43,795 bases of DNA from a virus. The translations under genes and the position numbers were made by a program. The stretch spans positions 1 through 43,795 of the IMG/VR virus record IMGVR_UViG_3300025018_000036; one strand, 5' to 3'. Numbering within the stretch: the first letter of the stretch is position 1; every line of letters begins with the position of its first letter. Of this stretch, positions 1-43,795 are shown one piece after another. The notes beneath the pieces are model-generated. The model was not told the DNA's origin, ran no database searches, and worked only from the letters and a program-made list of their open reading frames with translations.

Positions 1-127
1 CCGTGAGGTATCGGGGCCACACTTGTCTTAGGAGAATCACCGTGGCATCAATCAACGTAATGGTCAAACGGATATCGGGGTTGCTGGACAGCGACCTATC
101 TGAGTGGGAACAGGACTTCGTGGAGAG
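1..127. repeat. Left copy of an exact 127-bp duplication of the window ends (identical to 43669..43795)
   Basis: Base-by-base comparison of 1..127 with 43669..43795 shows identity. This is typical of a circular contig closed by a k-mer overlap, or of a terminally redundant genome. Confidence 0.95.
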
Positions 128-227
128 CGTTGCCAGACGCACCCGCGATGGGGAGGACACCACCATGCTCACTGAAAAGCAGGTGGACGTCGTGGAGCGC
201 ATCTTCAAGAAGCACTTCGCTGGATAA
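42..227 (+). CDS. Hypothetical small protein (61 aa), first gene after the circular junction
   Basis: GTG at 42 is preceded by GGAGAATCACC (31..41), the RBS-spacer motif shared by other early genes. It is in frame with track ORF 3..227 and ends at TAA 225..227. No recognisable domain. Confidence 0.55.
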   Translation: MASINVMVKRISGLLDSDLSEWEQDFVESVARRTRDGEDTTMLTEKQVDVVERIFKKHFAG

Positions 228-231
228 CGGC

Positions 232-2211
232 ATGCTCGAATTGGACGACAACGTCGGGCACCTAGACTTTGAGACGTTCAGCCTGCTGGATGTGCGCAAG
301 GTGGGCGGGCACCGTTACGCACGGCACCCCAGCACAGAGGTCCTCATTGCCTGCTATCTGCTACCGGGCATGGACCGTCCACGCGAGTGGCTACCGCGAT
401 CGCAGCGACCACCAAGGGACCTCGTCTCCTGGGTAGCCTCGGGGGGCCAAATCGCAGCCCACAACAGCGCATTTGAGCGCTCGGTGTGGCAGCATGCGCT
501 CCGCAGGCAGCACCCCAGCCTCCCAACGGTCAGCGATGCGCAGTGGGTGTGCACCGCAGCACGCGCAGCCGCGTCGGGCCTGCCCCGTGCGCTGGACGGT
601 GCGCTCCGGGCACTCAAGGCCCCCATCAGCAAGGATGAGGACGGCAAGCGTCTGATGAAGATATTCTCTTCGCCGCGCAAGCCCACCAAGAAGGACGCCC
701 GTACCCGCATCCTCCCCGAGGACAGCCCTGAGGAGTTTGCCAAGTACGTCGCGTACTGTGTGCAGGACGTGTTCGGGGAGGCGTACCTGCACACGCACAT
801 CCCCGACCTCACCAAGCGTGAGCAACAGTTCTTCATGCTCGACATGCTCATGAATGACCGTGGCTTGCCGGTGGATATCCCCCTGATCAAGAAGGCGTTG
901 ACCGTGGTGGGGGCGCTGGAGGCCCGCATGAAGGCCGAGGCCGAGGCCCTGTCTGGGGGCATACGGGCCACCCAAGTCCAGAAGATGCTACAGGTGTTCG
1001 CTGATCTGGGCCTGGACCTAGAGAACATGCAGAAGGGCACCATAGAGGAGGTCCTCAAGGGTACTGACCTAGACGCCAAGACGCGTCGCCTGTTGGAGAT
1101 ACGGCTGGAGGCAGGCAAGGCATCCACGAAGAAGCTGGTGTCCATGCTGGCCTGCGCCGACCCCACGGACCATGTCGTGCAAGGTGGCTTCCTGTTCCAC
1201 GGTGCGCATACGGGCAGGTACTCGGGGCGACTGGTGCAGCCGCACAACTTCATTCGGGGCATGTTCAAGGACCATCAGCGTGAGCTCGTGTTCGCCCTGC
1301 TGGAGCACGAGGACGTGGACCTGTTCCTGTTGCTGTACGACAAGCCTATTGACGCGATCAGCCAGTGCATGCGGGGGTTCATCCGTGCGCCACGGGGGTA
1401 CGAGTTCGCCGTGGTGGACTACACAGCCATTGAAGCCCGCGTGTTGGCATGGGTGGCAGGCGAAGAGCACATGCTGGAGGCCTACAGGGCAGGCGTAGAC
1501 GTCTACAAGCTCATGGCGAAGAAGCTGTGGAAGCTGGCCTCCCTGGATGACGTTACCGACGAGCAGCGACGGATAGCGAAAAACCTCGTGCTGGGCTGCG
1601 GGTATCAACTGGGCGGGGCACACTTCGTTGACTACTGCGCGAACGCTGGGCTGGTTATAGACCCCGAGTTTGCCATGGCGGCTGTCAAGGCGTACCGCAA
1701 GGAACACCCGGCGATTGTGCAGTGCTGGAAGACTGTGGAGCAACTGGTGGTCGCGGCCATACGCAATCCCGGCACCAAGCACTCGGGCCTCAAGTGCCAG
1801 TTCTACACCCGTGATCAGTGGCTGTGCGTACGCCTACCCAGTGGACGGGAACTGCGGTACATGCACCCACGGGCGACCCCGTCAGAGCGCTTTGGGAAGC
1901 CCTCGTGGGCCATCAGCTTCCAGACTGATTTCCATGGCCATATCCGTCGGGAGAGCACGTACGGGGGCAAGATCATTGAGAACATCGTGCAGGCCATAGC
2001 CCGCGACATCATGATGGAGGGTATGTGGAACGCTGAGGAGTCGGGCTACCCTGTCAGCGGTACTGTGCATGACGAGGTCTTGTGCCTGCGCAAGACAGGC
2101 ACCAGCGACATCAAGTTCCTTGAGCGTACGGTGTGCGCCATCCCCTCGTGGGGCAAGGGCATCCCATTAGCTGCGAAGGGGTTTGTGTGCGAGAGATACA
2201 AGAAAGACTGA
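232..2211 (+). CDS. Family A DNA polymerase (Pol I-like) with 3'-5' exonuclease domain
   Basis: Exo I motif DFETFS lies near the N-terminus. Pol motifs are A (VVDYTAIEARVLAW), B (RRIAKNLVLGCGYQLG) and C (TVHDEV). ATG 232 is preferred to the TTG at 130, which would overlap the previous gene. Confidence 0.9.
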   Translation: MLELDDNVGHLDFETFSLLDVRKVGGHRYARHPSTEVLIACYLLPGMDRPREWLPRSQRPPRDLVSWVASGGQIAAHNSAFERSVWQHALRRQHPSLPTVSDAQWVCTAARAAASGLPRALDGALRALKAPISKDEDGKRLMKIFSSPRKPTKKDARTRILPEDSPEEFAKYVAYCVQDVFGEAYLHTHIPDLTKREQQFFMLDMLMNDRGLPVDIPLIKKALTVVGALEARMKAEAEALSGGIRATQVQKMLQVFADLGLDLENMQKGTIEEVLKGTDLDAKTRRLLEIRLEAGKASTKKLVSMLACADPTDHVVQGGFLFHGAHTGRYSGRLVQPHNFIRGMFKDHQRELVFALLEHEDVDLFLLLYDKPIDAISQCMRGFIRAPRGYEFAVVDYTAIEARVLAWVAGEEHMLEAYRAGVDVYKLMAKKLWKLASLDDVTDEQRRIAKNLVLGCGYQLGGAHFVDYCANAGLVIDPEFAMAAVKAYRKEHPAIVQCWKTVEQLVVAAIRNPGTKHSGLKCQFYTRDQWLCVRLPSGRELRYMHPRATPSERFGKPSWAISFQTDFHGHIRRESTYGGKIIENIVQAIARDIMMEGMWNAEESGYPVSGTVHDEVLCLRKTGTSDIKFLERTVCAIPSWGKGIPLAAKGFVCERYKKD

Positions 2212-2495
2212 TGACCGAGGACGCCGTGGAGCGTCACCTCATCCGGTGGGTCAAGTCCGTACAGGGCAAGCACTTCAAAATCAGGTTCATGCGTGGCTGG
2301 CCTGACCGGCTGGTGTTGCTGCATGGCGGGCGGCTGGTGTTCTTCGAGCTCAAGCGACCCAAGGGGGGCAAGTTCGAACCCCTTCAACTGCGCGTGCATG
2401 ATGCCCTCCGTAAGATGGGCTTCAGGGTGTACGTGTGCCATACTAAAGATGCCATCAATGGCGTAACCAAGGAGCTATCCAATGAAGAAACCTAG
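2211..2495 (+). CDS. VRR-NUC domain nuclease
   Basis: GWPDRLVLLHGGRLVFFELKRPKG matches the VRR-NUC D...E-x-K core. The ATG overlaps the polymerase stop (TGATG). Confidence 0.8.
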   Translation: MTEDAVERHLIRWVKSVQGKHFKIRFMRGWPDRLVLLHGGRLVFFELKRPKGGKFEPLQLRVHDALRKMGFRVYVCHTKDAINGVTKELSNEET

Positions 2496-2634
2496 CCGAC
2501 TCCCAGAATACAAACGCACCCGCACCTTCTATGAGTGGGGCCACTGGCTTGTCAGTCGTGTGCTGGCTCTAATCATCATCGCCTTCGCATTGATGCTGTG
2601 GCTTGGGCTGGATAGCTTACTCCCTGGAGGCTGA
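2482..2634 (+). CDS. Small membrane protein (50 aa, one TM helix)
   Basis: Below the ORF-track size cutoff. ATG 2482 follows AAGGAG (2469..2474). Translation is MKKPSRLPEYKRTRTFYEWGHWLVSRVLALIIIAFALMLWLGLDSLLPGG, which contains a clear hydrophobic helix. Confidence 0.45.
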   Translation: MKKPSRLPEYKRTRTFYEWGHWLVSRVLALIIIAFALMLWLGLDSLLPGG

Positions 2635-2635
2635 C

Positions 2636-2869
2636 ATGGCGTACCCCGTGTTCGCCGTGTTGGTCTACCGACAGGGCTACCCCTTGCGTCTGCACATCAG
2701 CCCGCGAAGGGCGTTTCGGTGCTGGCTTGAATACCGCCCGAAGCTGGGCCTGTGGGACGTCATGACTCCGGTACGGTACGGGTGGCAAGAGTTCCCAAAG
2801 CCTGCCGAACGCCACACAGATCTGTTCTCTGCTATCAGTGCACTCCGGAGGCTGAATGCTGTCACGTGA
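2636..2869 (+). CDS. Hypothetical protein (77 aa)
   Basis: ATG 2636 follows GGAGG (2626..2630). It lies in the frame of track ORF 2603..2869. No recognisable domain. Confidence 0.45.
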   Translation: MAYPVFAVLVYRQGYPLRLHISPRRAFRCWLEYRPKLGLWDVMTPVRYGWQEFPKPAERHTDLFSAISALRRLNAVT

Positions 2870-4268
2870 AGACCTGCGCAACTACCAACGCAGAGGAGTG
2901 GACTTCTTCAAGTCTATCAAGACACCGGGCCTGTTCCTGGACATGGGCTTGGGCAAGACGATCATCACCCTCACAGCCACGGCAGACCTCCTCAAGGAGC
3001 GCAAGGTGAGCAAGGTGTTGCTCGTGGCACCGTTGCGTCCTGCACAGGGCGTATGGAGGCAGGAGGCCCGCAAGTGGCAGCACACCAAGCACCTGACCTT
3101 CAAGCTCCTAACGGGCAGCGAAGGCAAACGGCTGACAGCCATGAAGAGCAGTGCGCAAATCCACATCATCAACGTGGACAACCTCCGATGGCTGTTGTAC
3201 GTGCTCAAGAGCATGCAGCGAAAGAACGGGTGGCCTTATGACATGCTCATCATTGACGAGTCCAGCATGTTCAAGGCCCCCGGCCGGAAACGGTTCTCCA
3301 CCCTGCGCCACCACTTGCGCAAGTTCGACCGCAGGGCTATCCTAACGGGCACGCCTGCCCCCAAGGGCCTGATTGACATCTGGTCGCAGGTGTACATCCT
3401 TGATCTGGGGCTGCGGCTGGGAGAGCAGGTGCGCCGATACAGGGAGCGCTTCTTTAGCCCGAGTGGGTACATGGGGTACGGGTACGATCTGGATGACGGG
3501 GCGGAGTCCAAGATACTGGGTCTGATAAGCCCGTTGATCCTGTCCATGCGGGCCGAAGACTGGCTGGAGCTGCCCCCAGAGATAGAGCAGACAATCTGGG
3601 TGGACCTGCCCCCAACAGCCCGCAACCTGTACAACAAGATGGAGAAGGAAATGTTCGTGGAGCTAGAGGCAGGCTCCACCGAGGCTGTGTCCGCTGCCAG
3701 TGTGTCTTCCAAGTGCTGGCAGATTGCCAACGGTGCGCTCTTCCTGGACAAGCCCGATGGAACCCGTACGTGGCAGGCAGTGCACGACGCAAAGCTGCAA
3801 GCCCTGCAAGAGATCGTAGAGGGCACGAGCGACAACCTGCTGGTCACGTACTGGTTCAAGCCAGACCTCGCCCGGTTGCGCAGCATGTTTCCAAAGGCCC
3901 CGTGTCTGGTTGACGCCAAGAACGAGCGTCAGCTCAATGCCCTGCAGAACGCATGGAACAACGGTGATCACCGCATCATGTTCGTCCACCCGCAAGGCGG
4001 GGGCCACGGGCTGAACCTGCAAGGTGGCGGAAACACGCTGGTGATGTTCAGTCTGCTGTGGGGGCGTGAGGCATGGGCACAGGTACGGCAGCGCATGGGG
4101 GCGACGCGTCAGTACGGGTTGCGTGACCATGTGAACTACAAATACATCGCCGTCCGTGACACCGTGGATGAGGCCATGCTGACCACCCAACGGCGACGCG
4201 AAGTGGACGAGCGCCGGATGATCAAAACCCTGCGCGACTACCGCGACGCACGGGAGATACTGGCATGA
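2856..4268 (+). CDS. SNF2-family (DEAD/DEAH-like) helicase/ATPase
   Basis: Motif I is LDMGLGKT and motif II is LIIDESS. The C-terminal helicase lobe carries HPQGGGHGLNLQ. Its position next to PolA and VRR-NUC is typical of this replication module. Confidence 0.85.
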   Translation: MLSREDLRNYQRRGVDFFKSIKTPGLFLDMGLGKTIITLTATADLLKERKVSKVLLVAPLRPAQGVWRQEARKWQHTKHLTFKLLTGSEGKRLTAMKSSAQIHIINVDNLRWLLYVLKSMQRKNGWPYDMLIIDESSMFKAPGRKRFSTLRHHLRKFDRRAILTGTPAPKGLIDIWSQVYILDLGLRLGEQVRRYRERFFSPSGYMGYGYDLDDGAESKILGLISPLILSMRAEDWLELPPEIEQTIWVDLPPTARNLYNKMEKEMFVELEAGSTEAVSAASVSSKCWQIANGALFLDKPDGTRTWQAVHDAKLQALQEIVEGTSDNLLVTYWFKPDLARLRSMFPKAPCLVDAKNERQLNALQNAWNNGDHRIMFVHPQGGGHGLNLQGGGNTLVMFSLLWGREAWAQVRQRMGATRQYGLRDHVNYKYIAVRDTVDEAMLTTQRRREVDERRMIKTLRDYRDAREILA

Positions 4269-4564
4269 AGTGCGAATGCTGCGGTGCCCCTGCCAAAGCC
4301 ACCCGCACCACCCACAACGCGTCAGGCACCGTTACCCGAAAATACCTGTGCCAGAACGGGCACACCTTCCACACCATAGAACGCACGTACAACCCCAAGA
4401 ACACCGATAATGGGGCTTTCAAAGGAGCAACCAATGGACCTCTACCTTCTGACAGACGACACCCGCACCTTACCGGAGATGCACCACTTGGGGACAACCC
4501 ATGTGATCCCAGTGGAGGGGAACAACTGGTACGCAGCACGGGCGGAAGCCTTCCGACAGGCTGA
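4265..4564 (+). CDS. Zinc-ribbon protein, Ogr/Delta-like or NrdR-N-terminal-like (possible transcription factor)
   Basis: MKCECCG...x22...RKYLCQNGHTFHTIE resembles the Ogr/Delta C-x2-C...C-x3-4-C/H finger (RYHQCQN..C..TF.T.E). ATGA overlap with the SNF2 stop. The last 131 nt overlap the next gene. Confidence 0.55.
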   Translation: MKCECCGAPAKATRTTHNASGTVTRKYLCQNGHTFHTIERTYNPKNTDNGAFKGATNGPLPSDRRHPHLTGDAPLGDNPCDPSGGEQLVRSTGGSLPTG

Positions 4565-5009
4565 AGCAGGGGGTGACCGTCGGGTTGCCGTAGTGGCGGG
4601 CAGCGTGTCTATCCTGCGTTGTGTGACAGGCGACAAGGTACGCCCAGCAAACCCCAACGGGTATCACGGACTGTGGCTGTACATGGCCCGCCTTGCTGCC
4701 AGCTTTGGTCACGTGTACGTGGCCCCGAGCCGTTGGGCTGGGCAGTTACCACAGTCCGGGGCGGTACTCTCCCCGACGATACCACTGGTATCGGTGTATC
4801 AGGTGAAGGCACTGCAACAGGTGCGCAAGTCTTGGGGCGACGTCGGGCTGGGTCTTGCCCTGTGCGCAGCCGGGTATCACAGCTACACGGTCGGGGACTA
4901 CTTCTACCAAGTGGAAGGCGACCCCCGCAAGAAGCTGTTGGACGATGCTGGTTCTGCGGACCAGTGGCTGAGCGCATACGTGGCGGCTGTGAACACCCTG
5001 CTGGAGTGA
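4434..5009 (+). CDS. Hypothetical protein (191 aa)
   Basis: ATG 4434 follows AAAGGAG (4421..4427). The long ORF has codon usage like its neighbours. No recognisable domain. Confidence 0.55.
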   Translation: MDLYLLTDDTRTLPEMHHLGTTHVIPVEGNNWYAARAEAFRQAEAGGDRRVAVVAGSVSILRCVTGDKVRPANPNGYHGLWLYMARLAASFGHVYVAPSRWAGQLPQSGAVLSPTIPLVSVYQVKALQQVRKSWGDVGLGLALCAAGYHSYTVGDYFYQVEGDPRKKLLDDAGSADQWLSAYVAAVNTLLE

Positions 5010-5013
5010 CCTC

Positions 5014-5355
5014 ATGGACAAACCTATTCCAATGATCCTGTACTGCCCCAACTGCGGTGAGCAGCACGTTGACGCACCTGACACGAACCCGTGCCGTCGG
5101 TCATGTCGGTACGCGGTGGACGTGTGCATGCCTGAGGCAACGTGTGCGGGTGCGTGCCAGTACATGCAAGAAGGGTCACCTAGATGGACAAACCCCCCGC
5201 ACCGTTCGCACAAGTGCGCGACCTGTGGCTGCATTTGGCGTCCGGCTGACGTACCCACTACGGGCGTCGCAGATATCCAGACGTCGGGCAAGTCTGACAC
5301 GTGGCCCGTGTACCCTCAAGAGATTTCAGCCGCACCGGCTGTTCACAAACCATGA
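5014..5355 (+). CDS. Cys/His-rich zinc-ribbon protein (113 aa)
   Basis: Carries CPNCG...C..SC...C..C...C and PPHRSHKCATCGCIWRP. ATG 5014 follows CTGGAG. Confidence 0.6.
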   Translation: MDKPIPMILYCPNCGEQHVDAPDTNPCRRSCRYAVDVCMPEATCAGACQYMQEGSPRWTNPPHRSHKCATCGCIWRPADVPTTGVADIQTSGKSDTWPVYPQEISAAPAVHKP

Positions 5356-5939
5356 GCCATATCCTTGTCTACGTGCACGGCACCAACGGCAGCGGAAAGT
5401 CCACCCTCGCCCGTGGGGTGCTGGCTGCGGCTGGGGGCGTCGCAGAGTACGTGCCCGTGAAGTCGGGAAAACAGGGCAAGGCTGGCTGGACGGACACGCC
5501 CCGAGGGGTAGCTCTCCTCGGCTCCTACCATCGGGCCTGCGGGGGCGTGGATGGCTTTAGCCCGTACGCCCACGTACACGAGGTGATGCAGGGCCACGCC
5601 GAGTACGAGGATACCCGCGTGTTCGCTGAGGGCCTGATGACACCGGGGGTGGACACCTGCACCAAGTTCGCCGGGTACTTTGAGCGCACCGTGTTCATCG
5701 CGCTGTCCACGCCGATTGAGCAGTGCATCGCCAACGTACGCAGCCGCCGGAAACGGGTGGGCAACACCAAGCCATACACCCCGGAGAAGCTGATCTCCAA
5801 ACATGCCTCGGCCCTGCGCTGGGCTGACCGGCTGGCTGCGGCTGGCCTTGAGACGTACAAGATGCCGTACCGCGAGGCATACCATTTTTCCTTGGAGTTG
5901 CTGGGCCTCCCTCTGCCCAGTGTTGATGAACTACTGTGA
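5352..5939 (+). CDS. P-loop kinase (nucleotide or 5-hmdU-DNA kinase candidate)
   Basis: Walker A is VHGTNGSGKST at the N-terminus. Size (~195 aa) is typical of dNMP/polynucleotide-kinase-like P-loop proteins. ATGA overlap with the preceding gene. Confidence 0.65.
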   Translation: MSHILVYVHGTNGSGKSTLARGVLAAAGGVAEYVPVKSGKQGKAGWTDTPRGVALLGSYHRACGGVDGFSPYAHVHEVMQGHAEYEDTRVFAEGLMTPGVDTCTKFAGYFERTVFIALSTPIEQCIANVRSRRKRVGNTKPYTPEKLISKHASALRWADRLAAAGLETYKMPYREAYHFSLELLGLPLPSVDELL

Positions 5940-5950
5940 AAGAAACCACC

Positions 5951-7078
5951 ATGAAAGACGCGTTTGATTCCGTCCGTGTTGCCACGGGATACGGTGTGAC
6001 TGTTGCCAACGTGAACGAGGCCTTGCCGTTGGGCTTGCAGCTTGTGAAGGATGTGGGCGTGCCCTTTGTGTCACGGGGTATCCCCACGCTGGAAGTACCC
6101 GGACCCGTGTCCACCATCTATCACCGCCCGTGGGAGCGTGTGCTGTTCGACCCCGTGCGTGACGCTAACCCATTCTTCCACCTGATGGAAAGCCTGTGGA
6201 TACTGGGTGGCAGCAACGAGGTTGAATTGCCAAGCCACTTCCTAGGCAACATCACCGGCTTCAGTGACAACGGCAAGACATTCCACGGTGCGTACGGCTA
6301 CCGGCTGCGTAGTCAGGGCTTCGGCGACCAGTTGACCATCACCGCCCAGATGCTGCGCGAACGCCCCGACACGCGACAGGCAGTGATGGCTATCTGGAAT
6401 CCAGCACTGGACATGGACACCCGCAGCAAGGACATCCCCTGCAACGACATGATCATGTTTGGCATTCGTGAAGGCAAGCTGAACATGACCGTGTGCAACC
6501 GCAGCAACGATGTGATCTGGGGTGCGTACGGTGCCAACGCAGTCCAGTTCAGCATGATCCACGAGTGGATGGCCTCTGCGGCTGGGGTCACGATGGGGTA
6601 CTACGTGCAACAGTCCAACAGCTATCACGTGTATCCGTCCAACCCGTTCTGGCAGGCGTTTCTGGATGGCGAGCATGCACCGGGCCATGTGCACAACCCG
6701 TACATATCTCACCACTACCCGCTGACCGTGCCGTTGGTGGGGCCACACGACACGCCCGAGGCCTTCCTCGAGGACTGTGAGGGCTTGTGTGAGCAGGCGC
6801 ACAAGGGCACCATCGGGCGCACCAGTGGGAATTCCGTGCGATGGCGAACCCAGTACTTCCGTCAAGTGGTGGAACCCATGTTGCAGGCGTACAACCTGTA
6901 CAAGAAGGGTCTGGCAACGACCGCCCTGTTCCGCCTGCAAGACGTTATCGCAACGGACTGGCGTATGGCCTGCATGCAGTGGGTGCAGCGTCGCATAGAC
7001 AAGGCTGTGGTCAAGGCTGACGCGGCTGGTGCTGTGGCACTGGCGAAGGTGCAACACGCTGGAGACAACCTGAAATGA
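5951..7078 (+). CDS. Thymidylate synthase superfamily enzyme (divergent ThyA; candidate dUMP hydroxymethylase)
   Basis: Aligns by eye to E. coli ThyA: ESLWILGGSNE / ELLWFLQGDTN, GAYGYRLR / PVYGKQWR, DTRQAVMAIWNP / DSRRIIVSAWN, IPCN / APCH (catalytic Cys), NRSNDVIWG..GAN / QRSCDVFLG.PFN. Start is ATG 5951. A GTG at 5936 (GTGA overlap) is an alternative start. Confidence 0.8.
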   Translation: MKDAFDSVRVATGYGVTVANVNEALPLGLQLVKDVGVPFVSRGIPTLEVPGPVSTIYHRPWERVLFDPVRDANPFFHLMESLWILGGSNEVELPSHFLGNITGFSDNGKTFHGAYGYRLRSQGFGDQLTITAQMLRERPDTRQAVMAIWNPALDMDTRSKDIPCNDMIMFGIREGKLNMTVCNRSNDVIWGAYGANAVQFSMIHEWMASAAGVTMGYYVQQSNSYHVYPSNPFWQAFLDGEHAPGHVHNPYISHHYPLTVPLVGPHDTPEAFLEDCEGLCEQAHKGTIGRTSGNSVRWRTQYFRQVVEPMLQAYNLYKKGLATTALFRLQDVIATDWRMACMQWVQRRIDKAVVKADAAGAVALAKVQHAGDNLK

Positions 7079-7632
7079 CCCCCATTGTTGAGAACACCTT
7101 GTACCGTGACGCGGCTGACGTTGCCCGGTATCACACCAAGCGCACCATCCGTCAGCAGACTGTGGGGCAGCACAGCTTTAACATGCTAATGCTCGTGCAG
7201 CAAGTGATCCCCGACTGTCGGAAGGAAGTGTTGCTGGCGATCATGCACCACGACCTCCCCGAGCTCAAGACCGGCGACATACCGGGGCCGATCAAGCGTG
7301 TGCATCCCAGCCTCGGCCCGTTGCTGGACCAGATCGAGGAGGGTTTGTACCCCTTGTTCAAACCCTTCGGCCTGCGTGCCGACGAGGAGAAGCTGATCAA
7401 GTGGGCAGACCGGATGGAAGGGTGTCTGTGGTGTATGGAAGAAGTGCGCATGGGGAACACCTTCTGCAAGAACACTGCCGAGAAGTACATGACGTGGATA
7501 CTGGAGTCCGCTGTCACCGGTGAACTGTACGGGGGCCTGACAGCCACCCACGCATTCACTCACGACGTGATCACGTACATGCGATCACACAATATGCGTG
7601 CAACCGCACGCCCACAACACGAAAGGGACTGA
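7075..7632 (+). CDS. HD-domain phosphohydrolase, YfbR-like 5'-deoxynucleotidase
   Basis: HSFNMLMLV...IMHHDLPELKTGDIPGPIK matches the H...HD...D metal-binding pattern of YfbR-type dNMP nucleotidases. ATGA overlap with the upstream gene. Confidence 0.75.
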   Translation: MTPIVENTLYRDAADVARYHTKRTIRQQTVGQHSFNMLMLVQQVIPDCRKEVLLAIMHHDLPELKTGDIPGPIKRVHPSLGPLLDQIEEGLYPLFKPFGLRADEEKLIKWADRMEGCLWCMEEVRMGNTFCKNTAEKYMTWILESAVTGELYGGLTATHAFTHDVITYMRSHNMRATARPQHERD

Positions 7633-7633
7633 C

Positions 7634-8128
7634 ATGAGCGCGAACGAAACACAGGTCGGGGGCGACCACTACAAACGAGCCGGAGACATGCAGCACTGGG
7701 ACATGGCTGCGCACTATCAGCTCGGGTACTTCGAGGGGCAGGCGTCCAAGTACCTGACCCGGCACCGCAAGAAGCACGGGCTGACAGACATGCGGAAAGG
7801 TCTGCACATGCTGGAGAAGCTGTACGAGGTGAAGTGCGCGTGGTGCCGTGATGGTGGTGTCCCGTGGCTCATCGATAGCGACTCCACCGCCACTCGCCAT
7901 ATCGCCGGACGGCAGTGGGGCGGGTACACCTGGACCCTGTACCAAAAGGCCAACGACCTTACAGAAGACGAAGTGAACCTTGTCCGGGCTATCGCTGAGT
8001 GGAAGACGATGCCAGAGCTACTGCGCATCATCGAACGGTTCCGTGTGCTGATGTACACCACGTACCCGGCACCAGACGCCGAGGAACCCGGACCGGGATA
8101 CGTCAATCAGGACGGGGGTGCAGCATGA
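7634..8128 (+). CDS. DUF3310 (SaV-like) family protein
   Basis: GGDHYK...QHWDM...LGYFEGQASKYLTRHRKK is the characteristic DUF3310 N-terminal signature. Confidence 0.7.
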   Translation: MSANETQVGGDHYKRAGDMQHWDMAAHYQLGYFEGQASKYLTRHRKKHGLTDMRKGLHMLEKLYEVKCAWCRDGGVPWLIDSDSTATRHIAGRQWGGYTWTLYQKANDLTEDEVNLVRAIAEWKTMPELLRIIERFRVLMYTTYPAPDAEEPGPGYVNQDGGAA

Positions 8129-8988
8129 CCGCCCGTGTGGGTGCTTTCGTGGCCTTCTGTGTGGCACGGCATCAGGTGTACGTCAACCGTGTGGTGCGGG
8201 GTCTGTCCAAGCCCTGGACCGGGGACCCCATCTTGCAGGCGTATCGCTTCTGCAACGTATACCGCGAACTGGACACGGTGACCCAGTGGATACGGCAGAA
8301 GTGGTCACCCAAGCTGGGTGGACATCCGGACGCATGGTTCTGGATGGTGGTGGCACGGCTGGTAAATCACCCGACCACCCTCGCGGCTGCGGGGTTCGAC
8401 CTGCGCCGTGAGTGGGAGGGGTACAACGACACCAACTTCTTCACCATCATGGAAACCCGCAAGGCCCAAGGTGTGAAGGCGTTTGGCAGTGCGTACATCG
8501 TGTCCACCAACGGGCACACCATGGAGAAGCACCTGTACCTGGACGACCATGTGCTGACCCCCCTGTGGCGGAACAAGCACGCATACCGGCCAACACCCAC
8601 GGACACCCTCGCCAGCTTCCACAAGAGGCTAATCACCGCGAATGGTCTGGGGTCCTTCATGGCTGCGCAAGTGGTGGCAGACACCAAGAACACCCACGGT
8701 GACCACCTGCACACGGCTGAGGACTGGTGGACGTGGGCAGCACCGGGTCCGGGCAGTATGCGGGGCCTGTCCCGTGTGTTGTTCCAGGACAAGGACCACA
8801 GGTTCCGGGACGCGCAGTTTCTCGTAGACCTCAATGAACTGCAGGATTACGTGAACGCAGCCTTCGTGAAGAGGGGGTGGCAGAAACTGTGCGCACAGGA
8901 CGTCCAGAACTGCCTGTGCGAGTTCGACAAGTACGAGCGTGTACGGCTGGGGCAGGGCAAGCCTCGCCAACGGTACGCGGGGGTCTAG
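8125..8988 (+). CDS. Putative DNA base hypermodification protein (5-hmdU DNA kinase helical-domain / aGPT-pyrophosphorylase-like family)
   Basis: The N-terminal signature PWTGDPILQAYRFCNVYRELDTVTQW resembles the conserved W-x-D-P-I-x4-[KR]-F-[TC]-N-V-[FY]-R-x-L-D block I associate with this all-alpha family. ATGA overlap with DUF3310. The family call is from memory only. Confidence 0.5.
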   Translation: MTARVGAFVAFCVARHQVYVNRVVRGLSKPWTGDPILQAYRFCNVYRELDTVTQWIRQKWSPKLGGHPDAWFWMVVARLVNHPTTLAAAGFDLRREWEGYNDTNFFTIMETRKAQGVKAFGSAYIVSTNGHTMEKHLYLDDHVLTPLWRNKHAYRPTPTDTLASFHKRLITANGLGSFMAAQVVADTKNTHGDHLHTAEDWWTWAAPGPGSMRGLSRVLFQDKDHRFRDAQFLVDLNELQDYVNAAFVKRGWQKLCAQDVQNCLCEFDKYERVRLGQGKPRQRYAGV

Positions 8989-8996
8989 TCGTGGGG

Positions 8997-9329
8997 ATGG
9001 TGCACTACGTCCGGCCGGGGAGCAAGCTGCGCATTCTGGCCGGGGACACACCAACGTGGATCACCAACAACCACAGGGCGTCGTACATCAGACAGGTGTG
9101 CTTGTCCGCCCCCTTGTGGGTACGGTTCCACGACTTCGCCATGCTGCGGCTGGAGTGCCTGTGGGCCACAGTCATGCACGGCGAGCTCTACGTGTTGGAC
9201 CACATCGTGCCCCTCAACCACCCGCGTGTCTGTGGCCTCACCGTGCCGTGGAACCTGCGGGTGGTGCACTGGCGTGTGAATGCCACCAAGGGGAACGACT
9301 GGTGTCCGGAGCAGGGGGAACTCTGGTGA
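8997..9329 (+). CDS. HNH endonuclease
   Basis: LDHIVPLNH...NLRVVHWRVNATKGN is an H-N-H core. Start is ATG 8997. GTG 8991 is an alternative start. Confidence 0.75.
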   Translation: MVHYVRPGSKLRILAGDTPTWITNNHRASYIRQVCLSAPLWVRFHDFAMLRLECLWATVMHGELYVLDHIVPLNHPRVCGLTVPWNLRVVHWRVNATKGNDWCPEQGELW

Positions 9330-9631
9330 GCAGCCCCGGGAACCCCGCGTACAAGGACACATGGCTGCGATGCAACGGATGCAGGACGCGTCGCAAGACG
9401 GTGCAGCTACTCCTCCGGCACGTACAAGCGCATCCTGAGTGCCTGCCGTGCTCCTGCAGTGGGTACGAGTTCATCCACCGGAAGGGGTCAGGGGCATGCG
9501 TACACCGGGCCGACCAGATGCAGGCGTGGGTCCTGCTGGCCCGCAGGCGCGGCGAGGATGAGCTCACAGCCATGGCCGAATATGCGTGGGATTACCCCGG
9601 AATACCATCCCCCGGCGACCCGCCTTTCTAG
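9326..9631 (+). CDS. Cys/His-rich small protein (101 aa)
   Basis: GTG 9326 overlaps the HNH stop (GTGA) and follows GGGGGAA. It carries CNGC...H..H.EC..CSC...H. It corresponds to the 3' third of track ORF 8939..9631. Confidence 0.45.
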   Translation: MSSPGNPAYKDTWLRCNGCRTRRKTVQLLLRHVQAHPECLPCSCSGYEFIHRKGSGACVHRADQMQAWVLLARRRGEDELTAMAEYAWDYPGIPSPGDPPF

Positions 9632-9635
9632 GACT

Positions 9636-9700
9636 CGCAAGAACTATTCTTCATTGACAAACAGAACTTTTCTGAAAGAAAGTTGAAGAAAGTTCTTGCG
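9636..9700. promoter_or_regulatory. Palindromic operator pair flanking a TTGACA box (early promoter/operator module A)
   Basis: CGCAAGAACTATTCTTCA (9636..9653) and TGAAGAAAGTTCTTGCG (9684..9700) are near-perfect inverted repeats (one nt indel). TTGACA lies at 9654..9659. No convincing -10 box. The right arm is identical to 37658..37674. Confidence 0.55.
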
Positions 9701-9782
9701 TTCTTTTGATGGCTTCCTTAGAGTTCAGTCATGGTCAGGCAATAACGCAGGGCCAGCAACCAAACCACCAAGGAACCACATC

Positions 9783-10154
9783 ATGTCCAAAGCTACCAAA
9801 ACCCAAATCGCCAACACCGTCGCAGCCGTGGCAGCAAAGCAACCCACCGTCGTGGAAGACGAGGCAGCCGCCCTGGACTACGCCTACGACACCGCAGTCG
9901 GCCGCAGCCGCCCAGTCGTTGCCATCAACGAGGAAGGTGAACTGGTCGTATGCTGCAAGTCCACCGCCAAGAAGCACGGCTGGGAGCTCCAGGGCAAGCT
10001 GTACGCCCGTGTCCGCACCAGCAAGGCCAAAGCCTCCGCTCCGGCCGCAGCACCCGCCCCAGTGGCACCGGCTGCACCCAAGGCCAGCAAGGGCAAGAAA
10101 GCCAACTTTGCCAAGGACCTCGGCGACGAAGTGGCCCGCCTCCTCGGCATGTAA
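9783..10154 (+). CDS. Hypothetical protein (123 aa) with Ala/Pro/Lys-rich C-terminal region
   Basis: ATG 9783 follows CACCAAGGAACCACATC. It lies in the frame of track ORF 9696..10154. Confidence 0.6.
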   Translation: MSKATKTQIANTVAAVAAKQPTVVEDEAAALDYAYDTAVGRSRPVVAINEEGELVVCCKSTAKKHGWELQGKLYARVRTSKAKASAPAAAPAPVAPAAPKASKGKKANFAKDLGDEVARLLGM

Positions 10155-10203
10155 AGTGCAGCCAGACAGCCCCTGCCCAGTGCGGGGCCTGTAGGCTGCA
10201 CTT
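10154..10203 (+). other. Composite GC-rich stem-loop in the intergenic region
   Basis: The outer 10-bp stem is AAGTGCAGCC / GGCTGCACTT. The inner stem is GCCCC / GGGGC. No T-tract follows. Confidence 0.5.
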
Positions 10204-10230
10204 CGCAAGCAACCACCAAGGAGAACCATC

Positions 10231-10554
10231 ATGCGCAAGCAAGACAAAGCACTGGCTGACAAGTGCCAGCCGCACGGTCGGCTCGTGGGCTTCCCACCTG
10301 AGACCAGCCGCAACCCTGAGAACCGCCACGGCACCCGGACCGCCCGTGCGTACCTGCTCCACCACATCAAAGGCAACTGCCGCAACTGCTCCCGACTCGT
10401 CGCGGCGACCCCTCGCCAGTACAAGAAGGTGCGCAAGTGGATGGACGCCACATCTGACCTGAAAGCTGTGCCGAAAGGCTGGGGGCCGACAATGCGGGCT
10501 ATCCTGCGTGACAACCTCGCGAACTGGTACGACTTCGACGACATCCCTTTCTGA
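10231..10554 (+). CDS. Small Cys/His protein ending in an SSB C-terminal-tip motif (DFDDIPF)
   Basis: ATG 10231 follows CACCAAGGAGAACCATC. The last codons read aac tgg tac gac ttc gac gac atc cct ttc tga = NWYDFDDIPF*. Contains KCQPHG...HHIKGNCRNC. Confidence 0.65.
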   Translation: MRKQDKALADKCQPHGRLVGFPPETSRNPENRHGTRTARAYLLHHIKGNCRNCSRLVAATPRQYKKVRKWMDATSDLKAVPKGWGPTMRAILRDNLANWYDFDDIPF

Positions 10555-10563
10555 AAGAACCAC

Positions 10564-10803
10564 ATGCTCTCACAAGACAAGACCCTCGCCGTGCTCAAAG
10601 CTGGCGTCGCCGTACCTCGCAAGGCACGCAAGGCCACCGAGGTCACCGTGTACCTGGAGGCCGGCCGATACACGGTGCAGGTGAACCATAAGACCGTCGC
10701 CAGTGCTGCGGGGAATGAGGTCGCTGCCCGCAGGGACGCCCGCGAACGTGCCGACAAGCTGTCCAAGCTGTTGCGCATGCCTGTCACCGTTACTGTTTAC
10801 TAG
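10564..10803 (+). CDS. Hypothetical protein (79 aa)
   Basis: ATG 10564 follows AAAGAACCAC. No recognisable domain. Confidence 0.55.
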   Translation: MLSQDKTLAVLKAGVAVPRKARKATEVTVYLEAGRYTVQVNHKTVASAAGNEVAARRDARERADKLSKLLRMPVTVTVY

Positions 10804-10812
10804 GAGAACCGC

Positions 10813-11100
10813 ATGACACCGACCGAATACTGTATGACCTTGGGCACGCTGGACCACGAGGGCCACGCCCTGGAGGAACGCCTGCATGTGCACGTTGACG
10901 CACCGGACGAGGAGACCGCCATCGCCCGTGCGTTGCAGTGCGCCATCGCGGACAACGTGAGCGTCCGTGGTTGCGTGCTGGTGATCACCCGCGTGATTGA
11001 ACTGGACCCCCAGACCGTGGACTACGCGGAAAAGGCCCGCCTGATGAACCACGGGCACGACGCCCCCCTGCCACCTAGTACCTCCAAGCACCTGCACTAA
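10813..11100 (+). CDS. Hypothetical acidic protein (95 aa)
   Basis: ATG 10813 follows TAGGAGAACCGC. It is the last gene of the plus arm, just before the terminator. Confidence 0.55.
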   Translation: MTPTEYCMTLGTLDHEGHALEERLHVHVDAPDEETAIARALQCAIADNVSVRGCVLVITRVIELDPQTVDYAEKARLMNHGHDAPLPPSTSKHLH

Positions 11101-11117
11101 GTTAGTGCGCACCAACT

Positions 11118-11143
11118 AAAAAGGCCCCTGCGTGGGGCCTTTT
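11118..11143. terminator. Bidirectional rho-independent terminator at the convergence of the two arms
   Basis: AAAAA-GGCCCC-tgcgt-GGGGCC-TTTT. The A-tract and T-tract flank a 6-bp GC stem. It lies between convergent genes ending at 11100 (+) and 11203 (-). Confidence 0.8.
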
Positions 11144-11202
11144 GTACGACTGGGAGGCTACTACCCCCTCGGGGCACCTGTAAACGCGTCGCCTGCGACC
11201 GT

Positions 11203-11727
11203 CTAGCCCTTCACAGGCATGGGGTTAGCTGGGTCAGCTTGGGCCTTACCCCGGAACCAGCTTGCCACCCCGAGGATACCCCCAAACATCATCCACACCG
11301 TTTCGGGCACTGTGGGCACGGGTATCTTCAACAACGGCAGAACAAAATAACAGCCAAAGGCCATGACCCCGGTCATGAAGCCGATAAAAGGCCTCCACGA
11401 GTACGTGGGCCAGTGCTCCGAAACCGTTTCGGCCTGCATGGTGGCATTCACAGCGACGATGACCTGCGTATCCGCAGCCAGCCGGTTCGCTTCGGCCTGC
11501 ACCAGCAGGGTCTGGAGCTCCACCTGCCGTTCCTTTTCAATTTGCTTCAGCTTCACAGCCGCGTCAGGATTGGACGCCAGTGCCACAGCCACTTCATCCG
11601 GGGTGTTGCCCGTACCCAGAACGCTGGAGATGATGCTGCCGATGGCACCACCCGCAGGCCCGCCCAGTAAACCACCCAGCACGGGGGCACTGGACCCCAC
11701 TACAGAAGCGATGTCTTTCCAGTTCAT
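11203..11727 (-). CDS. Holin of the 3-TM (GTA-release) type
   Basis: N-terminal glycine-zipper (GGLLGGPAGGAIGSIISSVLG), a central coiled region and C-terminal hydrophobic helices. ATGA overlap with the endolysin stop. Confidence 0.6.
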   Translation of the reverse strand: MNWKDIASVVGSSAPVLGGLLGGPAGGAIGSIISSVLGTGNTPDEVAVALASNPDAAVKLKQIEKERQVELQTLLVQAEANRLAADTQVIVAVNATMQAETVSEHWPTYSWRPFIGFMTGVMAFGCYFVLPLLKIPVPTVPETVWMMFGGILGVASWFRGKAQADPANPMPVKG

Positions 11728-12272
11728 GACAACCCCCCGACTCGGTTAGCCTGCCAGCCGTACTGGAACTCTTCTTGGGATACGTTGCCCTCAGCGAGTT
11801 CAATGTACCGGACGGACTGCTGGGCATTGAGCATGCGCAACAGCACCGTCTCACCGCCCACACCCCGCACCGACAGGAAGGCCCGCAAGGCGGCGATGGT
11901 GATCTTGCCAATGACCCCATCCGCTGCGATGTTGGGGTACAGCTTGTCGTCGCGGTTGAGCACGTTGAGTGCACGCTGCAGGAACCGCCCTGCCACCTGT
12001 GGCCCCATGTTGACGCCCGTGTCGAGTAGCTCTTCTGCGATGAGGGGGCTCTGCAGGGCAATCTCATTCAGGTGTGGAGCGAACCAGTACCGTTCCATGT
12101 AGATGCGCACAGCCACGGAACGAGGCATGTTGATCATGGGACCGGAGTAGCCAAAGGCACGCGCAACGGCAATCGTCACGCCCCACATGGTTTCACCGCC
12201 ATGATCGTGCGGGTTGTTGCTGTACCGCCCCTCCCGGCCAATCAGGGCGTCCACGGTTTCATCCAACGTCAT
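11724..12272 (-). CDS. Endolysin, glycoside hydrolase family 108 with PG_binding_3-like C-terminus
   Basis: REGRYSNNPHDHGGETMWGVT matches the GH108 EGGY.N.P.D.GG.T..GIT signature. The C-terminal ADGVIGKITIAALRAF resembles the PG-binding repeat. Confidence 0.85.
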   Translation of the reverse strand: MTLDETVDALIGREGRYSNNPHDHGGETMWGVTIAVARAFGYSGPMINMPRSVAVRIYMERYWFAPHLNEIALQSPLIAEELLDTGVNMGPQVAGRFLQRALNVLNRDDKLYPNIAADGVIGKITIAALRAFLSVRGVGGETVLLRMLNAQQSVRYIELAEGNVSQEEFQYGWQANRVGGLS

Positions 12273-12511
12273 AGGTCATCCTTCCGTCTGAGCAGGTGCT
12301 CTTGCTTGCGCTTCACTCGGTCACGCCACCAACGGTCGCGGATCGTGAAGAATATTTGGGCCACTGTGAACACCAGCGTCGCGATTAGCACGAGGTCGTT
12401 GAGCGATACGGACCCGTACACCGTGCCGATCCACGCCACGAAGACCTTCAGAAAAGTGTGGTTCTCAGTGTTGTCCACGGATGAATCCTTTGTTGTACGC
12501 CATCCCACCAT
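12269..12511 (-). CDS. Class II-like holin candidate (80 aa, two TM helices, charged C-terminus)
   Basis: ATG 12511 follows GAGGAG. The TM segments are FLKVFVAWIGTVYGSV and LVLIATLVFTVAQIFFTI, followed by RDRWWRDRVKRKQEHLLRRKDDL. ATGA overlap with the endolysin start. Confidence 0.55.
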   Translation of the reverse strand: MVGWRTTKDSSVDNTENHTFLKVFVAWIGTVYGSVSLNDLVLIATLVFTVAQIFFTIRDRWWRDRVKRKQEHLLRRKDDL

Positions 12512-12523
12512 TTTACGCACTCC

Positions 12524-12919
12524 TCAGAACGTGTACTCCAGAGACAGGTGTACGACGTGCGCCCTCATGATCCGGACCTTGGGTATGTACGACAGCCGGA
12601 CGCCCGTGTGAGGGCTGACCTGCCACAGCACACTCGGGGACACCAACGGCAGCACAGGAGCAGCAGAGTATCCGGTGATGCCGCCCAGCAGCACGGACGG
12701 CTGGAGGGTGGGGTTGTTGCCCAGCTTGAACTCGTACGCCAGATATGTGCTCTGCCGGTTGTGGGAGTTGCGGAAGGTGCCCAGCACTACGTCGTTCGTG
12801 AACTTCACGTAGATACCGGGGTTCACGCCGTTCAGCTTCTCCGAGTTGGGCTCTGGCGCAAAGTGTGCGCTCCCAACGTGTAGGCCAACAGCAGCGATGC
12901 AGCAAGTGATCAAGTCCAT
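12524..12919 (-). CDS. Small putative outer-membrane beta-barrel-like protein (131 aa)
   Basis: ATG 12919 follows TGGAG. The C-terminus HLSLEYTF shows the alternating hydrophobic, terminal-Phe beta-signal typical of OMPs. The N-terminus is hydrophobic but lacks a classical positively charged n-region. Confidence 0.4.
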   Translation of the reverse strand: MDLITCCIAAVGLHVGSAHFAPEPNSEKLNGVNPGIYVKFTNDVVLGTFRNSHNRQSTYLAYEFKLGNNPTLQPSVLLGGITGYSAAPVLPLVSPSVLWQVSPHTGVRLSYIPKVRIMRAHVVHLSLEYTF

Positions 12920-12961
12920 GGTGTACTCCAAAAGATAAAAGAAGGGAGCCTATTACACCAT

Positions 12962-13954
12962 CTAACTGACCGCCCCGTACGCACGGGAACTGCTGGCAGT
13001 ACCGCCCGCCCACACGAGGGAGTGACCGTTGAGCGCAACGGAATTACCTCCCGCCCCTCCTGCCATCACGCCACCGATGTACACGGGGGTCGTGTAGACC
13101 GTGGCGTTGTCACCCACGACTTCAGTGGAATACCCTGCCCCACCACCCGCCCACGGAGGGGAGGATGTCGAACTGTTCCCCCGGACACCTTGCCCACCCG
13201 CAGCACCCCAGCCACCACCCCCGCCACCGGATCCTGGAAAGTACGTGTCTCCATAGAAGAAGGCAATCGCAGCCCCGCCCCCTCCTCCACCACCAGCACC
13301 AGCCGCACCCGGTTGAGCAGACGGACTGAAGGAACCAGTGGCGTATCCTCGCGTACCACTGGCCCCGCCGAACAGGCGACCACCCCCGCCCCCTCCAGCA
13401 ACGCCGTATCCGGAGCTCATGACGTTACCGCCTGCGCCACCTGTGTTCCCAACGAGGCCGGGTGCACCCCCTGAGGCGAACAGGGAGTTCCATAGGACCT
13501 CACCACCACGACCCCCTCCCGCACCACCCCCGCCACCCGCACAGTACGACGCAGCCCCACCCCCGTACCCACCTCCGCCACCACCCCCGAGGACGTACCC
13601 GTTGCGGGTGTCTACGGTCGCGGGGTGGGCTAGGTGAATGGCTGGTCCACCGGGTTGCCCGGCTTTGTAGTTGGCAGGGTAGTTGGAACCGCCCTCACCA
13701 CCCTTGCCCATGATGAACCCGTTGTTGATTACAACGACACGGTCATTTGCGTGGAAGGCCAGCACATTCAACCCGCCGACAGCAGTGTCATCGCTGTACA
13801 GGTATATACCAGAGGCGATGGTAAGTGTGATGTCGGAGTTGCCAGACTGATACCCCACCATCGTGGAGGGGTCGAGTTCGTACTCCACCTGATTGGACGT
13901 CAGCAGGATGTTGATCTGGTTCCGGCCCCCACCGGATCGGGCAGCGAACGTCAT
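12962..13954 (-). CDS. Glycine-rich tail fibre/tip protein
   Basis: About 95 aa of N-terminal domain are followed by long poly-Gly tracts (GGGGGGYGGG, GGGGGAGGGRGG, GGGGGGG, GGGGGGWG). Start is ATG 13954 (ATGA overlap with the upstream stop). ATG 13969 is an alternative start. Confidence 0.6.
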   Translation of the reverse strand: MTFAARSGGGRNQINILLTSNQVEYELDPSTMVGYQSGNSDITLTIASGIYLYSDDTAVGGLNVLAFHANDRVVVINNGFIMGKGGEGGSNYPANYKAGQPGGPAIHLAHPATVDTRNGYVLGGGGGGGYGGGAASYCAGGGGGAGGGRGGEVLWNSLFASGGAPGLVGNTGGAGGNVMSSGYGVAGGGGGGRLFGGASGTRGYATGSFSPSAQPGAAGAGGGGGGGAAIAFFYGDTYFPGSGGGGGGWGAAGGQGVRGNSSTSSPPWAGGGAGYSTEVVGDNATVYTTPVYIGGVMAGGAGGNSVALNGHSLVWAGGTASSSRAYGAVS

Positions 13955-14499
13955 GGCAGTTGGCTCCATGCACCTTCCCAACGCGTCGCGGCTGCGGAGT
14001 ACGTCAGGAAGAGCCAGCTCACCTTCAATGCCGTTGGGTTGATGGCCCCCGACACCACCGCACCCGCAGGCACAGCCACGGTACGACCCCCGGCTGCGTC
14101 CTGCACGAACCGGATGTTGATGGATTGCCCCCCATGCGGGTTGTTGATAGTGATACTGGACACGTTTCCCGTAAGCGCACCCGGCTCAAACACGTTGGAC
14201 GCATCGGCATCAAACGTGGGCGTGGCCGAATGGGCTGGTGTCAGGGACGGTGTGAATGCACCCCCCGTAATGGTGGCAAGCCCAGTAAAGGAAGGCGACG
14301 CGGCTGCGGCTGCACCAATGGCAGTCCGTCCGGCTGCGGCATCTACTGCGGCCATCACAGCCGCACCGACTGCGGTTACGTGCGCAATCATCGCGTTCAG
14401 CTTGGTGATTGCGTCCTGTATATCCGGACGAGCATTCGCCAGCAGGTCAGTCGGTGCGTCTACGTTGGATGTGACGACTGCTACGGTAGGCCATGTCAT
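13951..14499 (-). CDS. Tail fibre protein (182 aa)
   Basis: Lies directly downstream of the J-like protein with an ATGA overlap. The N-terminal LANARPDIQDAITKLNAMIAH is a helix-type fibre attachment segment. Confidence 0.5.
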   Translation of the reverse strand: MTWPTVAVVTSNVDAPTDLLANARPDIQDAITKLNAMIAHVTAVGAAVMAAVDAAAGRTAIGAAAAASPSFTGLATITGGAFTPSLTPAHSATPTFDADASNVFEPGALTGNVSSITINNPHGGQSINIRFVQDAAGGRTVAVPAGAVVSGAINPTALKVSWLFLTYSAAATRWEGAWSQLP

Positions 14500-17273
14500 A
14501 GTGGGTATCCTTCAATGATGAAATCTACAGAGGTCGGGTCGGCCAGAGTGCCGTTCAGTTTGAACTGCCACCGTGGGCCATAGGTCAGGACATTGTCAAT
14601 CCGTTGGGCTGTCCACGCCCCGGAGGAGCTGTCTTGAACGATGACATTGGTGTTGCGGATGACAGCGTATGCGTTCGCCAGTGGTATCCGGATGTCGCCC
14701 GTGCCAATACGGTACGACCCCGTCAGGGTGGATATGTCCAGGTCGTTGATGTACTCGGTCTGAATAGCAGCGTCGACAGCGTACGACCACGAGCGCACGA
14801 AAGGCACTGGCTTCGGCACCGTAGCAGTCACCGTGATGCGGAGCTTGAAGTACCGTGAGTTGAATGGCGCACTTGGGTCACCCCATGCGCTCCACGACAC
14901 GCCATCACCGGACAGCGCAAGCTCCTGCACGATGATGCCATCCGCGTCCACAGTGCTGTTGATGCGGGCCGACACCGTGGCCCCTAGATCACGGGCTGGC
15001 GTCTCGTAGTAGATGGGTGACGTTGGTGCACTGTTCCACCGTCCGTGGTTGCCCCAGTCGTTAGGAAGGGACGTCCAGTCAGCCGTGTCGTCAGCCTCCA
15101 GCGCGGAACCTGCAACGTGGCACCCTGTCTTTGTGCCCGTCCAGCCTTCCGCATGCTCATAGAACTCATCGAACACGCTGCCGAGCCGCCTGTTGGGCAG
15201 TGTCACCTGGATATACAACGGTGTCACGGAGGCGTTGAACACCCTGTCGATCGCACACAGGGCGAAGGTGTAGTCGCCAGCCAACAGCGAATTTGATTCC
15301 ACTGGGGATTGGCTGTAGAAGCCATTGTCCGGCAGGTTGTCTAGCCGTTCCATGGTGTCCCATGCAGGCTCCACCAGCAGGCCCGGAAGATATCGTATCT
15401 GCGCCCCGAGGAAGTCCACCGGGCGGGGGGTGGATATATACGCGAATTCGAATTGACGAGTGCCGTCAGGCTGTATTGTGATGTTGAAGAAGTCGAAGTT
15501 GGGTGGGGGTACGTCCAGCATAGCCCCGGTGATCGTGTACGTGTACTCCACGACCTCGTCCAGTGTCTGCTCGCCGCCTCCGTACACGTTGAAGCTGGTG
15601 AACTTGAAGCTGAGGGGTTTGCCCACGTAGCTGATGTCCAGTGCACCGCTCTTCGCGATGGCTTCGTCCACCCGTACCATGGCAGAGTTCAGCGGGTGAG
15701 CTTGCTGTACGGTGTCAAACCCAGCACGCACCAGCCCACTCAACGTATACGCGTTGGAACCTATGAGTGCTGCCCCCTCGTGCGCCATGTACTCGCCTCC
15801 GGGGGTGGCACCTTCCAGCCATACGAGAGTGTTCAACGCGGCTGCATCCGCAGCACTGCCCGCAGTAAGGGGGCCACTGGACGCCTTCAGCTGGATGTTG
15901 ACGGACGTGTCAGAGTCGGCCATGTTCGCGGACACGTACCCGTATCGTGAACTACCCACCAGCCGGTCGACTTCTTGGTAGTTGGCCTCGCCATCCAAAG
16001 CCACCCACACGCGGCATCCTCCCCAGTTAAGCCCAGAACCACCCACAGCGATGTAGACCTCCAGCCCTGCCACGGTACGCTCCACCGGAGCCTCAAAGAA
16101 GACTGGGGTCTCTACAGAGCCTGGAGGGGTGTTGTAATTGTGCGAGAAGCCTTCGCCTGCCTCCGCCCCGTACGCTGGGGACGTAGCCATGCCAATCGGC
16201 GCGTCCTCACACTCGTACTCGTAGTCGCCATCGTTCTGCTCGCTGATGGTGTTGATGCGGACAGGCGTACCGTCCAGGCCCTTGGGGGCGTACGTGAGGG
16301 ACAACAGGTCCAACGGCTCCGCCATCACAAACGACCACGGGAGCGTGAATTTGTACGTGTTGCGTACGGACATCTGACGGTTCAGCAACAGCGTCGCCAG
16401 TGTGCGGGCCACAGCCGTATCACAAATGGCATGCGCCTCGAACGTTGCCATGGTGCGCAACCCCCGGTAATCGATGTCGGCCGAGTCCTTCGCCTCCACG
16501 ATATCCAGGTTATAGTCGTTGGTCCTGTTGCTGTACTCCACCCGAACGTGGTTGTACGCGTCTTCGTTGGACTTGCGGCTGACCTTCACCCCGTCCTCGT
16601 CCGGGCCACTGACAACGAAGTGGTCTTCCGTGAGCTCGTAGACTGGGACGTTGTTGGGCGTGTATGTTGCCCCGTTGGCTGTCACAGTCTTGTCGCCCAG
16701 AGGCACGAACTTCAGGGTGGCTTGTGACCACACGCAATCTGAATTGCACAGGTCCAGCAAGTACCGCAGCCATTCCGCTCCAGGCTTCTGTACAGACAGC
16801 ACCGGCGAGTACGACAGGCCCTGTGCCCGTGCATAGTTGGCGATGTCACTGACCTCCCCCGTGCGCGAGGCCGGGAAGTCCATGCCGTACCGGCTGTTGA
16901 AGAGCAAGTCCTGTATCACTGCTCCAGGGCTGGCGTCGGGGGTGTAGTCCTGCTCCCACGGGGTAGACACTTCAAACGTGTGGTTCACCACTTCTGCCGT
17001 ACTGCCGAGGTCGTACGCGGGGGCGAACACGTACGCGAACCCAGAGTAACCCAGTGCCTGCGCTGGAAACGCGCCTGCCAGATAACCCCATGTCGCCTGA
17101 CCGAGTGTCCCGTTTGTCAGGTTGAGGCCTGCCTCATTGAGGGCACTCACGGCGGAAGCAGTGTTCACGCCTTGGTATGTCACGGTGACGGGTGTGCCCA
17201 CCAGTGCAGCGGAGAACGTGTAGTTCCCCACACCATCCACGGTGTAGTCCACGCCCTCTGTCAAAGTTGTCAT
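14496..17273 (-). CDS. Host-specificity / central tail fibre protein (lambda J / GTA g15-like), large fragment
   Basis: 925 aa, located after the NlpC/P60 tail gene. The region FNSRYGMDFP...YARAQGLSYSPVL...LRYLLD is typical of J/g15-type proteins. Confidence 0.75.
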   Translation of the reverse strand: MTTLTEGVDYTVDGVGNYTFSAALVGTPVTVTYQGVNTASAVSALNEAGLNLTNGTLGQATWGYLAGAFPAQALGYSGFAYVFAPAYDLGSTAEVVNHTFEVSTPWEQDYTPDASPGAVIQDLLFNSRYGMDFPASRTGEVSDIANYARAQGLSYSPVLSVQKPGAEWLRYLLDLCNSDCVWSQATLKFVPLGDKTVTANGATYTPNNVPVYELTEDHFVVSGPDEDGVKVSRKSNEDAYNHVRVEYSNRTNDYNLDIVEAKDSADIDYRGLRTMATFEAHAICDTAVARTLATLLLNRQMSVRNTYKFTLPWSFVMAEPLDLLSLTYAPKGLDGTPVRINTISEQNDGDYEYECEDAPIGMATSPAYGAEAGEGFSHNYNTPPGSVETPVFFEAPVERTVAGLEVYIAVGGSGLNWGGCRVWVALDGEANYQEVDRLVGSSRYGYVSANMADSDTSVNIQLKASSGPLTAGSAADAAALNTLVWLEGATPGGEYMAHEGAALIGSNAYTLSGLVRAGFDTVQQAHPLNSAMVRVDEAIAKSGALDISYVGKPLSFKFTSFNVYGGGEQTLDEVVEYTYTITGAMLDVPPPNFDFFNITIQPDGTRQFEFAYISTPRPVDFLGAQIRYLPGLLVEPAWDTMERLDNLPDNGFYSQSPVESNSLLAGDYTFALCAIDRVFNASVTPLYIQVTLPNRRLGSVFDEFYEHAEGWTGTKTGCHVAGSALEADDTADWTSLPNDWGNHGRWNSAPTSPIYYETPARDLGATVSARINSTVDADGIIVQELALSGDGVSWSAWGDPSAPFNSRYFKLRITVTATVPKPVPFVRSWSYAVDAAIQTEYINDLDISTLTGSYRIGTGDIRIPLANAYAVIRNTNVIVQDSSSGAWTAQRIDNVLTYGPRWQFKLNGTLADPTSVDFIIEGYPL

Positions 17274-17761
17274 CAGTTGTTCCCCCAGTTGCCGTCGTAT
17301 ATTCCCTGCGTTGGGACTGCGTTGTTTGTCACACTCACATTCGCTGTGAACCCACTGCCGTCAGCAACGATGGCGGGTACGTTGATCGGTGCAGTGCTGC
17401 CGACGGTGAACGTGGTGGTGCGAGTCACCGGAGTGCTGTTTGTTGGCACGCCCACGAACTTGATCTTGCCCTTCCACACGGACGTGATCCGGCCAACGTA
17501 TCCCTCACCCAGAATCATGATCAGGGCTGCGGTATACGTGAAGTCCGTCTGCGACTGCGTAACCTTGCCTCCGCCCTTGCCACCACTGGTCTGAGTGCTG
17601 GTGTGAGGTACAGCCGCGAAGGCACCGTACCAGCTAAGGTTTCCGCTGACCCTGTTCCGCCCGTACATCACCTGGACGACTGACCCGTACACGGCTGTCT
17701 GGATGCGCAGATTGCCCGCCATGGGCTGGATCGTGCTGATCGTTGTGTTCTTGCCCGCCAT
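17273..17761 (-). CDS. N-terminal J/g15-like module encoded as a separate ORF (162 aa)
   Basis: LRIQTAVYGSVVQVMYGRNRVSGNLSWYG...SGGKGGGK...FTYTAALIMILGEGYVGRITSVWKGK matches the conserved N-terminus of GTA g15 / J-like proteins. Its stop overlaps the next ATG (ATGA at 17271..17275). Confidence 0.6.
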   Translation of the reverse strand: MAGKNTTISTIQPMAGNLRIQTAVYGSVVQVMYGRNRVSGNLSWYGAFAAVPHTSTQTSGGKGGGKVTQSQTDFTYTAALIMILGEGYVGRITSVWKGKIKFVGVPTNSTPVTRTTTFTVGSTAPINVPAIVADGSGFTANVSVTNNAVPTQGIYDGNWGNN

Positions 17762-17763
17762 GA

Positions 17764-18198
17764 CTAGTCCTCGATGCCGTTGATTGAGTAGAACACGTGA
17801 GGCCGCGACACAAGCTGCGACTCGCGCATGCTGCCCAGCACCACAGCACCCGCGTCGCGGTATGCGTGGATAATCGTACCCTGCTCATCCAACACGATGG
17901 CCCCGTGGCTGTACGTGCGGCCGAACCGCCACAGCACGACGTCGCCCGCCTTGGGGGTGTCTACCCGCGTGCCGTACTGTTCCACCCATGCCAGATACTT
18001 CTCCTCGCCCCTGTGCAGGTGCCAGTCCGTCGCGTACGGGCGGGGGTCCAGGGTGGCGGGCACGAGGCCCACCCCAGCGTAAACCCGGACCAGCAACATC
18101 GCGCAGTCGGTCCCCACGCCCTTTATGTCCCCGTGGTGGTGGTAGGGTGTCCGCAGCCACCCCATCGCCTCTGTGCGCACTTGCTGTCGCGTGGTCAT
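17764..18198 (-). CDS. NlpC/P60 family tail-associated cell-wall peptidase (GTA g14-like)
   Basis: The catalytic Cys context is GVGTDCAMLLVRVY and the His context is YSHGAIVLD. The position matches the GTA-like tail module. Confidence 0.8.
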   Translation of the reverse strand: MTTRQQVRTEAMGWLRTPYHHHGDIKGVGTDCAMLLVRVYAGVGLVPATLDPRPYATDWHLHRGEEKYLAWVEQYGTRVDTPKAGDVVLWRFGRTYSHGAIVLDEQGTIIHAYRDAGAVVLGSMRESQLVSRPHVFYSINGIED

Positions 18199-19058
18199 GT
18201 GACTGTCTCCGGTACGGGCACGTACGGCATGCCCCTGAATCTGGCCTTGTTTCCAAACGTGCCGTCACACGTGGCCTGTGACTTGTCGCATCCAGGCACT
18301 AGCGTGAAGGTGTCCGAAGCCGCCACAGCGAACGGAAACGCCCGAGGGAAGGACAACGTGGCCCCGGAGTGCTGCAGGACGGTGCGCTGGATGCCTGCAT
18401 TGGCCCCACTGGTGAACCGCAGCACACCAAGGCTGAAGTACCCGGAGGTATACCCGCCGGACACGGTGTTGGTGAAGGTGGTGGGGTCAACGACAGTGCT
18501 GATAGCTCCGGAGACGGTGCGTGCTGCCTTGCTGACCCCGCAGTTGGAGTCGTACAGGTTGTTCAGGCATCCAGGCTGGTACAGCGAACGAGGCACCTGT
18601 TGGTTGAGCTGGGTAAGCTGTGACTTCACGGTCAGCTCCGCCCCCATGTCCGTCGGGTCTACGTCTGACACCGCCCCCATGAACCACACGATGGAGCCCT
18701 GCACCACGTTGGAGTCGTTGAGGTAGATGCGCTCCAGTTGCACGGCAGCCGAATCGAACCCGCCTTTCGTGGCGAACACAGGCAGACGCTGCCCATCCAC
18801 GAGCACGAGTGGCCCGTGCAAGTCCACCTGGAGCTGAGCGACTTCGATGCCCCGTGTCCAGCGCACCCGGTCACGAGTGATGATGGGTCCGGGTGTGAAC
18901 ACGCGGGCGGGTGGCCCCAGCGTGGTCAGGGGTGCGTCGGCGTCTGTCCACTGCACTTGCGTCTGGGACTGCAGGAGGATAGTCCACAGGTCAAAGGACA
19001 CCCCCTGCTTCCGGTTGTCCAGGAAGGTTACGAGTGATGGTGCGACGTTGGTTTTCAT
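18195..19058 (-). CDS. DUF2163 / phage BR0599-family distal tail protein (GTA g13-like)
   Basis: The C-terminal PGCDKSQATCDGTFGNKARFRGMPYVP is the conserved BR0599 C-terminal box. Start is ATG 19058 (ATGA overlap). Confidence 0.7.
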   Translation of the reverse strand: MKTNVAPSLVTFLDNRKQGVSFDLWTILLQSQTQVQWTDADAPLTTLGPPARVFTPGPIITRDRVRWTRGIEVAQLQVDLHGPLVLVDGQRLPVFATKGGFDSAAVQLERIYLNDSNVVQGSIVWFMGAVSDVDPTDMGAELTVKSQLTQLNQQVPRSLYQPGCLNNLYDSNCGVSKAARTVSGAISTVVDPTTFTNTVSGGYTSGYFSLGVLRFTSGANAGIQRTVLQHSGATLSFPRAFPFAVAASDTFTLVPGCDKSQATCDGTFGNKARFRGMPYVPVPETVT

Positions 19059-19657
19059 GGCCGGAATGTCCTGAACTCGAGGTCGGTCTTCCACTTACCC
19101 TTCATCATGGCGTCCGTGGGTAGCTCGTCGTTGATGAACCGACACCGTTTGTAGTACGTGCCCGTCCACGTAATGGCGTGACCGTTTGGTGGTGGGGTCA
19201 CGAAGGATATCAACCGGAGTTCGGCATCGAACACATACTGCGTCGTAATCGTCTGCAGCACCGCGTTCACATACACCTGCGCTGTCCCAGCGTTCACCGC
19301 ACCCACAGGCTCCGCGAAACCCCCATACGAGGAGAGGATTTCAAACTGGTCAGTGGTGCCATCACCAGTGCCCATATTCTGCAGCGTGGCGATATTGTCA
19401 AACTGGTCCAGGTACAGCCAGTCGTCATACTTGCCATTCCGGGCATTGAAGAACGCCAGTATCTGCTGGAACTCAGTCAGTGACGCGGCATCCCGTAGGA
19501 CTTCATACGGTAGACGGTACTTCCAGATCGGGTACAGCCTGCGTCGGAGCGTGTACTGCCTGCCCGATACCGCGTTGGACTCTTTCGTGGCCCACATGGG
19601 CGTCTTCTTGATGCCCCACGAAAGGCCCGGAAACGAAGGAAGAATGTTGTTGCTCAT
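19055..19657 (-). CDS. DUF2460-like distal tail protein (GTA g12-like)
   Basis: The N-terminus is MSNNILPSFPGLSWGIKKTPMWATK...SGRQY. Start is ATG 19657 (ATGA overlap with the tape-measure stop). Confidence 0.65.
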   Translation of the reverse strand: MSNNILPSFPGLSWGIKKTPMWATKESNAVSGRQYTLRRRLYPIWKYRLPYEVLRDAASLTEFQQILAFFNARNGKYDDWLYLDQFDNIATLQNMGTGDGTTDQFEILSSYGGFAEPVGAVNAGTAQVYVNAVLQTITTQYVFDAELRLISFVTPPPNGHAITWTGTYYKRCRFINDELPTDAMMKGKWKTDLEFRTFRP

Positions 19658-21975
19658 GGCGTGTATGCGTTGTCGCGCTTGCGCGAGCCTAAGTATTTGA
19701 GCATCACATCTCCGCCGGAGCCCTTCAGCCACCGTTCGAAGCTGCGTGCGTCGAGAGCCTGTATGGTAACTCCGCCACCCATGCCACCCCCGCCCTCGGC
19801 CATGGCACGCACCGCGTCCGCCTGCTGGGCAGGCAGCACCATCTCCCGCTCGTGTAGCTGGGTCATGGGGTTTACCCCTGCTGGGATGTCGTACCCACCT
19901 GACGCACTGGCAACCGTTGCCCCGAGGCCTAGAACAGCCGCCATGATCGTAGCCATACTGCCCAGTGCAAGGGCCGGACCGACGATTGGTATGCCCGCCT
20001 GCGAGGCCGCAGCACCCGCCCCAGCCTTAGCAGCGTCCACGGAGATGAGGCCCATGGCGAGGGCCTTCTCCATCGCGAACGCTGCCACTTTCTTCGCAAT
20101 CATCTGGCCGATGAAGTTGCCCACAGCCGTCAGAGTACTGCTCAGCAGGCTTTTCATGGCTTGCCCGATTGTCATGGTCTGGTTGACAAGGCCCGTGACC
20201 ACGTTGCCGAAGCCCGAGCCGATGGCATCGAACATGGTACGCCAGTCCTTGAGCTGTTCCTTCTGCTGTTGCCCAAGGATGCTCTTCTGCTTCTGGGCGT
20301 GCTCCCTCTCCACGGCAGCAAGCTCGTCGTTGAGCTTCTGCAGAGCCACGACGTTCTTCGTTGGGTCCGTTGCCAACACCGCCATCCGGGAGCGCACTGC
20401 CTCCACGGTGATGCGATACCTGTCGTCCTCGAGTTGCTCCTCGAGTTGCAGCATCTCCATCTGAGTGATGCGCTGCATGTCTAGCTTCTGTTGCCCTTCC
20501 AGCCGGGTGGCTTCCACGACATCCAGTTGCTGGGCCTTGTACGCAGATATCGCCTCTTCCGACAGCGCGAGTTGCTCTGTCCGCTGGGCCTTCATTATCT
20601 CAAGCTCCGTCTGTGCCGTGCGCTTGCGCAGTTCCACCTTCTCGCGGGCATTGACATCCGCCATCAGGGATATCTCGCGCCAGTACGCAAGCTCCTGCTC
20701 CTTGGACATCTCCCGCAGGTCGTTCTCTTTCTGGTACTTGATCTTCAGCTCGTCCAGCTCCGCCTGCCACTCGGCCATCCGGCTGTCCAGGTGTTCCTTC
20801 TTGTCCTTGGTGGCCTTTTGTGGCTTGAGCTCGTCAGGCATGATGGCCGAACGCCTGCCTTTGGACGCCTGATTGTCGCCTGCTCCACCGTTGTTGCCCA
20901 GCGTGGAGTCCCACATACGGGACATCCGGTCATTGGTGTCCGTGGAGGACTTTAGAACGTTCGCAAAGGCAGTTTCCCATGCCGTTGCTATGTTGGCCGG
21001 AGCCGCCCGAATGGCGTCCGCAGCACCCTCGAAGTCGCCGGACAGCATGCGCGTGACCGCGAGGCCTAGTGCAATGATCGGCTCCGAAATGCTGATGAAC
21101 ATGGCGTACACCACTTCCCACACCAGCCGCACACCGTTCACCAGTCCGAGGAATGCCGTGGTGAGGCCGGACAGCGCACCCCGCACCACCTTGATCGCTG
21201 CGGGGGCAGCGTCGTTGAACATATCCAACAGTGACGTCACGGCTGGCATCACCGTCTCACCCACTGCCCGCCCGAAGCCCTGCATACCCAGCGTGGCGAG
21301 GTCGTTGGCTGAGTCGAATTCTTTCCATGCCGTAGTGGCGTTCAGGCCCACTTCCAGGCCCAACGTGCGGGCCGCTTCCTCGTTAGCTGCGAGGGCTTCC
21401 CGGTTGATCAGCAGGAGGCGTGACGTACCTTCCACACCACGTCCGAAGAACTCCTGCGCTGCGATGCTTCGGTCAGTACCCTCCCGGAACGTGTTGGTCA
21501 CCTCGATGGCGTCCAGCATCAGTTCGTTCATGGGGCGGAGCTCGCCGTTGGTCTCGCGCGTGCGCAAGCCCAGCTTCTGCAGGCCCTCCTCATTCTTGGT
21601 GAGCTCGCGCTGCAGACCACGCATCGCGAGGGTGTATTCACCCGTGGAGGAGTTGACGTCAGCGATGGTGGCCTGCAACCCGGCGACCTCGTTGGTGGTG
21701 ACGCTCAGTGCTCGCGACAAGTCCTGGGCCTCGTTGACCGTCTCAGCGAACTGGTCCACCATGTTCTTCAAGGCGGCGAAGGTGGCCCCCACTAGGACCG
21801 CAGTGAACGCCTTGAAGGTGGACGTTACCTTGTCGATGCTTTTGGTGACGCCCCCGAGGGACGACTGCATCGAGTCCACACCCTTGGTGACAGCGTCCGA
21901 AGCCTTCTTCATGGCTGTTTCGGCACCGGAGCTGTCACCGGTGATCTTTACCTTGGTCTCTTTGTCATCTGCCAT
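19654..21975 (-). CDS. Tape measure protein
   Basis: 773 aa, helical and coiled-coil rich with hydrophobic segments near the C-terminus. It lies immediately downstream of the G/GT chaperone pair. Confidence 0.85.
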   Translation of the reverse strand: MADDKETKVKITGDSSGAETAMKKASDAVTKGVDSMQSSLGGVTKSIDKVTSTFKAFTAVLVGATFAALKNMVDQFAETVNEAQDLSRALSVTTNEVAGLQATIADVNSSTGEYTLAMRGLQRELTKNEEGLQKLGLRTRETNGELRPMNELMLDAIEVTNTFREGTDRSIAAQEFFGRGVEGTSRLLLINREALAANEEAARTLGLEVGLNATTAWKEFDSANDLATLGMQGFGRAVGETVMPAVTSLLDMFNDAAPAAIKVVRGALSGLTTAFLGLVNGVRLVWEVVYAMFISISEPIIALGLAVTRMLSGDFEGAADAIRAAPANIATAWETAFANVLKSSTDTNDRMSRMWDSTLGNNGGAGDNQASKGRRSAIMPDELKPQKATKDKKEHLDSRMAEWQAELDELKIKYQKENDLREMSKEQELAYWREISLMADVNAREKVELRKRTAQTELEIMKAQRTEQLALSEEAISAYKAQQLDVVEATRLEGQQKLDMQRITQMEMLQLEEQLEDDRYRITVEAVRSRMAVLATDPTKNVVALQKLNDELAAVEREHAQKQKSILGQQQKEQLKDWRTMFDAIGSGFGNVVTGLVNQTMTIGQAMKSLLSSTLTAVGNFIGQMIAKKVAAFAMEKALAMGLISVDAAKAGAGAAASQAGIPIVGPALALGSMATIMAAVLGLGATVASASGGYDIPAGVNPMTQLHEREMVLPAQQADAVRAMAEGGGGMGGGVTIQALDARSFERWLKGSGGDVMLKYLGSRKRDNAYTP

Positions 21976-22536
21976 TTGGGTTCATCTCCATGATAGGTGC
22001 GCTCGCTACGAGCGATTCAACGTCGCCTTGCGATTGGGCTGATCCCCCAGACTTGCCCCACCCAACATACGCAGCCACGGAAATGTGAACAGGGGGGTTC
22101 TTGAGCCAGTACGTGCCCAAGGCATCAAGCCTCGGCATGTCCATGAACTCGTCGATGTACTCCCATGTCCACCCCGTACTCGTTATCAGTTGGGCGTAGA
22201 GCTCAGCCCAGTCTAGGGGTTTGAAGAGGCGTCCCCGGCACCTGTGGCTTCCAGCCGTTTGCGCTTGAGGCCGGACACATCCATGATGGCCTCCATCACC
22301 TCGCCCATGTTGCCCACATCCAGCAGGTCGATGACCTCGTCACGGGTCATGTCGGGGTAGTTCCGCTGGAGGGCCGCAGTGGTGGCGTCCAGAACGAGTT
22401 CCATTGACTCTGCGTCAATCCCTCCCTGGAACGACTGGAGCCTGCCTTGCAGTTCTTGCAAGCTCCGGAAGTTCAGGGGAGGAACGACCAAGTCCGGGCG
22501 ATCTTCGAAAGCCTTGATGCCTTTGAACTTGGTCAT
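21965..22536 (-). CDS. Tail assembly chaperone frameshift fusion (gpGT-like), predicted -1 shift at 22216..22222
   Basis: The -1 frame is open from the slip site to TGA 21965..21967. It reads PLDWAELYAQLITSTGWTWEYIDEFMDMPRLDALGTYWLKNPPVHISVAAYVGW... and has no start codon of its own giving 60 aa or more. Confidence 0.5.
22213..22536 (-). CDS. Tail assembly chaperone (gpG-like)
   Basis: 107-aa acidic protein between the tail tube and tape measure. It ends at a slippery heptamer directly before its TAG stop. Confidence 0.65.
   Translation of the reverse strand: MTKFKGIKAFEDRPDLVVPPLNFRSLQELQGRLQSFQGGIDAESMELVLDATTAALQRNYPDMTRDEVIDLLDVGNMGEVMEAIMDVSGLKRKRLEATGAGDASSNP
22216..22222 (-). other. 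Candidate -1 programmed frameshift heptamer A_AAC_CCC
   Basis: The minus strand reads TCA AAC CCC TAG. A AAC CCC fits the X_XXY_YYZ pattern and is immediately followed by the zero-frame stop. Confidence 0.5.
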
Positions 22537-22540
22537 GTCG

Positions 22541-23302
22541 TTACTCGCTGAAGCTGCGGTACATCACGTTCCCTGCGGAATCCGCGAAGCACTCGAAGTC
22601 CATCTCCGGCACCATGTAGTCGTCCAGCTTGGACTGCCAGCCCAGCTTCGACGCGATGGCCTGTGGGTAGGAAGTGGCGAACTGTTTGCCATTCTTCTTG
22701 AAGAAGACATCCAGACGACAGATCGGTGCCGCACCCATGGGCACGTTGACGATTGTCATCTTGTTCGCACCAGTCACGGTCGCCGTGTAGCTGTAGCTGA
22801 TGAACACCTTCAGGCCCGTATCTGCAGCCGCGAAGGTGTACACACCAGCCGCGACAGAGTACTGACCCGTGATGGGCGCGGAAGCCACCTTGGTCATCGG
22901 CAGGCCGGATGCGTTGCGCACGCCCATGTCCGCAGCCCAAGTGCCCGAGTCAGGCACCGTGGGTGTGATGGTGAAGGGTGTGGCCGGGATGAGCGCACCC
23001 ACGACGTCAGACACGTAGCCCGACAGGCCCATGGACAGCGTCTGCCCGAAGTACAGGCTGGACACTGCCAGACCGTTCACCTGCGCGAACTTGCACTTGA
23101 CGCCGAGGTTGCCCTTGCCACGACCCACGTCGACAGGGAACTGGTTCTGCCCATACAACTTCTTCGTCTCGAATGATTCATCCATCGAAATCTCCTGCGA
23201 GACCGCGAGTTGAACCGGCGTACCGTTGACAACGGTGTTGCCGAACGCGTCCTGGAGCGGAGTCGCCCAGATCGTACCGGCACCGAAAATATACTGAGAC
23301 AT
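22541..23302 (-). CDS. Major tail (tube) protein
   Basis: ATG 23302 follows GGAGG (complement of 23310..23314). 253 aa, beta-rich, positioned between the neck proteins and the chaperones. Confidence 0.6.
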   Translation of the reverse strand: MSQYIFGAGTIWATPLQDAFGNTVVNGTPVQLAVSQEISMDESFETKKLYGQNQFPVDVGRGKGNLGVKCKFAQVNGLAVSSLYFGQTLSMGLSGYVSDVVGALIPATPFTITPTVPDSGTWAADMGVRNASGLPMTKVASAPITGQYSVAAGVYTFAAADTGLKVFISYSYTATVTGANKMTIVNVPMGAAPICRLDVFFKKNGKQFATSYPQAIASKLGWQSKLDDYMVPEMDFECFADSAGNVMYRSFSE

Positions 23303-23313
23303 TTGATGTCCTC

Positions 23314-23739
23314 CTAAGAAACAAACATGGAAACCGGGATGATTGCAACCGACTGGTCGCCTAACGTGCCTTCGTCCGTTTCGATCGCGCCTTCGATACG
23401 GCACCAGTGCACCAGACCCCCGAGGGTCTGCACATTGTCAATCTGATTGGGTGCCAGCGCGCCTTCGATGGCGTCAATCAGGGGGTTGATGATCGGACCG
23501 GGGTCGAGCCCCCCATCCGTACGGCAGTAGATATACACATCCACATTCAGGGTCCACTCGGTGGGCTGTCCGCGCACCGTGCGGGGTACTTCGTTCCGCT
23601 GGGCCATGAAGAGAGCAGGCTGCGCACCGGCACCCACATCGTTCCAGTGCAGGAGCCTGCGGCTGGTGGTGCGGTACTGGGCAGTCCCGGCCAGCAGGGC
23701 GAACAGGGCTGCGTAGATACTTTCACGAGGGGGTATCAC
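23314..23739 (-). CDS. Neck / tail-completion protein (DUF3168-like position)
   Basis: GTG 23739 overlaps the upstream stop (GTGA). Size and position are those of a tail terminator. The family call is weak. Confidence 0.4.
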   Translation of the reverse strand: MIPPRESIYAALFALLAGTAQYRTTSRRLLHWNDVGAGAQPALFMAQRNEVPRTVRGQPTEWTLNVDVYIYCRTDGGLDPGPIINPLIDAIEGALAPNQIDNVQTLGGLVHWCRIEGAIETDEGTLGDQSVAIIPVSMFVS

Positions 23740-24218
23740 TTGAGGGCCTCCAATACCGTTGCGTTCGTCTGGGCGTCAATCTCGCCACTCATGTCCGCGA
23801 GGGCCGAGCGCAGGAAGGAGCGCTCAGGCAAGGTGACGTTCCGCGCGTGCGACCCGACCATCACCTGCACAGGGGTGATGCTGCGGCCAAAGGCTGTCAC
23901 CTGCGTACGCACATGCTCGCGGATGGTCACCTTGCCTTTGAACCCGTACTCGTGTGGACGAGCGTAGACCAAATTCGTGCCCACAGTGCCCGACACCATG
24001 GGGGTGTCTTGCCCTGCCACACGTTGATTGATGCTGCGCCGGAGCTTGCCCGTGCGCACGTTGAGCACCTGCCCGCTGAGCTTGCTGCCCTTCACGCGCA
24101 CGAGCAAGCGCATGGTCAGGCGGGTGATGAGTTGCGTCATCCCCGCCCGAAGCTGGGGGCCTTTGCGTGCGGCATCCAGCTTGAGGGTTTCGCCTCCTAT
24201 GAGCTCGCCCTTGATCAC
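23736..24218 (-). CDS. HK97 gp10-like head-tail joining protein
   Basis: GTG 24218 overlaps the upstream TGA (GTGA). Motif: VLNVRTGKLRRSINQRV...VGTNLVYARPHEYG. Confidence 0.6.
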   Translation of the reverse strand: MIKGELIGGETLKLDAARKGPQLRAGMTQLITRLTMRLLVRVKGSKLSGQVLNVRTGKLRRSINQRVAGQDTPMVSGTVGTNLVYARPHEYGFKGKVTIREHVRTQVTAFGRSITPVQVMVGSHARNVTLPERSFLRSALADMSGEIDAQTNATVLEALK

Positions 24219-24766
24219 AGGCTCACCACCTTCTTGTAATTGGACATCACGGTGCGCACACCGGCGCTGAAGTCCTTCTGTGAGAAGGTGATGGTTTCCC
24301 CCGCGAGGCCCTTGCTCACGAGGCCAATACGGTCCTTCTCCTTGTACCGGGCACTCACCAGTTCGATGCAAGCCTGCGCGAGCTCGGGTGGCGTCACGGC
24401 ATATCCTGCCGTGTAGCTGATGAGCACATTCTGCACGCCACGGTCAAACACGTAGAAGCCCCGCAGGCTCAGCCGGGTGGCGCTGAACACGTACCCCGAA
24501 GACAGGGCACCCGTGGAGGCCGGGATGGGGACATCGTTGATGGACACGCCGGATACGGCTGTGACCGGGTAGTCTGCAAAGGACAGGTGGATACCGTCGT
24601 GTCCGTCGCGGTATTCGGTGTAGGAGCCGGAGGCAATTACGCGGTTCATCCACGTCTGCATTGCCCCCGACGCAGCCGACACCAGCCGGGTCAGCAGGGC
24701 GTCATCCGCCGTGCCCGTGACTTTGAGCCATTCCTTCACGCTGGCAAGGGTTGTCAAGTCGGCCAT
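24215..24766 (-). CDS. Head-tail connector (gp6-like / DNA-packaging adaptor)
   Basis: The N-terminal LASVKEWLKVTGTADDALLTRLVSAAS is typical of gp6-like head-tail connector proteins. Confidence 0.65.
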   Translation of the reverse strand: MADLTTLASVKEWLKVTGTADDALLTRLVSAASGAMQTWMNRVIASGSYTEYRDGHDGIHLSFADYPVTAVSGVSINDVPIPASTGALSSGYVFSATRLSLRGFYVFDRGVQNVLISYTAGYAVTPPELAQACIELVSARYKEKDRIGLVSKGLAGETITFSQKDFSAGVRTVMSNYKKVVSL

Positions 24767-24781
24767 GTCGGGGGTCCCCGG

Positions 24782-25033
24782 TTATGCGCTCTTGGTGCGC
24801 GGTTGCAAAGGTGTCGCGGCGACCTCTGGACGGTCGCTGGCGACGTCGTTGTCGGTAGGGCTCGGCAATACCATCGGGACCGGGGTGTAGCCGAGCCCTT
24901 GCAGGTGGCTAAAGTCCCCGTCAGCAGGCAGCGTCAGGACAGGCCCGTGCACCTTGTCCACCGTGACACCGTGCCAGCCACCCGCGATGAACAGGCCCGT
25001 TTCCCCGGCTGGGGCTTTGTACAGTTGCTTCAT
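24782..25033 (-). CDS. Small head-region protein, paralogue B (83 aa)
   Basis: KAPAGETG...G..V....HG.V..P......L...GY.PV shares its pattern with the adjacent upstream gene. ATGA overlap. Confidence 0.5.
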   Translation of the reverse strand: MKQLYKAPAGETGLFIAGGWHGVTVDKVHGPVLTLPADGDFSHLQGLGYTPVPMVLPSPTDNDVASDRPEVAATPLQPRTKSA

Positions 25034-25284
25034 TTCTTCCCGCCTTTCTTGCTGGCTGCGGCTGCGGCATCGGCTTCCGCCTGTGCTGCGTTCTCTGCCT
25101 TGATACGGGCATCGACCTCTTCGTCGGTCTCCTGCGCCACATCAGCGACAGGCTCGTACCCGTGGCTCTTCAGGTCCACTACGGCTGCGTCCGGCACGGT
25201 CACATGACCAGCGTCGTCAACATCGTAGGCTTCACCCGCATGGGAACAGCCTGTGGCTCCTTCGGGTGCTTTCATCTTTGGCAT
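25030..25284 (-). CDS. Small head-region protein, paralogue A (84 aa) with Ala/Lys-rich tail
   Basis: ATG 25284 has 6-nt spacing from GGAG. The ATG at 25290 abuts the RBS. Motif: KAPEGATGCSHAGEAYDVDDAGHVTVPDAAVVDLKSHGYEPV. Confidence 0.5.
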   Translation of the reverse strand: MPKMKAPEGATGCSHAGEAYDVDDAGHVTVPDAAVVDLKSHGYEPVADVAQETDEEVDARIKAENAAQAEADAAAAASKKGGKK

Positions 25285-25355
25285 ACTCATCTCCTAAGTA
25301 AAAAGAGGCCCCCAGCGTACCGGGAGCCTCAGGGGGTTGCAGGCCGAGGCCCGGA

Positions 25356-26963
25356 TCAGCCGTTGGCGATGTTGTTGATCACGCCCATGGCGAACGGAGC
25401 GTAGACCGCCAGCACTTCTTCAGCGTAGACGCCGAACTCGTGCGCACGGGTGCGCAGAGGCCAGTCAATCTGATAGTAGTCCTGGCGAACCTTCACTTCG
25501 GCCACGTTGGGCACGTTGTTCGACTGGTACTGCATGGGCAGGTTCTCGCACCAGCCGATGATCGTTCCGGCCGGGAGGGTCGGGTGAATCTTGATCGGGA
25601 TGCGCATGCCTTCCATGGCAAACGGGTTGAAGTACCAGCCGACCACACCACCAGCCATCATTCCCTGATAGCCCGAGGCCGGGTCAGTGAAGATTTGCAG
25701 AAGTGCGTTGCTGCCCGGACCGGTGAGGGCCTTCTTGCTGATGTTGTCCAACTCCTGCGCGTTCACGTAGATGACGGTCGGGCTGACTTGGTAGTTGTCC
25801 CACATGCTGCGGAGCATGACGTCGATCTCGGTGATGGTGCCACGGGTGGAGGCAGTCAACGCCGTGCCAGTGCCAGCAGTGCCAGTCGCCAGCGTGTTCA
25901 CGTACGCACCAGAGCCAGACGCGAGCGCCGAGTAGATCAGGCCATTGAAGCCCAGCGAGTTGACCGACTTGTCGCCAGCCGTGACGGCCGAAGCTGCCTG
26001 ACCCGTGCCTGCCAGTGCAGTCGTGAAGGCGGCGGAGTTGATCGTGGTGATCTTCTCCAGCTTCTCGTTGCCGGAAGTGCCGACGAACCATGCGTACCCC
26101 ATGGCACCGTTGATGGCAGGGGTGGAAGCGAACAGCGTCTGGCCCAGCGTGACCGCCTGACCCGAACTGCCTGCCGACTTGACGGACGAACCACCGTTCA
26201 GCGTGTAGGTCTGACCATCGGCACCGGTGATGGTGCTGGACAACGGAACACCGTTTGCCAACGACGCGCCACGGAAGCCTTCACCGGTCAGCGCAACCAC
26301 GATCACGACATAGGTCGCAGCCGCAAGAGTGGCACCAGTGCCCGAGGCCGACACCGTGGGTGCCGTGGGGGTGCCGAGGGCGACGCTGGCGTTGCCGAGC
26401 AGCAAGGCATTTTCTTCCTTGAGCATCATCTTCTGCAGCACGCGCATGGAGGCAGTGGAGCGCACGTCCTCGAACGTACGACCGGCCGACACAGCTTCGA
26501 ACGTGACTTGGTCTTCTTCGCCGATGGTGCGGTACGAGGCAGCGACGTCCACTGCGGTGTACGACATGCGTGCCGTGCGCTGACCTTCAGCAACCCAGCC
26601 CATCGAGTCGAAGCCCGAACCAACGATTGCCCGGATGGCTTTCCAGTTGGTGGCAGTACCCACACCCCCGCCCACGCGCGGAATGCGGTTGCGGATTGGC
26701 GTGTTCACCGGGTACAGGTTCTTCGCAGGCCCTTGCAGGTCATACGCCACCAGCCCAGTCGCCTGATTCACGGTCTTGGCGATGTTGTCGTCGCCGGTTG
26801 CCAGAGCACCCTTCATCAACTTGAGCGTGTCGTCCGTGACGTTGCCCACCAATGCGCCAGCCATCGCCACTTCAGGCGACACGATGCCGTGCATGTACAG
26901 CACACCAATGACGGCTGCGAACAGCAGACGCCCGAGGTTGCCAAAAGTCAAATAACTCTTCAT
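25356..26963 (-). CDS. Major capsid protein (HK97-fold candidate, 535 aa)
   Basis: Strong RBS AAGGAG lies 7 nt upstream of ATG 26963. It follows the protease-scaffold gene. LVAYDLQGPAKNLYPVNTPIRNRIPR and the Gly/Ala/Thr-rich middle insertion are consistent with a capsid protein carrying an extra domain. Confidence 0.75.
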   Translation of the reverse strand: MKSYLTFGNLGRLLFAAVIGVLYMHGIVSPEVAMAGALVGNVTDDTLKLMKGALATGDDNIAKTVNQATGLVAYDLQGPAKNLYPVNTPIRNRIPRVGGGVGTATNWKAIRAIVGSGFDSMGWVAEGQRTARMSYTAVDVAASYRTIGEEDQVTFEAVSAGRTFEDVRSTASMRVLQKMMLKEENALLLGNASVALGTPTAPTVSASGTGATLAAATYVVIVVALTGEGFRGASLANGVPLSSTITGADGQTYTLNGGSSVKSAGSSGQAVTLGQTLFASTPAINGAMGYAWFVGTSGNEKLEKITTINSAAFTTALAGTGQAASAVTAGDKSVNSLGFNGLIYSALASGSGAYVNTLATGTAGTGTALTASTRGTITEIDVMLRSMWDNYQVSPTVIYVNAQELDNISKKALTGPGSNALLQIFTDPASGYQGMMAGGVVGWYFNPFAMEGMRIPIKIHPTLPAGTIIGWCENLPMQYQSNNVPNVAEVKVRQDYYQIDWPLRTRAHEFGVYAEEVLAVYAPFAMGVINNIANG

Positions 26964-26989
26964 TTCAATCTCCTTGTTTCAACGAACCA

Positions 26990-28423
26990 CTATGCGAGGC
27001 GTTTTCCGCCTTGCGAGAACACTTTCCGCATTTCGTAGGAAGCACGTTCGACGGTTCCCTCAGCGGGCACGTCCTCGGCTTTCTCCACGTTGGTTTGGAC
27101 GGCGGACTCGTCCTCTTTGTTGATGGTCACTGCTTTCAGGAGGGCCTTCCCGTGAGCAGGTTGCTTGCCGTACTTCTGGACCGTTGCCGTTAGGTCCGCG
27201 ATATCCTTTCTGGCCTTCTCGAGGGCCTCGTTAAGTGGCGCGATTGCTGCGGAGACAGCCTTGTTCAAGGTGTCCTCCGACGTGTTTGTTGGCTGAACGA
27301 TACCATTGGTATCGTCAGTGGCTGTTTTGGCGACCTTTGTGGCGTCAGCCTCGGGGGTAGCCTCGGCGGCTGCGGCTGGTGGCTCTGTGCCGACGGCTTT
27401 GGAGGCTGCGTCGTCGGGTGCGTCCTCCGCCTCGGCGTACTTGAGGGCGTCCAGGTGCTCCGTGGCGGCTTTGCAGGCCTCGTGGATGCTGCCGAGCGCT
27501 GCCTTGGTGGCCTTGCTGAACTTGGCCCCCGCCTTGGTCAGGTCGTCAGCCTCCATGGCCTTTGCCATCTTGGTTGCAGCCATCTGGATGACCTCGGGCG
27601 TGCCCGCAGCCGCCGACAAGTTGGACACCAGTTCGTCGCACTCTTCCTTCGCCATGGCGGTGAAGATAGCCATGCCGTCCTTGAGCCACTGCAGGATGGA
27701 CGCGGGGAGGGGGCTGTTGTCGCCCTCGTACTGGCTCTCCCATGCCGTGTCTTCGGCAAGGTAGCCGATAGATTGCAGCACTTCAGCGAACCGGGACACC
27801 CCGAAGAGACCCTTGCCCAACGGCTGGTCCACCGATACCACTGGTTCCGGCTCCACAACAGGCTCTTCGGCGGGTGCCTTGCTGGCCTTGATCAGGTCCA
27901 GGATTTGGGCAGGCGTGATTTCACCCTTGTCCAGGATCTCAGCGAGCTCCTCGACGTCGTCCTCGGGGGTGCTTTCCAGCTTTGCCAGCTTGAACACCGC
28001 CTCCGGATTGGCAGGCCGGTCCACCAGCGAGACCTCGTACAGGTGGATGCCCTTGATGATCTTCTTGTCCATCGTGTCACGCTCGGTGACCTTGCCCCCG
28101 ATGGAGAAGCCCTTGTACACGCCCGTATTCACCTTCAAGATGGCGATGGGGTCCACCACATGCGCGGAGAACAGGGTCTTGCCCGTGCTCTCCTCGATGC
28201 TGGCCGAGATAGCCGTGCCTGCGGCCGAGGCTTGGTGCATTTCACGCACGGCACCGAACTTCATGTAGTCGGGCAGTGCAGCCCGCATGCAGTCGGTCGT
28301 GACGGTTTCACCATCGTCGTCCTTGTTTCCGGTGGATGCGTAGCCTGAGACGTGCAACGTGCCGTCGTCTTGGGCTTCCACCTTGTTGATCTCGGCATAG
28401 ATGCGCTTCTTGGCTTTGCTCAT
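26990..28423 (-). CDS. Prohead protease (HK97 family) fused to an acidic helical scaffold domain
   Basis: The N-terminal ~160 aa carry VSGYAS...DDDGETV...AVREMHQ...FSIGG...YEVSLVDRPANP. The remainder is Ala/Glu/Asp/Lys-rich and helical. ATGA overlap with the portal stop. Confidence 0.7.
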   Translation of the reverse strand: MSKAKKRIYAEINKVEAQDDGTLHVSGYASTGNKDDDGETVTTDCMRAALPDYMKFGAVREMHQASAAGTAISASIEESTGKTLFSAHVVDPIAILKVNTGVYKGFSIGGKVTERDTMDKKIIKGIHLYEVSLVDRPANPEAVFKLAKLESTPEDDVEELAEILDKGEITPAQILDLIKASKAPAEEPVVEPEPVVSVDQPLGKGLFGVSRFAEVLQSIGYLAEDTAWESQYEGDNSPLPASILQWLKDGMAIFTAMAKEECDELVSNLSAAAGTPEVIQMAATKMAKAMEADDLTKAGAKFSKATKAALGSIHEACKAATEHLDALKYAEAEDAPDDAASKAVGTEPPAAAAEATPEADATKVAKTATDDTNGIVQPTNTSEDTLNKAVSAAIAPLNEALEKARKDIADLTATVQKYGKQPAHGKALLKAVTINKEDESAVQTNVEKAEDVPAEGTVERASYEMRKVFSQGGKRLA

Positions 28424-30807
28424 GATTCGGTTTCCTCTTCGGTTAATATGGGAAGGATGTCACATCGGCAGTTGGGATGCAGGGGTGGCCCATCGCCGCC
28501 ATCACCGGGGAAGTCTTCTTCCAACCCCACGATGACACCGTCCAGGTCGTTGCAGTCGTCGCAGTATTCATCCTGGGCAATTATCCACTGTTTTCCCTGC
28601 ACCACTCCTGAAGCCTTGTACCCCTCGAGGTTCCCCTGCACATCTGCGTATGCGGATTCTGTTCGGGCAATGGTTTCGGCTCGTGCGGGGTCGAACGCAT
28701 AGTTGTCTTCCAGTGCTGCGGCGAGCGTGTCTGTGGACCAGCCGCCTTCGATGCTCTCAGCGAGGGTACTCTGCACCATATCCCGCGTCGCATCTTCCAG
28801 CTGAGTGATCAACTGGGCACTGCGCTCACGAGCGTACTCTGCCGCCTTCTTGTGCACCTGTGCAAGCTGGTCCTCCGTGACCTCGGCGATCACCTGTGCC
28901 AGTGCCGTTTCGCTACCGTCGGCGGCCATCTCCAGCAGGATCTCCGCTAGGTCTGGGGCGAGGTCCGTGAGCTCGGCAAAGGTGAGCTCCTTCAGCATGC
29001 GCTTCACGCCTGCCGTTGTGGTGATCGCCTTGCCGACCTTGTCACCGAGCTCCTTTGCCAGCCTCTTTCCCAGCGCAGACAGGGCATCGGTCATCAGCGT
29101 ATTGATAGCGTTTACGGACGCCTGAACCGCCTTCCGGTTGCGATCGACGCGAGGGGTGGCCTTGCGCAGAGCCGCCCCCAGATACTTTCCCACCGGCTCT
29201 TCCGTACCTCCCTCATCTGGCTTGCTGCCTGGAGGCTTGGGTGGCCCACCGTTGGGGGGCGGGGCCATACCGAAGCCCATGGGGGGCGGAGGCGGTTTCA
29301 GCTTCTCCTGTTGTTCGGGCGTCAGGGGGTCCAGGCCCAGCTTCTCGCGGATCTCGTCCACATCCATCACGCTGGCTGTCTTGTACCCGGTGAGTACCTT
29401 CATCTGTGTCTCAGGGCTGGCTTCGTCGTCCTCCTCCCAACGGAACTCCATATCCGTGTACCCGAAGTACTTCCAGATCACGTAGTCCACAAGGTTCTTC
29501 ACCCAGTTCATCACGGGCAACAGGCCCTCGGCCATGGCGGAGTCCTGTGCAGACTCGGCAGTGGCCCGGTTCATCTGTTTGACAAACGCCTGCGGGCTAA
29601 GGCTGAAGGCAAAGCAGATCACACGGGCCAGCCACTCGTCGTATTCGCCCTTCAGGTCGGGCGTTTGGGTGGCGGTGAAGGACATGCCTCCGGGCACGAA
29701 CTTTGCGTGCCTGCGGGACGCAGTGTTGCCCTCCATGATGCTGTCCCAGTACTCCTGGAACATCTTGATCTGGTCGGGGTTCCACTCCGGAGGCACGCCA
29801 ATCATCGCTTCAGGGATGTTGCCCTCGGTGTAATACTGGAGCTGACTGATCTGCCGCCGGATGGCGATGTTGACCGTCATGATCACCTGCTCCACCGGCG
29901 ACAACCCGTACACCTTGTGAGTGCGCACGTTGCGGGGTTTGTAGATGAGCTCATCACGGCTGTAATCCACCGCAGGCATGCCCTTCAGGATCTGTTGGTA
30001 CGCCACATCCGGCGGAAGGGGTGTGCGGCCGGACTGATCGATGACACGTTTCACCGTTGTGCCGTCCACCAGCTCCAGCGAATACAAGCTGCCATCGTTG
30101 GTCATGCGGGGGTACAGGGTGGCAGCATCCACCACCAGCATATCCTCCAGCAAGGCCCGCAACCACGTCTCCCAGTCGTGCTCCTGATCAGGGAAGGCGA
30201 AGAAGGTGCGCAACTCCTCCACGCGGGGGTCCTGCTTCGGGACCTCGGGGATTTCCGGTGGCTTGGGTGCACCAGTGGGGGGCATAGGCGGAGCACCGGC
30301 TGGCAATTTCGGGTCTGTGGGCTGCGCAGGGGCACCGGCGGAGGGGGTAGGCTCCGCCGTGGGTGCTGGCGTCGCCTGTGCCTGTTTTGCTGCCTCCTTG
30401 GCTTTGGCAGCACGGGCTTCCAGCTTCTTCTGCTTCTCTATCTCCGGCTTGAGGCCAAACGTCCACCGCATCTTGGACATCTGGTCCTTGCGGGTTTCAA
30501 TCGCCAGCCGGAGCAGGTCGTAGTTGTCGGCCAGTGCCCGCATCTGCCCGAACACCACCACTTCGCCATCGCGGGGGCTTCGACGCAGGTTGTGCGTGAC
30601 CGGGAAGTCGAACTGCCTGCCCGGTACGCCTTCCTTGTCCTGCGCCTGCGGGGCCAGTGGTTGTCCCGGACCGAACCATTCCTTGGAGGGGTTGCCCGTG
30701 ATGATGAACTTCACCCCCTGTACCACCCGGTCAATGATGCTGGCCTCGACCGGGCTCTTGGTGCCATCCCCCATACGTGCACCGGGGGTTCCGCCATTCT
30801 TTGCCAT
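28420..30807 (-). CDS. Portal protein (DUF935/Mu gp29-like) fused to a Mu gpF / SPP1 gp7-like head-morphogenesis domain
   Basis: The portal core carries YGLSPVEQVIMTVNIAIRRQISQLQYYTEGNIPEAMIGVP. The C-terminus carries GGDGPPLHPNCRCDILP, the gp7/MuF signature. Pro-rich linkers separate the parts. Confidence 0.8.
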   Translation of the reverse strand: MAKNGGTPGARMGDGTKSPVEASIIDRVVQGVKFIITGNPSKEWFGPGQPLAPQAQDKEGVPGRQFDFPVTHNLRRSPRDGEVVVFGQMRALADNYDLLRLAIETRKDQMSKMRWTFGLKPEIEKQKKLEARAAKAKEAAKQAQATPAPTAEPTPSAGAPAQPTDPKLPAGAPPMPPTGAPKPPEIPEVPKQDPRVEELRTFFAFPDQEHDWETWLRALLEDMLVVDAATLYPRMTNDGSLYSLELVDGTTVKRVIDQSGRTPLPPDVAYQQILKGMPAVDYSRDELIYKPRNVRTHKVYGLSPVEQVIMTVNIAIRRQISQLQYYTEGNIPEAMIGVPPEWNPDQIKMFQEYWDSIMEGNTASRRHAKFVPGGMSFTATQTPDLKGEYDEWLARVICFAFSLSPQAFVKQMNRATAESAQDSAMAEGLLPVMNWVKNLVDYVIWKYFGYTDMEFRWEEDDEASPETQMKVLTGYKTASVMDVDEIREKLGLDPLTPEQQEKLKPPPPPMGFGMAPPPNGGPPKPPGSKPDEGGTEEPVGKYLGAALRKATPRVDRNRKAVQASVNAINTLMTDALSALGKRLAKELGDKVGKAITTTAGVKRMLKELTFAELTDLAPDLAEILLEMAADGSETALAQVIAEVTEDQLAQVHKKAAEYARERSAQLITQLEDATRDMVQSTLAESIEGGWSTDTLAAALEDNYAFDPARAETIARTESAYADVQGNLEGYKASGVVQGKQWIIAQDEYCDDCNDLDGVIVGLEEDFPGDGGDGPPLHPNCRCDILPILTEEETES

Positions 30808-30819
30808 GTTGTTCTTCCT

Positions 30820-31617
30820 CTATCGTTTCGTTTTGATGGTAGATACCTGAGGCTTCAAATGGGCACCTAGAACTTCAGGAGCCGTGTGAGGGCCTTCCCA
30901 TATCTTGACATTCCGATAATACACGGAGTGCTCAGATATGCTGCCCTGTGCCGGAGCCGTGTCGTACAAACCCATCTTGAAATACGGGCGGTCGACGTCC
31001 GGATAACCTGTGGCCCTGTTCCACTCTTGAACCACCCGACGTCCATCGTACCCAACTTCCAGAAAACCTCCGGAATCTTCCGACCACTTCACATGCAAGA
31101 CACACTGTGTCCACCGACCAAGTACCAGCGCAACCGCAGCGATCTCCCTGTCTGCGGCGAGCTCCGCCGGGGCGTTTGCTGGAACACTGATATACAGCCG
31201 ATTCGCATCCGCTGTCATGGCGAAGTTAACCGCCTTTACCACGGGTTCACCAACGTCCGGATCATCGTGCATCTGCTGCACCATTATCGGATGGTCTACG
31301 TACCAGTCCAACGGCAAGAACATATCCCACACGTACCAACGCTCCGCCGCCACACCGACCAAGGTCACACCCTTGTCACAATCCATCTCGCTTCTAATCT
31401 TGCCATACGTGATGCCGTGTGTGGCTTTGATAGTGGCTTTCATAGACCAGCCACCGTCGGGGGCTATGGCGGGCACAACCGCGTCCGGTATGCCGTTCGG
31501 TGCGTTTATTGTGGATATGGCCTGACTTCCGTTTGGTCCAGTGGCCGCGTTTCCCTGAATTATGAAACCCGGTTGGAAGGTAGGGGCATCGAATGGGATA
31601 TCAACTACGATAGACAT
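30820..31617 (-). CDS. Polysaccharide lyase-like protein (PL7 / Polysacc_lyase jelly-roll)
   Basis: The RSEM, VQQMH and YFKMGLYDT blocks correspond to the PL7 alginate-lyase signatures R[ST]EL, QIH and YFKAG.Y. Start ATG 31617 lies just after the upstream stop. Confidence 0.55.
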   Translation of the reverse strand: MSIVVDIPFDAPTFQPGFIIQGNAATGPNGSQAISTINAPNGIPDAVVPAIAPDGGWSMKATIKATHGITYGKIRSEMDCDKGVTLVGVAAERWYVWDMFLPLDWYVDHPIMVQQMHDDPDVGEPVVKAVNFAMTADANRLYISVPANAPAELAADREIAAVALVLGRWTQCVLHVKWSEDSGGFLEVGYDGRRVVQEWNRATGYPDVDRPYFKMGLYDTAPAQGSISEHSVYYRNVKIWEGPHTAPEVLGAHLKPQVSTIKTKR

Positions 31618-31621
31618 ACGA

Positions 31622-32644
31622 CTACCATTCGAATTTGGAAACCAACGCTGTCGGGTCCCTGTGCAACCGAGCAATCATGGCGTCCTCAGACCCGGTAAGA
31701 CCCAGTCCAGCCGCACGACGAAGAACATGCAGCGCTCGGGTCTGAGACTGCACTCCAAAGATATTCCCACCAGATATCTGCCCGTTCGTGCTCAGTTTGA
31801 GCGTCTTGTTTGCGTAGCTGAAGTCTGGAGCGTTTCCAGAAGCATACGTCAGGTAGTTCGAAGAGAACGAATCATCCCGATAGCCGTCCACGTACATTCC
31901 GTACTTCCTCGTCACGCCATCTAACACGACAGCGAACGTATGCTCCACCGCAGCTTCCGCCACAGTCCGGGCAGTGGTCCCCCCCGCGAAAAGGGCACCT
32001 GCACTGTCACGCAGATTGAACTTCGCTTTGCCTGTAGAAGTCGTTTTCAGTTCCATGCCGTGAGACTGCACTGGCCCAACTAAGTCCCCATTGTCACCAA
32101 ACAATGCTTGATCCGACGCCTCGGGTGTTGAAAAACCACGCCAGAAAACACACAGTGATTCCCCCGCACCATAGTCGAAATTGATAGGAGGTATCTGCAA
32201 CACCGTGTTCAGCCCTGTTGGGTTTGCAATTGTCAGCAATCCAGGGGTTGCCCACGCAGCCGCAGCCGTAAGACCAGCCATGAAAACACCGTGATTACCC
32301 ATGCCGGATTGATCGTAGAAGGAAGTCGCACTTGCGATTTGATCCCGTGCCCATCCAGCGAAGTGATAACTCGGGCTCACGACAGACTGTGGGTTCGTCG
32401 GGTACACAGAAGCCCCCGTGTTGTCTACCAGTTTCAACCCCCCGTATCCGTCTGGCGCGTACTGAGGCAACGAGCGGACCCACTGGTCCGTGTCGTCGTC
32501 AGACAAGCATCCGGCTTCTTGCAGGGCAACTTCCTCGATACCGTCTCGGGGGTAAAACCACCCATCGCTCGAGGCTTCCTTTCGGACGCCAGTGTTCAGG
32601 GAAATCGTTTGAGCAAACAAAGGGAGGCGATAACGACGGGTCAT
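31622..32644 (-). CDS. LamG / concanavalin-A-like jelly-roll domain protein
   Basis: The beta-rich 340-aa protein has a pattern typical of LamG-like domains (ESLCVFWRGF...GMELKTTSTGKAKFNLRD...HTFAVVLDG...YGMYVDG). ATGA overlap with the TerL stop. The family call is tentative. Confidence 0.45.
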   Translation of the reverse strand: MTRRYRLPLFAQTISLNTGVRKEASSDGWFYPRDGIEEVALQEAGCLSDDDTDQWVRSLPQYAPDGYGGLKLVDNTGASVYPTNPQSVVSPSYHFAGWARDQIASATSFYDQSGMGNHGVFMAGLTAAAAWATPGLLTIANPTGLNTVLQIPPINFDYGAGESLCVFWRGFSTPEASDQALFGDNGDLVGPVQSHGMELKTTSTGKAKFNLRDSAGALFAGGTTARTVAEAAVEHTFAVVLDGVTRKYGMYVDGYRDDSFSSNYLTYASGNAPDFSYANKTLKLSTNGQISGGNIFGVQSQTRALHVLRRAAGLGLTGSEDAMIARLHRDPTALVSKFEW

Positions 32645-33975
32645 GATTGATTCCTTTCCTGGGTTGATTTGTCGGCAAGCTGTTTCATGTAGGTAAGCAT
32701 GCCCATTTTAGACTGATTCAGGACAGGCTCGAGCGCATATCTCACCGCGTCCCATATATGGTTGTGTTTGTCCTCGATATCTGCGGTGGGTTCCTTCGTG
32801 AGTCTGTCCAGCTTGTAACAGTAGAGGCGGGCCTCCTCGATGGTATGTTTGCACCGAGGGTGAATAACGACGCACTCGAAGCTCCGGATGAATGCGATGC
32901 CGTCCTCCACACTGCCTGGAGCCTTGGTGGCCTTCACCACGTTTCCATACCCGTGGCGGTTCAGGTAGCTGATGGTCTCGGGGCGTGCACTGTCCGCCCG
33001 GATGGGTCTGCGTTTGGCCCCGGATACCTTGTCGTAGAAGGCGGGCAGGTGGTCAATCTCAATGCCGACCCCGTACGCCTCCTCGCAGACATACAGCTTG
33101 TTGTCGCAGATGTACAGCTTCACCAGCGTACTCGGATCAGTGGAGAACCCGAAGTCAGCACCGAAGTACGGACCATCCCACTCAGGCTCGGGCGCGAAGA
33201 CGTCCACCTTGTACTTGCCCCGGAGCACCTGTGCTGCACTGTTGCGCCTGAAGCCTCCGCCCCATACGTGCTCCGCAGCCTCGGGGTCAATGCGGTACAG
33301 GTAGTCCTTCTCGCGCCGGAGCTCCTCAGGGAACCACGGGTTGTCCTCCCAGCCTATCTTCACGATGACTGAGTCGGGTGGTGGCTCCTTCTCCAGGAAC
33401 ATCACACTGGTCGGGTCGGTCTGTTCACCGGGGTTGAACGACACCCATATCTCACTTCCGGGCTTGCGTATGGTGGGTATCAGCACACTCCACGAGTGCT
33501 TGGATATGTTTTCCGCCTCCTCCACCCAGCAGATATCGATCCCCTCAAACGACTTGATACTGGTGACGTTATTCCGTATGCCCGCAAAGTAGAACTCAGA
33601 GCCAACATCGTTGACAATGGTTTTCTTCTGCACCTGATATATCGCCTGCATGTTGGGCGACGACATTATCTGGTCGGTCAGTAGCTTGTGCACCGACTCG
33701 CTGATAGATACCTGGAGCTCCCGTGCGCACAGTATCCGTAGAGGCTTCTCGCACGCCTTCAGCAGCAGGGCACGCGCAAAGCCCCACGACTTCGCGCCAC
33801 CCCGACCCCCATGCGCCACCTTGTACCGGGCAGGCTGGAACAGGAACTGGAGCTTCTCAGGGAACTGCCACTTGTCCAACTGGGCCTCGGTAGGGGCGTC
33901 CCGTTTGTAGTGGTCCTTATACGGACCAACAGGAGCCACAGGCGGGGCCAAGAGCTCCTCAACCGTGTAGGCCAT
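32641..33975 (-). CDS. terL: Terminase large subunit (PBSX / Terminase_3-like)
   Basis: Walker A context is YKVAHGGRGGAKSWGFARALL, followed by ILCARE. The nuclease half carries conserved acidic residues. Confidence 0.9.
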   Translation of the reverse strand: MAYTVEELLAPPVAPVGPYKDHYKRDAPTEAQLDKWQFPEKLQFLFQPARYKVAHGGRGGAKSWGFARALLLKACEKPLRILCARELQVSISESVHKLLTDQIMSSPNMQAIYQVQKKTIVNDVGSEFYFAGIRNNVTSIKSFEGIDICWVEEAENISKHSWSVLIPTIRKPGSEIWVSFNPGEQTDPTSVMFLEKEPPPDSVIVKIGWEDNPWFPEELRREKDYLYRIDPEAAEHVWGGGFRRNSAAQVLRGKYKVDVFAPEPEWDGPYFGADFGFSTDPSTLVKLYICDNKLYVCEEAYGVGIEIDHLPAFYDKVSGAKRRPIRADSARPETISYLNRHGYGNVVKATKAPGSVEDGIAFIRSFECVVIHPRCKHTIEEARLYCYKLDRLTKEPTADIEDKHNHIWDAVRYALEPVLNQSKMGMLTYMKQLADKSTQERNQS

Positions 33976-33978
33976 ACC

Positions 33979-34428
33979 CTAGTCCGCCTTTTTGTCCGCG
34001 ACGTCTGTAGGCGGGAGCAGTGCTGCGGGTGGTGGGGCCTTGACAAACTCCACAAGAAACCGCGTGCCCAGCCCAGCCGCAGCACCCGGAGTCGGAGTGC
34101 GGAGCTCGATACTGCTGATCTTCGCATGCAGGTATGGCGCAGCCTTCTCGGCATAGGGGAACGCGGCGATTGGCCCGCCCAGCCTGTACGCCCTGCGCAT
34201 GGCCTCAATCATCACGTCCAGAGGGGTCGCACTGGTGGGGAGCTCGGGCATGGGCTCTTCACCCCAGTTTCCTTTGATGGCTAACCCCTTGTTGATGCGA
34301 TCCGCCGCCTTGCTCGCCGCACCCCGTGTCCGTGCCCGTGCTGTGGGCTTGGACCCCGGCCGACCGGGTGGCTTCTTCACAGGGGCCTTCTTCGCAGGCG
34401 GTTTCTTGATCAGTGACCGGGTGCTCAT
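33979..34428 (-). CDS. Terminase small subunit candidate
   Basis: Lies immediately upstream of terL. The N-terminus is basic (KKPPAKKAPVKKPPGRPG). The C-terminal AEKAAPYLHAKISS box is common in small terminases. RBS is GAAGGAAG. Confidence 0.6.
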   Translation of the reverse strand: MSTRSLIKKPPAKKAPVKKPPGRPGSKPTARARTRGAASKAADRINKGLAIKGNWGEEPMPELPTSATPLDVMIEAMRRAYRLGGPIAAFPYAEKAAPYLHAKISSIELRTPTPGAAAGLGTRFLVEFVKAPPPAALLPPTDVADKKAD

Positions 34429-34494
34429 TATCTTCCTTCGACAGTTATCGGACTGGGATTAGTATGGCATATCCGTTAATCTGCAGTGCCGTTC

Positions 34495-34588
34495 GTCAGC
34501 TATTTCAACTGAAGTCGTCAGCTATTTCAACTGAAGTCGTCAGCTATTTCAACTGAAGTCGTCAGCTATTTCAACTGAAGTCGTCAGC
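34495..34588. repeat. Tandem 22-bp direct repeats x4 plus a 6-bp partial copy (iteron-like)
   Basis: GTCAGCTATTTCAACTGAAGTC occurs at 34495, 34517, 34539 and 34561, then GTCAGC. All copies are perfect. The last copy contains the final codons and stop of the gene at 34571..35122. Confidence 0.95.
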
Positions 34589-35122
34589 AGCGTTTTCCGC
34601 CGGGCCATCGTCGTCCGTCTGTGGGGGTGTGCGCAGAGACCGCCACATTTCGTTGAACCTTGATTTCCCGCCACCTGGAGCACCACCATACCTCTTCAGC
34701 CCATCCAGGATTTCACCCATATCCGCAGGTGCTGGCGTGAAAGTATGTAAGTGAATATCAAGACCCCACGAGATGATATCCGCCGATAACCTGCTCCCAT
34801 ATTCTGTATGAATAAAGGCTAGGCTTAATTGCACGACCGGTTCCTGAGCAGTTCCATATCTTGACCGGTTCCAGTTGAATGGAACTGCTCCCGATTTCTT
34901 CACCGTTAGTTCTTGTGAACCTTCAAACGAGTTGGCACTGGTGGCACTGGTGGCCCCGTTTGGTCCGTTGCTAGGCTGGCCGACGATTTGCGTTGTTTTA
35001 TTCACTGGTTCCATCTTTCTATATTCGGGAAGTGTGGAGCGGTGCCAGTACCCCATAAAGGGGTGGTACTGGAACCACTCGCTTCCACTGAGCAGTTCCG
35101 GCTCTACTGGAACTGGTTCCAT
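34571..35122 (-). CDS. Hypothetical protein (183 aa) with acidic C-terminal tail; the coding region carries ori-like repeats
   Basis: Starts at ATG 35122 with a weak RBS. Ends ...PPQTDDDGPAENAADDFS. The region is visibly AT-richer and full of inverted repeats. Confidence 0.5.
   Translation of the reverse strand: MEPVPVEPELLSGSEWFQYHPFMGYWHRSTLPEYRKMEPVNKTTQIVGQPSNGPNGATSATSANSFEGSQELTVKKSGAVPFNWNRSRYGTAQEPVVQLSLAFIHTEYGSRLSADIISWGLDIHLHTFTPAPADMGEILDGLKRYGGAPGGGKSRFNEMWRSLRTPPQTDDDGPAENAADDFS
34835..34890. repeat. Nested repeats: GACCGGTTCC x2 and inverted pair GAGCAGTTCC / GGAACTGCTC
   Basis: GACCGGTTCC at 34835 and 34863. GAGCAGTTCC at 34846..34855 is inverted at 34881..34890. CAGTTGAA (34873..34880) is the reverse complement of the iteron core TTCAACTG. 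Confidence 0.85.
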
Positions 35123-35137
35123 ATGATGGAACTGCTC
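35090..35137. repeat. Second inverted pair GAGCAGTTCC / GGAACTGCTC spanning the start codon at 35122
   Basis: GAGCAGTTCC at 35090..35099 and GGAACTGCTC at 35128..35137, the same 10-mer as at 34846 and 34881. Confidence 0.85.
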
Positions 35138-35146
35138 GTTTGTTAA

Positions 35147-37480
35147 TCACTTTTTGCGCTCTTGTACGAGTAATTTTGCATATGCCCTGCCGTCCGTTGT
35201 CAGCCTGCACATGCGAGCACCCCGTGGGCCATCTTCCATTTCCACGTAGTCATGTGAGTCGGCCCAGTCCATAATCTCTTGCATGTTGCGCTTGTGCACA
35301 TGCGCCCCGACAGAGAGCTGTGTGCTGGTGGCAAAGTCGTCCAGGCTGAGCATGTACATCAGCACCTTGTTTGCGTACGTGCGCATTACCGTTTCGGCTT
35401 GCTCGGCTTTGGCCTCTTGCCGTGCTGCAGCTATCTGCCCATCACCCAACGGTACGATTTCCGGCCGGGGGATGAGGAGTGGCCCCCTGCGCTCAAACAC
35501 CTGCTGTTCCATAGGTGCCGAGTAGTTGTGCTTCACGTGCTGCGTGACCACGTACCGGCTGGACGTTTCCCGGCTGGGGGGTAGCCCGTACATGGGGGCG
35601 TCCTTGGCTGGCATGGACATGCACACGGTCACAGAGCGGGCGTTGTCCGCAAAGCTGGACGCACCCCTCAGCGCTCCTTGGTTAATCTCGCCTAGGGACA
35701 CCCACGACGCCGCCTTGGACATATGGTGCAGCACCACCACAGCACAATCCCCTTGCTTTGCTATGGCCCCGAGCATCTGCATGTATGCGGCCATGTCGGC
35801 GATGTTGTTCTCTTCTAGCTGGTGGGTGTACACAGCAGGGTCAAGGACTAGGAGCTTGATGCCCGCGTGCCGTATCAGGCCAATGAGCCAGTCCACCCGG
35901 TCGGTGCGCTCGGCCGCACTGTACCGATCCACCTTGTTTGCCAGCACCCACGCAAGGGCCTCTTCATCGGCTGCGTACATATGCAGGTTCTTGCGCACGC
36001 TGCCCCGTATGTCGTGCAACAGATCAAGCATCCCATCGTCCTGCTCAGTGAGGGCCTTGGTCAGCGCATGTACGCGTCCATGTAGCTCTTGCTTATCATC
36101 CTCATACGACACGTACAGGCTTCGCAGTGGCTCGTTAACTGTGAAGCCCGCCCAGCCCTTGCCCAGTGCAGCGTGAACCAGTAGATGGAGCATAAGCATG
36201 GACTTGGAGACGCCACCTGGACCCGCCACGACCGTGACCTTGCCCACCGGAGCGAACTGGGGGATTGCCCACTCCCTAGGGACAGGTGCACTATCAAGCA
36301 TGCGACCGAGATCTGCCTTGCCCAGAAACGTGTCGTAGTCATCCAGTACGCCTGCCTCAGTCTGCTGTTCGGGAGTAAGGTGTTTGTTCTCAGTGAGCCA
36401 CCGGACGAGCCCGGCGAAGGTGAGATGAGGAACACCATCCACATCAGGAGCAGTGTCAAAGCACTTAACAGCCGGACGAGGATTCCCATCGAAGTGGGCC
36501 TCGTAGTACACAGTCTGAGTTTCATTTTCTGCCTCGTGTTGGTCCAGGTGCGGGCACGTGATGAAGTGCATGCCCTTGTGTTTGGGATTGGGTTGCAGGT
36601 ACAGGCCAGCCGCCTTCAGGGCGTGCAGGATGGGGTCTGTCTTGACGTCGTCGGGTATGTCGGCGGGGGCCTTGCCTCGGGGCGCGTCAAACTGGGTCAC
36701 TGGTGCCCATGCCTTGCCCGTGGCGTACCCCTCGTAGAAGGTGCCCCCCTTGAGCCGGGTGGGCAGGTACATCGGCTGCGACAGCACCCACGACTCGGGC
36801 CTGCACCAGTCGTCCAGTTCTAGGGTGCGTGCTGCCTTGATGGTGCTGGCCTTGAGCGCTGCCTGCATGTGGTCTGCATCGCCCTCTATGGCCTTGCCCA
36901 ACGGCAGGACTACACGGTAACGGGGCCTGTCCGGGGTGTGGCTGATGCTGGTGTACACCCAGCCCTCGCCCTTGAGTGCCTTCAGCCGTTTGAGCACTTC
37001 CTCGGGTGGGTCAGGCTGTTCGCCCGTGGGGTCGTCTTGCTCGATGTCCAGCGTGAGCAGGGTGCGCGACGTTACGTTACGGTCGTCACGTTTGCCCTCT
37101 AGCGTACCGCCGACGAAGTACGGCAAGTGTTTCTTGACGTTGCTGCGTTCCTTCTTGGGACTGTTGTGGTACGTGATGGAGGGCACGTCTAGCTGGAAGG
37201 GCTTGCGGTAGGCCTCACGCAGGTCGGCAAGGGTGGCTTCCTCATCAGACGCTAGAACGCGCGTGTTGAGAACGCCACCTTGCGTGACGTAGCTGTAGGG
37301 GTTGTTCATTGATAGGTGTCTCTGTTCCGTGGTGGGGTTGCTATTGTGCCCCCGAGCGTACCCGCGTACATGGGGTCCCCCGATACCATCGGTATCCATG
37401 CAGGGCTGGGCGTGCTGGGGTACAGTGCCTCCTGTGCCCCCGCCACCCTCCAGACCCCTCACTGGCAAGTCTGTTTCCAT
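35147..37480 (-). CDS. Primase-helicase: AEP-type primase domain fused to a RepA/DnaB-like (AAA_25) P-loop helicase
   Basis: AEP motifs are LTLDIEQ (D-x-E) and YTSISH (S-x-H). Walker A is VVAGPGGVSKS, followed by LYVSYEDD. ATG 37480 is preceded by CAAGGAACCACC, the conserved early RBS motif. Confidence 0.8.
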   Translation of the reverse strand: METDLPVRGLEGGGGTGGTVPQHAQPCMDTDGIGGPHVRGYARGHNSNPTTEQRHLSMNNPYSYVTQGGVLNTRVLASDEEATLADLREAYRKPFQLDVPSITYHNSPKKERSNVKKHLPYFVGGTLEGKRDDRNVTSRTLLTLDIEQDDPTGEQPDPPEEVLKRLKALKGEGWVYTSISHTPDRPRYRVVLPLGKAIEGDADHMQAALKASTIKAARTLELDDWCRPESWVLSQPMYLPTRLKGGTFYEGYATGKAWAPVTQFDAPRGKAPADIPDDVKTDPILHALKAAGLYLQPNPKHKGMHFITCPHLDQHEAENETQTVYYEAHFDGNPRPAVKCFDTAPDVDGVPHLTFAGLVRWLTENKHLTPEQQTEAGVLDDYDTFLGKADLGRMLDSAPVPREWAIPQFAPVGKVTVVAGPGGVSKSMLMLHLLVHAALGKGWAGFTVNEPLRSLYVSYEDDKQELHGRVHALTKALTEQDDGMLDLLHDIRGSVRKNLHMYAADEEALAWVLANKVDRYSAAERTDRVDWLIGLIRHAGIKLLVLDPAVYTHQLEENNIADMAAYMQMLGAIAKQGDCAVVVLHHMSKAASWVSLGEINQGALRGASSFADNARSVTVCMSMPAKDAPMYGLPPSRETSSRYVVTQHVKHNYSAPMEQQVFERRGPLLIPRPEIVPLGDGQIAAARQEAKAEQAETVMRTYANKVLMYMLSLDDFATSTQLSVGAHVHKRNMQEIMDWADSHDYVEMEDGPRGARMCRLTTDGRAYAKLLVQERKK

Positions 37481-37580
37481 GGTGGTTCCTTGTATTCGCC
37501 CGTGAGTGGGGTGGTGGGGGCATCTTTCTCGCGGTGGTTCCCTTGTGGCGGTTGTGCTTGCACTGTTGGCCCGCCTTTCA

Positions 37581-37616
37581 GCCCCCTGTTGTTCACTCGG
37601 CAGGGGGTTTTTCTTT
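37581..37616 (+). terminator. Terminator-like hairpin with no upstream plus-strand gene
   Basis: GCCCCCTG-12 nt-CAGGGGG followed by TTTTTCTTT. It sits 13 nt upstream of the TTGACA box. Confidence 0.5.
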
Positions 37617-37628
37617 GCCTGTGCTTCA

Positions 37629-37674
37629 TTGACAGTTCAGACTATTCTGGGAATATTTGAAGAAAGTTCTTGCG
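37629..37674 (+). promoter_or_regulatory. Early promoter/operator module B (sigma70-like)
   Basis: TTGACA (37629..37634), a 17-nt spacer, then AATATT (37652..37657). This is followed by TGAAGAAAGTTCTTGCG (37658..37674), which is identical to 9684..9700. Confidence 0.6.
37641..37665. repeat. 25-bp inverted repeat, left copy (partner 38187..38211)
   Basis: ACTATTCTGGGAATATTTGAAGAAA is the exact reverse complement of 38187..38211. Confidence 0.9.
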
Positions 37675-37692
37675 TTGCGTGAAGGAACCCAC

Positions 37693-37733
37693 GACACTTG
37701 AATCAACAGCAACCCACCGGAGAAACCCAAATG
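37693..37733 (+). repeat. 41-bp direct repeat (leader + RBS + ATG), copy 1 (partner 38237..38277)
   Basis: GACACTTGAATCAACAGCAACCCACCGGAGAAACCCAAATG is identical at both positions. Confidence 0.9.
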
Positions 37734-37883
37734 TCCCAACAGCAAATCGCCCTCGCCAACGCAATGGAAACCCAGCGTCCCTTCTCATGGCTGCGCTGCA
37801 TGGCTCACAAAACCCATTGCGTGCAGGCTGGTGTCTACATCACGTACACGCAAGAGTACTTCGCAAAGTACATCGCCAAGTAA
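37731..37883 (+). CDS. Hypothetical early protein (50 aa)
   Basis: ATG 37731 follows GGAGAAACCCAA. The longer track ORF starts at a TTG inside the leader. Confidence 0.5.
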   Translation: MSQQQIALANAMETQRPFSWLRCMAHKTHCVQAGVYITYTQEYFAKYIAK

Positions 37884-37890
37884 TCAACCC

Positions 37891-37904
37891 GCCCCTTCGG
37901 GGGC
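37891..37904 (+). other. GC stem with UUCG tetraloop (GCCCC-TTCG-GGGGC)
   Basis: The 17-nt string CCGCCCCTTCGGGGGCA (37889..37905) recurs exactly at 39229..39245. Confidence 0.7.
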
Positions 37905-37923
37905 ACCCCTAGGAGAAACCACC

Positions 37924-38139
37924 ATGTCCAAGTACCTCGAACTCACACCGAACAAAACATACGCAACCGCAGCCAATGCCATCAAGGCAGTGGAAAAGGT
38001 CTTCCCGCCCACAGGCGACAACAACCTCACATATTTTCTGGCCCGCACGTTGGACGAAAAGGCCCGGTTCTTCCCAGTGTTCCTCGGGGAACGCGCAGTG
38101 CAGCACGGTGCACACTTCCACTTCAACGTCGCGGGCTGA
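37924..38139 (+). CDS. Hypothetical early protein (71 aa)
   Basis: ATG 37924 follows TAGGAGAAACCACC. Confidence 0.55.
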   Translation: MSKYLELTPNKTYATAANAIKAVEKVFPPTGDNNLTYFLARTLDEKARFFPVFLGERAVQHGAHFHFNVAG

Positions 38140-38164
38140 GTGCCCGTCACCCTGCCCCACGCAC

Positions 38165-38183
38165 AAGGCCCTTCGGGGCCTTT
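38165..38183 (+). terminator. Hairpin terminator with UUCG tetraloop
   Basis: AAGGCCC-TTCG-GGGCCTT followed by T. Confidence 0.6.
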
Positions 38184-38186
38184 AGA

Positions 38187-38211
38187 TTTCTTCAAATATT
38201 CCCAGAATAGT
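38187..38211. repeat. 25-bp inverted repeat, right copy
   Basis: TTTCTTCAAATATTCCCAGAATAGT is the reverse complement of 37641..37665. Confidence 0.9.
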
Positions 38212-38219
38212 TCTAGGAT
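38191..38219 (+). promoter_or_regulatory. Weak sigma70-like promoter candidate (module C)
   Basis: TTCAAA (38191..38196), a 17-nt spacer, then TAGGAT (38214..38219). It overlaps the right inverted repeat and lies upstream of the second leader copy. Confidence 0.35.
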
Positions 38220-38236
38220 GTTCTTTGGTTTGCCCT

Positions 38237-38277
38237 GACACTTGAATCAACAGCAACCCACCGGAGAAACCCAAATG
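38237..38277 (+). repeat. 41-bp direct repeat, copy 2
   Basis: Identical to 37693..37733. Confidence 0.9.
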
Positions 38278-38478
38278 CCCAACGCAGAACACAACCGCAC
38301 CATCCAAATCAAGCACCTGGAAGGCAAGCGTGCAGGCACTGTCACCCCGTACCGTATCACCGTTCGCTGCGCCGAGTCAGATAAAGCCCTCACGCAAGAA
38401 CTGCTGGAAATGTTCTGGCCTGTTGGCAGCACGCACAGCCACTATCTGTTCGGTCGCATCCAAGTTGTCGCAATCTAA
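38275..38478 (+). CDS. Hypothetical early protein (67 aa)
   Basis: ATG 38275 follows GGAGAAACCCAA. Confidence 0.5.
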   Translation: MPNAEHNRTIQIKHLEGKRAGTVTPYRITVRCAESDKALTQELLEMFWPVGSTHSHYLFGRIQVVAI

Positions 38479-38495
38479 CCCCAAGGAGAACCACC

Positions 38496-38804
38496 ATGGC
38501 CCACATTGAAACCGTCAAACTGTCCGTCCGTCAAGATGGCACCCCTTGGTACGCCCAAGACATGCCACTGGCCGAGGCTGTCAAGCGCATCCACACCCTT
38601 GGCCGCAAGCGCACTGTCTTCCTCGCAGTGAACCACAAAGCCCCCGACGCCACCAAGGAGGACAGCTACTGGCCTGTTTACGGCACCGTCAAGGTGAACC
38701 GTGCCGTGGCCGAGGCCTTTGTGAAGTCCGCGTACGAGCACTTCGACAAGCGTGGGGCACTCGTCCACCTGTCATGGTGCGACACCTGCCTGTTCGTGGG
38801 TTGA
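38496..38804 (+). CDS. Hypothetical protein (102 aa)
   Basis: ATG follows CAAGGAGAACCACC. Confidence 0.6.
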   Translation: MAHIETVKLSVRQDGTPWYAQDMPLAEAVKRIHTLGRKRTVFLAVNHKAPDATKEDSYWPVYGTVKVNRAVAEAFVKSAYEHFDKRGALVHLSWCDTCLFVG

Positions 38805-38877
38805 GTGCCCAGCCGCCTAGCCCCTGCACCGGGGGTTATGGGCTGCGCACTTTCGCCAGCACCACAAGGAGAACCAC

Positions 38878-39198
38878 ATGAACCCCGAAGAAAAGCAGGC
38901 AGTCGCCTCCATCACTCCGAGCAAGGTGTTCCGCTACGAACTGCGCCTGCGGGTGTTGGCTGCGGTAGTACCGGGCAAGCCCATCCTCGCGCACAACCGG
39001 CTGGAACTGGTGGACTTGCTGGTGGCCACCAGCCCGGACATCGAGGCCCTGGACCCCGTACGTGAGGCCATGATCCACGGCAAGGACCGCAACTGGCCCG
39101 ACCACCCGCACGTCCGCGCAGTGGTGGAGGCCACCCTTGCCATGCACCCTGAGCAGCGATGGGGCGTGGTTGTTGAATTTGCGTACGTGTGCCCGTAG
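38878..39198 (+). CDS. Hypothetical protein (106 aa)
   Basis: ATG follows CAAGGAGAACCAC. Confidence 0.6.
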   Translation: MNPEEKQAVASITPSKVFRYELRLRVLAAVVPGKPILAHNRLELVDLLVATSPDIEALDPVREAMIHGKDRNWPDHPHVRAVVEATLAMHPEQRWGVVVEFAYVCP

Positions 39199-39230
39199 TA
39201 CACTAGACCACGCGCCACCATGCGTCTACC

Positions 39231-39244
39231 GCCCCTTCGGGGGC
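39231..39244 (+). other. GC stem with UUCG tetraloop, second copy of the 17-nt element
   Basis: CCGCCCCTTCGGGGGCA at 39229..39245. Confidence 0.7.
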
Positions 39245-39270
39245 ATTCTGTTATCACCAAGGAAACCACC

Positions 39271-40272
39271 ATGACCAAGATATTCGAATTCCCCAAGTAC
39301 GAGCAGCACCCCCTCGCGTCCAAGCTGATGCCGGGTGGCATGGACGAGGCTGAGTTCACCGCCTTCTGTGAGGACGTGGAGCAGCGTGGCGTCATCATGC
39401 CAATCACCCTGTACGAGGGCAAGGTGCTGGATGGCTGGCACCGTTACCGGGCAGCGCAACGCACGGAGACCTCCTTCAAGGAGCTGGAGTACAAGGGTAA
39501 GGACCCCGCAGGCTACATCGCCAGCGTGAATGTGCTCCGGCGCAAGCTGGGGTCGCTGCAACGGGCACTCGTGGGCGTACGCCTGCACCGTGACCACAAC
39601 CTGACCCAGCGCGACGTCTGCCGCAAGCTGGGCATCAGCAACGAGGTCGTGAACCTTGTGATCCGGGCGGTGGACAGCAAGAACGCAAAGCTGATCAAGC
39701 GCATCGAGTCTGACACCGACTTCACCCGTGGCATGCTGCGCGATGAGCTGGAAGACCTTGGGTTGTTGCGCCAGAAGGCGGTGGAGGAGGCTCCCCGTGG
39801 TCCGACCAGTGTGTTCGACTATGCGGGCAAGGCCCCCGTGGACGACACCGACGCCATTCTGGGCAACTCGCCCGATACCGATGGTATCACGTACGAGGAC
39901 GACGACACTGGCCCCGTGGGTAACGCGAAGCCCCTGCCCGACACGGGTAAGAAGGCAGCACACCCAGAACGCAGGGCAAAGGAAACCGCAGCCCAACGCC
40001 TGTCGGAGCAGTTCAAGGCCCTCATGGAGGACGAGAAGGTATCCTTCCTGCAGATGATCTGGCCCGAGGCCCGTGGTCTGGCGGCTGGTGCGGGCCTCAA
40101 GTACAAGCCCGAGACGGACGCAACAGACCCCCGCCCCCATGCCAAGTTGGTTCCGCAACCCAAGCCCGAGGCTACTACCCCCGAGGACGCCTTGCTTGCG
40201 ACTGCCACAGCCCCGTCTAAGCCGACTGGCAAGGCAAAGAAGCCCACAGCCAAGAAGGCGGCTGCGAAATGA
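39271..40272 (+). CDS. ParB-like nuclease-domain protein with HTH and a disordered basic tail
   Basis: ITLYEGKVLDGWHRYRAA matches the ParB N-terminal DG.HR motif. The HTH is LTQRDVCRKLGISNEVV. The tail is TGKAKKPTAKKAAAK. ATG follows CAAGGAAACCACC. Confidence 0.75.
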   Translation: MTKIFEFPKYEQHPLASKLMPGGMDEAEFTAFCEDVEQRGVIMPITLYEGKVLDGWHRYRAAQRTETSFKELEYKGKDPAGYIASVNVLRRKLGSLQRALVGVRLHRDHNLTQRDVCRKLGISNEVVNLVIRAVDSKNAKLIKRIESDTDFTRGMLRDELEDLGLLRQKAVEEAPRGPTSVFDYAGKAPVDDTDAILGNSPDTDGITYEDDDTGPVGNAKPLPDTGKKAAHPERRAKETAAQRLSEQFKALMEDEKVSFLQMIWPEARGLAAGAGLKYKPETDATDPRPHAKLVPQPKPEATTPEDALLATATAPSKPTGKAKKPTAKKAAAK

Positions 40273-40487
40273 TGTGCCTCCACAAGTTCGTGGACGGGTT
40301 TGGGGGCATGGGTGATGCCGTGGTGTGCGTCAAGTGCGGGCTGGACAAGTACCCCGAGGCCCTGCCCTTGCTGGCCCGCCCATTCCTGCTGTTCACCATA
40401 CGTGAGGACCACCCCGAATATGACTCGCGGTTCCGTGCTGCGGTACGGGCACGTGAACGTCGGGCTGCAGAAACCCCGTTAGAATGA
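40269..40487 (+). CDS. Hypothetical protein (72 aa) with a CxxC pair
   Basis: ATGA overlap with the ParB-like stop. Carries VVCVKCG. Confidence 0.5.
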   Translation: MMCLHKFVDGFGGMGDAVVCVKCGLDKYPEALPLLARPFLLFTIREDHPEYDSRFRAAVRARERRAAETPLE

Positions 40488-40526
40488 TCACGCCGATGCC
40501 CCTCCGGCTTTTGGGGGGCAAACACC

Positions 40527-41120
40527 ATGGAGATTGATATGGATGCAAAGAAAGTCGCTGAGCAGTTTGACATCATCGCGGAGGCATGCGGTGCGCTCGC
40601 TGGCATGTTTCGGGGTAGTGGCGGGGGTGCGGGAAGTACAGCAGCAGATGGAAAGGCTGCGAAACCTGTACGCGGAAAGCCTGCCCCCGCCCCCACCGAG
40701 GACGAAGTCGACATCGACACGGTCCGCGAGGCACTCAAGGAGCTGATGGAACTGCGGGGCAAGGAAGTGATGGTGCAGGCACTCGAGTCCGTTGGGGCTG
40801 GCAAGCTGGCCGACGTGGACGAAAGCCAGTACCAAGAGCTCCTGGACAAGGTGGCCGAGCTCAAGGAAGAACCGGCCGACCCGCCCGAGCCCACCAAGAC
40901 CACCAAGCCCAGTCGTCGCAGCAAGGCCAAAGCAGGCCCCACGCTGGATCAGGTCACGGACGCAGCCAAAGCCCTGATCGACGCTGACAAACCCGCGTAT
41001 GTGAAGCTCACCAAGAAGCTGGGCAAGCCTAGTGAGATGGACGAGGCCGACTACGCAGCCGCCATCGAAGCGTACGAGGCCGCGATGCCTGCCGATGGAG
41101 GCGACGACGACCTGCTGTAA
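40527..41120 (+). CDS. Acidic helical protein (197 aa) ending in GGDDDLL
   Basis: ATG 40527. Asp/Glu/Lys/Ala-rich. Its C-terminal tip is shared with the DUF2815 SSB. Confidence 0.6.
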   Translation: MEIDMDAKKVAEQFDIIAEACGALAGMFRGSGGGAGSTAADGKAAKPVRGKPAPAPTEDEVDIDTVREALKELMELRGKEVMVQALESVGAGKLADVDESQYQELLDKVAELKEEPADPPEPTKTTKPSRRSKAKAGPTLDQVTDAAKALIDADKPAYVKLTKKLGKPSEMDEADYAAAIEAYEAAMPADGGDDDLL

Positions 41121-41148
41121 GCTGGCGTTTCCGGTTCAGTAACCACAC

Positions 41149-41170
41149 ACGGGGCTTCGGCCCCGTTTTT
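41149..41170 (+). terminator. Rho-independent terminator with UUCG tetraloop
   Basis: ACGGGGC-TTCG-GCCCCGT followed by TTTT. Confidence 0.8.
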
Positions 41171-41184
41171 CATTGGAGTACCGT

Positions 41185-41289
41185 ATGACCCCCACCGAGC
41201 AAGACTGCTTCTTCCGCTTCAAGATGCGCATCATCCCTCTGAACATCAAGGTGTTCATCGCCCGGAACGAGTACAAGGGCATCAAGTGA
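41185..41289 (+). CDS. Possible micro-ORF (34 aa) translationally coupled to the nuclease gene
   Basis: GGAG lies 6 nt upstream of ATG 41185. Translation is MTPTEQDCFFRFKMRIIPLNIKVFIARNEYKGIK. Its TGA overlaps the GTG start at 41286. Confidence 0.3.
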   Translation: MTPTEQDCFFRFKMRIIPLNIKVFIARNEYKGIK

Positions 41290-42446
41290 GGCACTCAGTC
41301 CTCAGCCCCAGTAGCTCTCACCGTTGGCTGGTGTGTCCAGGCAGCGTAGAGGCCAACAGGGGCAAGAAGCACACCGACAACTTCTACAGCCTAGAGGGCA
41401 CCACTGCCCACGCCCTGCTGGAGGTATGCCTGCGGCTGGGGGCAGACCCCTTCCACCTTGTGGGCAGGCTGTTGGAGCATGGGCACATGCCCATAGACGA
41501 GGCCATGGCAGACGGGGTGGGCCACGCCCTGGACTACGTCACCGCGTACCTTGCCAACAACCCCAACGCCCGCGTCCTCCCTGAGCAGGAAGTGCACTAT
41601 GGCAGGCAGATTGGGATTGACGAGGACGAAGACCCCGACGACACCATGGCTTTCGGCACCAGTGACTTGATCCTTGACAACTATCCGAAGGAAGTGGTGT
41701 CGTTGGATTACAAGCACGGGGTCGGCATACCCGTTAGCGTCAAGGAGAACACTCAGCTGCGAATGTACCTGCTGGGCATGCGACAAGAGCGTGGCCGATA
41801 CCAACGGTATCGCAGCGTCGTGGTGCAGCCCCGCCTTCCCCGGCGGAAGCCCGTGCAAGAGGCAGTGATGCGCGACGCCGAGCTTACCGGATGGGTCAAC
41901 CGTGTGGTGATCCCTGTGGTGCCTGTGGCCCTGCGCAAGAACGCCCCGCGTGTGGCTGGTGAGCACTGCCGATACTGTGCGGCCGATGGCAACTGTCGCG
42001 CACAGCTTGAGAAGGTGCAGCAACTCGCAGCGGATGAGTTCAAGACTGCCGACGACCCAAAGTCCCTGACCCCAGCGGAGATCGCAAAGCTGTTAGACGT
42101 GCTCGGAACCCTTACCAGCATCGCCGACGCAGTTAAGAAACGGGCTGTTGCAGCCGTACACGCTGGGGTCAAGATACCGGGCTATCAACAGGCATGGACA
42201 GCGTCCAGGCGCATCTGGAAGGACGAGGAGGAGGCCAACGTCTTGCTCGAACGGCTGGGCCTGCAACCCAAGGAGCGCTTCAAGGTGGAGCTCCTAAGCC
42301 CCGCACAGGCGGAGGACGCCCTCAAGGGGAAGAAGCTGTGGCCCAAGAAGCAACGGGGCGTCAAGGAGCAGATGACCCCACTGGATGAGGCACTGGCCTT
42401 CACGGATGGCAACCCCACCATAGAAAAGGCACACCCCAAGGCATAA
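41286..42446 (+). CDS. DUF2800 PD-(D/E)XK (Cas4/RecB-like) nuclease with Cys cluster
   Basis: The N-terminus is LSPSSSHRWLVCPGS, the core is SLDYKHG, and the C-terminal cluster is CRYCAADGNC (C-x2-C-x5-C). GTG start. Confidence 0.8.
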   Translation: MRHSVLSPSSSHRWLVCPGSVEANRGKKHTDNFYSLEGTTAHALLEVCLRLGADPFHLVGRLLEHGHMPIDEAMADGVGHALDYVTAYLANNPNARVLPEQEVHYGRQIGIDEDEDPDDTMAFGTSDLILDNYPKEVVSLDYKHGVGIPVSVKENTQLRMYLLGMRQERGRYQRYRSVVVQPRLPRRKPVQEAVMRDAELTGWVNRVVIPVVPVALRKNAPRVAGEHCRYCAADGNCRAQLEKVQQLAADEFKTADDPKSLTPAEIAKLLDVLGTLTSIADAVKKRAVAAVHAGVKIPGYQQAWTASRRIWKDEEEANVLLERLGLQPKERFKVELLSPAQAEDALKGKKLWPKKQRGVKEQMTPLDEALAFTDGNPTIEKAHPKA

Positions 42447-42503
42447 TGGATCCTGCGCCATCGCGCGCAACTGTGTTCAATCTGTAACATCATGGAGTCT
42501 TCA

Positions 42504-43118
42504 ATGGCAACCAAGCAAAAAGCCGTCCGGCTGTATTCCCCCAAAGGCGTCGCCGCCTATGTGCACCTGCACACCCCCCGTGCCCGTACCGATGCCAAAG
42601 GCCAGCCCAAGGGCGACCCGAAGTACGGGCTGGCCTTGTTCTTCAAGAAAGGCACTGACCTGTCCGAGATGGAAGAGGTCGCGGAAAAGAAACTCCGCGA
42701 AGCCTTTGGCCCCAAAGCCATGGACCTTGTCCGCAAGGGCAAGATCAACTGGCCCTTTGCCGACACCGACGATATGGAGGACCCCGAGCCGCCGTTTGAC
42801 AAGCCCGGCACCGTGGTCAACTTCAAGAAGGCAGACCGCCCCGGTATCGTTGACGCCGACGCCGAGCCCATCATGGAGAAGTCTGACGTCTACTCCGGCA
42901 TGATTGCCCGCGTGTCCTGCCGTTGCTTCACGTACGACAACGAGTCCAAGGGTGTGTCCTTTGCACTGGTAAACGTGCAGAAGCTGGGCGACGGTGAGCG
43001 CATGTCCGGCGACCCCGATGCCGAGAGCGACTTCGCTGCGGCTGACAAGGGTGGTTCCCGTGGCAAGCCCGCAGGCCGGTCGCGTCGTAATACCGAAGAC
43101 GACGACGATCTGCTGTAA
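42504..43118 (+). CDS. DUF2815 ssDNA-binding protein (T7 gp2.5-like) ending in EDDDDLL
   Basis: DPKYGLALFF...DVYSGMIARVSCRCFTYDNESKGVSFALVNVQKLGDGE fits the DUF2815 pattern. ATG 42504 has GGAG 6 nt upstream. ATG 42492 is an alternative start. Confidence 0.75.
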   Translation: MATKQKAVRLYSPKGVAAYVHLHTPRARTDAKGQPKGDPKYGLALFFKKGTDLSEMEEVAEKKLREAFGPKAMDLVRKGKINWPFADTDDMEDPEPPFDKPGTVVNFKKADRPGIVDADAEPIMEKSDVYSGMIARVSCRCFTYDNESKGVSFALVNVQKLGDGERMSGDPDAESDFAAADKGGSRGKPAGRSRRNTEDDDDLL

Positions 43119-43186
43119 GATTGGGCTTCCAACACGGTGCCTCAGCGTTTTCTGGGGTAATCAACCTTTCACATCTGGAGTATCTC

Positions 43187-43633
43187 ATGACCAAAGCAAG
43201 CGACGTCGACGACCTGTTGGGCGGTGCAGCCGCACCCAAGGCCAAAGGCAAGCCCGCAGCCAAGAAGGCAGCACCCGCCAAGAAAGCCGCAGCCAAGAAA
43301 GCCGCAGCCGAACCCGACGAGCTCGCCACCCCGGCCAAGAAGCCCGCAGCCAAGAAGCCCGCAGCCAAGAAGGCAGCACCCGCAGCCGCCAAGGAGGCCA
43401 AAGCCCCCCGCGTCAAGGAGCCTGTGGTGTTCGAAGAAGGCGAGAAGGAAGCCCTTGCCAAACGCGTCAAGCAGTCTGTGCGCAAGCCCATCCAGTCGAA
43501 GGACCTTGCCGCGAAGCTGGAAGTGCCGACCCGCAAGCTGCGTCAGGTGCTGTACAGCATGGCCCGTGCCGGGACCATCGCGGTGGAACTCGGCGGCTCC
43601 CGCGCAGCCGGTATGACCGTTTCCCCAGCCTGA
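43187..43633 (+). CDS. Histone H1/AlgP-like Lys-Ala repeat protein with C-terminal winged-helix
   Basis: ATG 43187 follows CTGGAG. The repeats read AKGKPAAKKAAPAKKAAAKKAAA...AKKPAAKKPAAKKAAPAAAKEAK. The C-terminal wHTH-like segment is IQSKDLAAKLEVPTRKLRQVLYSMARAGTI. Confidence 0.65.
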   Translation: MTKASDVDDLLGGAAAPKAKGKPAAKKAAPAKKAAAKKAAAEPDELATPAKKPAAKKPAAKKAAPAAAKEAKAPRVKEPVVFEEGEKEALAKRVKQSVRKPIQSKDLAAKLEVPTRKLRQVLYSMARAGTIAVELGGSRAAGMTVSPA

Positions 43634-43655
43634 TCCCCCGGCGTCGGCCGGTTAC

Positions 43656-43697
43656 GTGTGGCCCCATGCCGTGAGGTATCGGGGCCACACTTGTCTT
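43656..43697 (+). terminator. Terminator-like hairpin spanning the start of the terminal duplication
   Basis: GTGTGGCCCC (43656..43665) pairs with GGGGCCACAC (43681..43690) across a 15-nt loop, followed by TTGTCTT. Confidence 0.5.
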
Positions 43698-43795
43698 AGG
43701 AGAATCACCGTGGCATCAATCAACGTAATGGTCAAACGGATATCGGGGTTGCTGGACAGCGACCTATCTGAGTGGGAACAGGACTTCGTGGAGAG
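43669..43795. repeat. Right copy of the exact 127-bp terminal duplication
   Basis: Identical to 1..127. Contains the RBS and the first 86 nt of the gene annotated at 42..227. Confidence 0.95.

Follow-up and report, generated by a model that had tools for sequence, protein, structure and literature searches.

The window, a 43,795-nt stretch of viral DNA, represents a metagenomic phage of ~43.7 kb; a 127-bp terminal overlap closes it circularly, giving a complete genome of 43,668 bp. Positions 5352–8988 on the plus strand are occupied by five consecutive genes, for a P-loop kinase (5352–5939), a ThyA-superfamily enzyme predicted to be a dUMP hydroxymethylase (5951–7078), a YfbR-like HD 5ʹ-deoxynucleotidase (7075–7632), a DUF3310 protein that is a candidate gp1.7-type nucleotide kinase (7634–8128), and an all-alpha HMUDK_hel protein (8125–8988). 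A preliminary description had proposed five mostly ATGA-coupled genes here, and all five ORFs are confirmed. There are ATGA overlaps at 5352, 7075 and 8125, a GTGA overlap at 5936 between the kinase and ThyA-like genes (GTG 5936 being an alternative to the ATG start at 5951), and a 1-nt spacer at 7633 between the HD and DUF3310 genes. GC3 is 0.76–0.81 in all five genes, a coding signal. Two further plus-strand ORFs lie nearby: a lineage-specific ORF, “X” (4434–5009), directly 5ʹ of the kinase, and an HNH-endonuclease-like ORF (8997–9329).

The five genes match gp49–gp53 of Pseudomonas phage PaMx11 one to one, with 27–38% identity. The PaMx11 block is part of an experimentally dissected thymidine-hypermodification cluster (PMC8989533). 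As judged by sequence comparison, the five genes are orthologues of gp49–gp53, which form the conserved core of a cluster proven to hypermodify thymidine. This orthology supports the earlier suggestion of a thymidine replacement or hypermodification pathway, and Pfam and PHROGs profiles uphold the families to which the five proteins had been assigned.

The first four proteins of the cluster

The kinase carries the Walker A motif GTNGSGKST and matches phrog_800 (E = 1.2e-20). Its score against Pfam HMUDK_HMUD1 (22.5 bits) is under the cut-off of 27, but the reference kinase, PaMx11 gp49, itself scores only 18.1 bits. The kinase is 27% identical to PaMx11 gp49 (E = 4e-16), 24% identical to the assayed kinase M6 gp54 (E = 3e-8), and 59% identical to gp15 of Rhodoferax phage P26218, whose gene adjoins one for an amino-acid:DNA transferase (AADT, formerly aGPT-Pplase2). 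The family-invariant residues G57, Y59, G65, D67, E93, G94, P121, C125 and R132 are common to the kinase, M6 gp54 and the N-terminal part of SP10 gp186.

The ThyA homologue is divergent, as had been noted, and scores above the cut-off for Pfam Thymidylat_synt (56.7 bits, cut-off 24.3; E = 2.7e-15). It matches phrog_5131 (E = 2.9e-108), and a full-length comparison with PaMx11 gp51 gives 38% identity. It is also 32% identical to the dUMP hydroxymethylase of phage SH-Ab 15599, an enzyme that has been employed functionally (PMC13458397). Among solved structures, the best match is the CMP 5-hydroxymethylase MilA (71 bits), and thymidylate synthases score at most 46 bits. The catalytic Cys is kept, and an Asn occupies the position of the MilA Asp. 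Scores against the NCBIfam thymidylate-synthase equivalogs are far under every cut-off. These comparisons point to a dUMP hydroxymethylase and not to a thymidylate synthase.

The HD protein exceeds the cut-off for Pfam YfbR-like (54.6 bits, cut-off 25.9; E = 1.5e-14), matches phrog_6047 (E = 5.3e-41), and is 27% identical to PaMx11 gp52, although it falls short of the cut-off for the NCBIfam equivalog of E. coli-type YfbR. The DUF3310 protein scores under the Pfam cut-off (17.1 bits, cut-off 24; E = 0.0059) but matches phrog_5839 (E = 3.8e-28) and phrog_236, “nucleotide kinase” (E = 1.1e-12), and is 30% identical to PaMx11 gp53. The T7 gp1.7 nucleotide kinase has DUF3310 as its conserved domain (E = 4.5e-23), which gives this gene a plausible role as a candidate gp1.7-type kinase converting 5-hmdUMP to 5-hmdUDP; direct BLAST comparison with T7 gp1.7 returned nothing significant.

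Could these genes serve ordinary nucleotide metabolism, with no DNA modification? In that case the ThyA homologue would be a divergent thymidylate synthase, accompanied by a dNMP kinase, a nucleotidase and two proteins with unrelated functions. Public records do call homologues “thymidylate synthase”, “deoxyguanosine kinase” and “terminase small subunit”, and the kinase and DUF3310 Pfam scores are under curated cut-offs. However, both sub-threshold matches are backed by PHROGs matches and by orthology to PaMx11 gp49 and gp53, and the ThyA homologue is closer to hydroxymethylases than to thymidylate synthases. Moreover, HMUDK_hel is known only from 5-hmdU-processing phages, and orthologues of the entire block occur in phages whose DNA has been proven chemically to be modified. 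Hence, we consider this explanation highly improbable.

HMUDK_hel and its relationship to AADT

The 287-aa product of 8125–8988 matches Pfam HMUDK_hel over profile positions 5–277 of 281 (150.4 bits, cut-off 25; E = 8.7e-44), a significant match to a hypermodification family. The preliminary description had read its N-terminal block as a signature of such families. That block, PWTGDPILQAYRFCNVYRELD, is the most conserved of Pfam HMUDK_hel, and this part of the claim stands; assignment of the protein to AADT (aGPT-Pplase2) was rejected, since it belongs to the related HMUDK_hel family. HMUDK_hel is also annotated as “aGPT-Pplase clade 1”.

Identity is 33–35% to PaMx11 gp50 and M6 gp55, 30% to PhiW-14 gp72, and 23% to the C-terminal domain of SP10 gp186. 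The AF2 model (pLDDT 94) is all-alpha and HhH-glycosylase-like, with Foldseek TM-scores of 0.79–0.87 to the PhiRSL1, PhiW-14 and SP10 homologues. An AADT-domain protein also matches the model (E = 8e-4, TM 0.56), and the top PDB match, a weak one, is 8Z2N (PaMx11 gp46). Profile alignment of HMUDK_hel with AADT (hhalign; E = 4.5e-4) pairs D186 with D153 and C265 with C247. In the gp46 structure, C247 touches the flipped nucleoside, and a cysteine covalent intermediate was proposed by the authors (PMC11472151). Judging from profiles and the predicted fold, HMUDK_hel is a remote structural homologue or paralogue of AADT that retains the proposed catalytic Cys. R15, R47, D50, R78, N81, D186, D200, E266 and K269 are invariant among 61 HMUDK_hel sequences, and Cys265 is near-invariant; such an abundance of invariant polar positions speaks for an enzyme. 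To our knowledge, AADT is the only family shown to displace phosphate and finish the modification, and we know of no demonstrated activity for any HMUDK_hel protein. M6 gp55, an HMUDK_hel protein, is dispensable for N-alpha-GlyT synthesis in vitro (PMC8989533), and dapT formation in E. coli was achieved with a gene set that did not include the SH-Ab 15599 HMUDK_hel orthologue (PMC13458397).

Gene content of the genome and of related loci

Profile scans found no AADT anywhere in the complete 43,668-bp genome, using an HMM built from proteobacterial phages that a divergent AADT could escape. Thus, the pathway core described earlier is present insofar as five genes match PaMx11 gp49–gp53, but the experimentally defined core is incomplete because the fifth protein is HMUDK_hel and not AADT. 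Whole-contig Pfam scans and additional profile scans recognised no PLP, radical-SAM, FAD, acetyltransferase, glycosyltransferase or amidoligase enzyme, and so the earlier statement that PLP, radical-SAM, glycosyltransferase and amidoligase enzymes are missing holds for the complete genome to the sensitivity of the profiles. Several of the window's ORFs match no family. ORF X matches nothing in Pfam, PHROG or NCBIfam, its AF2 model is unreliable (pLDDT 49), and a search of 5.8 billion proteins yielded only four homologues. Homologues of ORF X occupy the same slot in the related contigs L095, L096, L097 and L014. In phage P26218 this slot is occupied by AADT, and ORF X is possibly an extra pathway component. 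The ORF at 8997–9329 matches phrog_26577 (E = 2.1e-18) and phrog_338, “HNH endonuclease” (E = 2.2e-5); its slot is that of AADT in L014, where the order is kinase, ThyA homologue, HD, DUF3310, HMUDK_hel, AADT.

The combination of kinase and HMUDK_hel without AADT is not unique to the window: it recurs in at least three related phage contigs of ~41–44 kb (L095–L097) and has its nearest precedent in phage SP10. HMUDK_hel identity across the contigs with this layout is just 59–69%, which argues that the layout is maintained and is not a fresh loss. Relatives with orthologous kinases have AADT alone (P26218, MW202557), HMUDK_hel alone (the window, L095–L097) or both (L014), suggesting that each can partner the kinase. 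Most of 84 surveyed HMUDK_hel loci have a hydroxymethylase; a kinase was found in 28, and a TET-associated glycosyltransferase and a radical-SAM protein accompany HMUDK_hel in 25 and 13, respectively. Among 44 kinase-less loci with a hydroxymethylase, just 5 have so much as a short ORF whose N-terminal region bears a Walker A motif. HMUDK_hel therefore tracks the hydroxymethylase far more consistently than the kinase. Given the rarity of the kinase, the HMUDK_hel substrate need not be 5-PmdU, and a simple order of kinase then HMUDK_hel is one that we infer, because HMUDK_hel co-occurs mainly with the hydroxymethylase.

Such varied neighbours would fit a shared role in substrate handling. HMUDK_hel would then lack catalytic activity or act in regulation, binding 5-hmdU and flipping it to provide sequence targeting, to present the substrate or to give protection against glycosylases of the host. 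In this reading the end product is 5-hmdU with some 5-PmdU, or an adduct made by ORF X, which is conserved beside the kinase, or by the ORF at 9326–9631. Pfam describes HMUDK_hel as a kinase helical domain, it is fused to the kinase in SP10, and residues common to HMUDK_hel and AADT contact the flipped nucleoside (PMC11472151). Nonetheless, we consider a non-catalytic role unlikely: the M6 kinase and AADT function in vitro without HMUDK_hel (PMC8989533), so dense a set of invariant Asp, Glu, Arg and Lys residues, alongside near-invariant Cys265, would sooner be expected in an active site, and the dominant architecture is a standalone 280-aa protein.

The hydroxymethylase being its most constant neighbour, HMUDK_hel might alternatively act on the polymer to turn (phospho-)5-hmdU into thymine; replication of the phage would then use 5-hmdU, most of which would be restored to canonical T as the DNA matures, possibly with residual 5-hmdU or 5-PmdU at some sites. 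The enzyme for conversion of 5-hmdU to T is unassigned in PhiW-14, SP10, M6 and ViI (PMC5889632, PMC8989533), and all T-reverting phages checked encode HMUDK_hel (M6, PhiW-14, SP10 and SH-Ab 15599 directly; ViI via Ackermannviridae relatives). Furthermore, hypermodification reactions proceed without HMUDK_hel (PMC8989533, PMC13458397), and tblastn with the SP10 domain retrieved just six Bacillus phage records, suggesting that 5-hmdU-keeping SPO1-like phages lack it. However, a reduction would call for a source of hydride, and the 287-aa, all-alpha, HhH-like protein shows no domain for binding a cofactor. A hydroxymethylase, kinase and HMUDK_hel that end in plain T look futile, yet are conserved; P26218-type phages cope with AADT and no HMUDK_hel; and in many loci there is no kinase that could activate the hydroxyl. 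This explanation, too, is a doubtful one.

Proposed pathway and comparison with known systems

We propose, with a probability of about 0.5, that the cluster is an SP10-type thymidine replacement/hypermodification module without AADT, in which HMUDK_hel is the last-step enzyme. This is supported by gene-for-gene orthology and synteny with PaMx11 gp49–gp53 and the M6 cluster, by the hydroxymethylase signature of the ThyA homologue, and by kinase motifs common to assayed 5-HMUDKs; the role of HMUDK_hel is suggested by its profile and fold homology to AADT, including the D186/D153 and C265/C247 pairs. It is weakened by the dispensability of M6 gp55 and the SH-Ab 15599 orthologue for known chemistry, and by unmatched ORFs in the window, which could hide an unrelated transferase.

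By homology, the ThyA-like enzyme would convert dUMP to 5-hmdUMP before replication, the HD nucleotidase may remove dTMP, dUMP or another competing nucleotide, and the DUF3310 protein, with host kinases, would raise 5-hmdUMP to the triphosphate, allowing phage PolA to put 5-hmdU into DNA instead of T. After replication, the P-loop kinase would convert 5-hmdU in DNA to 5-PmdU, as expected from its orthology to kinases that have been assayed; for the PaMx11 and M6 clusters, the reactions of kinase and transferase are established (PMC8989533). If the fold and Cys shared with AADT imply a shared mechanism, HMUDK_hel might flip the modified base out, attack C6, and swap the (phospho)hydroxyl at the 5-methylene for a nucleophile. 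The product could be a hypermodified thymidine that needs no further tailoring, like the alpha-glutamylthymidine of Bacillus phage SP10 (PMC5889632, PMC8989533). Sequence alone is insufficient to infer the final base.

The phage has a five-gene operon predicted to replace thymidine with 5-hydroxymethyl-dU and to phosphorylate the latter in DNA; it lacks AADT and instead carries an uncharacterised AADT relative. In its gp186/gp188 system, SP10 likewise combines a 5-HMUDK kinase and an HMUDK_hel domain with an adjoining ThyA-like hydroxymethylase, and a six-frame HMM scan of its entire genome detected no AADT. In SP10, however, kinase and HMUDK_hel form one 637-aa polypeptide, whereas the window has two genes with three others between, and the HMUDK_hel sequences are just 23% identical. 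SP10 belongs to the herelleviruses, has a genome of 144 kb and encodes a dUTPase and a dCMP deaminase, where the window has only the HD nucleotidase. SP10 also has a large neighbouring protein, gp185, reported as radical SAM; the precedent is weakened since another SP10 protein, such as gp185, could be the real transferase.

PaMx11 and M6, which make 5-AcNmdU and 5-NedU, share the core of kinase, HMUDK_hel, hydroxymethylase, HD and DUF3310 genes beside replication genes. They differ in having AADT (gp46 and gp51, respectively) and tailoring enzymes (FAD and acetyltransferase, or PLP and radical-SAM), all absent from the window, and HMUDK_hel is second in gene order in PaMx11 but last in the window. 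The closest sequenced relatives of the region, with 68–73% nucleotide identity over parts, are Rhodoferax phage P26218 and Manatee Spring phage MW202557. Their kinases are 57–59% identical to that of the window, and the order from helicase through kinase, ThyA, HD and DUF3310 is shared, but they have AADT 5ʹ of the kinase and no HMUDK_hel, the reverse of the window. Their genomes are 36–39 kb, the record of MW202557 gives it as Podoviridae sp., and P26218 is described as short-tailed (PMC4657236); the window, unlike both, has a phiJL001/GTA-like tail gene set. HTVC023P-type pelagiphages (“TS + aG/PT-PPlase1”; PMC9599517) resemble the window in pairing HMUDK_hel/Pplase1 with a ThyA homologue, often with a 5ʹ-deoxynucleotidase, near PolA and without AADT. 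They usually lack a kinase and often have a glycosyltransferase, whereas the window has a kinase and no glycosyltransferase; their pairing of ThyA homologue and HMUDK_hel predominates among the 84 surveyed loci.

Predicted functions of the five-gene block

Five consecutive plus-strand ORFs occupy positions 5352-8988 of the window, and the coordinates, Walker A motif and PWTGDPILQAYRFCNVYRELD block reported for them in the preliminary description are all there. They encode a kinase with the Walker A sequence GTNGSGKST (5352-5939), a ThyA homologue (5936 or 5951 to 7078), an HD protein (7075-7632), a DUF3310 protein (7634-8128) and an all-alpha protein that carries the PWTGDPILQAYRFCNVYRELD block (8125-8988). 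As described, coupling is mostly by ATGA overlaps, found at 5352 (upstream ORF and kinase), 7075 (ThyA homologue and HD protein) and 8125 (DUF3310 protein and last gene); of the other two junctions in the block, one is a GTGA overlap and one a spacer of 1 nt. GC3 is 0.76-0.81 in all five genes, the coding signature of a 60 % GC genome, and no promoter-like or terminator-like site on the plus strand was found to interrupt the block.

The profile searches proposed earlier placed three of the five proteins above their Pfam cut-offs: the ThyA homologue (Thymidylat_synt, 56.7 bits; cut-off 24.3), the HD protein (YfbR-like, PF12917, 54.6 bits; cut-off 25.9) and the last protein (HMUDK_hel, 150.4 bits, E 8.7e-44; cut-off 25). 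The kinase (HMUDK_HMUD1, 22.5 bits; cut-off 27) and the DUF3310 protein (DUF3310, 17.1 bits; cut-off 24) fell below theirs; PHROGs supports all five. Each protein also has a counterpart in Pseudomonas phage PaMx11: the kinase is 27 % identical to gp49 (E 4e-16), the HMUDK_hel protein 33 % to gp50 (E 3e-37), the ThyA homologue 38 % to gp51 (E 7e-71), the HD protein 27 % to gp52 (E 5e-14) and the DUF3310 protein 30 % to gp53 (E 2e-13). Since the block genes are orthologous to gp49-gp53, the block is the conserved core of a cluster with experimentally established DNA chemistry. That the cluster merely serves ordinary nucleotide metabolism appears highly improbable to us.

The kinase is a P-loop NTPase, and it has all the family-invariant residues of M6 gp54, a kinase with assayed activity, and of SP10 gp186N. 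Invariant positions in a 10-sequence alignment that takes in these two and PaMx11 gp49 are G10, G13, G15, K16, G57, Y59, G65, D67, E93, G94, P121, C125 and R132. Similarity to M6 gp54 (E 3e-8) and PaMx11 gp49 extends over the full length, phrog_800 is matched at E 1.2e-20, and identity reaches 59 % with the kinase of Rhodoferax phage P26218, whose kinase gene adjoins one for an amino-acid:DNA transferase (AADT). Against HMUDK_HMUD1, PaMx11 gp49 scores 18.1 bits and P26218 gp15 24.3 bits. Because gp49 is an accepted member, the model appears to under-detect this subclade, and we do not read the sub-threshold score of the window's kinase as counter-evidence. We therefore predict, by homology to characterised enzymes, that it is a 5-hmdU DNA kinase. 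The name “terminase small subunit”, which phrog_800 and RefSeq would give it, was rejected as a misnomer, M6 gp54 and PaMx11 gp49 bearing the same label. That label sits on experimentally defined 5-hmdU DNA kinases, PaMx11 gp49 (L003:7396-7965), M6 gp54 (L094:4420-4983) and SP10 gp186 (L008:5038-6951). The misannotation is systematic in RefSeq and PHROGs, and it hides hypermodification clusters.

Among solved structures, the ThyA homologue scores best against the CMP hydroxymethylase MilA (71 bits), with all thymidylate synthases at 46 bits or less. In the MilA alignment the Cys of “DIPCN” lies opposite the MilA catalytic Cys, and “GAN” lies opposite MilA “SD”; the specificity position is thus Asn (uracil), not Asp (cytosine) as in MilA. 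The protein falls far under all cut-offs of the NCBIfam thymidylate-synthase equivalogs (best scores 80.1 against 174.6 bits and 49.5 against 327 bits). It is 32 % identical to the dUMP hydroxymethylase of Acinetobacter phage SH-Ab 15599, which has been used functionally (PMC13458397), and is itself a predicted dUMP hydroxymethylase by homology to characterised enzymes.

The HD protein exceeds the PF12917 gathering score but scores only 33.5 against an NCBIfam equivalog cut-off of 122, and hence appears, from its homology to characterised enzymes, to be a nucleotidase of the YfbR family rather than an E. coli-type equivalog. The DUF3310 protein matches phrog_236 (E 1.1e-12), a family labelled “nucleotide kinase”. 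DUF3310 is also the conserved domain of the T7 gp1.7 nucleotide kinase (Pfam E 4.5e-23), and the fourth gene is therefore a plausible candidate for the phosphorylation of 5-hmdUMP; the tie is through profiles only, as pairwise BLAST of the two proteins gave no significant alignment. Together, the HD nucleotidase and the DUF3310 protein would shift the nucleotide pool in favour of 5-hmdUTP, PolA would incorporate 5-hmdU, and the kinase would make its phosphorylated form, 5-PmdU, in DNA.

The HMUDK_hel protein as a remote AADT paralogue

The last protein of the block had been assigned to the hypermodification families by its N-terminal signature. This stands for HMUDK_hel (PF18723), of which it covers profile positions 5-277 of 281, but not for aGPT-Pplase2, now AADT (Pfam ADDT, PF18724), which it does not match. 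Its identity is 35 % to M6 gp55, 30 % to PhiW-14 gp72 and 23 % to the C-terminal domain of SP10 gp186. Homologues also occur in Ackermannviridae, and some GenBank records name members of the family “aGPT-Pplase clade 1”. The family is large, with 4,431 proteins at E <= 1e-3 in a 90 %-clustered collection and 3,427 clusters in a 50 %-clustered library, nearly all of them standalone proteins of ~280 aa. Domain fusions were considered as a functional clue and set aside: ten long homologues gave only AAA_25 or a PolA fragment, probably read-through gene calls.

An AlphaFold model built with 61 sequences is of high confidence (pLDDT 94.2, pTM 0.92). The viral structure library was more informative than the PDB for this model. 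Among viral predicted structures, Foldseek matched it to the PhiRSL1, PhiW-14 and SP10 homologues (TM 0.79-0.87), followed by Pplase1 proteins and then by AADT-domain proteins (E 8e-4, TM 0.56). The PDB search gave no match at E <= 1e-3; its non-significant ranking of PaMx11 gp46 (8Z2N), QNG1, AlkA, OGG and NTHL1, all helix-hairpin-helix glycosylase-type folds, is suggestive only. Alignment of HMUDK_hel with AADT by hhalign (E 4.5e-4; probability modest, 33 %) pairs GxGSFMAxQVVAD with fGxWixFKvAD, placing D186 opposite D153, and QDxQNCLCEFDKY with QEvETILCKwKSH, where C265 faces C247. In the structure of gp46, the PaMx11 AADT, C247 touches the flipped nucleoside, and its authors compare the mechanism to that of DNMT1, an enzyme that works through a covalent intermediate on a cysteine (PMC11472151). 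Across 61 diverse HMUDK_hel sequences, R15, R47, D50, R78, N81, D186, D200, E266 and K269 are invariant, and these polar residues look like an active site.

Together, the fold, the profile likeness and the invariant residues mark the HMUDK_hel protein as a remote paralogue of AADT, with a probable enzymatic role on a 5-substituted uracil flipped out of the DNA. The homology is remote only: the protein was rejected as an AADT proper, having neither a PF18724 match nor BLAST similarity to gp46. We propose that HMUDK_hel acts after the kinase as AADT does, with Cys265 and an acidic pocket swapping the activated hydroxyl for a nucleophile. The outcome would be a hypermodified thymidine without tailoring. 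We give this reading a probability of about one half.

Our literature search found no demonstrated function for HMUDK_hel or Pplase1. M6 gp55 was omitted from the reactions that yielded N-alpha-GlyT (PMC8989533), and the SH-Ab 15599 homologue, Orf49, lies outside the five genes sufficient for dapT in E. coli (PMC13458397). We note that Orf49 (L093:8961-9926) is an unremarked HMUDK_hel protein (Pfam E 6e-40), encoded directly upstream of the dUMP hydroxymethylase gene in this recently characterised dapT phage; ~77 % of T positions in its DNA are canonical thymine (PMC13458397). That the family is dispensable for hypermodification itself would suit a different role, conversion of 5-hmdU or 5-PmdU in DNA to thymine. 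In PhiW-14, SP10, M6 and ViI, the conversion of leftover 5-hmdU to thymine has been called unexplained (PMC5889632, PMC8989533), and our literature search found no 5-hmdU-to-T enzyme. The T-reverting phages examined all encode HMUDK_hel. However, no reductant-binding feature is visible in the protein, and we consider this role unlikely. If HMUDK_hel does form thymine, the window's lineage would make thymidylate at the DNA level, replicating with 5-hmdU and maturing to T, and a phage with kinase and HMUDK_hel and no transferase would be a minimal natural system for the reaction.

A complete genome and a lineage without AADT

The first and last 127 bases of the window are identical (1-127 and 43669-43795, an exact direct overlap), which indicates a circularly closed assembly and a genome of 43,668 bp. 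The same phage was assembled independently in ENA, JGI and Logan data sets, the ENA contig being a circular permutation with a 141-bp overlap; the source samples are JGI 3300008255, ENA ERZ27293386 and SRR6053076. The whole contig was covered by precomputed Pfam matches, by scans of unassigned ORFs and, for AADT, by tblastn and a six-frame HMM search. Neither tblastn with four AADTs nor the six-frame scan detected AADT or a remnant of it in the window (best E 1.2). Whole-genome profiles likewise gave no ADDT match, and they detected no PLP enzyme, radical-SAM enzyme, FAD oxidoreductase, acetyltransferase, glycosyltransferase or amidoligase, and no dCMP deaminase or dUTPase. Hence, the earlier statement that PLP, radical-SAM, glycosyltransferase and amidoligase enzymes are missing throughout holds, to the sensitivity of profiles, in a complete genome in which several ORFs match nothing. 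The claim that a hypermodification core is present holds in part. The M6/ViI/PhiW-14-type pathway is defined as hydroxymethylase, 5-hmdU DNA kinase and AADT, with or without tailoring enzymes; the first two are encoded, but AADT is absent, as are all known tailoring classes.

Three related contigs (P0002, P0004 and P0010) encode HMUDK_hel proteins 59-69 % identical to that of the window. The order PolA, SNF2 helicase, ORF X, kinase, ThyA, HD, DUF3310, HMUDK_hel is common to all four, and none of the three relatives encodes AADT. Hence, the state with HMUDK_hel alone has been kept while these genomes diverged substantially. In contrast, the nearest cultured relatives, P26218 and Manatee Spring phage MW202557, have the order AADT-kinase-ThyA-HD-DUF3310 and no HMUDK_hel, and an IMG/VR relative, L014, has the same gene order as the window followed by AADT (5716-6606). 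Where close relatives have an orthologous kinase, its partner can thus be AADT, HMUDK_hel or both. Directly after the HMUDK_hel gene, where L014 has AADT, the window has an HNH-endonuclease-like ORF (8997-9329, plus strand; phrog_338, phrog_26577), and a homing endonuclease may have replaced the AADT gene.

ORF X (4434-5009, plus strand; ~195 aa) lies between the SNF2 helicase and kinase genes, where P26218 has AADT. It has counterparts in three close relatives (L095:6352-6936, L096:6398-6994, L097:5885-6487) and is otherwise an ORFan, with only 4 homologues in a search of 5.8 billion proteins. It matches no family, and a pLDDT of 49 makes its AF2 model unreliable. HMUDK_hel might be a base-flipping accessory, the final base being 5-hmdU, 5-PmdU or an adduct formed by the ORF X protein; the position of ORF X is compatible with the last of these, the active-site-like residues of HMUDK_hel fit an enzyme better, and we regard an accessory role as doubtful.

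Other features of the genome are noted here. The Cys-rich ORF between ORF X and the kinase gene (5014-5355, plus strand) overlaps the kinase start by ATGA and has a weak PHROG match (phrog_14118, E 8.8e-8); its coding signal is weak (GC3 0.64 versus 0.76-0.81 in the adjoining genes), it was predicted by none of three independent gene callers, and it is missing from the relative L096. Some phage T-dioxygenases are partnered by ParB-like proteins. A 350-aa ORF at 39220-40272 (plus strand) has weak ParB-like PHROG matches (phrog_2159, E 6.4e-7), and no TET/JBP gene is present in the window. On the minus strand, lysis and tail genes at 11203-21975 resemble those of GTA and phiJL001-type siphoviruses (GTA_holin_3TM, GH108, Phage-tail_3/Rcc01698_C, Phage_phiJL001_Gp84_N, BR0599, DUF2460). 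Since the block for replication and modification has its nearest match in the short-tailed Rhodoferax phage P26218, the genome is a mosaic.

HMUDK_hel loci and comparison with known systems

We fetched 80 IMG/VR loci encoding HMUDK_hel and classed neighbouring genes with HMMs built for the analysis and with Pfam scans of the commonest neighbour clusters. The resulting tally of 84 loci, including the window, describes the loci most similar to the query, with flanks of at most 10 kb, some cut by contig ends. A ThyA homologue is found in about 70 of the 84, usually directly adjacent to HMUDK_hel, and most of these loci also encode HD and DUF3310 proteins. A kinase of the 5-hmdU DNA kinase type is present in 28/84; AADT is present in eight, always with the kinase, leaving 20/84 with kinase and HMUDK_hel and no AADT. 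A Walker A search for hidden kinases found a short ORF with an N-terminal motif in only 5 of 44 kinase-less hydroxymethylase loci, some of them spurious. HMUDK_hel stands alone in about 10/84 loci, on very long contigs (100-460 kb). These counts link HMUDK_hel with the hydroxymethylase module rather than with the kinase in particular, a bond that would extend over thousands of uncultured phages if the surveyed loci represent the family. An earlier pelagiphage study described “TS + aG/PT-PPlase1” as a gene pair, accompanied in some cases by a nucleotidase and a glucosyltransferase (PMC9599517).

Other partners recur in the survey. A TET-associated glycosyltransferase (Pfam TAGT, E 3.7e-27) occurs in 25/84 loci near HMUDK_hel and the ThyA homologue, in most cases as the gene immediately before HMUDK_hel and with no kinase (e.g. 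L053:9217-10011, L028, L031, L076), which suggests phages that glycosylate 5-hmdU to give base-J-like DNA. Radical-SAM/SPASM proteins (13/84) and an unknown 318-aa protein (12/84), the latter with no Pfam or PHROG match, are often encoded directly upstream of HMUDK_hel (e.g. L048:8051-9025, L027:9036-9992).

What is the significance of a kinase with HMUDK_hel as its only partner? Thymidine hypermodification protects phage DNA against many restriction enzymes, and it supplies biotechnology with DNA-modifying enzymes. HMUDK_hel/Pplase1 represents a second glycosylase-like family, found in nearly all thymidine-hypermodifying phages. The small operon described here is compact enough to serve as a test system both for what HMUDK_hel does and for the origin of thymine in these phages, and a two-protein reconstitution could settle the role of the family and show whether a new modified base exists.

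The components, the general pathway and the TS-Pplase1 pairing are already known. In PaMx11 the cluster comprises gp46 (AADT), gp47 (FAD lyase), gp48 (acetyltransferase), gp49 (5-hmdU DNA kinase), gp50, gp51 (ThyA-like), gp52 (HD) and gp53 (PMC8989533). In SP10, kinase and HMUDK_hel are fused in gp186, a hydroxymethylase is also encoded, and a six-frame scan of the 144-kb genome found no AADT. SP10 DNA contains alpha-glutamylthymidine. The SP10 protein gp185 has been reported as a radical SAM enzyme (Lee et al. 2018); we found no Pfam match for it at E <= 0.01 (L008:2307-4997, 896 aa). The window's cluster may be regarded as in effect a split SP10-type system, SP10 being the known precedent. 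The configuration is maintained in the window genome, its relatives and SP10, and it leaves HMUDK_hel as the sole candidate enzyme after the kinase. To our knowledge, every reconstituted pathway runs from the kinase to AADT and then to tailoring enzymes. The window's cluster differs from all of these in that AADT and every tailoring enzyme are stably missing while the kinase is retained.

Follow-up and report, generated by a model that had tools for sequence, protein, structure and literature searches.

Genome maintenance in bacteria turns on a central hub peptide, the C-terminal tip of SSB (SSB-Ct), which is also an antibacterial target and docks into pockets on partners that include chi, PriA, RecQ, RecO, ExoI, RecJ, Ung, RNase HI and DnaG. 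Proteobacterial SSBs end in DDDIPF or DDIPF, the terminus of the E. coli protein being DFDDDIPF. In phage T7, acidic tails ending in D-F are carried by both the gp4 helicase-primase and the gp2.5 SSB, and both dock on the gp5 DNA polymerase. Short-linear-motif mimicry is well documented in eukaryotic viruses. The hexapeptide DDDIPF is the documented SSB interaction motif (PMC5872125, PMC10018359), and the DTDF peptide of T7 gp4 has been seen bound to gp5 in PDB 6P7E (PMC12339929). Some phage SSBs also have host-like tips, for example Bas52_0087, which has two OB folds and ends in FDDDIPF, and the HK620 SSB, with a proposed interface to host factors such as SbcB/ExoI; a preprint on DRT10 links ExoI/SbcB and SSB-tip-bearing phage proteins to the activation of defence (10.64898/2026.04.29.721553).

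The protein considered here is encoded in a stretch of viral DNA of 43,795 nucleotides, the whole of IMG/VR record IMGVR_UViG_3300025018_000036 and hereafter ‘the window’. An ATG-initiated ORF at 10231-10554 (+ strand, stop codon included) specifies 107 amino acids whose C-terminal residues are ...NLANWYDFDDIPF*, ending NWYDFDDIPF, just as an earlier note on this DNA had read them. The ATG is preceded, at a distance of 7 nt, by the Shine-Dalgarno sequence AAGGAG (10218-10223, +), which is identical in a 98%-identical contig (L001). The ORF is real, with a strong ribosome-binding site, and the detection of homologues by phmmer and profile searches shows that the frame is coding. It lies directly downstream of thymidine-hypermodification genes, in an early/middle operon. 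In the interval that separates the ribosome-binding site from the stop codon of the preceding gene, the RNA can fold into a hairpin (10150-10207, +) of -37.5 kcal/mol (z = -4.05), a stability that none of 200 shuffles equalled; the hairpin is kept in L001 despite divergence of the upstream coding sequence and is possibly a processing, stability or attenuation element. Promoter or terminator signals flanking the ORF on the coding strand did not exceed shuffle expectation.

The closest precedent for this arrangement is the T7 gp4/gp2.5 pair, together with the cyanophage P-SSP7 proteins (tails ...PDDDF on gp2.5 and ...PSTDF on gp4), in which a non-SSB replisome protein likewise bears an acidic, Phe-terminated, SSB-type tail. 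However, the T7 carrier is a helicase, and the tail that its two proteins have in common is a phage code aimed at the phage polymerase; here a small protein of no assigned function displays a bacterial code, and the phage SSB ends in DDLL. Bas52_0087 and the HK620 SSB resemble it in displaying a host SSB tip on a phage protein, but they bind ssDNA through OB folds, while the 107-aa protein has neither an OB fold nor an SSB-family signal. The use of a host docking peptide on unrelated proteins, in non-sister lineages and in 31 phage clusters (see below), is what likens it to viral motif mimicry.

With the bacterial SSB-Ct itself, the likeness is one of position as well as of sequence. The tip occupies the extreme C-terminus (YDFDDIPF codons at 10528-10551, +), with acidic residues followed by I-P-F and a free carboxylate, and it is predicted to be disordered, residues 101-107 being DFDDIPF and pLDDT falling below 50 over 101/102-107 in two AlphaFold models. 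The earlier note called it a copy of the bacterial tip; this holds in that a genome scan showed exactly DFDDIPF at the end of at least 67 canonical SSBs from bacteria, but not for E. coli, whose tip has one Asp more. The remainder of the protein is unlike an SSB. A bacterial SSB is an OB-fold tetramer with a long Gly/Pro/Gln-rich linker before the tip, while the tip here directly follows the last predicted helix (H86-104), with no low-complexity linker, on a helical non-OB body of about 100 aa. Thus, of the features that define PF00436 proteins, the acidic [IL]PF tip is present and the OB-fold domain and long linker are not.

Searches for a familiar identity for the body returned little. The ORF matched no Pfam (E <= 0.01) or PHROG family, PF00436 and the other SSB, OB and gp2.5 families included, and gave no PDB sequence match at E <= 10. 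None of 13 family members matched Pfam at E <= 1, and the family is absent from PHROGs too. Both AlphaFold predictions, made for the monomer, are all-helical with no beta-barrel, the model being of moderate confidence (pLDDT 65), and a fold search with these models gave no match below E = 1. On these searches and predicted models, the protein is not an SSB, in agreement with the earlier note, and a second SSB with an OB fold was rejected on the same grounds. The note's suggestion of a small zinc module fared less well. The first Cys/His pair is spaced C12-x2-H15 rather than C-x3-H, and C12, C50 and C53 are conserved just in the 98%-identical homologue P0001, the family members having one to three Cys at non-aligned positions. 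A zinc module was rejected, since the Cys/His residues are not conserved in homologues.

The body does belong to a family, albeit a rare and unnamed one of small basic phage proteins. A phmmer search of 1.84 billion representatives gave homologues at E values of 1.2e-7 to 9.4e-4, and a profile search with the family gave 2e-39 to 1e-11; the homologues are P0001-P0012. There are about 12 distinct sequences of 87-107 aa, with a core of about 75 aa, found solely on phage or metagenome contigs; scans of IMG/VR and JGI metagenomes recovered solely members already known, and a tblastn search of 50,697 phage records gave no homologue from a cultured phage. The 107-aa protein shares both the overall similarity and the invariant motif PENRxGT(K/R)T, which in the window is PENRHGT at residues 29-35 (10315-10335, +). 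The invariant positions in the alignment are P23, P29, E30, N31, R32, G34, T35, Y41, A59, G85 and R89. Every one of the 12 members is strongly basic (pI 9.8-10.8, with invariant Arg/Lys), combining a body charge of +9 to +14 with a tail charge of -1 to -3; the 107-aa protein itself has a pI of 10.2, a body of +14 and a tail of -3. A short acidic and aromatic tail of some kind is present in every member. The family body therefore has its own conserved function, in a core-plus-tail logic like that of SSB and gp2.5.

The particular tail YDFDDIPF is found in just two lineages of the family, the window with P0001 and P0010 with P0011. These share 37-39% identity in the body but all eight residues of the tail, and they were sisters in none of 200 bootstrap trees. 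Either, then, it arose twice (or was swapped in), or strong constraint has preserved it. Given the amino-acid composition of this phage, a protein would end in DFDDIPF with a probability of 4.6e-10, which becomes 3e-8 for the set of approximately 70 genes, and even the loose tip [DE][DE][IL]PF has a chance of only 2e-4 per genome. These sequence comparisons place the tip under selection. It is nevertheless dispensable for the core function of the family, since nine of the 12 members lack it, as does the orthologue in L010, a close relative of this phage, where the tail is of the QYGY type.

The phage has an SSB of its own, with a different tail, as the earlier note had observed. The gene at 42492-43118 (+) encodes a gp2.5/Enc34-type protein (PF10991, E 1.4e-26; phrog_112, E 2.5e-36) ending in EDDDDLL; the 107-aa ORF, by contrast, has none of the signatures of that group (PF21265, PF10991, phrog_112). 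A 197-aa phage protein (40527-41120, +) has the same code, ending in GGDDDLL. Both tails are conserved in relatives, the SSB ending in DDVDDLL in L010 and in DEDIDDLL in the cultured Rhodoferax phage P26218 (gp09), and the L010 homologue of the 197-aa protein in EEDDLL. When the window is translated in all six frames, just three of its ORFs of 50 aa or more have a tail that is acidic and closes on a hydrophobic residue, namely the 107-aa ORF and the two with DDDLL. No other ORF of the window has an [IL]PF tail; a second [ILVM]PF tail at the same locus was seen at three of 90 loci, the window not being among them. The occurrence of DDLL on both proteins, and its retention in L010 and P26218, indicates that DFDDIPF is not the internal code of this phage group. 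The difference between the tip and the phage SSB's tail favours a role directed at the host, as had been suspected, and on the sequence evidence the most likely targets of DFDDIPF are the SSB-binding proteins of the host. We assume here that it matches the host's own SSB tip.

All the sequences of the family come from replication modules. In each of seven distinct phage backgrounds the gene is surrounded by genes of replication and recombination, among them PolA/SNF2, Pol III alpha/SNF2, PD-(D/E)XK with AAA_24 and DUF669, NAD-ligase, and a DUF5906 primase. The window phage has a nearly complete replisome, comprising PolA (130-2211), an AAA_25 helicase (35147-37480), the SSB, a DUF2800 exonuclease (41286-42446), an SNF2 helicase (2856-4268) and VRR-NUC. 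The PolA is 67% identical to that of Rhodoferax phage P26218, the closest cultured relative, which was also the sole megablast match to the window, at the helicase, and the PolA identity would suit a Comamonadaceae-like host. Scanning 185,579 bacterial genomes with the profile turned up no family member, and the window contains no tRNAs, so we infer the host from this relationship.

The best explanation of the 107-aa protein, to which we give a probability of about 0.42, is a host-directed adaptor or ‘mini-hub’. The protein would be a small accessory component of the phage DNA-replication module, whose helical, basic body (approximately residues 23-100, including PENRxGT(K/R)T) would bind nucleic acid or a replisome component; binding to DNA is suggested by its charge. 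The body would thereby sit on the phage DNA or replisome, on DNA coated by the gp2.5-like SSB. The DDLL tail of that SSB would presumably be unable to recruit host factors, and it is there that the DFDDIPF tip may capture an SSB-Ct-binding protein of the host, or several. The outcome would probably be recruitment and not sequestration. The distribution of the tip in IMG/VR, mostly on DNA-bound fork proteins, points to a recruitment logic and not to a free decoy. A counterpoint is that, with the phage replisome nearly complete, the host factor needed is not obvious; another is that sequestration fits the same sequence facts.

Under sequestration, free tips would act as competitive inhibitors, occupying the SSB-Ct pockets of ExoI, RecJ, RecQ or Ung, or of an SSB-dependent defence, so that phage intermediates (hypermodified, hmdU-derived DNA) were protected or host repair and restart disabled. 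The exact bacterial tip under selection, the small size of the protein and its early/middle position immediately after the hypermodification genes would all suit such a decoy, as would the connection of ExoI/SbcB and tip-bearing phage proteins with defence (10.64898/2026.04.29.721553) and the presence of the tip on some bacterial Abi_C, TIR and AAA_5 proteins, which suggests its use in phage-host conflict. However, a pure decoy has no need of a body that is conserved, strongly basic and marked by an invariant motif, nor would that body be expected to persist in the majority of family members that lack an SSB-like tip. In addition, a monomer with a single tip must compete with the abundant, tetravalent host SSB, and phage tips elsewhere are mostly on DNA-bound replisome proteins. 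We therefore regard a decoy as somewhat unlikely. A docking role within the phage, in which a basic patch of the phage polymerase or helicase receives the acidic tail with its terminal Phe and the resemblance to the host is incidental or historical, draws on the T7 and P-SSP7 D-F ends, present on both SSB and primase-helicase, and on the binding of gp4 DTDF to gp5 (PMC12339929). It also draws on the IMG/VR gp4-like primase-helicases and SF2 helicases that end in DFDDIPF, and on the acidic aromatic tails of all members of the family. It seems decidedly unlikely here, given that the internal code of this group, on the SSB and a second protein, is DDLL (L010, P26218), that no second ORF of the window has an [IL]PF tail, and that in L010 a tip-less orthologue coexists with the same set of PolA, SSB and helicase. 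A T7-style code common to the neighbours of the tip-less relatives was also looked for and rejected, none being found among the genes at five family-bearing loci.

Two further readings concern the protein as a nucleic-acid binder and the tail as an accident of descent. A basic core with an acidic C-terminal tail is a hallmark used for predicting SSBs such as DUF669 (PMC4889955), and the body charge of all members and the location of the gene in replication modules accord with a second, minimal SSB or nucleic-acid binder of non-OB type, whose acidic tip gates the basic surface and recruits partners; 11 of the tip-bearing phage clusters match various SSB families. On the other hand, the phage already has its gp2.5-like SSB, the prediction is helical and without a beta-barrel, a protein of 87-107 aa with a core of about 75 is small for a cooperative SSB, and no homology points to this reading; we regard it as highly unlikely. 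As for a tail that descends neutrally from an acidic aromatic ancestor and has no function related to SSB, the tails of tip-less homologues are indeed related (DYGEYxDxxF; QDLDDGYYGHP, with its DLDDGYY, in P0006), so that a few substitutions and an earlier stop could yield DFDDIPF. Yet the low chance of that ending, the full identity of eight residues between non-sister lineages and the exact peptide on 31 unrelated phage protein clusters make a neutral tail scarcely credible.

The earlier note had proposed a search of other phages for non-OB proteins with this ending, and such proteins exist. In IMG/VR, the exact ending DFDDIPF occurs on 84 ORFs of 50 aa or longer. They fall into 31 unrelated clusters, of which 18 are uncharacterised families and others comprise SF2 helicases or T7 gp4-like primase-helicases; the 11 with SSB matches belong to several distinct families. 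The note was also unaware of any description of the strategy. In the open-access literature we found no account of a protein other than an SSB that bears an SSB-Ct tip, or of the use of this tip in phage mimicry, although the implied uniqueness is tempered by these clusters and by the gp4 and gp2.5 tails of T7 and P-SSP7. The phage clusters and the Abi_C, TIR and AAA_5 carriers suggest a general principle and not a single curiosity. A tentative generalization, to which we give a little under even odds, is that the SSB tip can be transferred as a docking peptide, and that phages have time and again attached it to unrelated proteins so as to gain access to the SSB interactome of the host or obstruct it; certain abortive-infection, TIR and AAA_5 proteins of bacteria seem to bear it too. 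The 107-aa protein, a basic non-OB mini-hub with a tip acquired independently in two lineages and set beside a DDLL code, would then be its cleanest case. If phages do display SSB-Ct on non-SSB scaffolds, these would be natural, evolved ligands of or competitors for the pockets of chi, ExoI, RecQ and PriA, among others, and ready tools with which to probe or inhibit SSB-Ct interactions. Linear-motif mimicry, by recruitment or sequestration of host proteins, would form a layer of takeover or counter-defence, and an acidic ...IPF tail could no longer be taken as a safe indication of an SSB in annotation.

A conserved downstream partner gene was considered for the 107-aa ORF and rejected, the 79-aa ORF of the window and the 65-aa ORF of L002 not being similar. 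At the nucleotide level, where a trace of the tail's movement by recent recombination was looked for, 23 of the 24 nt of the tail are identical between the window and L002, and the flanks are unrelated; this is a weak guide to such movement. The tail codons of both are all C-ending, as is favoured in these genomes of approximately 60% GC.

The open reading frame at 10231-10554 (+) starts with ATG, has a Shine-Dalgarno sequence (AAGGAG) 7 nt on its 5' side and encodes a 107-aa product, MRKQDKALADKCQPHGRLVGFPPETSRNPENRHGTRTARAYLLHHIKGNCRNCSRLVAATPRQYKKVRKWMDATSDLKAVPKGWGPTMRAILRDNLANWYDFDDIPF*. Long ORFs also occur on the opposite strand (e.g. 9735-10787), the usual by-product of ~60% GC, and it is the existence of homologues that identifies the + frame as coding. 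The SSB-type ending DFDDIPF pointed out in the earlier note is confirmed by reading of the ORF, by these homologues and by chance expectation: with the amino-acid composition of this phage, the probability of a protein ending in DFDDIPF is 4.6e-10, and the looser ending [DE][DE][IL]PF is expected 2e-4 times per 70 genes. The E. coli SSB end has one Asp more (DFDDDIPF), but DFDDIPF itself terminates at least 67 canonical bacterial SSBs, counted in a scan of bacterial genomes that was not a random sample. The stop codon of the upstream gene and the ribosome-binding site of the ORF are separated by a very stable RNA hairpin (10150-10207; -37.5 kcal/mol, z = -4.05) that has no U-tract. L001, another contig with the gene, retains the hairpin even though the upstream gene loses similarity abruptly at its 3' end, immediately ahead of the structure, and this marks a mosaic junction.

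The protein has no sequence match in Pfam, PHROG or PDB. AlphaFold models of moderate confidence only (mean pLDDT 57 from the single sequence and 65 from a 13-sequence alignment) place helices at residues 38-49, 53-57, 61-73 and 86-104 and leave both termini disordered, including residues 101/102-107; neither contains a beta-barrel, and Foldseek gave no match below E = 1 in PDB or BFVD. The lack of family and fold matches and the helical models thus indicate that the protein is not an OB-fold SSB, as had been proposed from the sequence. The small zinc module proposed from a Cys/His set can be ruled out, since the Cys residues are not conserved in the family; the first pair is also C-x2-H rather than C-x3-H. 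The family itself is small. Exhaustive phmmer comparison with 1.84 billion representatives returned only five proteins, and a profile run over 5.8 billion proteins raised the total to 12 distinct members of 87-107 aa, all from metagenomic or phage contigs, with none in 185,579 bacterial genomes or 50,697 GenBank phages. A PENRxGT(K/R)T motif is invariant and basic residues are conserved too. In every member the pI lies at 9.8-10.8, and a body charged +9 to +14 is followed by a tail charged -1 to -3.

Nine family members carry acidic, aromatic, non-SSB tails (DYGEYADGLAGGW, DYGEHADGYFGHP, QDLDDGYYGHP, GDHLESASYF, GESLDHNFY and others), and YDFDDIPF ends two lineages, the window protein with its 98% identical homologue P0001, and P0010/P0011. 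The bodies of these two lineages are only 37-39% identical, and the window protein is nearer to the tip-less P0006 (57%) and P0008 (52%). Neighbour-joining trees of the body are weakly resolved in other respects for so tiny a family (12 sequences), but none of 200 bootstrap replicates grouped the tip-bearing lineages as a clade. The tip therefore either arose twice (or was swapped in) or has been lost repeatedly; under both histories its eight residues stayed the same as the rest of the protein diverged. The tails DLDDGYY in P0006 and DFDQYSY in P0012 suggest an acidic, aromatic ancestral tail, from which DFDDIPF would be reachable in a few steps. The tail DNA of the window and of contig L002 is identical at 23/24 nt, but this says nothing about recent transfer because the flanks are unrelated and every codon is of the C-ending kind preferred in these GC-rich genomes.

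The window is a phage genome of ~43.8 kb and ~60% GC with early genes on the + strand and structural and lysis genes on the - strand; it contains no tRNAs. Genes for PolA (130-2211), a VRR-NUC protein (2133-2495), an SNF2-type helicase (2856-4268), a ParB-like protein (39220-40272), a DUF2800 PD-(D/E)XK exonuclease (41286-42446), a gp2.5/Enc34-type SSB (42492-43118) and an AAA_25 helicase (35147-37480, -) are present. At 5301-8988 lies a thymidine-hypermodification set: a P-loop 5-hmdU DNA kinase-like gene, a thymidylate-synthase-like gene that probably encodes a dUMP hydroxymethylase, a gene for an HD/YfbR-like nucleotidase, and the helical domain HMUDK_hel. The phage DNA probably carries modified thymine. 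A freshwater betaproteobacterium is the likely host, because the nearest cultured relative is Rhodoferax phage P26218, whose PolA is syntenic and 67% identical.

The tip-encoding gene is the third from last in a rightward operon, just ahead of the convergent lysis genes, and across seven different phage backgrounds the family gene is part of a replication or recombination module. In the window and L001 the gene is 3' of the PolA, SNF2 and hypermodification genes; in other contigs it precedes ParB, exonuclease, SSB and PolA (L010), adjoins a DUF5906 primase (L002), lies near NAD-ligase, HAD_SAK_2 and gyrase-like genes (L006), directly follows Pol III alpha and SNF2 ahead of DUF932 (L228), lies near DUF932 and NAD-ligase (L229), or is 3' of PD-(D/E)XK, AAA_24 and DUF669 (L230). 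No conserved adjacent partner gene was found and, in five family loci, no tail code common to the family gene and its neighbours. Three otherwise dissimilar backgrounds have a DUF932 gene close to the family gene (L228 7307-8323, L229 3813-4784, L002 19455-20267), and the two may be functionally associated. The SNF2-type helicase immediately 5' of family member P0004 (L228 5276-6874) ends in a weak [IL]PF-like tail, GDGRELLPF.

Among ORFs of 50 aa or more across the whole window, just three have an acidic tail that closes on a hydrophobic residue: the one ending in DFDDIPF, the gp2.5-like SSB, which ends in EDDDDLL and bears out the suggestion that the phage has its own SSB with a different tail, and a 197-aa protein (40527-41120) ending in GGDDDLL. 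The DDLL tail recurs in the syntenic contig L010, on the SSB (8026-8655; DDVDDLL) and on a 200-aa protein (5927-6529; EEDDLL), and the family member of that contig, located elsewhere in the early region, is the tip-less P0008 (...GQYGY). The SSB homologue of P26218 (4737-5342 in its genome) ends in DEDIDDLL. To judge from these endings, DDLL looks like an internal code of this phage group, similar to the D-F ending that gp2.5 and gp4 have in common in T7 and in the cultured P-SSP7 (gp4 ...STDF, gp2.5 ...DDDF); DFDDIPF is a second, bacterial code. DDLL is carried by both the SSB and the ~200-aa protein of unknown function, and by analogy with T7 this may reflect a shared docking site on another phage protein, e.g. 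PolA.

The earlier note had proposed looking in other phages for non-OB proteins with such a tip, and an IMG/VR survey for back-translated DFDDIPF plus a stop codon, exact heptapeptide only, was positive. The 89 matching stretches gave 86 in-frame ORF ends; 84 of these ORFs reach 50 aa and, with tails removed, they fell into 31 BLAST clusters. Both libraries having been run on all but the small singleton clusters L052, L063, L065 and L088 and small clusters 10 and 12, 11 clusters (37 ORFs) match SSB families (PF00436, gp2.5/Enc34-like, phrog_9002, 743, 18154, 4932 and 44), one of them, cluster 7 (5 ORFs), by a borderline gp2.5-like match (E = 0.001); two (16 ORFs) are non-SSB enzymes, namely SF2/ResIII-Helicase_C helicases (9 ORFs) and Toprim + DnaB_C primase-helicases of T7 gp4 type (7 ORFs); and 18 (31 ORFs) have no assignable function, including several 63-140-aa proteins and the present family. 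Loci of these two helicase types, all from uncultured phages, include L019, L031, L037, L060 and L067 (540-548 aa) and L043, L059, L069, L077, L084, L085 and L101 (558-681 aa). Among the matches listed, phmmer matched the E. coli SSB OB domain to 10/86 viral tip ORFs vs 67/119 bacterial ones, with many of the remaining bacterial ORFs resembling cyanobacterial SSB variants or truncated calls. The survey thus points to the SSB tip as a portable module in phage proteomes, of which the present ORF would be one instance.

The family combines a basic, helical, non-OB body encoded in replication modules with, in two non-sister lineages, the exact bacterial SSB tip, under constraint at a disordered extreme C-terminus, and the phage SSB bears a separate internal code. 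PMC5872125 and PMC10018359 describe the SSB-Ct hexapeptide DDDIPF as the element through which many genome-maintenance proteins are bound, and we infer that the tip binds the same host pockets. The two codes provide the main argument that it is aimed at host SSB-Ct-binding proteins and not at the phage polymerase. The reading we prefer, at a probability of about 0.42, is that the protein is an adaptor or mini-hub: its body would bind phage DNA or the phage replisome where the DNA is coated by a DDLL-tailed SSB unable to recruit host factors, and its tip would offer a point of attachment to at least one SSB-interacting protein of the host.

A role as free decoy or as competitor for nucleases, helicases or defence components of the host would account for the tip equally well, but fits less well with the conserved basic body and poorly with the other tip carriers being mostly DNA-bound fork proteins, and is rather unlikely. 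Docking on the phage's own polymerase has a precedent in T7, where a passage in PMC12339929 names the polymerase as partner of the gp4 and gp2.5 tails; here the DDLL code counts against it, as does the orthologue without a tip in L010, and it is improbable. That the protein is itself a minimal non-OB SSB is more doubtful still, and a neutral tail is very improbable.

Phage SSBs with host-like tips (e.g. Bas52_0087) and the shared gp4/gp2.5 tail of T7 are already known, and the acidic tail is used as an SSB hallmark (PMC4889955). In the open-access literature we found no description of a bacterial SSB-Ct on a non-OB protein, of such a decoy or adaptor, or of tip carriers of this breadth. The single gene is of modest interest; it becomes a directly testable and fairly surprising lead through the convergent gain of the tip, the argument from two codes and the range of carriers.

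Another small non-SSB type ending in DFDDIPF is found in a Thauera sp. MAG (L137, 102 aa) and in IMG/VR (L063, 108 aa, truncated); it has no Pfam match, and the N-termini look similar (...EDFISIRQLVALI... and ...SEFISLRKLITRI...). The tip also ends non-SSB proteins with defence-type domains on bacterial MAG contigs (L130, L134, L142, 270 aa; L194, 323 aa; L221, 405 aa; L211, 267 aa), the domains being Abi_C (E 1e-12), AbiJ_NTD5 + TIR_2 (E 9e-28, 4e-15) and an AAA_5 McrB-like ATPase. Anti-phage systems may use the SSB tip too, for example as bait or for localisation to SSB partners.
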